This document shows positions 1 through 64,000 of a stretch of 64,000 nt of DNA, piece after piece. Every line of letters starts with the position of its first letter. Positions within the stretch are counted from its first letter, which is position 1. Under the pieces are notes generated by a model, which worked only from the letters and a program-made list of their open reading frames with translations, ran no database searches and was not told the DNA's origin. The stretch is taken from the NCBI GenBank assembly GCA_973895155.1, contig OZ316894.1, positions 19,846,451-19,910,450 of the forward strand, given 5' to 3'. The stretch comes from Marsupella aquatica. Lineage: Eukaryota > Plantae > Marchantiophyta. A program made the translations under genes and the position numbers.

Positions 1-935
1 ATGCTTTTTCGTTGTTGTTGGTCTCCCCCTGGTTGTTTTTCTTGCAAAGCATTGACACCTTACTCTATTTTGCTCACAATCTTGTCTATGACCCAAGCAG
101 AGCCACAACATGACTGCAACAACAACAACACGATGGCTATAACAACTCTGCTACACACGAGCATGGCTAGTTTCTAATGACAAGGCTCCCAAGTATGGTT
201 CCTTGTGTAAGTGAGTCGCCCTGTTATGTTGCATATTAACAAGGCACCTCCTGTCCTTTCAACAAAACTATACAACTTTTTGTATAGCATTGCCTGATTA
301 TCTTACTTATAAAGCGCCAAATATAATCTAGAGTTGGGGCCTAGGCTTCTAGAGTGAAGCCTCTAGGCACTAAGTCCATGGCTCATCATGTGTATGGGAA
401 ACTCATGACTATGATGTATGTCAATTGATAATCATGTATTCTTTGGGTGAAGATTTCTATTTATATCAAAGAATGAGCTCCATGGCCCCACCATAACTTA
501 CAATATGTGCATAAAGCAAGGGATGTGCATCAAAGAGATTATGGGATGTTATGCATGATTATTAAAATGATGACATATATGATTGTTTTTTACTTCAAAA
601 AATGTGACATTTTTATATTTTGGTGACATTTTTATTGTCCTCCCCGCTATTGGTGTTCAAAGAACGGGTAGTTGGGGCTAGTTTCTCATAACAAGGCACC
701 TCCCTTTGTTTAAACACACATTCTGACTGCCCATAATTTTGCAACTTAGTGGCGGGATTAAACCTGTCCCAGAGTCACTCCGAGTAGTCCCCACCCACTT
801 TTTCCGCTTCCTAGCTCACAACCAGAGACATCCTAGAGGCTTTAGTCTAGAAGTAGGCACAAAGTGTATCTTGCTTAGCACTTTACTAGACATTAGACAG
901 AGTAGCCTAAGTGCCTCTTGGTTTGAACTTGTGTG

Positions 936-1210
936 TGCCATCTTAAGAGACTCACCTTACCCCCAATCCCCATTCCTCACTTGCATCCTCAACTTCAGTT
1001 ACACCCCAAATCACTGTCTTGAGTCACCCTACACAGTAAGCCCAGAGTGATAACTTTTAATCTCAATTCAAGCTTGAGGTGCCATCTTCAGAGACTCACC
1101 TTACCCCCAAATCTCCATTTTCAACTTGCATCCTCAACTTCAGTTACCCCTAATCACCGTCTAGAGTCACCCTACACCATAGGCCCCGAATAGTAACTTT
1201 TAATTGCAAT
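936..1210. repeat. Imperfect tandem duplication, two units of about 143 bp
   Basis: 'gtgccatctt[a/c]agagactcaccttacccc...cttgcatcctcaacttcagttac...gagtcaccctacac...taacttttaat' occurs at about 936 and again at about 1079. Confidence 0.75.
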
Positions 1211-2153
1211 GGTACGCATGAAAAAATGTCCTAGTTTTTAACTTCACCCAAGATGCACATTTCACAAAGAGGGCACCTCCTCTACTCATCAGGCGGTTAT
1301 TGCAAAGCCCCACTGTATCATAGAATAACACTCCATGATTCGTAGCGAACGAAATAAAAATTTGTCAAAAAGTTCAATAGCCAATGAAATTCATTTGGTG
1401 TTTTCGAGGCAAAAAAGGAAAAAAGGGTCAATAGCCATAGATTGACGTATGAGAAGGCCACCTGGCTGCTTGCCAATGAGTATGGCATCGACCTGCTTGT
1501 CGTCAGATTCAGGATAAGAAACTGGAGGTCCATTCTACACCTACTCTTCTCTCGGATTACAGTGGCTCCCCTGGCTTCACGCTACAGTCTTGGGTTCCTA
1601 GCTGCTGTCTTTCTTTTTGTTCTGTTCGTGGTCATTCGGCCATGTCAAGTTTCTCTCTTTCCATCGAGCTATTTTCCTGGGGCTGCTGTCGGTCATGCTC
1701 AGAGAACCAACCATCTATGGTTTCCACTGTTTTTGCCTCCTCCCCTTCCCCTGTCCTGGATTGCTCCGCTTTGATCTAAGATCTTTATAAAACTCTACTT
1801 TTACAATCTGAAGAAAAGGCTCTGAGTTTCAATTGTGCCTGAAGAAAAGACTCAGGGCAACCAAAGAAAGAGTCCACCCGTCTCCTGCCATTGATTGTTT
1901 CCTTCCTTTCCTTTCCTCCCCTCCCCTCCGCCATTGAGGAGGACTAGTATCCACCCTCCACACACCCCACTGCCGTCCCAGACCAAACAGCAACAGCAGC
2001 TCAGCTCGGTTCGGCTCAACCAGCTCGACATAGCGGTTCCCACGACGACATTACAGGGACGGAGCATGATTTGACGAGCAGCAGATTGGGATAGAGCTGT
2101 GAGGACGACCCTCCTCTGTCAAAGGAGTCGAAGGATTCATATAATTTGTCGAC

Positions 2154-4699
2154 ATGGCGACTAGCTTTGCAGTGTCCAGCAAGTGTGGGATGAGTTTATC
2201 ATCAGCTTTCCACGGAACAGGGATCTCGAGCTCTTTGAGCTTGGACACTGACGTGCGGGCTTTCAATGTGCAGCCCAGCCATGGAAGCAAGAGGCGCGGG
2301 CACAGGGCTGTTGTGCTGTGCAAGGCTGGCCCAGACGTCAGGCCTGTGATCATTGGACTGGCTGCCGATTCAGGATGTGGCAAGAGTACCTTCATGAGAC
2401 GGTTGACGAGTGTGTTCGGTGGAGCTGCGAGCCCTCCGAGGGGCGGAAACCCCGATTCCAACACTCTCATTAGTGATACCACTACTGTCATCTGCTTGGA
2501 TGATTATCATTCACTGGACAGGTATGGCAGGAAGGAGAAGGCCGTTACAGCTTTGGACCCGCGCGCCAACAATTTCGATCTCATGTACGAGCAAGTGAAG
2601 GCTATCAAGGAGGGAAAGTCTATTGAGAAGCCCATCTACAATCATGTCACTGGACTCCTCGACCCTGCGGAAACTATTGCTGCACCCAAGATCTTCGTGA
2701 TCGAAGGACTGCATCCCATGTGAGTCTTCTCACTTCCCTTGCTATTCCGTCCTCCCTCCTGGTTAATTCACTCGGGAACATCACTATTAGGCGGGAGAGG
2801 TGGACTGAATCACTGGCGCCATGAAGGCAATGAGGTAGCTATGAACTCACACAGAAGGCTGGCCGAGGCCACGAAGTTCCTGGTTGCCTGTCGAAAATGG
2901 ATTAACGTACTCCCACTGGTCTGCACCTGTAGATTTCAGCCGAAGATGCACCCTCCCTCCTCATCTTATAAATGCCGAGGTAGTATGTCAACCATTAAGT
3001 GTAGAGTCGAGCTGAAACTTCCTGGTTGAATTTTACACGTCCTCTACCTCCAAGAGAGAATTATCCACAACTCCGCCTGTTGTTTTCGTCTTGGACTGAT
3101 CGAGTAAATCAGTGAAATTGTGGAACGAATGCCTGGTGGTGAATTTATGATTGTGATGTTTTCCACTTGAATACCTCGATAAGTGAAATCGATACCTGGG
3201 AAATTATTGTTAATTACACCTATCAATAAGAAAGTTTAGTTAAGTTTATCTTTCAGACGTGGAATTCTGAGTGCCGGTGTTGTCACTTGGGACAAAATAT
3301 GCATTCACTGTGGTGAGACGGGAAAATTCTTCAATGTGGGTTTTGATATCGGCAGAGTTACATGTTCGTGGCTTGTGTAACGGAGTTCGCGGGACGTTTA
3401 CGCCGCCGCCCGCAGCTTTAGAAATGTGAAATTCTTATCATTCTCTTGGCTCCACTTTGACATTGTTGTAGGTTTGACGAGCGGGTGAGGGATCTCCTGG
3501 ACTTCAGCATCTACCTAGACATCAGTGACGATGTCAAGTTTGCATGGAAGATTCAGGTAATTTCCTCTGTTTCTACCCGTGCTGTCTATGTGGATTCTGT
3601 ATGCGCCGTATTTTTTTAGTAAAGAAGACTCTGCATTGGATCGGTCTATTGGAGCAGTGTCGGTGCTCGTATGAGAAGACGAATTTCTGGCAGCATGTTT
3701 TCTCAGTGTGGTGGCAGCCCTTGTCCGAGAAGTCGTATCCTGATTCCCTTGGATGGTAGATTGCGTGTCGCTAATGTATAATGTAGGCGTAAGTAGTTCA
3801 CTTCCATCAGTATTGTGAATAGTGGCCTGTGTCTGTTGTGTATGTGACAGCGCGACATGGCTGAGCGAGGACACAGCTTGGAGAGTATTAAGGCTAGCAT
3901 TGCTGCACGCAAGCCGGACTTCGATGCTTTTATTGGTAATTTCTTCCTCGACCACTTTCTGATAAACTCTGTATCCAACCACTTCATAGACACTCGATCG
4001 TTTCTCTCGTCATCAGTATGAGCTTGTCTGCTGACCTTTAAAACAACTTCTGCTCGCAGATCCCCAGAAGCAGCACGCTGATATTGTAATCCAAGTGCTG
4101 CCCACCCAGCTCATTCCCGATGACAACGAGGGCAAGATCTTGAGGGTCAAGATGATCATGAAGGAGGGAGTGTCCGACTTCGAGCCGGTCCATCTGTTCG
4201 ATGAAGGCTCCACCATTACCTGGATCCCTTGCGGCAGAAAGTTGACCTGCTCGTATCCCGGAATCACGTTTACCTATGGTCCAGACACCTACTACGGACA
4301 TGAGGTACATTGTGACGGGGCGAGTTGGGCAAATTTGAACCGTCAGCCCTGGTCTCAGGTTCCGTGCTCTATTTGTGATTAATGGGAATTGAAGTATTGG
4401 CATTCAGTCGTTTTGTAGTTATTGATACCAGATGCATTCAATTTGTACAGGTTTCCGTTCTCGAAATGGACGGTCAATTCGACAAACTGGACGAGCTGAT
4501 TTATGTGGAGAGTCATTTGAGCAACATTTCGACTAAGTTCTACGGAGAGATCACCCAACAGATGTTGAAACACGCTGACTTCCCCGGTAGCAACAACGGA
4601 ACAGGATTGTTCCAAACCATCGTAGGTCTCAAAATTAGGGAGGTGTTTGAGAAAATTGTGGCAAGAGAGGCGGTGAAATTGGAATCAGCTAAGGCTTAA
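2154..4699 (+). CDS. PRK: Phosphoribulokinase, chloroplastic (5 exons: 2154-2719, 3472-3556, 3851-3935, 4060-4304, 4451-4699)
   Basis: A Ser-rich transit peptide is followed by IGLAADSGCGKSTFMRR (P-loop), ICLDDYHSLDR, EGLHPM|FDERVRDLLDFSIYLD, RDMAERGHSLESIKASI, DPQKQHAD and FPGSNNGTGLFQTIVGLKIRE. All four introns are GT-AG and the phases join in frame. Confidence 0.97.
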
Positions 4700-5663
4700 A
4701 TGATTGTAAAATTTGTAACTAGTTTGACTGCACTGCTAGTCATGTACAATAGAAGTTTTGCAAGCTCTGAAGATCGGTTTAGAGTCACCAGTTCTCTTCT
4801 CTATTCAATGTGGGGACAAAGCTGTGAGGAAGTGATGCACTCATGCTCTGAAGAAAAATTCATTCATAACCTGCCGACTGGCTTTGGCTTAGAAGCAAGC
4901 CAAATTGTATAACTTATGTCAACAGCCCGGCGCACATAATTATTGGCTTGAATGGTCATTTTATTGGCATTGATGAAGCTTTCTGGCAGCATGGAATTGT
5001 TGTAGCTCATGAGGGAGTAGCTGATTTTTTGGCCAGTTGCTCTCCAGATATTCCTGACGGAATGAAGGGAGATGCTATTGGGGATTTTTCTAGTCGTCAA
5101 ATACGACATACGGACAAGATTTTGGACCCACAATTCTGTAACTTTTTAACCATGGGATGAAAATTTTGAGTTTCGGATACACATGGTAGAAATTCTCAAA
5201 GAATTGACTGAACGGAATCCTCGCTTGTATATGACTCGTCCTGTGATGTCCGTGCCTCTAGTTTCTGTTTAGCCTCTTCTATGGAATGTTGAAGACTGCA
5301 AGACTGAAAGATGTCGGTATACAGTCAAAGATGTTCAAATACTTCATTGAAACTAACCCAAAAAAACTGGAAGTAATGAAGCTAAAGCCCAGATGGACAC
5401 AGACCTTTGACATGATGGCAGGTTGGAGTGACAAAACCATCATAGACATAAACGTGTCACAAAATTGAATATTACAGTTTAGGCGTACAGACATCTTTGA
5501 AACATCCGTGAAGGTTAGACCTCCGTCTATTACAGCTATGGTGCTAAGAGTCCAAGCTTTTCACTTGAAGACAGGTATCCCCCGTGGCTCAAGCTGGCTG
5601 TCCATTACAGAATTAATGCACAAGCCGCCCCATTGAAATATCTATCCGAAACAATCTCCACAG

Positions 5664-6045
5664 TTACAGTTTGTAGCCCAAGTATTCTGCGCGGGTTCCT
5701 CCCAGGTAGTCATCTGAATCATCCCTCGAGGATTCGATTGATAGAGCCAATTCTGCATCTGCGCGAGCTCCTTCCGTGTCATTTAACAAGAATTTGACAT
5801 AACCACGGTGCTTCAGCACTTCATAGTCAATGGTCTTTAGCTTTAAAGCTTCGTCCAAATCTTCCAGGGCGCCCCCCAGATCTCCTATTATTCGCTTCAA
5901 GACGCCCCTCTCCTGCAAGACAAAATGTCGGCATCCGTCAAGTTGAATGCCTCGTTGGCATCGTCCAGTGCCCCTTGAAAATCTCCTAGTTCTGCCTTTA
6001 CAAAAATTCTCGAACTGCCATCACAAATAGCACACTGAGTAATGC
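5664..6045 (-). pseudogene. TPR-repeat exon, copy 1 (frameshifted)
   Basis: Translates as KAELGDFQGALDDANEAF / QERGVLKRIIGDLGGALEDLDEAL / VLKHRGYVKFLLNDTEGARADAELAL, a TPR-type pattern. A net 4-bp loss near 5925 relative to copy 2 breaks the frame. Confidence 0.65.
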
Positions 6046-6628
6046 TGCCAAATAGATCACACGAGTGAGATCTAACAAGTTCCCTATTCTTTGCAACTTT
6101 GGCTCCCGCAACATTTCCACAATAGCTATGTTATTGATTCCAAGCAATGCGAAATGCGACTAGGCTTGGATGTTTCCAAATGTACCGTGCATCTGTTGCA
6201 TTTTCAATGATAAGATCTTTCCTATCTGGCTAGAAAGTTGGAATTTTCCTGTGCTTTGGAATGTATTCGTAGTTCTACTAGGTGAGAATCCGGTTAGCGA
6301 CCAAAATCAAAACTCAAATGAGGAAAAAAGAAAAGAGAAAAGAGAATATTCTGGAAATTCCGATTTCGTCAATTAGTTAGGCACCCAATAATCAGCATCA
6401 CCGATATCCGTATCAAACTGAGCATCTCAAATCCAGTTACGAAGCAGCTATGTCAGGACAGTGTCTTACTGTATAGATATTTAACTATTCTCAAGGACGT
6501 CAAATTGAATCTTCGCGTCCATACATCCATTGCCGTTAGCTTCATTAGTCACTACAAATCTATTTTATTTTGAGACGGTCCATTTCGTTGGATGATCAAC
6601 TGCTCTGCTTCTTTCTATGCGAATCTAT

Positions 6629-7304
6629 TCACACACAATAAAGGGCTGCGTCGATCGATATCAGTGATAACTTCACGTACCTTAAACTATCGGCATCAAG
6701 TTCTTGATCTCCCACCAAGTAGTAAGACCCTCCTCGATCTAGACTACGGTGGTCATTTTGTGACAAGTCATTCACCACACCAATGAGAGCACCCGCCTCT
6801 TTGGCGACTCTCAACTGCAAAGTATTGTCGGTCGAACTGGCAACATTTGCCAACGCCCGTGCTACTTCTTCTTGTAAACCACACTGGTCATTCAGAGCAT
6901 TATCGGATGAACAAGCAAGATGTGCCAATGCCAGTGCTGCTGTTTCTTGTAAATCACGGTCCTCATCCTGTGACAAGCAATTCACCAGGCCAACCAGAGC
7001 CCCCTGTGCATCGGCAACTCTCAACTTCAGAGCATTATCGGATGAACAAGCAAGATTTGCCAATGCCCGTGCTGCTGTTTTTTGTAAATCACGGTGCTCA
7101 TCCTGTGACAAGCAATTCACCAGGCCAACCAGAGCCCCCTGTGCATCGGCAACTCTCAGCTGCAGAGCATTATCGGTCGAATTTACAAGATTTGCCAATG
7201 CCCATGCTGCTTCTTCTTGTAAATCACGGTGCTCATCCTGTGAGAAGCAATTCACCAGGCCAACCAGAGCCCCCTGTGCATCGGCAACTCTCAACTTCAG
7301 AGCA
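6629..7304 (-). pseudogene. Out-of-frame 3' remainder of the copy-1 ARM array
   Basis: ORF 6629..7294 continues the same 45-aa repeats in another frame after a 62-bp deletion at about 7315. It contains one more shortened unit and a degraded capping region. Confidence 0.7.
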
Positions 7305-8880
7305 TTATCGGATGAACAAGCAATTCACCAGGCCAACCAGAGCCCGCTGTGCATCGGCAACTCTCAACTGCAGAGCATTATCGGATGAACCGGCAAGATT
7401 TGCCAATGCCCGTGCTGCTGTTTCTTGTAAATCACGGTGCTCATCCTGTGACAAGCAATTCGCCAGGCCAACCAGAGCCCCCTGTGCATCGGCAACTCTC
7501 AACTGCAGAGCATTATCGGATGAACCGGCAAGATTTGCCAATGCCCCTGCTGCTGTTTTTTGTAAATCACGGTGCTCATCCTGTGACAAGCAATTCACCA
7601 GGCCAACCAGAGCCCCCTGTGCATCGGCAACTCTCAACTTCAGAGCATTATCGGATAAACCGGCAAGATTTGCCAATGCCAGTGCTGCTGTTTTTTGTAA
7701 ATCACGGTGCTTATCCTGTGACAAGCAATTCACCAGGCCAACCAGAGCCCCCTCTGCATCGGCAACTCTCAACTGCAGAGCATTATCGGATGAACCGGCA
7801 AGATTTGCCAATGCCAGTGCTGCTGTTTTTTGTAAATCACGGTGCTCATCCTGTGACAAGCAATTCACCAGGCCAACCAGAGCCCCCTGTGCATCGGCAA
7901 CTCTCAACTTCAGAGCATTATCGGATAAACCGGCAAGATTTGCCAATGCCAGTGCTGCTGTTTTTTGTAAATCACGGTGCTTATCCTGTGACAAGCAATT
8001 CACCAGGCCAACCAGAGCCCCCTCTGCATCGGCAACTCTCAACTTCAGAGCATTATCGGATGAACCGGCAAGATTTGCCAATGCCCGTGCTGCTGTTTCT
8101 TGTAAATCACGGTGCTCATCCTGTGACAAGCAATTCACCAGGCCAACCAGAGCCCCCTCTGCATCGGCAACTCTCAACTTCAGAGCATTATCGGATGAAC
8201 CGGCAAGATTTGCCAATGCCCGTGCTGCTGTTTTTTGTAAATCACGGTGCTCATCCTGTGACAAGCAATTCACCAGGCCAACCAGAGCCCCCTGTGCATC
8301 GGCAACTCTCAACTTCAGAGCATTATCGGATGAACCGGCAAGATTTGCCAATGCCAGTGCTGCTGTTTTTTGTAAATCACGGTGCTTATCCTGTGACAAG
8401 CAATTCACCAGGCCAACCAGAGCCCCCTCTGCATCGGCAACTCTCAACTCCACAGCATTATCAGTCGAACCGGCAAGATTTGCCAATGCCCGTGCTGCTG
8501 TTTTTTGTAAATCACGGTGCTCATCCTGTGACAAGCAATTCACCAGGCCAACCAGAGCCCCCTGTGCATCGGCAACTCTCAACTGCAGAGCATTATCGGA
8601 TGAACCGGCAAGATTTGCCAATGCCCGTGCTGCTGTTTCTTGTAAATCACGGTGCTCATCCTGTGACAAGCAATTCACCAGGCCAACCAGAGCCCCCTCT
8701 GCATCGGCAACTCTCAACTTCAGAGCATTATCGGATGAACCGGCAAGATTTGCCAATGCCCCTGCTGCTGTTTTTTGTAAATCACGGTGCTCATCCTGTG
8801 ACAAGCAATTCACCAGGCCAACCAGAGCCCCTTTCTCATCGGCAAGTCTGAACGTTATAGGATCATCTCTCGCTGGTGCC
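6760..8880. repeat. 135-bp coding tandem repeat array, copy 1 (11 consecutive full units plus about 4 further full or partial units)
   Basis: The anchor 'caaccagagc' recurs every 135 bp from 7334 to 8819, and again at 7261, 7126 and 6991. Confidence 0.95.
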
Positions 8881-11800
8881 AAATTTGCCAAAGCGTGTGC
8901 CGCATTTCTTTGTAGGGTAGGCTTGGATTGCTGACACAAGCAATTCACAAGACTGGCGAGTAGGCCCTCTTTGTTGACAATTACTCGGTGAATCCGAATT
9001 TCTTTCGAGAATGCTAAGCCACTCAAGGCTAGAGCCGCATTTTCTGGAAATGCATCCGACTCCCAATCGGGGAGGGTGAGTGAGTGTAGTAGCACGTCCA
9101 AAACACCGGGAGTGTTTCCAACCAGGATTGCTGAGTTGTCATATGAAGCCTTCCAACACACAAGACACAATGTTTTGGAGGCCGCCTCTTGGACACTACT
9201 GGGGAAGCCCTCCTTCAAATTCAAAAGGTCAACTACAGTCTGCAAAAAGGTGATTGTATGTTCGTTGAGCAGAGGCGTATCTTCTATGGACGAAATGTGC
9301 ATAATAAACGCAAGGGTGGCCAACTGTACGGAAGGACAAGCACCCAAGTTCAGCAGGTAAGTGATGTTGTCGTTATCTAGCCGGCGGTTGCATATGAAGT
9401 TGAGAAGGACCTGTAATAAAAGAAAGGGAGTCACAATGCCGAGTAATTAAATTCAGTGACAATTATAGATCAGAACTGTCATATGATTGTTTTCTTTTGA
9501 AAATTAATTTCCTAAGGTAGAAAGAAGGCAGAAAATGTATCGAAGAGACAGCTTTCCGACTGCTCTAAAAATCATGCTTCTATTATAATACTCTCTCACA
9601 GTTTCGTATATAAAATGTAGCATGTACGTCTGGCTCTTTCACAATGTTTGTATACACCAAATGTCCACGTTCTACTAAGGAAATTCTGGAATTTGTAGCT
9701 GTTCCAGAAAAATGGTCAAATTGATTTTCGCAAGAGTTACCTACTTAGTACGAAGAATAGCTAGCTGAAGAATATATATGAAGTCTGACTCAGTCTGTCA
9801 CGCACTTGGTTCCATTATGAACTGCTGGATTCAGTGAAAGGAAGTACTAGAATTATTGAGATGATTCTCTTCAATCAGAAATGTTCCAGTCGACTTCAAG
9901 AGAACTAGTCGATTTATATTAATATTATAATTATACTATAGCGAGAGTAAAATGTAGAGGGAAGCACTTCTTCAAGGGCGGCAGGAGAAATACCTTTCTG
10001 ATACGGCACTTGTCCATTTCCGTCCATGGCTCCTCCTCTTCAGGCTTGTCCAAGAGCCATATCAATGGCTCGATAGCTTTCCTCCTTAGATCCTTCATGG
10101 TATCATCAGAATCTACAAGATTGGCTATTTTGGAAGCCTTTGCCATGGCACTAGTCACAACTGGATCCGTATGACAGCCATCAAAGTATAGAGCACAAAG
10201 AGTGATTCTCACTCTCATCTCGTCACTCTCCGGCACTATTTCTATTTCATTACCTACCAATTCCGATTCAGCAGCCTGCAACTTGCATCTGATGCTTGAC
10301 GTGATGCTTGACTCAGGTGAAAAACTGTCATCACCAGACAATGCCCCAATCACATCCCTAACTTCCTGTTTGCCCACAACATGCCGTTCCATATAAAGTT
10401 TCACCAGAGACTGTAGGGACCACGCGGGAGTGTCCTCCTCATTTTCTTCCTTGCCCACATTCATCTTGGATGCCAATGTATCAGCTTTACGCTTCAATAG
10501 TTCTCTCATCCATAATTCATCTGTTGACCTTGTGAATGAAGAGCTTGACATGTTCATACCAGCACAGAAAAGTCGAAGGACCTCTTCGGGAACAGATTCT
10601 GCTTTACATGCATACATCAAGAAGAGTATCCGTTTGGCATCCCTGGTTTCCAGAGATTCTAGACAAAGCGTCATAGCCCCCCAAAGGCTTCTAGGTGTAG
10701 CACTCTCATCGTCTAACACGATAGTTGTAGCTTTAGAGTCTAGTAACTCAGATAATTCCTTCCAAGCTTCTCGCCAAGCCCTTTTATTCTTCTTATCTGC
10801 CTTGTAGGAAAAGGTACTGGCCAAACAGGCCAGAGCTAAAGGATTTCCATCAGTTGCTTGGATCATTTTATCTGCATACTCCTGCATTGAGACAATTTAA
10901 GAAGAAACACGAATTTTTATACCAGTTAGTCGCTAAGGAGACAACTAAAAGAACAATTACTTCAATCACAAATATGCGACTACAATATAAGATTTGCTTT
11001 GAGGGCAACTGACCTGTATGTTGTCAGGAACTTTGTTACACTCCAGCCCCACAAGGGAGGCAAGGATGTTTCTCGCTTCCTCTTTGGAAGCTTCGTCCAT
11101 CTTAATAAGCACAGAGGCATCTTTAAAGTCTTCACATAAATTAGACCTCTGGGAAGTGATGAGAATCTTATCATCTTTGCCGTCTCTGGCAGCCTTCCAC
11201 ATTTCATATACAAACTGCTTATCGGAAACGCCATCTAAGATCATCAAAATCTTCTGGCCAGCAAAAACATTATGGAGAGCGTTGGCGATTCTAGATTTTG
11301 AGCCAATATTCTCCCCAGATTTTGACATGTTTTCCTCGGCTAAACTAGCGGGAGAAAGGTGTTCCAAGATTTCATACTGCTTGGTGGCAAGATTAGATAT
11401 GGAACTATTGCCACACGACACAAAAATCACATGATCAAACACGTTGCTTTTTTCTCCAAATTGCCCATAGCGCTCACAGATATATCTGGCTAGGGTGGAC
11501 TTGCCTTTACCTACGCCACCATGCAATAATATCATGCGAGCCCCGCTCTGAGAATCTTCGATTGCCTTAATGACGGCAGACTGTGATTTTTCTATCGGAA
11601 CGTACTTGTTGTCGTTATTGTGGATAACTGTAGCCATGGCTCTATTCCTGCCTACTTCTCGCATGAGACCATAGAATTGCACTTCCTCCTCGACGATTCT
11701 TGGGATGCTCTCAAGTTCTTGGATCACCATCTGAAATGTCTTTTCTAACCTTTCTGGGAAAAGTGTCAAGTTCACTTTCGCATAAATGCACCAGAATTGG

Positions 11801-12087
11801 GAACAGCACTGGTTGCCAGACACGTTTCTCTCCAACTTGTTTAATCTTGCTTCCGCCTTCTTCAACGCCAATTCGGCTTCCTCTAGTGTCTTCATCATTG
11901 TGCTCTCCACAGGTTGCTGATGGACGCGGACTTGCTCCTCATAGAAAACAAGTCTTGAGCTCAGTATCGCCGCTTTGCTTTGATACTCGGCTGACGCAGT
12001 GAACCAGTCTTCTTTGAAATTCTCAATCTTTGACACAATGTCAAGAATTGAACCGCATACAGTAACGACTTCCTTCACTGCGTCCAT
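7305..12087 (-). CDS. NLR-like STAND protein, copy 1: N-terminal helical domain + NB-ARC + Armadillo-repeat array (exons 12087-11014, 10881-9994, 9410-7305; about 1355 aa, ended by a frameshift)
   Basis: Motifs are P-loop LHGGVGKGKSTLA, Walker B ILMILDGV, RNBS-B KILITSQ, GLPL-like DGNPLALA and MHD-position WSLQSLV, followed by 45-aa ARM-type repeats (LVNCLSQ...LQxxAAxALANLA). Two phase-0 GT-AG introns sit at the same positions in all three copies. Confidence 0.8.
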
Positions 12088-15000
12088 TGACTCTGTACGA
12101 CACGGCACGCTATGGAAAGACATTAGCAATTACCAAAGTATGAAACAAAGCTAGGTGAAGCTCGCAATGAACGTAGTGGCTTGCTACTAACTGTACGTAT
12201 GTCTGCGAGGCCACTGTATCCGTATAGCCATACCCAAATAGATTTCGCTACTACCAAGGACATCAAAGAAGCATTGCAGAGATTAAGTATAATTGCTTGA
12301 TGGAATGACTTTACCCGCGTAATCAGTTCTTCCTCCGAGTTTTATGTCTTCAAAATCGGGACAACGCTGCCTCCTCACGATTCAGGACTTCTTTCGAAAG
12401 AACCGATTAACCACTTACTAGTTGGACAAAAAGCTCTCCTCACCACTTCCGACTCGACATTGTGAAATGCTCAGCTGTTCAGCAAAAGATTTAGATAACA
12501 GTTACTCCCACCAAGCGTTTTCAAGAGAGTTCAATATTAAAATTTGTTGCATGTTTACAGAAGGGAGATCATAAGCATGACCAAGATGATGCTGAGCAGG
12601 ATCGTTTAGTTGCGGGACCTTCAATGTGAATTTTGAAAGCTAGTGCGGCACTACTGTAGCACTGGAGGAGCGTACATCAAATATTGAACGTCCAGATGTC
12701 GGCATCGTTCGATATGGCGAGTGTTTATTAGGACAGATTCCTAATGTGTCCGAATTGCACGATCAGTAGCTCGAGCAGTAGCTACATAAGCGCCAATTTT
12801 CAGTACCGCCTGTTTCAAACGTTAGAAGGTCCTATGTATCTCCACCACTAGACCTGGCGATGCGATACACAACCTATTGGGCCGAGCGACAGCAGATGGA
12901 GGAGCAATATTAATTAAGCTGTGTCATCCTAAAGAAGAAGTTTGGACGCCACAATATCCAACTCCAATGCTGTGACAGCAAGCTGCACGACACGCACCTG
13001 TAAGATGCAATTCGAAACCAGATATGCGAGATGATCGACTGCGATCTACGATGCCATTGACTGTCAACCACGCGCGAAGTTGCATCAACTCTAAGAGCAT
13101 GCCAAGCCCAACCCAGCATGTACTTAGTTTTTGTAGAAGATAGTTGAACTATATATTACGATGTGCAGAGCTAGCACTAAATCATTACGTTAGGAGGAGC
13201 AGGACAACTACAGTAACCTGTTTCTCAGACCTCGACCATTATTGGGCTACAAATCTAGGACTGCAAGCTCACCACGCATGCATGAACCACCCATACTCTT
13301 ACTTACAATTCCGGATGCATGGTGAAGATGAAGCCTTGGGCCTGCTGTGCATCAAGAACAATTTGACCCTCGGTAGCGGGGATATTGATATGGCTCAACG
13401 CTTTGCAGACAGTACATTGCCCTTTCGTTAACTGTAAGCAAGTAACAATCAGTCCAATCCTAACCCCGACTACCTGCGGCCGATGTTTTCCAGAGAAAGA
13501 CCTTTCGTGCTTCTCGGTTACCAACTTAAGGCAAAGTTTATGAATGCGGTCGGGCATTCATTATGTTGTCTTCCTGGATCCCTACGCGATCAACAGGTTC
13601 CATCGAGCAATAGTGGCAAACAAGATGCATCAACATCGCATCTACCGAGACACGCACTTCGGCGAACTACCAGCAGGTATGAAACACAAAACGCAAGTTC
13701 ACTGATGCAACATTCTAGTTCAAGATAAGCTTTCCTTACCTCAGTAGCAGCTTATGCGATTGAAGACATAGCTGACAACTTCTCCTAAACTTTCGCTGTC
13801 TCGTCGGCCGTCCTATTTCTGGACACTCGTTTTGCTTACGGACGGCGTTGCCCCGTCGCGTGTCACCAAATATGTTGACATACTTCAGTTTCGATCAACT
13901 TCCAACGTCTTTACGTCAATCGATTGACTAATCGCCACTACTATGGTCTTGCATGCGATCAAACCTGAAATACGTCTTCGGTCGCAATGGGATGGAGACA
14001 TCGCATTGAGTCATTCTGCAAGGGCGCATCATCGAAAATAGTTGAGGGAAAACGAGTGAAAAGCTTAAGAAAGGTGGGTCCACATCTGCTTGTAGGTGGG
14101 CAACCTCAGCGTACAGCGCTAAATTATGCATCCTCCTCAGTCATGAACAGGGACGAGTCCACGTGATTCTCGTGGTGGGCCATTCACGACTTCTTTCTCT
14201 CAGAGATGGATGCAATAAAGTGACGAAGAAGCGTAGATCTGAGGATTCTCCCTCTATGATTCCTGTCATTTAGTTAATTGAAAGGTGCAGGTTCAAGACA
14301 GTGTCCTTGCGTTAGTTCATGTTCCAGCACCGCAAATGACCGGCCGTATAGAAACTGAATTCTTTGAAAACCTTCTGTCAGCAAGCATACTCTAAAAAAC
14401 TGGTGATCTTTGCCTGACATAAGGGTGTCATACTGTCATTTCACCAAAGAGCGTAATTCCACCATTCAGGGCTACGGTCCCTGCAGAGTCATTTATGACT
14501 CTCCGTACCCGCTGCCTCGTACTTCTGCCCGATCCCTGAGAGAAGGTAAAAACTTTCTCACAGCAGGCTCTGCTGCAGTGGTAGCCCACTAGAGTGGGGA
14601 GGAGTATTTCGAGGGTTCGAAATTTCCTGGATGCAGTGCTCTATGAACGTACCCCTCCCGGAATGAATGGGGGGTGCAGGTAACTTTAATGACATTTACA
14701 AAAATTGACAGCAGTTTTCAGTATTTTTTGGCAGCATACCTATACGGACAAGCAGCATATGGTCCGCAAGTCCAGGGATTAGTCTCCCTGAATTCTACTT
14801 GAGTTTGACTTTGCTCACAAACCTGGTATCGACCCGATTGCTTGCCACTTTAGCTGGGGACGAGTATCAACCATTTGATAAGTCCATAATCTTCTTTAAA
14901 GGAGTTGGTTTAGACAAATCGATTGTGCGTGAAATATAGAGGACACTCTAAAGGTGGGCAATATAAATGTTATGATGAGGATAAAACCTGTTCATGTCCA

Positions 15001-15339
15001 GGCACAGTGTAATCTTTAAGGTTTTTCTTTATTAGCCAAAGTGGCAAAAGTCAAAGAATGTGGTTGAAGGAGAAGATGTTAGGAATATTTTTTATCTGAA
15101 AATCCCAAATTATTTTCTGACTGTTAGATCTCCCTAGATTTAAGGATGAGGTAAAATTCTGGTTAACGGGACCTGTGACTAGGTGAGAAACTGGCAAATG
15201 TGACATTGGAAAAACTAGAGACTGAGGTGGAATCTAGCAAAAAATTGGCCACTAAAGGAAACCTTTAAAGCATCCCAATTTGCCTTAGGATATTGCCTTT
15301 GGTTGTCACTCGTCATATTTATAGTAAATTGTTGCTTTT

Positions 15340-18300
15340 GGTTTCACGACCGTAACCCTTTGATTCTGAACATGTTTTGGGGGTCCATTCCTTCTTAGTC
15401 CTTGTACTCTTACAACCTCGAGTGGGGCTCAAACCCATAAGCTTGTCCACCAGGCTTCACATGAAACAAAGTTCTAATGAATGTGTTTGATGCAAGTGAA
15501 TATCCAGGGACACTAACCATTGGCCACTTTGTTCAATGTCTATTACCTAAATATCAGGACCTATGTATCAAGTTAAAAGATAAATTGAGAGTAGCAAAAA
15601 CAAAAGCCATTTGCGCTTCCCAGCTCATGAAAGCTTTGATCAATTGGACTTCATACTGGTTTGTAAACCTAGTGACCATCACACGATCACTATATACCTA
15701 GTCACAAACCTTGGAAGACTTTCTGCACTATGCTCATCATGGAAATTAAGCATTTCAAAGAAATTGAAAAACTCCACAATTGCGATTCCGCAAAAGACTT
15801 TCTTAAAAGGATTTTCCTTGCAAACAAGTAAAGTAGATTGATAGTTTATCTAAAACACTCAAAGTGCCCATCCACAACCCATCATATCAATCCATCAAGT
15901 CTCTAGTATGCTTCTAATCCATAATCTAGTAACTATGATTGAGAGATATACTTAATGGACCTCCAAATGCAACTGACTCCTTTACTTAATAGACCAAAAG
16001 TTGCACACTCTCTCCCAGTGGACCTTCGGGCCCACCAGAGGTACCATTTTGTGTGAGATGTTCTTCTAACGCACTCTGCAATTCTTATAACACGAGATTG
16101 GCACTATAAAACATAGCATGTTCTATTGATCTTCAGTGTCCAACCGTACACTGAAATTTTTGTTAGTTCTAATAAATGGATGCAACAACCGGAAGCCGGA
16201 GTTGAGAGGGGTGTCGGGCGGTGATGGATGACAAGGGAACCATTGAGGGGGTACAAGGAGGCCACAAGGCAGCCCAAGGACTTGGAGGCACGATGTGGGC
16301 ATCTCAGAGGGGTGGGGGCTGGCCAGAGGCTCCACATAAGGCGCAAAACGGGAATAATGACCAAAATATAGAAAACATTAAAATTTAAACAGACGTTGCT
16401 GCTCTAGTAGTATTCCAAACATGGTCATGTTTGGATTCATTTTGAAGCCCTCAATGAGCCCCATGCGAAACTGAGGTTCTCTAGTTGATTTTAGGTCTAT
16501 ATCAAAAAGGGATATCTCAAGGGACCTCAACGCCCGTAAAACGGTAAACTAGACAATCTTGGAGTAGTGATGGTGGGAGGGCCCTTAGAAGGAAGGGACT
16601 CCCACAATTTCCCTTCCTCAATCTATAGTTTCCCACAATTTTCCTTCCCCACTCCGTAGAAGGGGCACTCCGTAGAAGTTAGGGGCACTCCGTAGAATAA
16701 CACATCCGTAGAAGGGGCACTCTGTAAAAGAACACATCCGTAGAAGGGGCCCCCACACTTTCTTCCTCCCCTTTTTCTCTATTCACACTTGTGAGTTTCC
16801 CACCCATACCTAAACCCTAAACCCTTTCCCCCTTGTGCTTGCTTTCGACGTGTGTACCCTGGTTGTACAAACATCAGATTTTTGACCATCTCAAAATCAG
16901 GAGTTTACGGGTTTGTTGGAAGGAGCTCGTTGAGCTGAATCCAACGATGTGTCACACGGCCAAAACGGAGTTAAAATGATAAAGATACGTTAGATTATGT
17001 TTTGACAAAAATCTCTCGACGTTGGATCCGTACGGACGTCCGTACATCCGGCAGCCAGGGACCCTAATTTTTTCCCCAAAGTGGAGATGGCAGCAGCAAA
17101 GCTGGGGACCCCTGTTGTGGGAGAAGCCGGGCCCCCTGGTGTTGTACGAACGAAACGGAGGGGGACGGTGTCCCGTAAAAACTTAAACGATCATATCTCG
17201 TCCGTTTGGGATCCGTTTTGAGTGTCATTTACGGATCCGTGATCAGGAGGAGCAGGGCTGTCCAGGGCTCCCCTCAGGGGAGTAGTTTGAAATATTTGAG
17301 GTTTCGACCATGGGAGGGCCTCCTCACTTCCACAGGACTACGGATTCTGGATTGTTGTTTGGCACCATCGAAGGCACTGTCGGTCCCGTAGTTACATTAG
17401 GGTTCTAGGTAGTATGTGTGTGCCGCATGATTTAGGTTAGGGAATTCTTGAATGAGGTTTTAGCGGTGCCACTAGGGTAGCCGCCATCGTTGTGACCCCA
17501 TGAGGGGTGCTTTGGTGTGTTTTTTTTTGTATTTAGGAGGGAGCCCCATAGTGAATCGGGGGGCCGGGTCGGGGGGAACTCAGTTTAGTAATTATGGAGA
17601 GATCTTTGTGAGTAGCACACGGAAGAGGAGGGATTTCAACCAGAGTAGTGAGGTGGAGGACGTACTGCTTGTCCCAGGGAGGCAGGAGTTGGGCAGACGG
17701 CAGGAGGCCGGGTTGTCCTTGCATGTGTTGTGTACACCACTAAGAGATATAGATTTGGTTTGAAGTTCAGAAATTTGGTGTATCACTTGTTACTTCTTGC
17801 GTTGCTTGTTTTCCTCCCCTAGTGCATCATGTGGTTGGCTTTGTTGTCAAAGCGATTGCCCTGGTCACTAGTGTTAAAATCTTATTGTAAAATGTTTGTA
17901 CGGTTGCCCATGTGAGGGGGAGTGGTGACAGCACTCATCCAATGGCCATTAGTTGTAGAATGTAGGACCAGTTCGCAAGACTTGATCAAAAACGTAGAGG
18001 CCAGTTAGTAGACTTGATCAAAAAGTACACTTCCGGGAGCGGAATCAAACATACTCATCCTTAGGTGTGGGAATCCTCCAAATAGCGGCCCTCCACGACC
18101 CCGTAACACAATACCAACAGTTTATGCAAAGGAAAGTACAATTTTACGTATAAATGGTTGGATAGGCAAGTGACACTGCGGAGTCATGAATATAATTTTT
18201 GCAATGTGAGTAATGAATATGTACATTGTGTGACATGTATACCATCCAATCATGGTTTGTGCATTCTTATCTAGTACTCTCTTCATTTTTGGAATAGATC

Positions 18301-19720
18301 ATGCAAGTGTACAATGTTCAAAGAGAGCAAGAAATCAAGCAACATTGGATATTATTTACTAAATCCAACGACAATACACATGTACATAGGCGTATTGATC
18401 ATTTCATATTTATTATCGAGAATACATTGGTGACAAAACAGGGCTATAATTTTCCCCAAGTTGTGAACATAGTTGTAAAGCTCATTGGTCAACCTAGTCA
18501 TGGTTCAACATTGTTAATTGTAGCATTAACTTCATCCACATTACTCATGATTCTATCAATTGCCTTACAGTGGAAAGAGCTAGCATCAGCTTGGCTACTT
18601 TGGCTACAGTCTTGGAGCATTTGTGATATGTGCAATGAATCCAGAATGTCAATTGAATGATTATCATCCTCCTCCACATGTATGGCAATAGTGACCTCTT
18701 GTGATACAGACCTAGGGATTACAAATTCACGTTGTGCCTTGCGCAAGGGCCCACAAACTGTCAATTTTGTCCAACGTCTACCTTTATATGGGTCTGGTTA
18801 TACATGAGGTGGTTTCTATTACTCTTGCAATTTATCCACATGTCAAAGCAATCAGCAAACACACCCATCTGATTAGCAATGAATCATAGCCACCAAAGAC
18901 AATTAAAGAAGGTGTGCTCACCCCTACCGGTGCAGTCACCTCTCCTGATGGGATTGCAAATACATTTGATGGAAGGGCAATGCCCTCAGCATCGATAGCG
19001 TTGTCTCTCTCTGGTCCTGGTTGTGCACCCACATCCTCTGCTTGTTCAGATGAATCTTGCAATTGCAAGGTTCAAATCAATACCAATCATGTGTTTGTGT
19101 TTGGAAACTCTCGTGCGAGAAACAAGAATCTTGCAGATGAAATAATGGGGTTAAGTGATCCTCTGAAGTCATCCAGCTCTTGTTTGTCCCAACTGAATCT
19201 CCATCTCAACGACTAAATTCTCAGGAGCAAAGTACTAGATGAGATTGGAAATCCAAGTGGGGATGCAAAGACTTGTCGAGCGACAATGTGAAGACCCCTG
19301 CAATTGTTATGAAAAAATGATCCGAAACAGAGTGAGTTGCGGGAATTTCAGTTGAGAGACATATGGAAAAAACACGTTGTTGATGAATTAAGATGAACTA
19401 TCATTTATTCCCCAGTTCCAATCTGTTCGGATCACTCTGACCTTTGACGTAGACTGCAACTATTCAAACGAACGTCTGGTCTTCTGGGGGGCCTTGTCAA
19501 TGATAAACAAATGGAACTTCCAAAGGGTCCCTAGATTGTCTGCAGCTGCTCGAAATCCTAATGCATAGAGTGCAACATCCCTGGAAACACCAAGTCTCCA
19601 ACTTACTTTTGTTACAATCCTTCTCCAACACACTGCCCAAATCAACACCACCCCACCAAAATACACTCAAAGGTCACCCGATGAACACTGCAAAAGTGAA
19701 AACCTGTGCACAACAGAATC
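15340..19720. repeat. Degenerate unclassified dispersed repeat with an internal insertion
   Basis: 15340-15935 resembles 23720-24270, and 19080-19720 resembles 24500-25075, in the same orientation. The arrangement recurs at 48566-54040 and 55830-57240. No recognisable intact domain. Confidence 0.5.
16000..18110. mobile_element. Putative LTR-derived/non-autonomous repeat with minisatellite and telomere-like motifs (copy at about 49200-52440)
   Basis: It contains a (ccgtagaaggggcact)-like 16-20 bp minisatellite at 16652-16750, CCCTAAA motifs at about 16808, a 'ttggaaggagctcgttgagctgaatccaacg' motif of the kind seen in plant LTRs, and a PPT-like 'gtgagggggag' at about 17913. Boundaries are uncertain. 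Confidence 0.35.
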
Positions 19721-20408
19721 AGACTGACAGAAGATTTAAGATTTTCATCAAAATTCAGTTTTGTGAATTTCAGTTGAAAGAAATTGTAGACGGAGATGAA
19801 TTATTGTGTATTCCATTGCTCCCATATTGTGGATTATAGCCAACCGCTTAGGCAAATTGTCCAGCTGTCATGAACTTCATGAGTATGTAGTGAATTTTCA
19901 AAACACGGTGTGACATCTTGACTAAGTGGGTCATCAAAATTGTCAACTATTTTGACGGAAATGTCTTACCTTTGAATTTTTGCATATGTGTCCATTTATT
20001 TGGAGGACAATTACTTTCCTACACGACTACATCTAAAACACCAAGTTAACATTTTTTGAAGTTAAAAGATTGGTTAAGTAACTTAAAATTTTGAAGTTGA
20101 GGGCTCACAAGGATATTTGTCGGTGTGCTTCCCACTTTGAGTAAAGCTTGTGTGCTAAAAGACCAACGATTTAAAAAGGCAAAGAATTCCAAGCAGACAG
20201 TGTTTTTAGGAAAACAGTGAGCATGCATTGGTGTATGAAATATACATCTAGGTGGAATTGTTTACCCACAATTCTTTTTGCTCTAGCCACAGTGCATATT
20301 AAGTCCCCTACCTGACCCATACGTTTATACAATTACAGACGTAACTGGAAATTGGGACATTGAATGAGATCATTCTCAGTCCCCACCAGTGTGACCTAAG
20401 AGACAGGT

Positions 20409-22608
20409 CGCCGTCCCAAGTGAACGTTTGATGGTTACCCGTTAATCGTGCCAACGGGGCACTGATTTGGGAGTAACTCTTGATGTAACGACGATAGAAA
20501 CCTCCACTTCCCAGAAACCTTCTGACTTGAGTTGCACTATTGGGAACTGGCATCTCTTTAATGATTTTTATCTTATCTGGGTCTACTAACAAGCCTTGTT
20601 TACAAACTATGTGTCCTAATATCTTGCCCGATGGTACAAAGAAGGTGCACTTATCAGGGTTCAGGCTGATTCCCCCTTCCCTACATCTTAAGAGGCATAA
20701 TCTGAGATGACCTATATGTTGCTCTTCCTCTCCGTATATGGTGAAGTCATCTAGGAAGATTTGCATAAACTGATTCAAATACTCATGAAATAACATCATC
20801 ATTAATCGTTGGAATGTACTAGGCCCATTGCATAATCCAAAGGGTAATACGAGACACTGGAAAGCGCCCCATTCCGTAATGAAAGTGGTCAGCTCCCTTG
20901 CTTCTGTGGCTAACCGGACCTGACTGTACCCGCTGTACCCATCTAAAAATGAGTAAGCTGACTTTCCTGCTACCACATCCAGAACTGCTTCTAGAAAGGG
21001 TACCGGAAAAGGGTCTTTTATGGTCGCTGCGTTTAACTTTCTGAAATCAATGCAGACTCTTAACTTCCCATTTTTCTTAGGTACTACGACTATCGGGGAT
21101 AGCCACGTATAACGCTTAACAGGTTCAATGAATTTGGCATCAAGGAGCCTTTGGATTTCTTCTTTTACCTTTTCCGCATAGTTGGGGTTCATCCTATATC
21201 GTTGTGTCTGCACCGGTACTGATCCTGGTACGAGTCGGATTCGATGTACGCCAATTGACTCTGGAACTCACTTTAACTCCGTGTAATCCCAGGCAAAAAC
21301 ATCTCGGAATTCGGCGAGTAGGGTAACAAGTTCCTCTTTGAGCTCGGGGGAAGGTGTTTCCCTATCTTTACTTCTCGTGGTCGTTCAGTGTCACTCAAAT
21401 CGACCTTCTGAATGTGCTCCTCTTTGGTGGCACTCCATCCCACCACCTTCTCTGCTAGATCCTGCAAGGTGGTCTGTGCTTCTTCCTCCTTTAATGAGCA
21501 CTCCTGAATGCCTTGCGGGTCTATGTGTTTAAACAGATCGTTTCGTAGATCATGATCCATTTTTTCTTTGGTCATTCCTTGCATCTCGTCGAGCTTGACT
21601 ATTTCCATATCTGAAATTGGGACTAAGTCTGGACGGCATTTTAAATAGGTCTCTTCTTCATCCTCATTCAACCCCTCTGCCCAGTTCAAGGTACAGACTC
21701 TGGCCATAGGTGGTACCCCGTCCTCGATAGCCTTGGTTCTGATCTTGAAAGTCTCTCCTCTGTGTTCTATTTTTATATAATCCTTCTCTTCCCCCCAATG
21801 TTGTTTTACTTTGGCCTGTCTTAGCCAAGGTCGTCCTAACAACATGGGTTGTCCTCGGGTGGAATCTGCTTCTCTCAAAACTACCACTCCTAAATTGTAC
21901 TTGATGCCTGAAATCAGCATTGGTAAGTCTGGCACGTACCCCAGTGGGTGACAGCTGCTTTGATCGGCCATAAATTATTAAATTAAAAGGGGCTGGTAAG
22001 AGTTTGACTCTGCCTAGCACTCTGTAGGTCTGCTCACTCATGAGGTTTACGGCTGACCCTCCATCCAGCAACACGTTCTTTAGTTTGATGCCCCTTACGC
22101 TGATCTGTACTACGGCTCCTTTGTCGATTAGGGGAATCTTCCCAGCTTGGTATAGTGGTACTCCGGGTAATGTGGTAGGACTAATTCTGCCCCCCAACCA
22201 TCTCATTACTGCTTCCTTGCACTGTGGTGCTAACTGGAACAGTTCCTCGACAGTGATGTCGACTCTGGTCTTCGCGATGAGTTGTACTAGCTTATCCACT
22301 ATTCGCTGGTTCGCTTCGGCAGGGTTATTCGGTGGTTCTTCGTCTCGTGGAAGTTGTCCCGTTTCTTGATTGAATCCCCCCATCGTCACTCCCTCCTCTA
22401 GAATTTCCGTATCTGTCTCTGCGTAAGGTTCTGAACGCATTAATCGTTCAGGTTGTGGCAAAGTCTCGTTCCGCTGTTTGTGGCAAATTTCATCCGCCAT
22501 TTCTCGGGTGGTTGCATCCATTTGGCTCCAATCGAATCCCCCCTCCGTCTCCGGGGAATTGGTTTGGGTTGAGTTCTCTGGCTGCCCTTGAGATCTTGTC
22601 ACCACGTA
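20409..22608 (-). mobile_element. Ty3/gypsy internal fragment (gag end, aspartic protease, reverse transcriptase) without LTRs
   Basis: Protease motif NVLLDGGSAVNLM; RT motifs WLSPIVVVPKKNGKLRVCIDFRKLN, FLDGYSGYSQV, LPFGLCNGPSTFQR and QIFLDDF. It is frameshifted, flanked by a 17-bp direct repeat, and absent from the paralogous site at about 54724. Confidence 0.92.
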
Positions 22609-22841
22609 TGACCTAAGAGACAGGTATTTTTTCGTCATTCAAGCTGTATCGGACAAATCACTATAAAGAGCCTCATGTATGCTAGGTGTGTACTAAAATA
22701 AGGTCTGTGACTACTTTCATCAATCCCATTACATCAACACATATGAATCATGAGCAAATGGTTTTTGTCATATAATTGCATGACCAGATTTTTCGGTCAA
22801 GCATTGAGGGATAGGCAACGTCGGGCACTGGTATGTCATCC

Positions 22842-23630
22842 AATGTGAAATTCTTATCATTCTCCTGGCTCCAATTTGACATTGTTGTAGGTATGACGAG
22901 CGGGAGAGGGATCTCCTGGACTTCAGCATCTACCTAGACATCAGTAACGATGTCAAGTTTGCATGGAAGATTCAGGTAGTTCTCTCTATTTCTGTCCGTG
23001 CTGTTTATGTGGATTCTCTACGCGCCGTAATTTTCTAGTAAAGAGGACTCTGCGTTGGTTCGGTCCACTGGACCATTGTTTGTGCTCGTATTAGAAGGCG
23101 AATTTCTGGCAGCATGTTTTCTCAGTGTCGTGGCAGCCCTTGTCCGAGAAGTCGTATCCTGATTCCCTTGGATGTTAGATTTCCTGTCGCTACTGTATGA
23201 TGTAGGCGTAAGTAGTTCACTTCTATCAGTATTGTGAATAGTGGTGTGTGTCTGTTGTGTAATTGACAGCGGGACATGGCTGAGCGAGGACACAGCTTGG
23301 AGAGCATTGCTGCTCGCAAGCCAGACTTTGATGCTTTTTTAGTAATCTCTTCCTCGACCACTTTCTGATAAACTCTGTTCCCAACCACTTCACAGGCACT
23401 CAATGGTTTCCCTGGTCATAAGGATGTGCTCATCTGCTGACCTTTAAAACAACTTCTGCTCGCAGATCCCCAGAAGCAGCACGCTAATATTGTGGAGAGT
23501 CATTTGATTGGACGAGCTAATTTATGTGGAGAGTCATTTGAGTAACATTTTGACTAAGTTCTACGGAGAGATCACCCAACAGATGTTGAAACACGCTGAC
23601 TTCCCCGGTAGCAAGAACAACGGAACAGGT
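22842..23630 (+). pseudogene. PRK pseudogene fragment (exon 2, deleted exon 3, start of exon 4 fused to part of exon 5)
   Basis: Collinear with 3423-4090 and 4485-4605 including introns. It lacks exon 1 and has internal deletions. Confidence 0.9.
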
Positions 23631-25084
23631 ATCCAAAATTGTTTAGGATATTGCCTTCGGTTCTCAGTCCTGTTTATTTCAAGTAAATTGTTCATCAGAA
23701 AGTAAACTGCTTTTGGTTGCACGACTGTCTGCCTTTTGATTCTCAACATGTTCTGGAGGTTCATTCCGTAGTAGTCCTTTTACTCTTACATGAGTGGGGT
23801 TCAAACGCACAAGCTTGCCCACCAGGGTTGAGATACAAAATTGTAATGAATGTGTTTGATGTGAACCAATTTCCAGTAGCACTAAAAATTGCCCACATTT
23901 GTTTCTGTTACCGAAATATCAGGATCTACGTATCAAGTTCAAACAGAAAATGAGAGTTGCAAAAACAGAAGCCACCTTCGCTTCACACTTTGATCAATTG
24001 CACTGAAACTACTGGTTTGCAAACCTAAACACTATCACACAATGACTACTCGACAACCTTGGACGACTTTCTTCAGAACGCACATCGTGAAACGCCTTTT
24101 CAAAGAAAATAAAATACCCAAAAATTCAGATTTGCTACAAGGATTCTCATTTGCAAACACAAAGTACTGTAGTTTGCCAGTCTTCCTGAAACACTCAAAA
24201 TGCTCGTTTTCAACCCATCATATCACTCAATTACTCCGTCATGTTCCTAATCTAGAATTTAGTACTGCGATTAATAATTTCAGCAACTCTTGCCTGGCGT
24301 GTTCCTAATCTAGAAATTAGTACTGCGATTAATAATTTCAGCAACTCTTACCTGGAGGAAAATTGAAGTTCAAATGAGGAAAAAGCAAATGACATAGATC
24401 GGTGATACCTCAAAACTGATATCCCAAATGGCTTCCAATGAGATCCAGACCTCGTAATATTCGAAGTGCCCAAACGCAACTCATAACATCAATCCCACTT
24501 GGAGACGGATTTGGAAGTTTGGAAACTGGAATGCCAGAAACAGAAAGCTTTACGCCACCAATCGCGCCACATGAAACAATGGGATTAAGTGCTTCTCTAA
24601 AGTCGTCTAGCTCTTGTTTGCCCCAACTGGATCTACATGAATGACTCAATTTTCTGGAGCAAAGTAATAGATGGGATTGGAAATTCAAGTGGGGTTGCAA
24701 AGACGGGTGGGAGTGAAAATGCAAAGACCCCTGCAAATGTCATGAAAAATAGATCCAAAACAAAGTGAGTTTCAGGAATTTCAGTTGAGAGACGGAAAAA
24801 ATAAGTTGTTGAGGGAGATGAACTATGATTTATTGCCCCGTGCCAATCTATTCGGATCACTCAGGACAGAGAATTCAACTATTCAAACGGACGTCTAGCC
24901 TTCTGGATGATAAACAAATGGAAGTTCCAAAGGGTGCCCCGGATTGTCTCAAGCTACTCCAACATCTGATGCATACAGTGCACCATCCCCGCAAACATGC
25001 AATCCCAATTTACTTTCGTTAAGACCTCTCTCCAACTCATCGCCCAAATCAACTACCACCCCACCAAAACACACTGAGCCTTCT

Positions 25085-26390
25085 TGTAGGTATGAAGAGC
25101 GGGTGAGGGATCTATGTAGACATCAGTGACGATGCAAATTTGGATGGAAGATTTAGGTAACTCTCTTTGTTGTGTACAGTCAGGGCGTGTCATTGAAGCA
25201 CTGCCAAAGTCAATGTATTATGGCTTAATTAATTAAAAATGACAACTTGTCTCTAGGGACATCCACTTTTTCGACTTCAGTGATCCTTAGGGGGCACTTC
25301 CTCAGCCTTAACACACGCCCTAAATTGGACCACTGTCCGCGCTCAAAAGCATATTGGGATGCAGCAATGGCACTTTTGTCCGCAAAGTCCTATGCGGAGT
25401 CCCTGAGGTGGTACATGTGACTGTCGCTAATGTAATGAAGGCATGCTGGTGATTCATTGGTAACTTCTTCCTCTACCACTTGTCTGAGAAACTCTGTTCC
25501 CAACCTCTTCACAAACACCCGATTGTTTCTCAGATCATAATAATACGCTCATCCGCTGACCTTCATGCACATTTTGCTCGCAGATCCCCAGAAGCAGCAC
25601 GATGATATTGTAATAGTGTTGCCAACCCAGCTTATTCCTGATGACAACGAGGGCAAGATCTTGAGGGTCAGAATGATCATGAAGGAGGGTGTGTCCGACT
25701 TTGAGCCGGTCCATCTGTCCGATGAAGGCTCCACCATTTCCTGGATCCCTGGCGGCAGGAAGCTGACCTGCTCATAGCCGGGTTCACGTTTACCTACGAA
25801 CCCGACACCTACTAGGGACATGAGGTACAATTGATGGGTCGAGTTTTTGCAAATTGAAGTGTTGGGGCCTCCCTGGTCTCAGTGCTTTCTGCTGTCTTCT
25901 TGATGAATGGCCATTATTTAAGTATTTGTATTCAGTCTTTGCATTAGTTATTGATGCCGAATGCCTTCAATTTGTACAGGTTTCAGTTCCGTAAGAGACG
26001 GTCAATTCGACAAACTGGACGAGCTTGTTTGTGTGGAGAGTCATTTGGAGAGTTATTTGAGCAACATTTCGACCAAGTTCTACGGAGAGATCAGCCAGCA
26101 GATGTTGAAGCACGCTGACTTCCCCGGTAGCAACAACGGAACAGGATTGTTCAAACCATCGTAGGTCTCAAATTAGGGAGGTTTTCAATAGAATTGTGGC
26201 AAGCGAAGCGGCAAAGTTGGAATCAGCCAAAGTTGAAGTGATTGTAAATTCGTAACTAGTGTAACTACACTGCTAGTAATGTACCATAAGAGTTTTGCTC
26301 ATTCACGAACTACCGACTTTCTTTGGCTCAGTAGCAAGCCTAATTGTATAGCTTATGTCAACCCGGCGTACATAATTATGCGCTTCCTTT
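25085..26390 (+). pseudogene. Second, more diverged PRK pseudogene fragment (partial exon 2, exon 4, exon 5, 3' UTR)
   Basis: DPQKQHDDIVIVLPTQLIPDDNEGKILRVRMIMKEG... with an in-frame TAG at about 25775. The exon 5 homolog at about 25980-26237 has indels. Confidence 0.9.
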
Positions 26391-28838
26391 GTGATTCAAA
26401 ATTGAAATTTAAAAATCGAATTATTTGGACATTCCAGTTGTTGTCTTGACACAGATCCAGCAAAGCCTGTTACATGTTATGAAGACTAAGTGGGGATTGC
26501 AACTCAATATTTGCTACTGGCGATTGGTTTTTTCTAGGAATTTTAGTGGGATGTTCTGAGCTGGGAATGGGTGGCTAGCTGTGTTATTTTCCTGATTGAT
26601 TGGTATCTCTTGGTGCGGCACCCTGTATGGGACCTGTGCATATATGGGATGTGCAGAATTGCTCTCAGGTTGCGTGTAAATTGTGTTGTGAGGGGCATGT
26701 GGCTGAAATTGGTCGTCACAGTTCGAGACTTGAACTTGCTGCCCGGACGCTGAGATTTCGCTTTGTGATTGACACTACTCAATTAACAAGGACGCGGCAT
26801 ACGAAAATGAACTCACCAACAAACTGTCTACAGGCGTGAAGACCAACCTCGATCATGAATTTGACGTTTCCTTCGTACATAACCTCTACGCAAACAAAAG
26901 ATACCCCTAAAACTTTCCAACAATGATTACCGTTGAGCAATAAAGTTATATGGTCATCCACACCTCGAAATAATTTGACCAACATGAATAATCCAGGGTC
27001 CACAGTGGCTTGAATGGCCATTTTATTGGCATTGAATATGTGACTGCATCATCACCAATTCAGTTACTCTCCCTTGCGATTGTTCACATCACAACAGAAT
27101 AGGAAGATGGATCTCAATACTTCGCAAAGCTTGAGAAGTTAGAGTGACTTCGATAAACAGAAGCTATATTGACTGGCTGAATTGAGGCATTAGTTTTTGT
27201 TCAATTTACACTTTCCCGCAAGGGACCGGAACTTCTGAGACAATCAGTACGGTATGGACTAACAACAGTTCAAAGGTCCAGTTTAAAGGTCTTGCTCTGG
27301 GACAACACAAACAAACAAGTACGAACCAGGCAACCTCGTAATGTAATTTTTGGAATAAACTGAAACCAACAGTATGTTTTTCTGGGATATTTCTACTTAG
27401 TGTAAAGTATGTATCTAGTGTTAGGAAGTATGGCCCAGTCTTTCCGCCATTTCGTTTGCTGAAATATATGATCCAGGAAAATTCTTTGATGCTCGTTAAG
27501 AATCGCAGAATTGCGTGTTGCATTGCCTAAATTTAGCCGTTGCTAACAGTTAATGTTCAAGGGGGACCGAGATCCAACTCCAGGTACATAACTTTTTCAA
27601 CTAGAGTCTATCTCAAGGTCTGGTCACGACAAACAAGGTACCAGTTCCGTCAGCACGCAAAGGTAAATTGATTGATGAATGTGCTCTTCTAGACATTCTA
27701 TAGCCGAGAGATTAAAATCAGGCGGGTAGACTTGACAGCTAGCCTAAGAACTTAGAAGTACATAGTCCACCTTCTCTAGAAGTAGAACATTGTTGCTATA
27801 ATTGCTTAACTGGCTTGTCACGAGATGCAGGTTGGGCTTGATTACGAGCGATGTAGTCTCTTGGCTATGTCCGCCCTCTCTGTGACTTTTCGCTGTTGTT
27901 GTAGCTCATAAGGGAGTAGCTGCTTTTTGTCCAGTTGCTCTCCAGATATTGCTGACCGAATGAACAGATGCTATTGGGGATTTTTTAATCGTTCCAGTAC
28001 GAGGTGCGGATAAGATTTTGGACTGGCAATTCTGTCTTTGTTCTGGAAATTTTTGAACCATGTCATGAAAATCTTGGGTTTCGGATAGTACACGGTAGAA
28101 ATCTTCAAAGAATTAGCTGAAAGGAATGCTCGCATTCTGTGAATTCGCATGTAAATGACTCGTCCCGTGATGCCAGTGCCTCTTGTTTCTGTTTTGCCTC
28201 TTCTATGGTTGAAGACTGCAAGACTGAAAGGTGTCGAAATACAATTAAAGATGTTCAAATACTTGATTGAAACTAATAAAAAACACTGGAAGGAATGAAG
28301 CCGAAGCCCAGATGGACACAGACGTTTGACATGACGCCAGGTTGAACTGACAAAACCATCTCAGACATATTGAGAACATGAAATTAACTCTCGCACACTT
28401 ACACCTGAGAACAGTGCCATTTAACAAACAAACCTGAAATTTTACACATGAAGACATTTGAGTCTCTAACGTAACAGCGAGCGCCATACTGCTGATGATG
28501 TCCGGGGCACGGGTGCTTTGTGCCGTAAATAACTATTTTTTTTTGTTTGGTTTTTTTTTGGTTGTGCCATAAGTAACTTTAAAACTCATTCTATATAAGC
28601 TCTTGCATTGCACATGAATTCCAGACAATTCGATATTACAACTCAGGCGTACAGACATCTTTGAGGCGTACCGACATCTTTGACAACATCCTTGAAGGTC
28701 TGACCTACATCTATAGTCTTAAGAGTCCAAGCTTTTCAGTCGGAGACAAGTATCTCTCATGGCTCAAGCTGGCTGTCCATCACACAACTAATGCAAAAGT
28801 CGCGCCATTGAAATATCTATCCAACACAATCTCCACAG

Positions 28839-29217
28839 TTACAGGGTGTAGCCCAAGTATTCTACGCGGGTTACTCCCAGGTAGCCATCTGAATCATCCC
28901 TTAACGATTCGATTGATAGAGCCCATTCTGCATCTGCGCGAGCTCCTTCCGTGTCATTTAACAAGAATTTGACATAACCACGGTGCTTCAGCATTTCATA
29001 GTGTCTTTAGGTTTAAAGCTTCGTCCAAATCTGCCAGGGCACCCCTTAGATCTCCCATTATGTGCTTCAAGACGCCCCTCTCCTGCAAGACAAACGCCCT
29101 GTCGGCATCCGTCAAGTTGAATGCCTCGTTGGCATCGTCCAGTGCCCCTTGAAAGTCTCCAAGTTCTGCCTTGACAAAAATTCTCCTACTGCCATCACAA
29201 ATAGCACACTGAGTATG
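28839..29217 (-). pseudogene. TPR-repeat exon, copy 2 (frameshifted)
   Basis: Homologous to 58718-59101, with a deletion near 29000 giving a premature TGA. Confidence 0.65.
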
Positions 29218-29794
29218 CTGCAAATAGATCACACGAGTTGGATCTAAACCAGTTCCCCTATTCTTTGCAACTTTGGCTACCGCCACATTTCCGCCACATT
29301 TCAAGAATAGCTATGTTATTGATCCAATGCAGTGCGAAATGCGACTAGGAGTGGATGTCTCCAAATGTACCGTACATTTGTTGCATTTCTTTTGATAGAT
29401 CCTTCCTATCTGGCTAGAAAGTTGGAATTTTCCTGTGCCTTGGAATGTATTATGGAACCTCCAGAGATTCTAGTAGGTGACGAACTGGTAAGCGACCAAC
29501 ATCAAAACTCAAATGAGGACAAATGAATAGAGAAATATCTGGAATCCTGTCATCATCATCACAGATTAGTTCCTATCCGACTGAGCTTCTCAATCCAGCT
29601 ACTAAACCGGCACCTATGACAGGACAGTGTCTTACGGTATAGATATTTAGCTTTTCTCAAGGACGTCAAATTGAATCTTGGCGTTTGTACATCCCTTGCC
29701 CTTAGCTTTACTAGTCCCTACAGACTTATTTTCTTTTGACACTGTCCATTTAGTTCGATGAACAACTTCTTTGGTTCGTTTTGAATATGGATGT

Positions 29795-30374
29795 TTCTCT
29801 GGTATGCAACTCCAATTTTTATAGGCAAGTTTTTCATTCATTACAATGGCCTTATATCCAATTGATCAACTTGGATTTCATTTTAGTCTACTAAAGTACT
29901 CCTTTTTTATAAGGTAAGTTTTTTAATTCTTTATAATGATTTTATATCCAATTGACCATTTTAGATTTCATTTTAGTTTCCAAAAGTCTTGTAGCTCTGA
30001 CCTCAAAGAATACAAAAATGTAACTTAAAAAAAACCAAGCTTGTTTTGATGTACAAAAAATAGATCAAAACAAAATTATATAGGTTTTTTTTAATAAAAG
30101 GGTTTACGCCAAACAAGCTAGCTTTTTAGAATTTTTATTAAAAATTTTAATTTTTTTTAATAAAAATTATAACATGTATAGGAATATATTTTAATTTCAT
30201 ATGAAAAAAAGAAGAAAACCAAATTTTTTATGACTTGAAAATTTTTAAAAGTGGAAAATTTAAGTTTTTTCAAATTTTAATTATTTTGTATAGTCAATTT
30301 TTTAATCCATATAAAAATGTAAACCCGTTCTTTGTAGAGCCTTGTCTATTATATAAAAATTGCATACCGGGGAG
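29795..30374. mobile_element. AT-rich MITE-like insertion
   Basis: A very AT-rich block of about 580 bp that is absent at the equivalent site of copy 3 (about 59672). Imperfect inverted termini: ctctggtatgcaa ... ttgcataccgggag. Confidence 0.55.
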
Positions 30375-33300
30375 CTTTATATTTACACAATAAAGAGTTG
30401 TGGCGGATAAATAGAAGTGATAAATTCACATACCTTAATGTATAGGCATCAAGTTGTCTCGACAGCAAGCCTACTCGCTTAGCTATGGTCGGGTCTATCT
30501 TAAACAATGCTTGCGCTGCTGCATATAGAATATCCGGATGCACGTCATCTCCCACCAAGCTTGTAAGCCCTTCCAATAGACCTTCCGTTCTTCTGAGGAT
30601 CACTTTTGCCTCTGAAGATCGAGCTAGATTTAATGCCATTCTTGCTGCCTCCCTTTCCAAATCAAGGTTGTCACTTTTTGACAAACAATTCACCAGACCA
30701 ACCAGAAAACCCTTCTCACTCGTGACTCTCAGCTTCAGAGTATTATCCGTTGAACCCGCAAGATTTGCCAACGCCCGTGCTGCTTGTTTTTGTAAATCAC
30801 GGTGCTCATCCTGTGACAAGCAATTCACCAGGCCACCCAGAGACCCCTCCGCATCGGCAACTCTCAACTTCAGAGCATTATCGGATGAACCGGCAAGATT
30901 TGCCAACGCCGATGCTGCTTGTTTTTGTAAACCGTGGTGCTCATCCTGTGACAAGCAATTCGCCAGGCCAACCAGAGCCCCCTCCGCATCGGCAACTCTC
31001 AACTTCAGAGCATTATCGGATTGACCGGCAAGATTTGCCAACGCCCGTGCTGCCTGTCTTTGTAAATCACGGTGGTCATTTTGTGACAAACAATTCACCA
31101 GGCCAACCAGAGCCCCCTCCGCATCGGCAACTCTCAACTTCGGAGCATTATCCGATGAACAGGCAAGATTTGTCAACACCCATGCTGCTTGTTCTTGTAA
31201 ATCACGATGCTCATCCTGTGACAAGCAATTCACCAGGCCAACCAGAGCCCCCTCCGCATCGGCAACTCTCAACTTCAGAGTATCGGAGTGACAAGCAAGA
31301 GTTCCCAACGCCCGTGCTGCCTGGCCTTGTAAATCACGGTGGTCATTTTGTGACAAGCAATTCACCAGGCCAACCAGAGCCTCCGCATTGGCAACTCTCA
31401 AGTTCAGAGCATTATCGGATGAACGGGCAAGATTTGCTAACGCCCCTGCTGCTTGTTCTTGTAAATCACGGTGGTCATTTTGTGACAAATAGTTCGCCAG
31501 GCCAACCAGACCCCCTCCGCATTGGCAACTCTTAGCACAAGAGCATTATCGGTCGAACTAGCAAGATTTGCCAACGCCCCTGCTGCTACTTCTTGTGAAT
31601 CAGGGTTCTCATCCTGTGACAAGCAATTCACCAGGCCAACCAGAGCCCCTTTCTCATTGGCGAGCCTGAACAATAGAGCATCATCGCCCGTAGATGCAAG
31701 ATTTGCCAAAGCGTGTGCCGCGTAAAGTTGTAGGGTAGGCTTGGATTGCTGACACAAGCAATTCACAAGACTGGTGAGTAGGCCCTCCTTGTTGACAATT
31801 ACTCGTTGAATCTGAATTTCTTGCGAGAATGCTAAGCCACTCAATGAATTAGCCGCATTTTCTGCAAATGCATCCGATTCCCAATCGGGGAGGGTGAGTG
31901 AGTGTAGTAGCACGTCCAAAACACCCGAAGTGTTTCCAACCAGGATTGCTGAGTTGTCATATGAAGCCTTCCAACAAACAAGACACAATGTTTTGGAGGC
32001 CGCCTCTTGGACACTACTCTGGAAACCCTCCTTTAAATTCAAAAGGTCAACTACAGTCTGCAGAAAGGTGACTGTATGTTCGTTGAGCAGTGGCGTATCT
32101 TCTATGGACGAAATGTGCATAATAAACGCGAGGGTGGCCAACTGTACGGAAGGACAAGCACCGCAGGTAAGTGATGTTGTCGTTATCTAGGCGGCAGTTG
32201 CATATGAAGTTGAGAAGGACCTGTAATAAAAGAAAGGGAATCACAATGCCGAGGAATTAAATTCAATGACAATTATAGATCAGAACTGTCATATGATTGT
32301 TTTCTTTTGAAAATTAATTCCCTCAAATAGAAAGAAGGCAGAGAAAACGTATCGAAGAGACAGCTTTCGGACTACTCTAAAAATCATGCTTTTATTAAGA
32401 CTCTCGTACAGTTTCGTATATAAAATGTAGCATGTACGTCTGGCTATTTAACAATATTTGTATACACAAGACGCCCAGGTTCTACTAAGGAAATCAAACG
32501 CCTGAATTTCATTGAAAAAGTCGAATTTGTATCTTTTCCAGAATGATAATGGTCATATTGATTTCCGCAAGAGTTACCTACTTCGTACGAAGAATAGCTG
32601 AAGAATACATATGAAGTCTGACTCAATCTGTCACGCACTTGGGTCCATTATGAACATGTGAACTGCTAGATTCTGTGAGAGGAAGTACTAGAATTATTGA
32701 CATGATTCTCTTCAATCAGAAATGTTCCAGTCGACTTCAAGAGATCTCTAGAACTACTCGATTTATATTAATATTATACTGTAGAGAGAGTAACATTTAG
32801 AGGGAAGCACATCTTCAAGGGTGGCAGGAGAAATACCTTTCTGACACGCCACTTGTCCATTTCCGTCCATTGCCCCTCCTCTTCAGACTTGTCCAAGAGC
32901 CATATCAATGGCTCGATAGCTTTCCTCCTTAGATCCTTTATGGTATCATCAGAATCTACAAGATTGGCTATTTCGGAAGCCTTTGTCATGGCCCGCCTCA
33001 CAACTGGATCTGTGTGACAGCCATCAAAGTATAGAGCGCAAAGAGTGATTCTCACTCTCACTCTCACCTCGTCACTCTCTACTATTTCTATTTCATTACC
33101 TACTAATTCCGTTTCAGGAGCCTGATGCTTGATGTGATGCTTGACCCAGGTGAAAAACTGTCATCACCAAACAATGCCCCAATCACATCCCTGACTTCCT
33201 GTTTGCCCACTACATGCCGTTCCATATAAAGTTTCACCAGAGACTGTAGGGACCACGCGGGAGTGTCCTCCTCATTTTCTTCCTTGCCCACATTCATCTT

Positions 33301-34930
33301 GGATGCCAATGTATCAGCTTTACGCTTCAATAGTTCTCTCATCCATAATTCATCTGTTGACCTTGTGAATGAAGAGCCTGACATGTTCTTCATACCAGCA
33401 CAAAAAAGTCGAAGAACCTCTTCGGGAACAGATTCTGCTTTACATGCATACATCAAGAAGAGTATCCGCTTGGCATCCCTGGTTTCGAGAGATTCTAGAC
33501 AAAGCTTCATAGCCCCCCACAGGCTTCTAGGTGTAGCAGTCTCATCGTCTAACACGATAGTCGTAGCTTTAGAGTCTAGTAACTCAGATAATTCCTTCCA
33601 AGCATCTCGCCAAGCCCTTTTATTCTTCTTATCTGCCTTGTAGGAAAAGGTACTGGCCAAACAGGCCAAAGCTAAAGGATTTCCATCAGTTGCTTGGATC
33701 ATTTTATCTGCATACTCCTGCATTGAGACAATTTAAGAAGAAACACGATTTTTTATACCAGTTAGTCGCTAAGGAGAGTGACGACTAAAAGAACAATTAC
33801 GTCAATCACAAATAATTATGCGACTACAATATAAGATTTGCTTTGAGGGCAACTGACCTGTATGTTGTCAGGAAATTTGTTACTCTCCAGCCCCACAAGG
33901 GAGGCAAGGATGTTTCTCGCTTCCTCTTTGGAAGCTTCGTCCATCGTAATAAGCACAGAGGCATCTTTAAAGTCTTCACATAAATTAGACCTCTGGGAAG
34001 TGATGAGAATCTTATCATCTTTGCCGTCTCTGGCAGCCTTCCACATTTCATACACAAACTGCTTATCGGAAACGCCATCTAGGATCATCAAAATCTTCTG
34101 GCCAGCAAAAACATTGTGGAGAGCGTTGGCGATTCTAGATTTTGAGCCAACATTCTCCCCAGATTTTGACATGTTTTCCACGGCTAAACTAGCGGGAGAA
34201 AGGTGCTCCAAGATTTCATACTGCTTGGTGGCAAGATTAGATATGGAACTATTGCCACACGACACAAATAGTACATGATCAAACACGTTGCTTTTTTCTC
34301 CAAATTGCCCATAGCGCTCACAGATATATCTGGCTAGGGTGGACTTGCCTTTACCTACGCCACCATGTAATAATATCATGCGAGCCCCGCTCTGAGAATC
34401 TTCAATTGCGTTAATGACCGCAGACTGTGTCTTTTCTATCGGAACGTACTTGTTACTGTTATTGTGGATAACTGTAGGCATGGCTCGATTCTTGCCTTCT
34501 TCTCGCATGAGACCAGAGAATTCCCCTTCGTCCTTGATTTTTTTGAGATACTTTCAAGGTCTTGGATTACCATCTGAAATGTCTTTTCTAACTTTTCTGG
34601 GAAGAGTGTCAAGTTCACTTTCGCATAAAACCACCAGAATTGGGAACAGCACTGGTTATCGTCCACGCTTTTCTCCAACTTTTTTAATCTTGCTTCTGCC
34701 CTCTTCAGTGCCAATTCGGCTTTCTTTAATGTCTTCATCATAGTGCTCTCCACAGGTTGCTGATGGATGCGGACTTGCTTCTCATAGAAAGAAAGCTTTG
34801 ACCGGAGTATCGTCGCTTCACTTTGATACTCGACTGACACAGTGAACCAGTCTTCTTTGAAATTCTCAATCTTTGACACAATGTCACGAATTGAACCGCA
34901 TACAGTAACGACTTCCTTCACTGCGTCCAT
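30349..34930 (-). pseudogene. NLR-like NB-ARC-ARM gene, copy 2 (exons 34930-33858, 33717-32837, 32220-about 30434), multiply frameshifted
   Basis: Same motifs and introns as copy 1. Frame disruptions occur at about 34540, about 33110, about 32162 (short deletion) and about 31510 (1-bp deletion). It retains the C-terminal capping repeats. Confidence 0.85.
30680..31720. repeat. 135-bp ARM tandem array, copy 2 (about 7 units, two shortened by 3 bp)
   Basis: 'caattcaccaggccaaccagag' recurs at about 135-bp spacing. Confidence 0.9.
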
Positions 34931-35710
34931 TGACTCTGTACGACACGGTAGGCGATGGAAAGACATTAGCAATTACCAAAGTATAAAACAAAGCTAGGTG
35001 AAGCTCGCAATGAACGTAGTGGCTTGCTACTAACTGTACGTATGCCTGCGAGGCCACTGTATCCGTATAGCCATACCCAAATCGATTTCGCTACTACCAA
35101 GGACATCAAAGAAGCATTGCAGAGATTAAGTATAATTGCTTGATGGAATGACTTTACCCGCGTAATCAGTTCTTCCTCCGAGTTTTATGTCTTCAAAATC
35201 GGGACAACGCTGCCTCCTCACGATTCAGGACTTCTTTCGGAAGAACCGATTAACCACTTACTAGTTGGACAAAACCTCTCCTCACCACTTCCGACTCGAC
35301 ATTGTGAAATGCTCAGCTGTTCAGCAAAAGATTTAGTCAACAGTTACTCCCACCAAGCGTTTTCAAGAGAGTTCAATATTAAAATTTGTTGCATGTTTAC
35401 AGAAGGGAGATCATAAGCATGACCAAGATGATGCTGAGCAGGATCGTTTAGTTGCGGGACCTTCAATGTGAATTTTGAAAGCTAGTGCGGCACTACTGTA
35501 GCACTGGAGGAGCGTACATCAAGTATTGAACGTCCAGATGTCGGCATCGAAAATAGTTGAGGGAAAACGAGTGAAAAGCTTAAGAAAGGTGGGTCCACAT
35601 CTGCTTGTAGGTGGGCAACCTCAGCGTACAGCGCTAAATTATGCATCCTCAGTCATGAACAGGGACGAGTCCACGTGATTCTCGTGGTGGGCCATTCACG
35701 ACTTCTTTCT

Positions 35711-38700
35711 TTTTTTTGTCTTGAAAGAACCAATTGAATTCCATTCAAAAAGTAAACATACAAAAAGGGGGGCCCAAAAGGCACCAACCCAAAGGACCAA
35801 AGGTCGAAGCGCTAAGACCGGGGAGGCCGGTACCAGGGAAGAAGCTGGCCCCCAAAAGGAAGGCGCCTAAACAAGTAATTTAGAGACTACAGCCAGAGCA
35901 GCAAACTCCTAAAGACTGGCCAGTGACTGGCCAGTGATCAGGTTCCGGCGGGGTTCCTTCCAGTGGGTCCGTGAGAGAGCAAGAGCTCAATCAGTCAGTC
36001 TGCAGTGCAACTTCCAAACCTGAGATAAGATTCTGATTCACGGGGGACGTGGAGGGACAGGTGGAACTTGGAGAGCTTCATCGTGGATCTCCCACAGGCC
36101 TACCCAGGTGCCGTAGTTAAAGGACATCTCATTTCGGGCCTCTCTTGGGGTGGTCTTGCCAGCCCTAATGCGGACTCTGTGTCGTGCCCAGTCCTTTCGG
36201 AGGTAAATTCCGAGTCGATGCCAGGATTTCCGAATAACCCCCTGTGGGTTAGGTCTGATGTGTTCAAAAAAATGTGTGCTTCTGTCCTTCCACACATTCC
36301 AACAAATGATAGCCCGTAGGGTATGCCAAAGCTTTACCGGTGTATCCCACTCATCAGGAAGTGGCACTCCAACAAAAATGTGTGCGGGCTGAAGGCGAAT
36401 TGAGTTGCCCGGGCTAGAGAATGCACAAAGCTGGAGAACACATTCCACCCATCTCCAAATGATCTGAGACTGATGACAACTCCATATGCAGTGAAGTATG
36501 TCTTCCTGTTGATCCAGTCCACACCGGGTGCACCAAGTGCTGGAATCGGAGGGTGGTAGCCGCGGAAATCTCCAATGTTGTGTTGCCGGGATCCTGTAAA
36601 TCAACTGGCACAAGTAGCAATTTTCACTAGCAGCCCGAAAAGGTAGCCAAGTATCAGCCCATAGCGTAAGTGGATCCGGTCTCCAGTTCAAGCTGATGGC
36701 CCATTTCTGCACCGCTTTGTGAAGGGATCCAGAAGTTGTACCTTGAATTTCCCTCAGATGTGCAGTGTGGGTGTCCAGAAAGGGAAGCCCATCTTTCCAC
36801 TCATATTGTAGCAGGGGTGAAAGGGATCCCAGAGGTCTGCCAATCCGCTGCTTGAGAATGGGAGCTCTACCGTGTGATCTCACCAGAACCCGGTGTAGAA
36901 CGGTATCGATCGGGGGAGTTGAGTTGACTGATTTGTAGAGGAGTCCATTTGCCACCTTGAAGGTCTGCCGTGGATGTGAAGTATCATTAAATCTCTGCCA
37001 TTGGGTTGTGACCCGATTCCGCTGTATTTGGTATTCCCAAATGAACAGAGTTCCACAGGGCATGATGGCTTCCATAAAGATAGGAACGAGTTGCTCAGGC
37101 TCGCCATGTAGTTCTGGTACACTCCTGAGGTTGGCAATAAGCTTGCGGTAGGCACGGGCGCAATTCCCTGGGAGTATCAAATTCGGGCCTGTCTCCCATT
37201 CGATGAAACTTCCCTGTACATCAAGGACATCCTGCATGGAAATAAATCCTGCCCTCCTGATTTTCCTCTGTGGATTGCTACGGCATTTGGCTGCATTAGC
37301 ATGGACGTGATTGATGTGGGGGTCCAAAGAGGAAGATCACGCCATCCTTCTAAATGAGCAGGGGGTGTGGGACGGAGGTTCTTCTTGATGACGTTCCACC
37401 CTGTACAAACATTGGTCCAAACCTTCGAACCATTGTGTGGCAATGTGTGGCAGTGTGAGAATACCCACGAGAAGTCCTCCCCTCCCCATTTCTGCTTAGA
37501 GAGTTGTTTAATCTCGTGCTGTAGAATTCGACGCAGTGGGTGATCTCCTTCGGCCAGTGCCCAAGTGATGAAATTGCCTGCCAATGCCCTGAATTGCGCC
37601 ACCAATGAGATAAGTCCTAGTCCCCCCAGCCGCTTCGGTCGAGTGATAGTAGCAAAGGCAACCCTCGATCGGGCCTTCTCGTTCTGCCCTGCCCACACGA
37701 AGGCAGTGATTTTCTTCTGAAGTGTAGCCAGGGTGTGCAGCTGCCCAGTCCAGACCGTGAGCATAAACCAAAGAGTGCTCATGACTAAATGGTTAGCGAC
37801 CGTGACACGAGCAATAAGGGACCCCGAACTCCGACGGACCTTGTCTAGTCTGGATTCAAGCTTCTCCGCTAAGGAAAGCACCATTTGTTCTTCAGAGATA
37901 CTCTGTGCCACGGGAATTCCTAAGAGCTTAGTGGCGGTGGCTTTGGTCTCCCAACTCCAGGGCAAACGCCTGAATTGAATCGGGAGTCTGCGTGGGGAAA
38001 TAAATGCTGCTTGCGTTTTCTCCCAGATGCAAACGAGTCCGGATGCTGAGCCAAAACGGTCCAAGATCTGCTTACAATTGTCAACATTCTCCATGAAAGC
38101 GCGAATGAGCATAGCCAAGTCGTCTGCATATAAATTGTGCACATTGTGTACGCGTACAGGTTGAATGTCGACACCCTGAATGGTCCCCCTATCGACCGCC
38201 CATTGTATCATCCTGCTAAGGGCATCAATTGCAATAAGGAACAAAAGAGGTGATAGGGGGCATCCTGTCTGACCGATCGGGCTAGACCAAAGGGTGAAGC
38301 CATTCTCCCATTGAGAAGTACTGCCGAGGATGCTGAGGCATGAGTAGCTCCCAAAAATTTCATGAGTAGCCCGTCGAAGCCAACTTTCCCCATGAGAGCC
38401 ATCAAGAAAGGCCATTCAAGTTTGTCGAAAGCCTTGGTTACGTCTAATTTCATCAGAATGTAATCCAGGCCAGAGACGTGAGCATGGTGTAACATTTCGT
38501 TGAGTAGCATCAAGGAATGGTGAATATTCCGACCTGGTAGAAAGGCAAATTGCTGTGGTGAGATGAACCTTTGTAGGACTGGAATCAGACGTAGCTGAAA
38601 GGCCTTCGCGCCAATCTTGTAAACCACATTCAGCAAAGTAATGGGCCTTTTGTTGGTCAAGTACCGCTGATCATCCTTCTTCTGTAGGAGTACAATGAAT

Positions 38701-40849
38701 CCCCTAGTAATCGCATCAGAGAAAACCCCCTCAGCCATTTCTTGCGTAAGCGCACCAAGCAGAGAGGGACCCACAGTGTCCCAATGCGCCACAAAAAACT
38801 CCACCGGTACCCCATCTGGACCCGGGCATTTGTTGCACGCCAGCGCTGCCGCAGCCTTTCCAAGCTCCTCCAACGTGAAAGGCTCATTCAGCATCTCCTG
38901 GTCCTCCCTTGTGATTCTTGTTTTTTGCAGCTCCAGAACCCTTGCAATGTGTTCCCACTGTGGACCCGCAGATTGGCCCAAGATATCCTTGAAAAAAGTA
39001 GTGGCAGTATCAGCCATCCCGTCCCAATCGCTGACTAGCAGATTCTCCTTAGTGAAAAGTTGAGTGATTTCGTTTTTCATGGCCAATCCTTTGAAAGTTC
39101 TGAAGAAAAACTTGGAGCATTTTTCCCCATCGCCAATCCACCGGGACTGCAGAATGTTGTCCATCCACTGGACTTTCTCAGCCTCAAATTCCTGCACCAA
39201 TGTTTCAGCCGCCTTCAGAGCATCTTGATTTTGAGCTATGTGTGGGTCCCTCTCGAATTGAAGCTGTGCCTGGGTGAGCGATGTACGAAGTTGTGTTTCC
39301 CGCAAGCGTCTCTCCAGGGCCTTCCTTTTCCCCCAGCTTCTGTCAAACTTCCGTGCCTTCCCCAGACAATGAACAAGAGTCTTAGCTGCCGATAAACCTC
39401 CTCTACAACAAAGCTCTCTCTCTCTTTTCCACATTCTTTCCATGCGCTCCTGGTACTCCGCCTGCTTCTGGTGGCTGACGTTCATGCGGTGTTGTGAGGG
39501 ACGCTTGACAGGCACCACCGGGGTGATCAAAGCAATGACAGGGGCATGATCCGACAAGGGGATCCCAGGAATTATAGTGGAAGAGATATCGAATTTAGCA
39601 CTAACCCCCCCCCCCTGGAGGCATAAATTCTGTCAAGCCTCCTCAGAACTCGGCCTTCCAGGTTTTGTGGTTGTTGCATGGCAGGGGCATGGCGAAATCT
39701 TCTCTTATTATCCCAACTGAAGCGGAGATGTCCTTGTTGCTCCTGGAATGAGTCCACTAGGTGAAGTCGCCTCACGAGATGGCGCCAAGCTCGCCTTTCA
39801 CTGCCCGATATAGTTGTGCTTGGCCCCCCTCTCTGATCGAAAGATTGTTCAATCATATTAAAATCCCCCATAAGAATCCAGGTGAACGATGGGTCCAGCC
39901 GATTGAAAAGCTCCCGCCAGAGGTTTGTCCTCTCCCTAGCCGAGTTTGGTGCGTAGATTCCAAGAAGACCGACCTTGCCCAGCCCGTCATGCACCAAGCA
40001 GCACCAAACAGCTCTCCTTGAGTCAATCACTCCCTCCAAAATGACAAATTGACGGAGCACCGGTGTAATGGCAAGAGCTATACCCCCCTGGCCAGCATAA
40101 ACGTTATCATTTCGGATGGAGTGGGCTCCATCCGCCGCAGGCGCACAAACCCAGTGTGCAGATCTCCAAACCTCTTGCAATTTGCAGATTCTGCGAGCAC
40201 GCAGTTTATGCTCCTGAATACACACCACGTTAGGGATATGTTGCAGCCCCTCCAAGATGAAACGGGCTCGAAGTCTGCGTCTCCGGGAGGCTAAGCCCCG
40301 CATGTTGTATGTGAGAATTGTTAGTTTGCACATCGGGAGTCGGAGGGATTCTATGGCAGTGCGTACCTATAGGTATAGGTTCCAATAAGCGCGGTCTTTT
40401 GGCACGGGGCTGTATGACCCCCAAGGAGAGAGGCAGCGGGTCTGAGTCAGTTGCAGAGGATTCTCTCGAAAGCGAACGTTTGCGTATAGTAACGTTTGTC
40501 CTGTCAAAAGGAGGTGGTGGGGATGTCGTTCTTTCAATAGGAATCACCGGTGCAATAGAAGACGTTACCTCCACCTCGACTGTTTGGGGCCTTGCAATCT
40601 GTGAGACGGGAGATTCACTGACCTGTGTAGGCCGGACCACCCACACCTTTTTTCTGGGCCGTCTGTGGGTGATTGGAGTATGTTTGGGAGAGGTAGTATC
40701 AATTTGCACAATGGGGAGCACAGTTGATTTGCTGTGCGTAGGTTCCACACTGCCAATTTTCTCGTTGGAATGGACAGCCTGCAGACTCCTGCTTGCTCGA
40801 GATATATCGTCTGTAGTGTTGTCGCGTTTCCTAGGATACTTGGTGGCGG
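35711..40849 (-). mobile_element. Non-LTR retrotransposon (L1/Tx1-like LINE), 5'-truncated, ORF2 frameshifted
   Basis: APE endonuclease (TYNMRGL, CIQEHKL, LMGDFNM, RLDRIY, SDHAPV), RT (KCPGPDG, KRPITLLNVVYKI, KLDVTKAFD, LSPLLF, LYADD) and a C-terminal CxxC...HCIWSC zinc knuckle. A short poly(A) reads as a T run at 35711-35717. TSD cttctttct is at 35702-35710 and 40850-40858, with an empty site at about 14190. Confidence 0.95.
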
Positions 40850-41875
40850 CTTCTTTCTCTCAGAGATGGATGCAATAAAGTGACGAAGAAGCGTAGATCT
40901 GAGGATTCTCCCTCTATGATTCCTGTCATTTAGTTAATTGAAAGGTGCAGGTTCAAGACAGTGTCCTTGCGTTAGTTCATGTTCCAGCACCGCAAATGAC
41001 CGGCCGTATAGAAACTGAATTCTTTGAAAACCTTCTGTCAGCAAGAATACTCTAAAAAACTGGTGATCTTTGCCTGACATAAGGGTGTCATACTGTCATT
41101 TCACCAAAGAGCGTAATTCCACCATTCAGGGCTATGGTCCCTGAAGAGTCATTTATGACTCTCCGTACCCGCTGCCTCGTGCTTCTGCCCGATCCCTGAG
41201 AGAAGGTAAAAACTTTCTCACAGCAGGCTCTGCTGCAGTGGTAGCCCACTAGAGTGGGGAGGAGGATTTTGAGGGTTCGAAATTTCCTGGATGCAGTGCT
41301 CTATGAACGTACCCCTCCCGGGATGAATGGGGGGTGCAGGTAACTTTAATGACATTTACAGAAATTGACAGCAGTTTTCAGTATTTTTTTGGGCAGCATA
41401 CCGATACGGACAAGCAGCATATGGTCCGCAAGTCCAGGGATTAGTTTCCCTGAATTCTACTTGAGTTTGACTTTGCTCACGAATCTGGTATCGACCCGAT
41501 TGCCACTTTAGCTTGGGACGAGTATCAACCATTTGATAAGTCCATAATCTTCTTTAAAGGAGTTGGTTTAGACAAATCAATTGTGCGCGAAATATAGAGG
41601 ACACTCTAAAGGTGGGCAATATAAATGTTATGATGAGGATAAAACCTGTTCATGTCCAGTGTAATCTTTAAGGTTTTTCTTTATTAGCCAAAGTGGCTAA
41701 AGTCAAAGAATGTGGTTGAAGGAGAAGATGTTAGGAATATTTTTTATCTGAAAATCCCAAATTATTTTCTGACTGTTAGATCTCCCTAGATTTAAGGATG
41801 AGGTAAAATTCTGGTTAATGGGACCTGTGACTAGGTGAGAAACTGGCAAATGTGACATTCAAAAAACTAGAGACT

Positions 41876-41985
41876 TGTCAAAGCCTGAATGAGAATGAGT
41901 ACGTGTATAGTCAGGAATGTGAGTACATATAGGGTGGTCGGATGACCGGCTGGTCTGGTCGTCCGGTCAGAGGTAGAGTCTAACA
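41876..41985 (-). repeat. 3' LTR of the copia element (110 bp, TGTTA...TGACA)
   Basis: On the minus strand a PPT 'aaaggggag' immediately precedes TGTTAG. The LTR ends in TGACA exactly where homology to unit A (15223) stops. Confidence 0.75.
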
Positions 41986-44900
41986 CTCCCCTTTGGATAT
42001 ATAGTGACAACTATATAGACAACATAGACTATACTAATTATATCATGTTCGTAGGAAATACATGATATAAGTACAAGCGAGGTAGACTGCCTCGTTAAAA
42101 AACCTTTATTAACTCTAGCTTAGTAAAAACTCTACCAGTGTAGCAGAGAAAAAATATGAGTGCTAAAGGAAAAAGAGTGCAGCCTAACAGTCCTCGTCGT
42201 AATAAATGTCAATGTTAAGTAAAGTTAGATGCTATAGTAAATCTAGCTTTAATATTTGTCTCAATAGTAGGTCGTCAACATCATGTCATCAGCAGCATCA
42301 ATCGTCATGTGGAGTAGCAGCCTCCACGATCATCATGCGTCGCACGCTCCGTAGTCCAATCGCCTGGCAGTGTTGGTGGTGAACTGATGGCGATAGTGAT
42401 TTGGTGAAGAGATCCGCACAGTTGTCTGCACTTGAAATCTGCAAAATGTTGATCTCTTTTCCGTGTAACTCGTGGGTGTAGAAAAACTTTGGAGCTATAT
42501 GCTTCACGCGATCGCCTTTGATGAATCATTTTGTGATCTGCTATATACATGCTGTGTTATCCTCAAAAATGTTAGTAGGCTTCGTTAGTGGTGGTAGGCC
42601 GCATTTGGTGTTGATGTGGTTTATAAAGGATCGTAACCAAACGGCTTCATGACTAGCCTCATGTAGAGCTAAGATTTAGGGTTCGATGAGGTTGCTGTTA
42701 GGGTCTGTTTCACGCTTTTCCAAGAAAAGATGATACCCCCTATAGTAAAAACATATCCGGTTTGGAATTTTGCGGTATCAGTGTCAAAGAGCTATCCAGC
42801 ATCCGCATATCCTATGAGCTCGTGGTTTGCACCGAATGGGTAAAATAACCCGGTATCGGTGGTTCCACGCAGGTACCTAAATACTGCTTAACTCTGTTCC
42901 AGTGTCTGGCTGTGGGAGTTGCACTGTGTCTAGTTAGTAAGTTAACTACAAATGCAATGTCTGGTCGGGTCTGATTTGCTAAATACATTAATGCTCCTAT
43001 CACAGAAAGATATGGGGTTTCTGGTCCTAATAGTGGTTCATGTTCTTCGCGCTTGCGGAAAACATCAGCATTGTTTTCTAATGAACGTACTACCATTGGT
43101 GACGTCAATGGGTGTGCTAGGTTCATATTGAACTGTTTTAGGATCTTGTCGGTTTATGTTGTCTGATGGAGTATCATGCCAGTGGGTAGGATCTCTAGTT
43201 GTAAGCCTAAGCAAAAGTTTGTATGTCCAAGGTCTTTCATCTCAAATGTTGATTTAAGACGAGTAATAGTATCTTCGGTAATTTGGGGTGTCCCAAATAT
43301 GTTTAAGTCATCAACATAGATAGAAACGATGACATATTCGTCATCCATATGTTTAATAAATAAACATGGGGTTATTGCATCATGGGTAAAACCCATGGCA
43401 ATCATTTCATCAGTAAATCTTTGATACCATACTCTGCCACTTTGTTTCAGGCCATATAATGCCTTCAACACGCGGATAGCTAGCCCGCGGCGAGTGTTTT
43501 GTATGGTTGACACAGCGGTGTCGTTATTATGAGTTACATGTGTAGATGACACATGAGGTGTAACTTGAGATAATTGTGTTATAATCTTATGTAAATACGG
43601 GATATGCGATTTAGCGCCTTGAACTAAAGCTCGGCGACGTTGCTCCAACTCGGGAGGTGATCGCATGTATAGACAAGTGTCTAAAGTTTCATATAGATAT
43701 GCGGTTGCAACATCCAGTTGTCGCATTTGTAGTTTATGAAAAATGGCAAATCCGATAAGGTATCGGAATGTTGTGCTATCCATAACCGGTGAGTAAGTTT
43801 CATCGTAATGAATTCCCGGTTGTTGGGTAAATCCTTTCCCTACAAAGTACGCAAGACGTGCTTTGTAGCGTACAACTTGGCCTTTATCATTTCTTTTGCG
43901 GACGAAGGTCCACTTGTAGCCAATGAGGTGTACGTCTTGCGGTGTTGGCTCGACTAGGCCAAAAGTGTGTCTACTTAGTAAGAAATCTAATTCTCCGTTG
44001 ATAGCTTTTTGCCATTCAGGCCAATCTGGTCTGTTTTGACATTCTAAAATGGATATTGGTTCCGGTGTATCATCAGTGATATGTGTTGCCACCATTAATG
44101 CAAAAGCATCATCTATTGAAGTAGTATTTCTATCCCACATCTCACCGGTGTGTGCGTAGTGGATAGAAATCTCTTCATAAGTTGTGGATTTGTTATGATC
44201 GACATCAGGTGAAGGTGGTATAGATGAACCGCGCCTTCTTGGTTGTTTATCCTTTGATCCCAAAGGTCTGCCATGTTTGGCACGAGGTTGGGATGTACTT
44301 GCTGGCTCATTTGATAATTCAATGCGAGCAGGTACTCTCGCAGCTGGAATATGTGAGCGGCTAACTTGTGATGTATCGACAAAAGCGTCAAAAAGTTCTT
44401 CCACAATCTTGTGGAGTTGTAAAATTCTTTGGACTTCTTTCTCCCCTTGGTTGGTTCAAAGGTCTTGCCAAAATGGCGAATGTCTTTCCCACTCCAAAGG
44501 TGGTTGTGGGTGTTCAGGGGTTACTAACGGTGGATAAACATGTTCATCGAAATGGCAATCTAGGAATCTGGATTTAAAAACGTTGCCAGTTGTTGGCTCC
44601 ATATATCGGATTATGGATGGAGAGTCGAATCCGATGTATATCCCCAACTGTCATTGGGGTCCCATCTTGGTTTGTTTAGGTGGAGTAATGGAGACCATTA
44701 CTTGACATCCAAATGAACAAAGATGTGATAGGTCAGGTTTGATACCATTAGCAATTTGGTATGGGCTATAGGTATTAAAAGCCGATGGGCGGTATTGAAT
44801 TAATGCATTAGCTTGTAATATGGCATGTCCCCATGCTGAGACGGGGAGTTTTGACTGCATTAGTAGTGGGCGTGCAATGAGTTGAAGGTGTTTAATGACA

Positions 44901-47900
44901 GCTTCAGCTAATCCATTCTGGAAATGCACGTGGGGTACAGGATATTGTACGTCGATACCAAGTGATGTACAAAAGTCATCAAATGTTTCAGATGTGAATT
45001 CCCCTGCGTTGTCCACCCTTAGTGTCTTAATGGGATGATCTGGGAATTGTGCTTTCACGCGCAAGATTTGCGCCAAGATGCGAGGTATAACCATGTTCCT
45101 CGTTGAAAGTAGGGTCACATTTGACCATTTAGTTGATGCGTCGATTAATACCATAAAGTAGCGGAAAGGTCCGCTCGGTGGGTTAATTGGCCCGTAAATA
45201 TCTGCATGGATGATTTCCAAGAATTTGGGTATTTTAGTTGGCAATTTTGATGCCGTGGGCCTTGTTATTAATTTGCCGCGTGAGCATGCAGTGCATGGGG
45301 TGCTTGCTGGAATATGGCGTGTATTGATTGGAATGCCTCTTGAATTCTTCATGATTTTGGTTAGCATTGATTGGCCGGGGTGGCCGAGGCGTGCATGCCA
45401 AAGCGCATGCAATTCGCTTGTGTTGGCATTGTTATGCAGGCATTCAATATGAGTTACATAAAACCCGCAAGGATACGAGAAAAGGGTTTCTTTAATGATT
45501 CTTTCCGTAGGGGTATTTTCAACCAAGTGGATGACTTCTTGGTCTCTTGTATCGCCTGTCTGGACATGTAGTCCATTTGCTCGTATATCTCTAAAATTGA
45601 GGAGATTATGAGTTGCATTTTGGGCTAAAATAGCAGATTCTATGTGTATTTTGGTACCCTGTGGGAGTCTAATAGAAGCTAGGCCGAAGCCCTCTTCTAT
45701 TTGGCTAGGACCATTGATAGTGGTCAGGGACCTACATGAGGGTGTAATCTTGTGGAAAAGGTGCCTATCCCTGAGGATAGTATGCGTGGTCGCACTGTCG
45801 ATAATACATGTGCTTGGACTATTTAAATCTGGTGTAGTGGAGCTACTTGCCATTAAGTGTGCCTCGGGTTGGGCGGGTAGGTCTGAAAAGTCTTGGAATG
45901 GATCACTAGACTCCATAAACGCCCCGTGGGTTTCACGGGGTGGTGCCCTTGATGTTTGTCCATCCTGGAGGGACCGTTGATATAATTCTCTAAGGTGTTG
46001 CGGGATTCTACAGTTTCTCGCTAGGTGGTTTGTCATGCCACATTCATGGCATTTCGGTCGTTCCCTTTGTTGTCGGGATTGTGACCAATCATTTCTACGG
46101 TTGTTGTTATATGTTCTACCACCGTCGCATCTTCCGCGTCCATCACGTCCACCACGTCCTCCTCGTCCTCCTCGTCCTTCTTGTCCACCATGTCCTCCAC
46201 ATCCTCTAAAGGTTTGTTGGGAGTTATATTGTGGACGTTGGTTATAGAAACGCCCCCTGTTGTGGGTGTTTTTCTCCGGTTGCCATTCTTAGTGCGCTTA
46301 ATGCCTTGCCTCGATGTGGAGGTTCAACATTTTCTATGTTATGGGTTTCATTCTGTTGTCCTGAGGGTAGTGTGCCCGCAGGGCATTTTCTCGAGTTTAC
46401 TAAAAGAAGCTCTTGGTTTCTTTCGGTGACTAGGAGGTGGGCTATGAGTTTGGAGTATTGCCCAAACTTCATGTTTCTATATTGTGTTGATAGCAACACA
46501 TTCGATGAATAAAATGTCAACAAGGTCTTCTCTAGCAGATCCTTGTTTGTGACCGGCTCGCCACATAGTGCAAGGGTTGAGGTTATTCTAAAGAGTTCAC
46601 TATTGTAGGCTGAAATAGAGGTAAAGTCTTGGACTCGCAGGTTTAGCCAGTCTTGCCTGGCTTTAGGTAGTTCAACCAGTTTTTGGTGGTCGAATCGGGT
46701 TTGGAGCGCTGTCCATAGTTCACGAGGGGTTGAGAGGTGCATGTATTGTCTTTGCAGGAATCTATGGATATGGCGTCTAAGGAATACGAGAGCCTTAGAT
46801 TTGTTGGCTTTAGTTAACGGGTCTGGTTGGGGTTCGCTAGCTAGTATAGTTTGAGCCATCCCTATAGCTGGGAGTAGGGTTAGCGAGGTTAGGTTCTCTC
46901 TAAGGTTCATTGACCATTCCAGGTAGTTGCTACCATCAATTTCTAGGGCTGGAAAAGTTAATTTTTTGAGGTTGGTCATCGGGGTGGTGGCTTGATTCCT
47001 TTTAATGGTGGTTGAGGTTTATATACTAGTAAGTATAGTAGGAAACGACAAAGCACATTTCTGCGGCATGCAAGGTGGGGCTGGGTGGAGAGAGCATGCA
47101 AATCTGGAATTCGATTTTAGGGTTTGCACTTAGGATTTAGGTTTTCCTTGGTATTTGGTTAACTGCAAAGTTTCCTTTGTATTTGTTCTTTCCTTTGTTA
47201 AACTATGCAGTAATGAAGTTTTGCAGTTTGTGCAGTTATGGGTGGTTATTTACTCGTGCCCTGGTTAAGTGCACATGCGGCTTTGTAAGGTTAATTTTCT
47301 TTGTTATGAAATGCAGTTATGGAGGTTTTGCGGTTATATGCGCTTATTTGGTTAAGTGCAACTTTTCCTTTGTAATTGAAATCTCTTTGACGGATTTTTC
47401 TCGGGGGTCTCACTATATGGGGACCTCCCCATCGCCTGCGACGTTTTGAGGCCTCGGACCCCCTAAAATGTAAGAAATTTTTTTTTATTTTTTAACCCCT
47501 ATAAAGTTGGAATATTCTTGGAATATTCTAAAAATTGGATTAAAAAGACCATAATGTTCTTATAAGTCTCAAAATTGAATTTAAAAGACCCTATTGTTCT
47601 TCTACAAAAATTCTTAAGTCTTCCCTTAGAACCAATAAAATGACCCTATCCTTCGTCGCACGTGATATGCCATTTTTGTGGAAGTGAAATCCCCGAGGGA
47701 TTTTTCAGTTAAGGAGGGTTATGCACTTAGCAGCGGTTTTTGACGTTTTTCGATGTTTTGCAGTCTCAATGTGGTGGGATTTGATTGCAGTTACGCCCCT
47801 TGTGCGCTGCTTTCTTTGGCTGCGCCTTGTAATGCGCCTCTATGATTCTGCTGTGCGATCTGCTTCCCCGTAGCAGATGCTGCTCTTTCTTCAAGGGCGA

Positions 47901-48565
47901 GGTCAACAGAACATCAAAGCTGTATACTCTCTACTGTGGTGATTTTTCTCTTTGATTTTCTGTTGTTCTCCAGATCGTCTTCTTTCTCGATCGCTGGCTG
48001 TCTCTTCGCCTCTTTTGACAGGCCTATCGTTTTCGATCTATGCTTATGAATTTGCTGTATTGCCTGTGCTGTGCTCTCTGTTAGTGCCTCTTTGCTGTCC
48101 TTATCTAAAGATCTTTTCTATTTCTCTTGAGGGCGTTCCTCATAAGTTCGCTTTGTCAGCGCCTCCTTATCCTTCTGTTGCTTCAATTCTCTCTTCCTGC
48201 ATAAGCCCTTGTTTTATTATGCAATGTTCTGGGGTTTTGAGTTCTCGCGCTCTCCAAACTGCAGCCTCGGAAGCTCCTACGTTGACAGGTTTTTTCAGCA
48301 CATCGAATCGTCTCTTGCTTTCGCTCTTCTCTTGGCATTTTGATGGCTTCGCGTTCCTTTCCAACTTCCTCTTCGATTGCTTCCGAAAGCTTCTTAGCTT
48401 CTTTCCGATCTGTTTGTCCTCTATAATTCCTAATCGATGTCTTTATCGATGCTCCCCGTTCGGTGCTGCATTGATTGTCTTTTCTTCCCTCTGTCCTTAT
48501 CTTCTCTTTTACTATTCAATGTTTTCTCCCTTTCGCCATCGTTTTTCGCCATCGTTTTTTGGGCT
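41876..48565 (-). mobile_element. Ty1/copia LTR retrotransposon (Bianca-like), degenerate, 5' LTR missing
   Basis: Domain order is gag (46979, MTNLKKLTFPALEIDGSNYLEW), zinc knuckle (CHECGMTNHLARNC), protease (CIIDSATTHTI), integrase (WHARLGHPG, IIHADIYGP, LRVDNAGEF), RT (RYKARL, LKALYGLKQSGRVW, IYVDDL) and RNase H (ADNCADLFTKSL). The Bianca assignment rests on recalled motif resemblance. Confidence 0.92.
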
Positions 48566-49724
48566 CTGAACATGTTTTGGGGGTCCATTCCTTCGTAGTC
48601 CTTGTACTCTTACAACCTCGAGTGGGGCTCAAACCCATAAGCTTGTCCACCAGGCTTCACATGAAACAAAGATCTAATGAATGTGTTTGATGCAAGTGAA
48701 TATCCAAGGACACTACCCATTGGCCACTTTGTTTGTCTATTACCGAAATATCAGGACCTATGTATCAAGTTAAAAGATAAATTGAGAGTAGCAAAAAAAA
48801 AGCCATTTGCGCTTCACAGCTCGTGAAAGCTTTGATCAATTGGACTTCATACTGGTTTGTAAACCTAGTGACCATCACACGATCACTATATACCTAGTCA
48901 CAATTCTTGGAAGACTTTCTGCACTATGCTCATCATGGAAATTAAGCATTTCAAAGAAATTGAAAAACTCCACAATTGCGATTCCGCAAAAGACTTTCTT
49001 AAAAGGATTTTCCTTGCAAACAAATACGGTAGATTGATAGTTTATCTAAAACACTCAAAGTGCCCATCCACAACCCATCATATCACTCCATCAAGTCTCT
49101 AGCATGCTTCTAATCCAGAATCTAGTAACTATGATTGAGAGATATACTTAATGGACCTCCAAATGCAACAGACTCCTTTACTTAATAGACCAAAAGTTGC
49201 ACACTCTCTCTCAGTGGACCTCCGGGCCCACCAGAGGTACCATTTTGTGTGAGATGTTCTTCTAACGCACTCTGCAGTTCTTATAACACGAGATTGGCAC
49301 TATAAAACATAGCATGTTCTACTGATCTTCAGTGTCCAACCTTACGCGTCGCCAAATGCGATCGCCTACAATCACAGTTCCAAGTGAATTAATGTATACA
49401 TTGACCACAATGCATACAAACATTAACCGTAATGTCAAACAAACCATATATGTTGTGTGGCCGCACGACGACATAGAGCCTCAGAGTTAGATCATGTATA
49501 CATTATTTAACATCACTGTATACAAGGACCACAATGTTGGATGAATGACGCATCGTGGAACCACAACATATACATTTGAAGCAGTTGGGAAAGCGGTGTA
49601 CACATTGACATCCATCATGTATAAAAAATATATTAGATTATATATAGTTAAACAACTTAGGGTTTGGAGTAACCCTTGGCATAGGCTCTGAGTACATTTT
49701 CCATGGTGCATACGCTGTACACAC

Positions 49725-50290
49725 GTCTTTGTGTTGAATATGGCATGCTTTTCTCCATTTAGGCCCGACCATCTTTGTAAAGTTAAAGGGAATGAAAAAT
49801 TTCTAAGTCAGTGTGAAATCTGAATATTGTAGGTTTTGTCCATTTGGGCAAGCTTCGGTGGGGGGAGTCAACTTTGTAAAGTCAGAGGGAATGAATTTTT
49901 TTCTAAATGTGAAATCTAAATACGACGTGCAAAATGTATACATGACAAATCATATTTCTATGTTGAATACAATAGGTTTCGTTCATTTGGGCAGGCTTCA
50001 GCAAGGGGCGTCTTTGTAAAGTCAAAGGAAAGAAAACAATTTATAAGTGTAAATCTAAATACAACGTGCAAAGTGTATACATGACATTTAATCATACTTC
50101 TATGTTGAATACGGTAGGTTTTGTCCTTTTGGGCAGGCCTCGGTGGGGGGCGTCTTTGTAGAGTCGAAGGAAATGAAATTTTTCTAAGTGTGAAATCTAA
50201 ATACAACGTGCATATTGTATACAAAACACATCATTCTATGTTCAACATTATTTGGTTTTGTCCATTAGAGCAGGCCTTGGTATCTGTATG
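49725..50290. repeat. Degenerate tandem repeat, about 4 units of 100-142 bp
   Basis: The motif 'ctttgta[a/g]agt..agg..tga..ttttctaagtgtgaaatcta' starts at about 49772, 49872, 50011 and 50153. Confidence 0.65.
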
Positions 50291-53200
50291 TCGGGCTGTA
50301 TGTAAGGCACGAGAGTCATAATTTTGTTTAAGTGCAACCTTGGAATACAATGTCCACCGTGTATACAAGGGAATATTGGTTTTGTCCATTTATAGGCTAC
50401 GTGTGAGAGGGTCCCAAACTCGGTAGTAACTTAGTGATGACTTATAATTGCGTATATAAGTAGAAAGACAAGTAGGTGTAGTAAAAATGTTTGGATTTTC
50501 AATTTTTTCAATTTCTTTTAGTTCTAATAAATGGATGCAACAACCGGAGGCCGGAGTTGAGAGGGGTGTCGGGCGGTGATGGATGACAAGGGAACCATTG
50601 AGGGGGTACAAGGAGGCCACAAGGCAGCCCAAGGACTTGGAGGCACGGTGTGGGCATCTCGGAGGGGTGGGGGCTGGCCAGAGGCTCCACATAAGGCGCA
50701 AAACGCGAATAATGACCAAAATATATAAAACATTGAAATTTAAAACAGACGTTGCTGCTCTAGTAGTATTCCAAAAATAGTCATGTTTGGATTCATTTTG
50801 AAGCCCTCAATGAGCCCCATGCGAAACTGAGGTTCCCTAGTTAATTTTAGGTCTATATCAAATAGTGATATCTTGAGGGACCTCAACGCCCGTAAAATGG
50901 CAAACTAGACAATCTTGGAGTAGTGATGGTGGGAGGGCCCTTAGAAGGAAGGGACTCCCACAATTTCCCTTCCTCAATCTATAGTTTCCCACAATTTTCC
51001 TTCCCCACTCCGTAGAAGGGGCACTCCGTAGAAGTTAGGGGCACTCCGTAGAAGAACACATCCGTAGAAGGGGCACTCTGTAGAAGAACACATCCGTAGA
51101 AGGGGCCCCCACACTTTCTTCCTCCCCTTTTTCTCTATTCTCACTTGTGAGTTTCCCACCCATACCTAAACCCTAAACCCTAAACCCTAAACCCCTTGTG
51201 CTTGCTTTCGACGTGTACGGACCCTGGTTGTACGAACATCAGATTTTTGACCATCTCAAAATCAGGAGTTTACAGGCTTGTTGGAAGGAGCTCGCCGAGC
51301 TGAATCCAACGATGTGTCACACGGCCAAACGGAGTTAAGATGGTAAAGATACGTTAGATTATGTTTTGACAAAAATCTCGATGTTGGATCCGTACGGACG
51401 TCCATACATCCGGCAGCCAGGGACCCTAATTTTTTCCCCAAAGTGGAGATGGCAGCAGCAAAGCCGGGGACCCCTGTTGTGGGAGAAACCGGGCCCCCTG
51501 GTGTTGTACGGACGAAACGGAGGGGGACGGTGTCCCGTAAAAACTTAAACGATCATATCTCGGCCGTTTGGGATCCGTGATCAGGAGGAGCAGGGCTGTC
51601 CAGGGCTCCCCTCAGGGGAGTAGTTTGAAATATTTGAGGTTTCGACCATGGGAGGGCCTCCTCACTTCCACAAGACTACGGATTCTGGATTGTTGTTTGG
51701 CACCGTCGAAGGCACCGTCGGTCCCGTAGTTAGAATAGGGTTCTAGGTAGCATGTGTGTGCTGCATGGTTTAGGTTAGGGAATTCTTGAATGAGGTTTTA
51801 GTGGCGCCGCTAGGGTAGCCGCCATCGTTGTGACCCCATGAGGGTTGCTTTGGTGTGTTTTTTTTGGTATTTAGGAGGGAGCCCCATAGTGAATCGGGGG
51901 GCCGGGTCGGGGGGGGGAACTCAGTTTAGTAATATGGAGAGATCTTTGTGAGTAGCACACAGAAGAGGAGGGATTTCAACCAGAGTAGTGAGGTGGAGGA
52001 CGTACTGCTTGTCCTAGGGAGGCAGGAGTTGGGCAGACGGCAGGAGGCCGGGATGTCCTTGCATGTGTTGTGTACACCACTAAGAGATATGGATTTGGTT
52101 TGAAGTTCAGAAATTTGGTGTATCACTTGTTACTTCTTGCGTCGCTTGTTTTCCTCCCCTAGTGCATGTGGTTGGCTTTGTTGTAAAAGCGATTGCCCTG
52201 GTCACTAGTGTTAAAATCTTATTGTAAAACGTTTGTACGGTTGCCCATGTGAGGGGGAGTGGTGACAACACTCACCCAGTGGCCATTAGTTGTAGAATGT
52301 AGGACCAGTCCGCAAGACTTGATCAAAAATGTAGGCCAGTCGGTAGACTTGATCAAAAAGTACACTTACGGGAGCGGAATCAAACATACTCATCCTTAGG
52401 TGTGGGAATCCTCCAAATAGCGTCCCTCCACGACCCCGTAACACAATACCAACAGTTTATGCAAAGGAAAGTACGATTTTATGTATAAATGGTTGGATAG
52501 GCAAGTGACACTGCGGAGTCATGAATATAATTTTTGCAATGTGAGTAATGAATATGTACGTTGTGTGACATGTATACCATCCAATCATGGTTTGTGCATT
52601 CTTATCTACTCTGTTCATTTTTGGAATAGATCATGCAAGTGTACAATGTTCAAAGAGAGCAAGAAATCAAGCAACATTGGATATTATTTACTAAATCCAA
52701 CGACAATACACATGTACATAGGCGTGTTGATCATTTCATATTTATTATTGAGAATACATTGGTGACAAAACAGGGCTATAACTTTCCCCAAGTTGTGACA
52801 TAGTTGTAAAGCTCATTGGTCAACGTAGTCATGGTCGAATATTGTTAATTGTAGCATTATCTTCATCCACATTACTCATGATTCTATCAATTGCCTTACA
52901 GTGGAAAGAGCTATCAGCTTGGCTACTTTGGCTACAGTCTTGGAGCATTTGTGATATGTGCAATGAATTCAGAATGTCAACTGAATGATTATCATCCTCC
53001 TCCACATGTATGGAAATAGTGACCTCTTGTGATACAGACCTAGGGATTACAAATTCACGTTGTGCCTTGCGCAATGGCCCACAAATGATCAATTTTGTCC
53101 GACGTCTACCTTTATATGGGTCTGGTTATACATCAGGTGGTTTCTATTACTCCTACAAATCCACATGTCAAAGCAATATATCAGCAAACACACTCATCAG

Positions 53201-54956
53201 ATTAGCAATGAATCATAGCCACCAAAGACAATTAAAGAAGGTGTGCTCACCCCTACCGGTGCAGTCACCTCTCCTGATGGGATTGCAGATACATTTGATG
53301 GAAGGGCAATACCCTCAGCATTGATAGCGTTGTCTCTCTCTGGTCCTGGTTGTGCATCCACATCCTCTGCTTGTTCAGATGAATCTTGCAATTGCAAGGT
53401 TCAAATCAATACCAATCATGTGTTTGTGTTTGGAAACTCTCGTGCGAGAAACAAGAATCTTGCAGATGAAATAATGGGGTTAAGTGATCCTCTGAAGTCA
53501 TCCAGCTCTTGTTTGTCCCAACTGAATCTCCATCTCAACGACTAAATTCTCAGGAGCAAAGTACTAGATGAGATTGGAAATCCAAGTGGGGATGCAAAGA
53601 CTTGTCGAGCGACAATGTGAAGACCCCTGCAATTGTTATGAAAAAATGATCCGAAACAGAGTGAGTTGCGGGAATTTCAGTTGAGAGACATATGGAAAAA
53701 ACACGTTGGTGATGAATTAAGATGAACTATCATTTATTCCCCAGTTCCAATCTGTTCGGATCACTCTGACCTTTGACGTAGACTGCAACTATTCAAACGA
53801 ACGTCTGGTCTTTTGGGGGGCCTTGTCAATGATAAACAAATGGAACTTCCAAAGGGTCCCCGGATTGTCTGCAACTGCTCGAATTTCCTAATGCATAGAG
53901 TGCAACATCCCTGGAAACACCAAGTCTCCAACTTACTTTTGTTACAATCCTTCTCCAACACACCGCCCAAATCAACACCACCCCACCAAAATACACTCAA
54001 AGATCACCTGATGAACACTGCAAAAGTGAAAACCTGTGCACAACAGAATCAGACTGACAGAAGATTTAAGATTTTCATCAAAATTCAGTTTTGTGAATTT
54101 CAGTTGAAAGAAATTGTAGACGGAGATGAATTATTGTGTATTCCATTGCTCCCATATTGTGGATTACAGCCAGCCGCTTAGGCAAATTGTCCAGCTGTTA
54201 TGAACTTCATGAGTATGTAGTGAATTTTCAAAACACGGTGTGACATCTTGACTAAGTGGGTCGTCAAAATTGTCAACTGTTTTGACGGAAATGTCTTACC
54301 TTTGAATTTTTGCATATGTGTCCATTTATTTGGAGGACAATTACTTTCCTACACGACGACATCTAAAACACCAAGTTAACATTTTTTGAAGTTAAAAGAT
54401 TGGTTAAGTAACTTAAAATTTTGAAGTTGAGGCCTCACAAGGATATTTGTCGATGTGCTTCCCACTTTGAGTAAATCTTGTGTGTGCTAAGAGACCAACG
54501 ATTTAAAAAGGCAAAGAATTCCAAGAAGACAGTGTTTTTAGGAAAACAGTGAGCATGCATTGGTGTATGAAATATACATCTAGGTGGAACTGTTTACCCA
54601 CAATTCTTTTTGCTCTAGCCACAATGCATATTAAGTCCCCTACCTGACCCATAGGTTTATACAATTACAGACGTAACTGGAAATTGGGACATTGAATGAG
54701 ATCATTCTCAGTCCCCACCAGTGTGACCTAAGAGACAGGTATTTTTTCGTCATTCAAGCTGTATCGGACAAATCACTATAAAGAGCCTCATGTATGCTAG
54801 GTGTGTACTAAAATAAGGTCTGTGACTACTTTCATCAATCCCATTACATCAACACATATGAATCATGAGCAAATGGTTTTTGTCATATAATTGCATGACC
54901 AGATTTTTCGGTCAAGCATTGAGGGATAGGCAACGTCGGGCACTGGTATGTCATCC

Positions 54957-55740
54957 AATGTGAAATTCTTATCATTCTCCTGGCTCCAATTTGACATTGT
55001 TGTAGGTATGACGAGCGGGAGAGGGATCTCCTGGACTTCAGCATCTACCTAGACATCAGTAACGATGTCAAGTTTGCATGGAAGATTCAGGTAGTTCTCT
55101 CTATTTCTGTCCGTGCTGTTTATGTGGATTCTCTACGCGCCGTAATTTTCTAGTAAAGAGGACTCTGCGTTGGTTCGGTCCACTGGACCATTGTTTGTGC
55201 TCGTATTAGAAGGCGAATTTCTGGCAGCATGTTTTCTCAGTGTCGTGGCAGCCCTTGTCCGAGAAGTCGTATCCTGATTCCCTTGGATGTTAGATTTCCT
55301 GTCGCTACTGTATGATGTAGGCGTAAGTAGTTCACTTCTATCAGTATTGTGAATAGTGGTGTGTGTCTGTTGTGTAATTGACAGCGGGACATGGCTGAGC
55401 GAGGACACAGCTTGGAGAGCATTGCTGCTCGCAAGCCAGACTTCGATGCTTTTTTAGTAATCTCTTCCTCGACCACTTTCTGATAAACTCTGTTCCCAAC
55501 CACTTCACAGGCACTCAATGGTTTCCCTGGTCATAAGGATGTGCTCATCTGCTGACCTTTAAAACAACTTCTGCTCGCAGATCCCCAGAAGCAGCACGCT
55601 AATATTGTGGAGAGTCATTTGACTGGACGAGCTGATTTATGTGGAGAGTCATTTGAGTAACATTTCGACTAAGTTCTACGGAGAGATCAGATGTTGAAAC
55701 ACGCTGACTTCCCCGGTAGCAAGAACAACGGAACAGGTAT
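54957..55740 (+). pseudogene. PRK pseudogene fragment (duplicate of 22842-23630)
   Basis: Nearly identical to 22842-23630, with the same deletions plus a small extra deletion near 55688. Confidence 0.9.
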
Positions 55741-58717
55741 CCAAAATTGTTTAGGATATTGCCTTCGGTTCTCAGTCCTGTTTATTTCAAGTAAATTGTT
55801 CATCAGAAAGTAAACTGCTTTGGTTGCACGACTGTCTGCCTTTTGAGTCTAAACATGTTCTGGAGGTTCATTCCGTAGTAGTCCTTTTACTCTTAGATGA
55901 GTGGGGTTCAAACGCACAAGCTTGCCCACCAGGGTCGAGATACAAAATTGTAATGAATGTGTTTGATGTGAACCAATTTGCAGTAGCACTAAAAATTGCC
56001 CACATTTGTTTCTGTTACCGAAACATCAGGATCTACGTATCAAGTTCAAACAGAAAATGAGAGTTGCAAAAACAGAAGCCACCTTCGCTTCACGCTTTGA
56101 TCAATTGCACTGAAACTACTGGTTTGCAAACCTAAACACTATCACACAATGACTACTCAAAAACCTTGGACGACTTTCTTCAGAACGCACATCGTGAAAC
56201 GCCTTTTCAAAGAAAATAAAATACCCAAAAATTCAGATTTGCTACAAGGATTCTCATTTGCAAACACAAAGTACTGTAGTTTGCCAGTCTTCCTGAAACA
56301 CTCAAAATGCTCGTTTTCAACCCATCATATCACTCAATTACTCCGTCATGTTCCTAATCTAGAAATTAGTACTGCGATTAATAATTCAGCAACTCTTGCC
56401 TGGCGTGTTCCTAATCTAAAAATTAGTACTGCGATTAATAATTTCAGCAACTCTTACCTGGAGGAAAATTGAAGTTCAAATGAGGAAAAATCAAATGACA
56501 TAGATCGGTTTCGAGATCGGTGATACCTCAAAACTGATATCCCGAATGGCTTCCAATGAGATCCAGACCTCGTAATATTCGAAGTGCCCAAACGCAACTC
56601 ATATCATCAATCCCACTTGGAGACGGATTTGGAAGTTTTGGAAACTGGAATGCCAGAAACAGAAAGCTTTACGCCAACAATCGCGCCACATGAAACAATG
56701 GGATTAAGTGCTTCGCTAAAGTCATCTAGCTCTTGTTTGCCCCAACTGGATCTACATCTCAATGACTCAATTTTCAGGAGCAAAGTAATAGTTGGGATTG
56801 GAAATTCAAGTGGGGTTGCAAAGACGGATGGGAGTGAAAATGCGAAGACCCCTGCAAATGTCATGAAAAATCGATCCAAACAAAGTGAGTTGCGGAAATT
56901 TCAGTTGAGAGACAGGGCAAAAAGAAGTTGTTGACGGAGATGAACTATGATTTATTGCCCCGTGCCAATCTATTCGGATAACTCAGGACAGAGAATTAAC
57001 TATTCAAACGGAAGTCTAGCCTTCTGGATGATAAACAAATGGAAGTTCCAAAGGGTGCCCCGGATTGTCTAAAGCTGCTCTAACATTTAATGCATAGAGT
57101 GCAAAATCCCCGCAAACATGCAATCCCCAATTTACTTTTGTTAGGACCCGTCTCCAACACATAGCCCAAATCAACTACCACCCCCCCGAAACACACTCAA
57201 AGGTCACTGATGAATACGGCAAAAGGCAAAACGTTCGCACAAGAGCATTATAAGAACAATTCTCATCAAAAATCAGTTTACTAAGCGAAAACTTAAAGTA
57301 TCACACTTTCTGATAGAACGCGTCATCGATAAAAGGGAAGGGATAAATAAAAACAAATATTGAACGCTGTGAGGTTCCCTAATGGTCAATCAGCTGAATT
57401 CCTTCTCCCTGATAGTCACCAATTTGACACTACGCTGGGCTAGATCGTACGCAATTGTTTTTGTCGTAATTCACAATCACAGCACATGCAGTCAGAAATT
57501 GAGAGAGCTTGGACATCCACCACGTAGACCTTGCAAAAACCCAGTCCAGTTAAGAATGCAGAGAGCATTTGAGGTATTCACAGCAAAAATCTAACCAGAG
57601 CTGAGATTTTTTCAGTAGCAAACTGGATCCAGTAGCCAAGTACTCCAGCCTCACCGTACCTGGGCTTCCCTAGCGATTCAACTGACATACTCAATTCCAA
57701 ATGCCGGAATGCACTTGTTAGAGAATTCCCGAAAAGCATCCACAATTCTAACACCTGCAGCACTAATCAGGAGAACCATCGATCGAGTGAAACCCTACAC
57801 GGTTATTCACCAGATGTCAACATTTAGAGCAACCATCGAGCAAGCATACAGCAAAGCACACAATGGTGCTGACCATTCTTGAGAATACTAACAGAGCTCG
57901 ATGCAACAAAAATAGAGCTGGAAACAGCAGGCAGCATTCAAAACTGCCAACTAGATTTGCCAGTTTTCCTAAACTCTAGATTGTGCGAATCAAGAAATTG
58001 CTCGGCAAAGTGTTCAAGAGCAAGAATCGCAGAATTGCGTGTTGCATTGAATAAAATTTAACCGTTGCTCACAGTTAATGTTCAAGGGGGACCGAGATCC
58101 AACTCCAGGTACATTTCTTGAGCTACATTTCTGGACTCAATCCAGCTACTAAACTGGCACCTATGACAGAACAATGTCTTGTTGTATAGATATTTCTTGA
58201 ACACAACAACAAGGCCACCGCACCAACGACTGTACTGTACGATGCGCAAACAATTTGGCTAGTGTAATCATAATATTAAAATTAACAAACGAGGGTACCT
58301 TTTCACCCTGCTTTGCCCGGATTAGCATTTATATGTCGAAATGGAATAAATTAGAATTAAACCTTAAACCATGCCAGAGGATCAAGGTTGCTTCGTGCCG
58401 TAAGTAACCATTTTTTTTTGTTTGGTTTTTTTTTGGTCCCGGCTTTGGTTCGTGCCATAAGTAACTTAAAAACCCATTATAAATACGCTCTTGCATTGCA
58501 CATGAATTCCAGACAATTCGATCTTCCAACTCAGGCGTACAAACATCTTTGACAACATCCGTGAAAGGTCTGACCTACATCTATTACATCTATGGTCTTA
58601 AGAGTCCAAGCTTTTCAGTCGGAGACAAGTATCTCCAATGGCTCAAGCTGGCTGTCCATCACACAACTGATGCAAAAGTCGCGCCATTGAAATATCTATC
58701 CAACACTATTTCCACAG

Positions 58718-59101
58718 TTACAGTTTGTAGCCCAAGTACTCTACACGGGTTCCTCCCAGGTAGCCATCTGAATCATCCCTTAAGGATTCGATTGATAGAG
58801 CCCATTCTGCATCTGCGCAAGCTCCTTCCGTGTCATTTAACAAGAATTTGACATAACCACGGTGCTTCAGCACTTCATAGTCATTGGTGTCTAGGTTGAA
58901 AGCTTCGTCCAAATCTGCCAGGGCACCCCTTAGATCACCCATTATGTGCTTCAAGACGCCCCTCTCCTGCAAGATAAACGGACGCGGGGCAACCGTCATG
59001 TTGAATGCGTCGTTGGCATCGTCCAGTGCCCCTTGAAAGTCTCCAAGTTCTGCCTTGACAAAAATTCTCGAGCTGCCATCACAAATAGCACACTGAGTAT
59101 G
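58718..59101 (-). CDS. TPR-repeat exon, copy 3 (open frame, about 127 aa, about 3 TPR motifs)
   Basis: An uninterrupted frame HTQC...KAELGDFQGALDDANDAF...QERGVLKHIMGDLRGALADLDEAF...VLKHRGYVKFLL...GYKL* is preceded by an acceptor-like 'ctatttgcag'. Upstream exons are not resolved. Confidence 0.55.
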   Translation of the reverse strand, partial: HTQCAICDGSSRIFVKAELGDFQGALDDANDAFNMTVAPRPFILQERGVLKHIMGDLRGALADLDEAFNLDTNDYEVLKHRGYVKFLLNDTEGACADAEWALSIESLRDDSDGYLGGTRVEYLGYKL

Positions 59102-59959
59102 CTGCAAATAGATCAAACGAGTTGGATCTAAACCAGTTCCCCTATTCTTTGCAACTTTGGCTACCGCCACATTTCAAGAATAGCTATGTTATTGATCCAA
59201 TGCAGTGCGAAATGCGACTAGGATTGGATGTCTCAAAATGTACCGTACATTTGTTGCATTTCTAATGATAAGATCCTTTCTATCTGGCTAGAAAGTTGGA
59301 ATTTTCCTGTGCCTTGGAATGTATTATGGAACCTCCAGTCATTCTAGTAGCTGAGAAACTGCTAAGCGACCAACATCAAAACTCAAACGAGGAAAAATGA
59401 AAAGAGAAATATCTGGAATCCAGTCATCATCATCACAGATTAGTCCCTATCCGTCGACTGAGCTTCTCAATCCAGCTACTAAACTGGCACCTATGACAGA
59501 ACAATGTCTTGTTGTATAGATATTTAGCTTTTCCCAAGCACGTCAAATTCAATCTTGCATTGGCGTTTGTACATCCATTGCCCTTAGCTTCACTAGTCCC
59601 TAAGACTTATTTTCTTTTGACACTGTCCACGTCGTTGGATTGATCAACTTCTTTGCTTTCTTCTGAATATGGACATTTATATTTACACAATAAAGAGTTG
59701 CATCGGATCAATAGAAGAGATAAATTCACATACCTTAATGTATAGGCATGAAGTTGCCTTGACAACAAGCCTACTCGCTTAGCTAGTGTGGGGTCTATCT
59801 TAAACTTACAACGCTTCCACTGCTGCATATAGAGTATCCGGAAGCACGTCATCTCCCACCGAGCTTGTAAGCCCCTCCAAAACACCTTCCGTTCTTTTGC
59901 GGATCACTTTTGCCTCTGAAGCTTGAGCTAAATTTGATGCCATTCTTGCTGCCACTCTT

Positions 59960-61310
59960 TCCAAATCAAGGTTGTCATTTTGTGACAAGCAATTCACCAG
60001 ACCAACCAGAAAACCCTTCTCATTGGGGACTCACTCTCAACTTCAGAGTATTATCAGTTGAATCGGCAAGATATGCCAACACCTGTGCTGCTTGTTGTAG
60101 TAAACCATTGTGGTCCTTCTGTGAAAAGCAATTCACGAGGCCAACCAGAGCCCCCTCGGCATTTGCGATTGTAAACTGCACAGCATTATCCGTCGAAGCG
60201 GCAAGATTTGCCAACGCCCGTGATGCTACTTCTTGTAAACCATGGTGGTCATTCTGTGACAAGCAATTTACTAGGCCAACCAGAGCCCCCTCCGCATTGG
60301 CGATGCTCAACTCCACACCATTATCCGTCGAAGTTGCAAGATTTGCCAACGCAAGTGCTACATTTTCTTGTAAACCACGGTGGTCATTCTGTGACAAGCA
60401 ATTCACGAGGCCAACTAGAGCCCCCTCCGCATTTGCGATTCTCAACTTCGGAGCATTATCCGTCGACGAGGCAAGATTTGCCAACGCCCGTGCTGCTACT
60501 TCTTGTAAACCATAGTGGTCATTCTGGGACAAGCAATTTACAAGGCCAACCAGAGCCCCCTCCACATTGGCGACTCTCAACATCAGAGTATTATCCATTG
60601 TACAGGCAAGATTTGCCAATGCCCGTGCTGCTTCTTCTTGTAAACCATGGTGGTCATTGTGTGTCAAGCAATTCACGAGGCCAACCAGAGCCCCCTCCGC
60701 ATTGGCGATGCTCAACTCCACACCATTATCCGTCGAAGTTGCAAGATTTGCCAACGCCCCTGCTGCTGCTTCTTGTAAACCACGGTGGTCATTCTGTGAC
60801 AAGCAATTCACCAGGCCAACCAGAGCCCCCTCCGCATTGGCAATGCTCAACTGCACAACATTATCCGTCGAAGCTGCAAGATTTGCCAACGCCGGTGCTA
60901 CATTTTTTTGTAAACCACGGTGGTCATTCTGTGACAAGCAATTCACGAGTCCAACCAGAGCCCCCTCCGCATTTGCGATTCTCAACTTCGGAGCATTATC
61001 CGTCGACGAGGCAAGATTTGCCAACGCCCGTGCTGCTACTTCTTGTAAACCATAGTGGTCATTCTGGGACAAACAATTTACCAGCCCAACCAGAGCCCCC
61101 TCCACATTGGTGATGCTCAACTTCAGAGCACTATTTGACGAAGCTGCAAGGTTAGCCAACGCCCCTGCTGCTACTTCTTGTAAATCACGGTGTCCATTCT
61201 GTGACAAGCAATTCACGAGGCCAACCAGAGCCCCTTTCTCATTGGCGAGCCTGAACTTTAGAGCATCATCGCGCGCAGATGCAAGATTTGCCAAAGCGTG
61301 TGCCGCATTT
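59960..61310. repeat. 135-bp ARM tandem array, copy 3 (9 core units)
   Basis: 'ggccaaccagagccccc' recurs at 135-bp spacing, with 45-aa periodicity in ORF 60020..61837. Confidence 0.95.
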
Positions 61311-64000
61311 CTTTGTAGGGTAGGCTTGGATTGCTGACACAAGCATTTCACAAGACTGGCGAGTAGGCCCTCTTTGTTGACAACTACTCGTTGAATCTGA
61401 ATTTCTTTCGAAAATGCTAAGCCACTCAATGCTTTAGCCGCATTTTCTGCAAATGCATCCGACTCCCAATCGGTGAGGGTGAGTGAGTGTTGTAGCACGT
61501 CCACAACACCCGAAGTATTTCCAACTAGGATTGCTGAGTTGTCATATGAAGCCTTCCAACAAACACGACACAATGTTTTGGAGGCCGCCTCTTGGACACT
61601 ACTCTGGAAACCCTCCTTCAAATTCAAAAGGTCAACTACAGTCTGCAAAAAGGTGATTGTATGTTCGTTGAGCAAAGGCGTATCTTCTATGGAAGAAATG
61701 TGCAAAATAACCGCGAGAGTGGCCAACTGTACGGAAGGACAAGCACCCAACTTCAGCAGGTAAGTGATGTTGTCGTTATCTAGCCGGCGGTTGCATATGA
61801 AGTTGAGAAGGACCTGTAATAAAAGAAAGGGAGTCACAATGCCGAGTATTTAAATTCAATGACAATTGTAGATCAGAACTGTCAGATGACTGTTTTCTTT
61901 TGAAAATTATTCCCTCAAAGAGAAAGAAGGCAGAAAACGTATCGAAAGGCCAGCTTTCCGACTGCTCTAAAAATCATGCTTCTATTATAAGACTCTCTCA
62001 CAGTTTCGTATATAAAATGTAGCATGCACGTCTGGCTATTTAACAATAATTGTATACACCAAACGTCCACATTCTACTAAGGAAATCAAACGCCTGAATT
62101 TCATTGAAAAAGTCGAATTTGTATCTTTTCCACATAATGGTCATATTGATTTTCGCAAGAGTTACCTACTTCGTACGAAGAATAGCTGAAGAATATGTAT
62201 GAAGTCTGACTCAATCTGTCACGCACTTGGTTCCATTATGAACATGTGAACTGCTAGATTCTGTGAGAGGAAGTACTAGAGTTATTGAGATGATTCTCGT
62301 CAATCAGAAATGTTCCAGTCGACTTCAAGAGAACTAGTCGATTTATATTAATATTATACTATAGAGAGAGTAACATGTAGAGGGAAGCACTTCTTCATGG
62401 ACGGCAGGAGAAATACCTTTCTGACACGGCACTTGTCCAGTTCCGTCCATTGCTCCTCCTCTTCAGGCTTGTCCAGGAGCCATATCAATGGCTCGATAGC
62501 TTTCCTCCTTAGATCCTTCATGGTGTCATCAGAATCTACAAGGTTGGCTATTTCGGAAGCCTTTGCCATGGCCCGACTCACAACTGGATCTGTGTGACAG
62601 CCATCAAAGTATAGAGCGCAAAGAGTGATTCTCACTCTCATCTCGTCATCCACTATTTCTATTTCATTACCTACTAATTCCGATTCAGGAGCCTGCAACC
62701 TGCATCTGATGCTTGATGTGATGCTTGACTCAGGTGAAAAACTATCATCACCAAACAATGCCCCAATCACATCCCTGACTTCCTGTTTGCCCACGACATG
62801 CCGTTCCATATAAAGTTTCACCAGAGACTGTAGGGACCACGCCGGAGAGTCCTCCTCGTTTTCTTCCTTGCCCACATTCATCTTGGATGCCAATGTATCA
62901 GCTTTACGCTTCAATAGTTCTCTCATCCATAATTCATCTGTTGACCTTGTGAATGAAGAGCTTGACATGTTCATACCAGCACAAAAAAGTCGAAGGACCT
63001 CTTCGGGAACAGATTCTGCTTTACATGCATACATCAAGAAGAGTATCCGTTTGGCATCCCTGGTTTCCAGAGATTCTAGACAAAGCGTCATAGCCCCCCA
63101 CAAGCTTCTAGGTGTAGCACTCTCATCGTCTAACACGATAGTCGTAGCTTTAGAGTCTAGTAACTCAGATAATTCCTTCCAAGCATCTCGCCAAGCCCTT
63201 TTATTCTTCTTATCTGCCTTGTAGGAAAAGGTACTGGCCAAACAGGCCAAAGCTAAAGGATTTCCATCAGTTGCTTGGATCATCTTATCTGCATAATCCT
63301 GCATTGAGACAATTTAAGAAGAAACACCAATTCTTGGAGCTGTTAGTAGCTAAGGAGGCAACTTAGAGAGCAATTACTTTACAAATATGCTACTACAATA
63401 TAAGATTTGCTTTGAGGGCAACGCACCTGTATGTTCTCCGGAAATTTGTTACTCTCCAGCCCCACAAGGGAGGCAAGGATGTTTCTCGCTTCCTCTTTGG
63501 ACGCTTCGTCCATCGTAATAAGCACAGAGGCATCTTTAAAGTCTTCACATAAATTAGACCTCTGGGAAGTGATGAGAATCTTATCATCTTTGCCGTTTCT
63601 GGCAGCCTTCCACATTTCATACACAAACTGCTTATCGGAAACGCCATCTAGGATCATCAAAATCTTCTGGCCAGTAAAAACATTATGGAGAGCGTTGGCG
63701 ATTCTAGATTTTGAGCCAATATTCTCCCCAGATTTTGACATGTTTTCCTCGGCTAAACTAGCGGGAGAAAGGTGCTCCAAGATTTCATACTGCTTGGTGG
63801 CAAGATTAGATATGGAACTATTGCCACACGACACAAAAATTACATGATCAAACACGTTGCTTTTTTCTCCAAATTGCCCATAGCGCTCACAGATATATCT
63901 GGCTAGGGTGGACTTGCCTTTACCTACGCCCCCATGCAATAATATCATGCGAGCCCCGCTCTGAGAATCTTCAATTGCCTTAATGACGGCAGACTGTGAT
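60020..64000 (-). CDS. NLR-like NB-ARC-ARM gene, copy 3 (5' end outside window; exons >64000-63427, 63298-62417, 61813-60020)
   Basis: Same NB-ARC motifs and introns as copy 1. The frame is open through 9 core ARM units, then a 4-bp 'actc' duplication at about 60030 puts the capping repeats (59734-60020) out of frame. Confidence 0.75.

Follow-up and report, generated by a model that had tools for sequence, protein, structure and literature searches.

Homogenized armadillo arrays, variable at predicted peptide-binding positions, in a frameshifted NB-ARC gene cluster of a liverwort

Can an NLR-like plant receptor carry, in place of LRRs, an array of near-identical units that recombination re-deals, in the manner of the fungal receptors HET-E and HET-D? 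The question is raised by a 64-kb stretch of liverwort DNA (the window), whose minus strand harbors three tandem genes (copy 1, copy 2, and copy 3). As the original prediction had it, the three are paralogs: over alignments of 4-5 kb, copy 1 shares 90.8% DNA identity with copy 2 and 89.5% with copy 3. Our answer, to which we assign a probability of about 0.6, is that these are frameshifted tandem copies of an NB-ARC family whose arrays are homogenized per gene and vary at predicted peptide-binding positions, and whose intact members would be immune sensors.

The copies share one layout, in which a helical N-terminal region is followed by NB-ARC, an ARM array, a cap, and TPR (Table 1). Pfam profiles recover NB-ARC (PF00931, E 5.6e-13) and armadillo repeats (PF00514, E 8.4e-49), and no LRR family matches any exon of the three copies, which give ARM and TPR instead; the NLR-like layout with ARM replacing LRR stands. 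The gene extends past 6629, the end first assigned to it: beyond a GT-AG intron (6680-6015) lies a fourth exon, encoding TPR (6014-5664), which is found in all three copies and had been overlooked; in copy 1 its product matches the C-terminal end of Calypogeia P0001 at 67-70%. Between copies, the non-repeat coding regions have dN/dS values of 0.20-0.42 (0.20 for exon 2 of copy 1 against copy 3). The cluster is interspersed with retroelements and duplicated blocks, and no partner gene is evident within the 64-kb window.

Table 1. Position and content of the three gene copies and their parts in the window.
Feature	Position	Strand	Content
Copy 1 exon 1	11014..12087	-	Predicted four-helix bundle (aa 2-147) and NB-ARC nucleotide-binding subdomain, P-loop intact
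Copy 1 exon 2	9994..10881	-	Remainder of NB-ARC (GLPL-like motif, no recognizable MHD) and helical linker
Copy 1 exon 3	6681..9410	-	Divergent ARM repeats, then homogenized array
Copy 1 core array	7350..8834	-	Mean identity 96.8% over 11 armadillo units of 135 bp (45 aa), all in frame
Copy 1 truncated unit	7277..7349	-	73 bp; 62-bp deletion at 8-bp microhomology (7316-7323)
Copy 1 out-of-frame array tail	6740..7276	-	3 units, followed by a degenerate one
Copy 1 exon 4	5664..6014	-	TPR module; 4-bp deletion near 5925
Copy 2, pseudogene	28839..34930	-	Four exons as in copy 1; 7 array units (31652-30715)
Copy 3	58718..64000	-	5' end outside window; open through 9 array units (61237-60023)
Copy 3 TPR exon	59072-58718	-	Intact

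The NB-ARC has an intact P-loop (GxxxxGKST). Its model lies nearest to NRC2, a wheat resistosome, Apaf-1, and ZAR1 (Z 16-17.4; for NRC2, Z 17.4 and rmsd 2.7 over 183 residues), and Foldseek matches it to Sr35 at E 2.5e-8. With PF00931 above cut-off, the structural match to NRC2 bears out the fold that had been proposed. The second Asp of Walker B is replaced by Gly in the window copies: copies 1 and 2 read LDG (copy 3 is read from an opposite-strand frame), where Calypogeia relatives have LDD. The likely MHD position is LQS, MHD does not occur in the close clade, and the His is retained in some distant members. Neither the two acidic Walker B residues nor the MHD of a canonical plant NLR is found here. 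An atlas search with the NB-ARC of P0018 returns general NB-ARC/nSTAND clusters only. In the copy 1 model, residues 2-147 form four long helices, in agreement with the helical N-terminal domain expected; this domain has no Pfam match at E 0.1, and its atlas similarity of 0.90 to RPW8, MLKL_N, and MCAfunc clusters provides leads only.

The arrays had been described as almost identical 135-bp units, about 15, 7, and 9 in number. TRF recovers them, and the counts hold: in copy 1, 11 full units are followed by the 73-bp stub, another 3 units, and one degenerate unit, against 7 units in copy 2 and 9 in copy 3, so that unit number differs among the paralogs. Near identity is a property of copy 1 (mean 96.8% DNA identity, range 93-100%, for the 11 core units; 95.6% for 13 units) and does not extend to copy 2 (87.5%, 4 clean units) or copy 3 (84.3%, 8 units, with some pairs down to 74%). 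Judged on mean DNA identity, repeats within a gene are nonetheless 80-100% identical, as in HET-E-type genes. Homogenization is confined to the gene, as claimed: copy 1 units lie 0-5 bases from their nearest sibling (one exception at 12) and at least 11 bases from any unit of copies 2 and 3. Within the window, copy 1 has no identical unit in common with copy 2 or copy 3, the nearest pairs being 11 and 18 differences apart. Copy 1 units are mosaic, with four gametes in 5/15 codon pairs (the two commonest residues at 6 codons), to which recurrent mutation could contribute; on 5 strictly biallelic bases, the four-gamete test gives 0/10 incompatible pairs.

The ARM array is predicted to form a regular armadillo solenoid (pLDDT 92; TM 0.80 to a designed armadillo protein). 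Designed consensus armadillo proteins are its best PDB matches, whether ranked by sequence or by fold, and it resembles importin-alpha and Vac8 in both respects. Alignment on ALWALSNIA places the Trp (Trp33 equivalent) at codon 25 of the unit and the Asn at codon 29; in the copy 1 core array, codon 25 encodes G, R, or L. Positions 36, 40, and 41 are taken by us to be groove positions. In armadillo proteins, Trp33, Glu30, and the Asn bind peptide (PMC4756613), and positions 29, 30, and 33 make up selected pockets (PMC11228518). Seven groove positions vary beyond random sets in 7/7 arrays tested (p about 0.0002-0.015), both in the window (copy 1, 0.010; copy 2, 0.015; copy 3, 0.014) and in relatives (P0001, 0.001; P0002, 0.003; P0058, 0.008; Marchantia paleacea P0032, 0.00015); the arrays of copies 1-3, P0001, and P0002 are mutually related, the variation at codon 25 was spotted before the groove set was fixed, and the arrays of P0003, P0004, P0005, P0056, and P0072 lie outside the test. 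Positions 29, 30, and 33 alone exceed other polar positions in 5/5 arrays (p 0.002-0.049). P0032 is built of a unit with another sequence, and its five columns of highest variability are 41, 33, 40, 36, and 30. The W33 equivalent is invariant in P0058, and codons 1, 15, and 39 of copy 1, outside the groove set, are likewise variable. Hypervariable positions, as in HET-E, are present here too, concentrated in helix 3 at sites that grip peptides in importin-alpha and designed armadillo proteins. Pairwise pN/pS at groove and remaining sites is 0.153/0.055 and 0.029/0.026 in copy 1, 0.255/0.107 and 0.088/0.163 in copy 2, and 0.299/0.224 and 0.115/0.195 in copy 3; these values are non-independent and do not amount to a formal selection test, and surface positions also drift more freely. 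The selection reading leans on pairwise and column statistics.

None of the three window copies (0/3) has an intact full-length frame. In copy 1 the 62-bp deletion shifts the frame inside the array of exon 3 and brings in a stop at 7305, which ends an open frame of 1356 aa; most of the C-terminal cap is deleted as well, and the TPR exon has its own 4-bp deletion. Copy 2, with five frameshifts (near 34542, 33124, 32162, 31518, and 29002, the first in the N-terminal domain), is certainly a dead gene. Copy 3 has two 4-bp insertions 3' of the array (near 60036 and 59809). With three broken copies, the cluster itself is not demonstrated as a working receptor locus.

The named NB-ARC-ARM relatives found are all from liverworts (Calypogeia, Marchantia, Riccia). 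Homogenized arrays (self-identity at least 70%) occur in 9/25 long family members, with periods of 43-46, 88-91, and 129-135 aa; the other 16/25 are not homogenized. In a quick tree, the homogenized members fall on three or more separate branches; this tree contains no RLS1 sequence, omits the LRR-bearing NB-ARC proteins P0062, P0083, P0087, P0089, and P0097, and keeps two long-branch outgroups. Similar arrays occur in the open-frame relatives P0001, P0002, P0032, and P0058, and Calypogeia P0003, P0004, and P0005 have their annotated end just past the array, without TPR.

In Table S3 of PMC12512272, the CC-NB-ARM cluster with RLS1 takes in 11 genes of Marchantia paleacea and 5 of M. polymorpha, and six of those Marchantia rows have the layout (NBARC)(ARM)(TPR). 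Mapa_000187, 002451, 010673, and 011269 seem to equal four rows of this cluster, matched by gene order numbers and Pfam profiles. The window family very likely belongs to this cluster, whose layout (helical or CC N-terminus, NB-ARC, ARM) it shares, with helices taken from the model and domains from Pfam. Sequence searches did not retrieve RLS1 or Selaginella NB-ARM sequences; most were word-limited, so non-retrieval is no evidence of non-relationship. The original prediction allowed that an earlier description of this architecture would count against it. It is already tabulated as CC-NB-ARM, including NB-ARC-ARM-TPR for Marchantia (PMC12512272), and that objection therefore largely applies. 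For homogenized armadillo arrays on an NLR, no description was found in the literature searched; the main text of the Plant Cell NLR survey PMC11218826 has zero occurrences of ARM, TPR, or Calypogeia, and the literature examined yields no ligand, activity, or phenotype for liverwort members. Rice RLS1 (LOC_Os02g10900) has a role in cell death and resistance (PMC10030324). Like the window family, the RLS1 cluster, which has fern, lycophyte, and Marchantia members, combines a helical N-terminus with NB-ARC and has ARM for LRR. RLS1 has three ARM motifs and is the only rice row seen in the cluster table, whereas the liverwort family is expanded and tandem, with 7-15 homogenized units and variable groove residues.

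HET-E and HET-D (HNWD) are fungal NLRs of high internal conservation, with repeats 80-100% identical and few hypervariable positions (PMC13449251). Frequent pseudogenes are common to these fungal NLRs (PMC13449251) and the window family, as gain, loss, and shuffling of units would be. However, the fungal systems combine NACHT or NB-ARC with WD40, ANK, or TPR rather than armadillo, and HNWD genes share identical units, whereas the window paralogs share none (closest, 11 differences). The cross-kingdom survey PMC13449251 took in ANK, TPR, WD40, and LRR and left out armadillo. Near-identical repeats had been called a fungal hallmark; the likeness to HET-E holds, but rice Xa1/Xo1 and flax L and M are plant NLRs with near-identical sensor repeats of variable number (PMC7004385). 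These are canonical NLRs with LRR units of 93 or ~150 aa, in contrast to the 45-aa armadillo units of the window. Importin-alpha and designed armadillo proteins share the fold and the conserved Asn with the window array (PMC4756613, PMC11228518), and the natural variation of the window arrays sits where engineers alter the specificity of designed proteins. Their units are 42 aa long against 45 in the window, so that curvature and peptide register may differ. Unlike in these proteins, the window solenoid is joined to an NB-ARC switch, and peptide binding by it is a prediction.

The best reading, drawn from these parallels, is that the family comprises HET-E-like variable sensor NLRs with a modular, putatively peptide-reading groove, the window copies being young casualties. 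Unequal crossing-over would re-deal the specificity of intact members. If the array binds as importin-alpha and designed armadillo proteins do, the backbone of an extended peptide would be held by the near-invariant Asn, and positions 29, 30, and 33 (and 36, 40, and 41) would read its side chains, ~2 residues per repeat. As in plant NLR biology, ligand binding may free the NB-ARC for oligomerization, and the four-helix bundle of the oligomer may then trigger cell death or defense. The misalignment that shuffles units would also break genes, the copy 1 frameshift being a partial-unit deletion at microhomology. The idea of a plant analogue of HET-E thus survives for homogenized, mosaic, and hypervariable units, and is weakened by the broken window copies and the architecture already tabulated.

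Under neutral turnover, the arrays would have expanded recently by unequal crossing-over in genes on their way to losing function, and the variable sites would be no more than exposed, weakly constrained residues. Frameshifts in all three copies, the retroelements and duplicated blocks that interleave the cluster, and a pN close to pS at the non-groove sites of copy 1 all fit, and this is probably true of copy 2 itself. As an account of the family it is unlikely, in view of the similar arrays in open-frame P0001, P0002, P0032, and P0058, a groove more variable than other polar positions in 5/5 arrays, the repetition of the pattern in a Marchantia array of different unit, and the non-repeat dN/dS of 0.20-0.42.

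Less probable again is a decoy or guard, in which the array mimics host armadillo proteins such as importin-alpha, traps effectors, and signals via a partner. Likeness of the array to importin-alpha and Vac8 in sequence and fold is in its favor; a need for a partner would suit the worn Walker B and MHD motifs of the degenerate NB-ARC. Under such a scheme, copies 1 and 3 could work as truncated proteins without cap and TPR, as the retained 1356-aa frame of copy 1 and the annotated ends of P0003, P0004, and P0005 would allow. However, a mimic of a conserved host surface is expected to retain Trp33, which varies here, and the window has no evident partner gene. Moreover, copies 1 and 3 have their stops 5' of the final intron, a usual trigger of transcript decay.

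Leafy liverworts harbor fungal endophytes, but the sensing of self or symbionts rather than pathogens (allorecognition between adjacent haploid plants, or endophyte vetting, in the way of HET-E in Podospora) is the least probable reading, as we know of no allorecognition system in liverworts, nothing in the sequence names a ligand, and RLS1 is linked to cell death and disease resistance. In its favor, the system nearest in mechanism, which combines near-identical repeats and few hypervariable residues, serves allorecognition (PMC13449251).

Returning to the HET-E-like sensor, a bolder version is conceivable, though we advance it tentatively: a programmable peptide reader may have evolved several times in one liverwort NLR-like family, from near-identical armadillo modules that recombination reorders and that are coupled to a cell-death switch. 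Each module would read ~2 residues via three to six variable groove positions. If so, liverworts would have in nature the equivalent of engineered modular armadillo binders, and the correspondence of repeats to residues could be decoded, much as for TAL effectors or PPR proteins. CC-NB-ARM proteins have so far been regarded as a conserved offshoot of the plant NLRs; those of liverworts appear to be an expanded, fast-shuffling sensor class, with the HET-E strategy placed on a repeat type outside the cross-kingdom survey. Since armadillo-peptide recognition is structurally well understood, the variable positions yield direct, testable ligand predictions, and the Marchantia members make these testable in a genetic model. 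Variable armadillo units could also be a natural source of specificity modules in the engineering of binders or receptors.

Contigs of four sequencing runs (X1-X4) bear on the assembly. Those of X1 (to 6920) and X4 reproduce the deletions in 6225-6976 exactly. At site 5925, X3 agrees with the window but X1, X2, and X4 do not, a comparison confounded by paralogs. The copy 1 frameshift junction is carried by one X1 contig (7294-7376) with zero differences and at single-copy depth, its left side of 22 letters being below the 31-letter bridging rule. It is absent from the listed pieces of X2 (8/40), X3 (57%), and X4 (7/7), although X4 carries 6225-6976 unchanged; as contigs prove presence and never absence, this at most hints at a polymorphic break. 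Repeat-word depth is several-fold higher in X2 and X4, which are under another organism label, than in X1, and in these short-read contigs longer arrays and more paralogs are indistinguishable by such depth. Three repeat words have 5, 8, and 7 occurrences in the window; in X1, which may be the source sample, their unitig depths are 5.0, 7.9, and 8.1 times the single-copy depth (14), so that array length is no obvious assembly artefact.

The NLR-like family in the window consists of three minus-strand paralogs sharing 89-91% DNA identity with one another across 4-5 kb of alignment, in agreement with the original prediction of three copies with an NB-ARC and 135-bp arrays. Exon 1 matches the NB-ARC profile (PF00931, E 5.6e-13) and exon 3 the armadillo (ARM) profile (PF00514, E 8.4e-49). 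The gene is split into four exons, and all three copies keep its GT-AG introns; the original prediction overlooked the fourth exon, whose product is a TPR module with a 67-70% match to the C-terminus of P0001, a Calypogeia homologue. In the exon-1 model (pLDDT 85), aa 2-147 form four long helices, and a P-loop fold comes next. The model scores best against plant NLRs and apoptosome proteins, chiefly via the NB domain (NRC2, Z 17.4; Sr35, Foldseek E 2.5e-8), in keeping with the proposed NB-ARC fold. The N-terminal domain has no match in Pfam, and its Atlas likeness to RPW8 and MLKL_N (0.90) is lead-level. Of the NB-ARC motifs, the P-loop is preserved and Walker B carries Gly in place of its second Asp; the close clade lacks an MHD motif. 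The ARM model (pLDDT 92) resembles designed armadillo proteins (TM 0.80) as well as importin-alpha and Vac8.

Features of the NB-ARC-ARM cluster and its surroundings
Feature	Position	Strand	Remark
Copy 1 start	12087	minus	
Copy 2 start	34930	minus	
Copy 3 start	beyond 64000	minus	outside window
Copy 1 array	6891-8853		135-bp period, TRF
Copy 2 array	30679-31649		135-bp period, TRF
Copy 3 array	59963-61294		135-bp period, TRF
Phosphoribulokinase-like gene	2150-4700	plus	presumed identity
Decayed 3' pieces of this gene	22842-23629, 25453-26298, 54957-55737		
LINE-type element	35549-40847	minus	frameshifted; endonuclease and reverse transcriptase matches
Copia-type retrotransposon	43154-47018	minus	in several frames
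Ty3/gypsy-like retrotransposon	20308-22638	minus	in several frames
Duplicated intergenic block	16155-20408 / 50510-54740		96-97% identity
Duplicated intergenic block	22600-25075 / 54716-57197		96-97% identity
7-bp repeat, four copies	51165-51194		internal site, TRF

The arrays are a real feature of the window. They comprise about 15, 7 and 9 units in copies 1, 2 and 3, as originally counted; the description of the units as almost identical holds for copy 1 (96.8%, 11 core units) and fails for copies 2 (87.5%, 4 clean units) and 3 (84.3%, 8 units). In X1, a sequencing run possibly from the source sample, three repeat words reach 5.0, 7.9 and 8.1 times single-copy depth and occur 5, 8 and 7 times in the window, so that the array is no obvious assembly artefact. 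Word depth several-fold above X1 in runs X2 and X4, labelled as another organism, hints at copy-number variation that the contigs cannot resolve. Copy-1 units are mosaic, with four gametes in 5 of 15 codon pairs and, at strictly biallelic bases, in none of 10 pairs. The copy 3 array contains a four-unit offset duplication.

The new and testable point is that variation appears to be repeatedly concentrated on the armadillo peptide groove. Our groove set comprises seven helix-3 positions (29, 30, 33, 36, 40, 41 and the conserved Asn), of which we take 36, 40 and 41 to be peptide-groove positions. By alignment, codon 25 of the unit corresponds to Trp33 and codon 29 to the conserved Asn of helix 3. 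Peptide contacts described in two sources involve this Asn, Glu30, Trp33 and position 29 (PMC4756613, PMC11228518). In copy 1, codon 25 encodes G, R, L or W and its third base does not change; in five arrays its variability ranks 1, 1, 6, 3 and 2 of 45. The groove set varies more than random sets in all 7 arrays tested (p 0.00015-0.015). The Marchantia array, one of the 7, has columns 41, 33, 40, 36 and 30 as its five most variable; in one Calypogeia array position 33 is fixed and the groove set is still more variable. In each of five arrays compared, positions 29, 30 and 33 are more variable than the remaining polar positions (p 0.002-0.049). In pairwise comparisons, all three copies have pN above pS at groove positions; outside the groove, pN falls short of pS in copies 2 and 3 and roughly equals it in copy 1. 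None of these pairwise and column statistics amounts to a formal test of selection; five of the arrays are related to one another, and codon 25 had been noticed before the set was chosen.

The reading frame is disrupted in every copy. Copy 1 carries a 62-bp deletion within the array, flanked by two 8-bp microhomologies, and its frame ends at 1356 aa; most of the C-cap is missing and the TPR exon is short of 4 bp. The deletion junction is unchanged in one X1 contig at single-copy depth, its short side of 22 letters falling below the bridging rule. Copy 2 has five frameshifts, and copy 3 two 4-bp insertions 3' of the array. Because dN/dS is 0.20-0.42 in non-repeat coding regions (four comparisons), the breaks are probably recent. 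Neutral decay is an unlikely account of the family.

We favor, at a probability of about 0.6, a role of the intact members as sensor NLRs, whose binding, activation and output we infer. An extended peptide would be bound in the ARM groove, releasing the NB-ARC, which would then drive oligomerization and signaling by the four-helix bundle. Unequal crossing-over would homogenize the scaffold while reordering the variable pockets, and may occasionally destroy a copy, as in the window. A decoy or partner-dependent sensor is slightly less probable than neutral decay, and allorecognition or symbiont vetting is the least probable of these alternatives.

An exhaustive homologue search gave 63 matches; 18 of the 20 looked up are named proteins from liverworts (Calypogeia, Marchantia paleacea, Riccia) and one is from Acacia. 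M. polymorpha MpNBS-LRR15 falls in one matched cluster. Judged by these matches, the window itself most likely derives from a leafy liverwort. With exon 1 as query, the five long matches are all NB-ARC-ARM proteins of Calypogeia fissa (1456-1551 aa, 39-63% identity). Arrays with self-identity of at least 70% occur in 9 of 25 long family members, with differing unit sequences and periods, and fall on three or more branches of a quick tree built from the NB-ARC, which suggests that homogenization arose repeatedly. In homologues P0003 and P0004 the homogenized element is a higher-order block of three units (135 aa) and two units (89 aa), respectively. The N-termini of P0002, P0048, P0058 and P0060 are longer and different, so N-terminal domains seem to have been swapped within the family; that of P0048 matches an alpha/beta hydrolase, and P0002 is similar by eye.

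The NB-ARC-ARM architecture had been described before, and none of the local copies is intact. Rice RLS1, cited in the original prediction, is indeed described as NB-ARC-ARM (PMC10030324), as are Selaginella proteins (PMC8559963, PMC7145615). In the consulted part of Table S3 of PMC12512272, a CC-NB-ARM cluster unites RLS1 with fern, lycophyte, at least 11 M. paleacea and at least 5 M. polymorpha genes; at least 6 Marchantia rows are NB-ARC-ARM-TPR, and four M. paleacea homologues appear to be among its entries, judging from their Pfam profiles and gene order numbers. Near-identical repeats are likewise known in Xa1/Xo1 and flax L/M (PMC7004385) and, across kingdoms, in ANK, TPR, WD40 and LRR (PMC13449251, where "armadillo" does not occur in the text consulted). 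For homogenized, groove-variable armadillo arrays on NLRs, no description was found in a limited search of the openly accessible literature.

At 96-97% identity, the duplicated intergenic blocks postdate the duplication of the genes (89-91%), a sign that the cluster underwent rearrangement or conversion at a later time. Copy 1 and a gene that we take, from its motifs, to be phosphoribulokinase-like are arranged tail to tail; decayed 3' pieces of the latter recur, so the duplicated block took in part of this housekeeping gene. The LINE-type element is inserted upstream of copy 2, and the copy-1 alignment is interrupted around it. The internal 7-bp repeat is presumably a plant telomere-like motif.

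Follow-up and report, generated by a model that had tools for sequence, protein, structure and literature searches.

Near-identical armadillo repeat arrays with a variable predicted groove in NLR-like genes of the liverwort Marsupella aquatica

Armadillo repeats in plant NLRs and the structure of the locus

The CC-NB-ARM clade of plant NLRs has been described as conserved across land plants. Table S3 of PMC12512272 places Mp5g21860 of Marchantia polymorpha in the CC-NB-ARM cluster together with rice RLS1. Functional work on the clade was found only for rice RLS1, and cell death following activation has been shown for this protein only, according to passages of PMC10030324. ARM-type repeat domains in NLRs of non-flowering plants are noted in passages of PMC8559963, PMC9825502 and PMC10586772, with only a table passage from PMC4759884. 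Passages of PMC4986451, which hold no survey of ARM repeats, give strongly conserved repeats of the ANK, TPR and WD types as 0.4% in green plants. Among open-access papers, we found no report of homogenized, groove-hypervariable ARM arrays in plant NLRs, and the main text of Chia et al. 2024 uses neither the term ARM nor armadillo. Near-identical repeats with a changing binding face have until now been reported chiefly from fungal NLRs.

The window analyzed here, a stretch of 64,000 nucleotides from the liverwort Marsupella aquatica, contains three tandem paralogs with 7-15 array units per copy. The copy 1 gene has four exons on the minus strand and encodes, in this order, a helical bundle, NB-ARC, ARM and TPR, with the ATG at 12087 and the array in exon 3. 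GT and AG ends were checked at its first three exon junctions. Exon 1 (11014..12087; 358 codons) ends in a GT donor and encodes the helical bundle (approximately residues 1-134) as well as the first part of NB-ARC (Pfam E 5.9e-13) with the Walker A motif GGVGKGKST. Exon 2 (9994..10881; 296 codons) has an open frame with AG and GT ends, covers the remaining NB-ARC and a helical linker, and is collinear with Calypogeia P0003. Exon 3 reads as far as a premature stop (7305..9410) and encodes divergent ARM repeats (Pfam Arm) followed by 11 near-identical repeats of 45 amino acids. This array (7316..8853) was detected by TRF as 11.4 copies of a 135-bp unit at 96%, with 3.2 further copies at 6891-7323, and the encoded 45-aa units are ARM repeats (Pfam Arm E 8.4e-49). 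Downstream, a partial unit of 73 bp (7245..7390) lacks 62 bp, has lost helix 3 and shifts the frame. The out-of-frame remainder of exon 3 (6680..7324) keeps the units with X residues W, R, L and R, one unit shortened in frame and a C-terminal cap that is also shortened. Exon 4 (5667..6016) encodes a TPR-like tail, has lost 4 bp near 5930 and was located by tblastn with P0003 and by alignment to copy 3.

The predicted structure of exon 1 contains four long N-terminal helices (mean pLDDT 66), and the best PDB matches of the model are plant NLR resistosomes. Residues 1-140 of copy 1 show likeness to MLKL_N/RPW8 clusters at 0.90, which serves as a lead only and leaves the subtype broad. The Walker B motif is ILDGV in all three window copies, LDDV in Calypogeia P0003 and LDKL in P0006 and P0007, and the likely MHD-equivalent motif is LQS. 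Judging from both motifs, the nucleotide switch may be non-canonical. P0004 from Calypogeia fissa has an N-terminus unlike the helical bundle of P0003, with the remainder close to P0003, which suggests an effector-domain swap in this protein.

Among named proteins, the closest come from Calypogeia fissa, with 58% identity across exon 1, others are from Marchantia and Riccia, and every named full-length relative is a liverwort protein. By themselves, these relatives point to a leafy liverwort as the likely source. NB-ARC is followed by ARM, not LRR, in consecutive exons (Pfam), and the four long helices of the medium-confidence model correspond to the helical N-terminus of CC-NB-ARM proteins. 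Mp5g21860 belongs to the 90% cluster of the homolog P0008. A tree of NB-ARC domains with 29 rows, RLS1 not among them and P0060, P0062 and P0091 dropped for short matches, placed copy 1 and P0008 in one group of 27 rows (liverwort proteins and unnamed matches) with support of 100/99 against two LRR-type outgroups. The order inside this group is largely unresolved. RLS1 was also absent from the named matches of the sequence searches. By architecture the array gene is of the CC-NB-ARM type, and by clade it is linked indirectly, through P0008 and Mp5g21860.

Frameshifts are present in all three copies. Copy 1 carries the 62-bp loss near 7320 and the 4-bp deletion in exon 4. Copy 2 (28842..34930, minus strand; 7 array units) has five frameshifts, near 34542, 33124, 32162, 31500 and 29002. 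Copy 3 (58721..64000, minus strand; 9 array units), with its 5' end beyond the window, has two 4-bp insertions near 60032 and 59805 and an open TPR-like exon. For most of the frameshifts, homopolymer errors in sequencing are an unlikely main explanation, given sizes of 62, 4, 13, 8, 5, 4 and 4 bp. Two 1-bp losses in copy 2 sit inside or beside base runs. The tail of copy 1 is identical in contigs of the sequencing runs X2 and X3 (6500-6976) and X1 (6500-6920), which come from two studies, one possibly the source sample, and cover the tail rather than the frameshifts. None of the contigs listed from four sequencing runs spans the copy 1 array. Translation of copy 1 would end at the 7305 stop once 11 array units have been read; the predicted product has 1355 amino acids, and the gene could encode at most this protein without cap and TPR tail. 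The stop lies upstream of an intron, and message decay is plausible. Several relatives likewise end without a TPR tail, and truncation therefore need not be lethal. Between copies, dN/dS of the non-repeat exons ranges from 0.20 to 0.72. We propose that birth-and-death turnover has left the three window copies truncated or dead.

The surrounding window contains several TE-related and repetitive features. A LINE-type element of approximately 5 kb (35710-40847, minus strand) with endonuclease and RT ORFs is inserted upstream of copy 2, in a region that apart from this insertion aligns with 14030-15223. Two degenerate LTR retrotransposons on the minus strand are likely Gypsy-like (20308-22638; RVT_1) and likely Copia-like (43154-47018; RVT_2 and integrase). 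The stretches 16155-20000 and 50510-54330 are duplicates over at least 3.8 kb with 95.6% identity, including a 16/32-bp tandem repeat. At the internal position 51165-51194 lie 4.3 perfect copies of CCTAAAC, which we take to be the plant telomere-type unit.

Variation within and among the repeat arrays

Helix 3 of the unit aligns without gaps to importin alpha-1a (2yns), LQEVAAGALANLA against LQFEAAWALTNIA. The initial annotation had described one hypervariable codon per repeat, here X, and had equated it with the Trp of the importin-alpha WxxxN motif. The alignment confirms this assignment, with X facing the W of LQFEAAWALTN. This register assigns X to ARM position 33, the pair following LQ to 29 and 30, and the Asn to 37, which is kept in 26/26 analyzed window units. 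The AlphaFold model of copy 3 exon 3 (pLDDT 89.6) consists of three-helix ARM repeats with positions 29, 30, 33 and 37 in the third helix, and matches the designed ARM protein 4rv1 in Foldseek (TM 0.92). Passages of PMC4756613 describe Trp33 and Glu30 as surface-exposed peptide-site residues, conserved asparagines of the concave side as binding the peptide backbone, and position 36 as buried. In passages of PMC11228518, a selected dArmRP pocket uses positions 29, 30 and 33 from two neighboring repeats, and one pocket in designed ARM binders comprises seven positions across two adjacent repeats. Our groove set (26, 29, 30, 33, 36, 37, 40 and 41) follows ARM numbering and is based in part on helix periodicity. 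The set was chosen after the per-codon entropy table had been seen and includes near-invariant sites, and the exposure of its positions stems from alignment and helix periodicity rather than from the model.

The X codons of the copy 1 array start at 8762, 8627, 8492, 8357, 8222, 8087, 7952, 7817, 7682, 7547 and 7412. In copy 1 the X series is G,R,R,L,R,R,L,L,L,G,R, followed by W,R,L and another R at 6859; it is G,G,R,W,R,S,R in copy 2 and G,R,P,G,R,R,L,R,Q in copy 3. The 30 X residues given in the initial annotation were all found in the three copies, and every one of its 11 dipeptides following LQ occurs in the arrays. The gap between the 11th and 12th X of copy 1 is 208 (135+73), reflecting the frameshift in the unit without 62 bp. 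Because this frameshift separates the 11th from the 12th X, the codons for W,R,L lie in a different frame from the rest. Across the 31 units of the three copies, X is encoded by CGG (14), GGG (6), CTG (5), TGG (2), TCG, CCG, CTT and CAG (1 each). X hence takes eight codons and seven residues between nearly fixed neighbors, with GCA preceding it in 30/31 units. Other codons of the unit vary too. Among the 11 in-frame copy 1 units, entropy is 1.35 at unit codon 3 (E/Q/K) and 1.32 at the helix-1 unit codon 41 (K/Q/E), nearly as high as at X (1.49). Both codons lie outside helix 3, are highly variable in the window copies (E/Q at 3, K/Q/E/M at 41) and may be located on the groove rim. The codon model gives an omega of about 4 for helix-1 codon 41. 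The first array unit has GGG (Gly) at X in all three copies (8762, 31580 and 61165), which suggests a positional constraint at the array edge.

Copy 1 units are 95% alike (mean DNA identity 0.954), compared with 82-88% between copies. Protein identity among units over the scored columns is 0.91 in copy 1 and 0.75 and 0.83 in copies 2 and 3. Two copy 1 units (7970 and 7700) are identical, and the four-gamete test, three-allele sites included, detected five incompatible site pairs among copy 1 units 2-11. The within-copy likeness, the identical units and the incompatible pairs point to exchange among units. With respect to HiC-type repeats, copy 1 has units more than 85% identical across at least 100 amino acids, and the higher identity within than between copies in copy 1, together with the incompatible pairs, matches shuffling and concerted evolution.

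Codon tests covered 26 of the 31 units, excluding five with indels or frameshifts. Tree-free minimal counts yielded 23 nonsynonymous (N) and 8 synonymous (S) changes in the groove, and 42 and 30 in the rest of the unit. N changes are concentrated in the groove (23/65, P 7-9e-4) and S changes are not (8/38, P about 0.3). The tree-free groove omega is 1.08-1.20, or 1.3-1.5 relative to the whole-repeat synonymous rate (P 0.07-0.17). Under GY94 with an ML tree of 25 distinct units, omega is 2.63 at the 8 groove codons compared with 0.73 at the other 37, and the strongest sites are 33, 30, 40, helix-1 codon 41 and 29. An NJ tree gives omega of 2.0 for the groove and 0.7 for the rest, with a class LRT of 11.2. 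Because recombination inflates tree-based codon tests, a recombination-aware neutral null was simulated in which a new, independent genealogy began on average every 3 or 10 codons, with omega of 0.2 at buried sites, neutrality at all others and a model without CpG term. The class LRT of 11.2 was exceeded in 1/236 and 0/270 null runs (1/506 overall). For X alone the LR is 22.7, a value that the top site among the 45 reached in 8/236 null runs or more and in 5/270. The groove patch is significant, and X as a single codon is marginal after post-hoc selection. Nonsynonymous changes had been expected to cluster on the concave helix-3 face; amino acid changes do cluster there (29, 30, 33, 40 and 41) with tree-based omega of 2.0-2.6 versus 0.7, but the tree-free omega does not significantly exceed 1.

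Copy 1 units 2-11 carry 11 N and 2 S alleles with only 4/11 N alleles in the groove (P 0.12), a pattern that relaxed selection could also produce. Part of the variation in the frameshifted copies may be unselected. In 14/31 units the X allele requires a transversion, and CpG-type transitions from CGG (TGG, CAG) explain 3/31. CpG hypermutability as the sole cause was rejected, because G, L, P and S at X need transversions.

Arrays in relatives were compared using protein sequences. Among 17 scanned homologs, P0008, P0009, P0020, P0023, P0037, P0047 and P0060 had diverged too far to be used, and the 10 with regular arrays were phase-split into 14 arrays with end units trimmed. Groove entropy exceeded that of convex and loop positions in 12/14 arrays and 8/10 proteins (per-protein Wilcoxon P 0.01, with proteins that are kin and not fully independent). 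Relative entropy was highest at positions 40 (2.79), 30 (2.68), 26 (2.37), 33 (2.00), 29 (1.93), 36 (1.75) and 41 (1.58), and the top non-groove position was 22 (1.53). The annotated full-length relatives vary at the same helix-3 patch as the window copies, where mean entropy is 0.00-0.22 at exposed convex helix-2 positions versus 0.55-0.96 in the groove. The most variable position shifts among arrays, being 26, 29, 30, 33, 36, 37 or 40. Position 33 is fixed as F in 12/12 units of P0065, is W in 11/13 units of P0063 and mostly W in P0059, and is fixed in two sub-arrays. Asn37 is lost in P0006, P0007, P0063 and P0065. The three most divergent homolog arrays, P0025, P0059 and P0063, show little or no groove excess. 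Arrays of P0005, P0006 and P0007 (Calypogeia fissa) are higher-order: unit types alternate, three of them in P0005 and two each in P0006 and P0007.

Candidate functions of the variable groove

We suggest that the array genes probably represent CC-NB-ARM-type NLR sensors, in which recombination keeps the units near-identical and selection diversifies a predicted helix-3 groove patch for ligand specificity. Our confidence in this reading is moderate. The diversified patch likely consists of positions 29, 30, 33, 40 and 41, with 26 and 36 added in relatives. What was observed directly is how the domains are ordered, where X falls in the ARM register, that amino acid changes cluster, that site pairs among units are incompatible and that relatives show the same pattern. 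From what is known of STAND/NLR and ARM proteins, we would expect an extended peptide to run along the ladder of conserved Asn37 residues, with its side chains read by pockets that adjacent repeats form jointly. By analogy with other STAND proteins and RLS1, ligand binding might release NB-ARC for oligomerization, and the oligomer might trigger cell death through its exposed N-terminal four-helix bundle. Pocket variants would be duplicated and rearranged by unequal exchange.

Neutral surface drift is the most serious alternative, even if unlikely. The groove would be exposed and unconstrained, particularly in broken copies, and homogenization would spread chance variants. Such drift would be consistent with frameshifts in all three copies, with a tree-free groove omega of about 1.1-1.2, with the non-groove codons 3 and 41 varying nearly like X in copy 1 and with the weak or missing groove excess of P0025, P0059 and P0063. 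Exposed convex helix-2 positions of the window copies vary little, however. The null with free recombination and all non-buried sites neutral matched the observed contrast in just one of the 506 runs, and full-length annotated relatives share the same variable patch, which also argues against drift.

A strict modular code, in which every repeat would use position 33, aided by 29 and 30, to read one peptide step and the target would be spelled by repeat order in the manner of TALE RVDs, has a low probability. The diversity of residues at X between near-fixed neighbors, the universal Asn37 of the analyzed window units and the modular peptide binding of designed ARM proteins reported in passages of PMC11228518 are in line with such a code. 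The same passages describe designed pockets covering two repeats and seven positions, though, and the top variable position differs between arrays (33, 30, 40, 26, 29, 36 or 37). Fixation of 33 in P0065 and two sub-arrays and the loss of Asn37 in P0006, P0007, P0063 and P0065 are further difficulties, and Gly and Pro at X would suggest side-chain loss rather than a code letter. The initial annotation had raised a repeat-by-repeat code by analogy with TALE RVDs and HET-E. The HET-E analogy fits given the upstream NB-ARC, while the idea of a single RVD-like position is not supported, with 30 and 40 varying like 33 and with the fixed 33 of P0065. Least probable of all is a variable face that tunes auto-inhibition or binds a host partner, such as a guarded protein or helper, without reading a foreign ligand directly. 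Rice RLS1 of the same clade acts with the host binding partner RMC (PMC10030324), and the non-canonical Walker B and MHD-equivalent motifs also speak for this reading. A fixed host partner alone would not favor repeated diversification, however, and the N-terminal exons have dN/dS below 1 and therefore give little sign of co-varying intramolecular partners.

A bolder extension of the sensor reading would make these liverwort NLRs natural counterparts of designed armadillo binders, with recombining ARM units as interchangeable pockets that read linear peptides stepwise. We regard this extension as quite doubtful. If true, shuffling would rewrite specificity, and targets could be predictable from the residue order at 29/30/33/36/40.

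Comparison with known repeat-based recognition systems

The locus and its relatives indicate that within liverworts the CC-NB-ARM clade repeatedly grew near-identical ARM arrays with a fast-changing groove. In early-diverging land plants, these liverwort ARM-array genes are candidates for variable sensors. Their variable positions coincide with the pocket residues that engineers randomize in designed ARM binders, and specificity is therefore directly testable. Marchantia polymorpha, with the relatives MpNBS-LRR15 and MpNBS-LRR17, is open to genetics.

TAL effectors consist of near-identical tandem repeats with few variable residues, as do the window arrays. In contrast to TAL effectors, the variable sites of the window arrays form a multi-position patch that shifts between arrays. 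Variation is not restricted to one or two positions common to every array, and a TALE-like code of one residue per repeat is not supported and less likely. Importin-alpha and dArmRP (passages of PMC4756613 and PMC11228518) share the fold and register of the window units, with 29, 30 and 33 as the specificity pocket and 37 as the conserved Asn. The window units differ in being natural, 45 amino acids long and fused to NB-ARC, and their peptide binding is only predicted.

The window genes share the helical N-terminus, NB-ARC and ARM with the CC-NB-ARM clade, including rice RLS1 (LOC_Os02g10900) and Mp5g21860/MpNBS-LRR17 (PMC12512272 and PMC10030324). Marchantia members of the clade often carry a TPR tail, as do the window genes. 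RLS1 has three annotated ARM motifs in the passages available, whereas the window copies have 7-15 array units that are up to 95% alike on average and carry a hypervariable groove. Fungal HET-E/NWD NLRs with WD40, ANK or TPR repeats (passages of PMC4986451) resemble the window genes, copy 1 above all, in combining a NOD with repeats that are more than 85% identical and shuffled. Positively selected sites of the fungal repeats lie on the concave or binding face, and for the window arrays the tree-based test gives such a signal while the tree-free test is not significant for omega above 1. Compared with these fungal NLRs with highly conserved repeats, the window gene has ARM units, a land-plant host and a four-helix-bundle effector. 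The window gene would work like the fungal NLRs with high-conservation repeats without being a member of that group.
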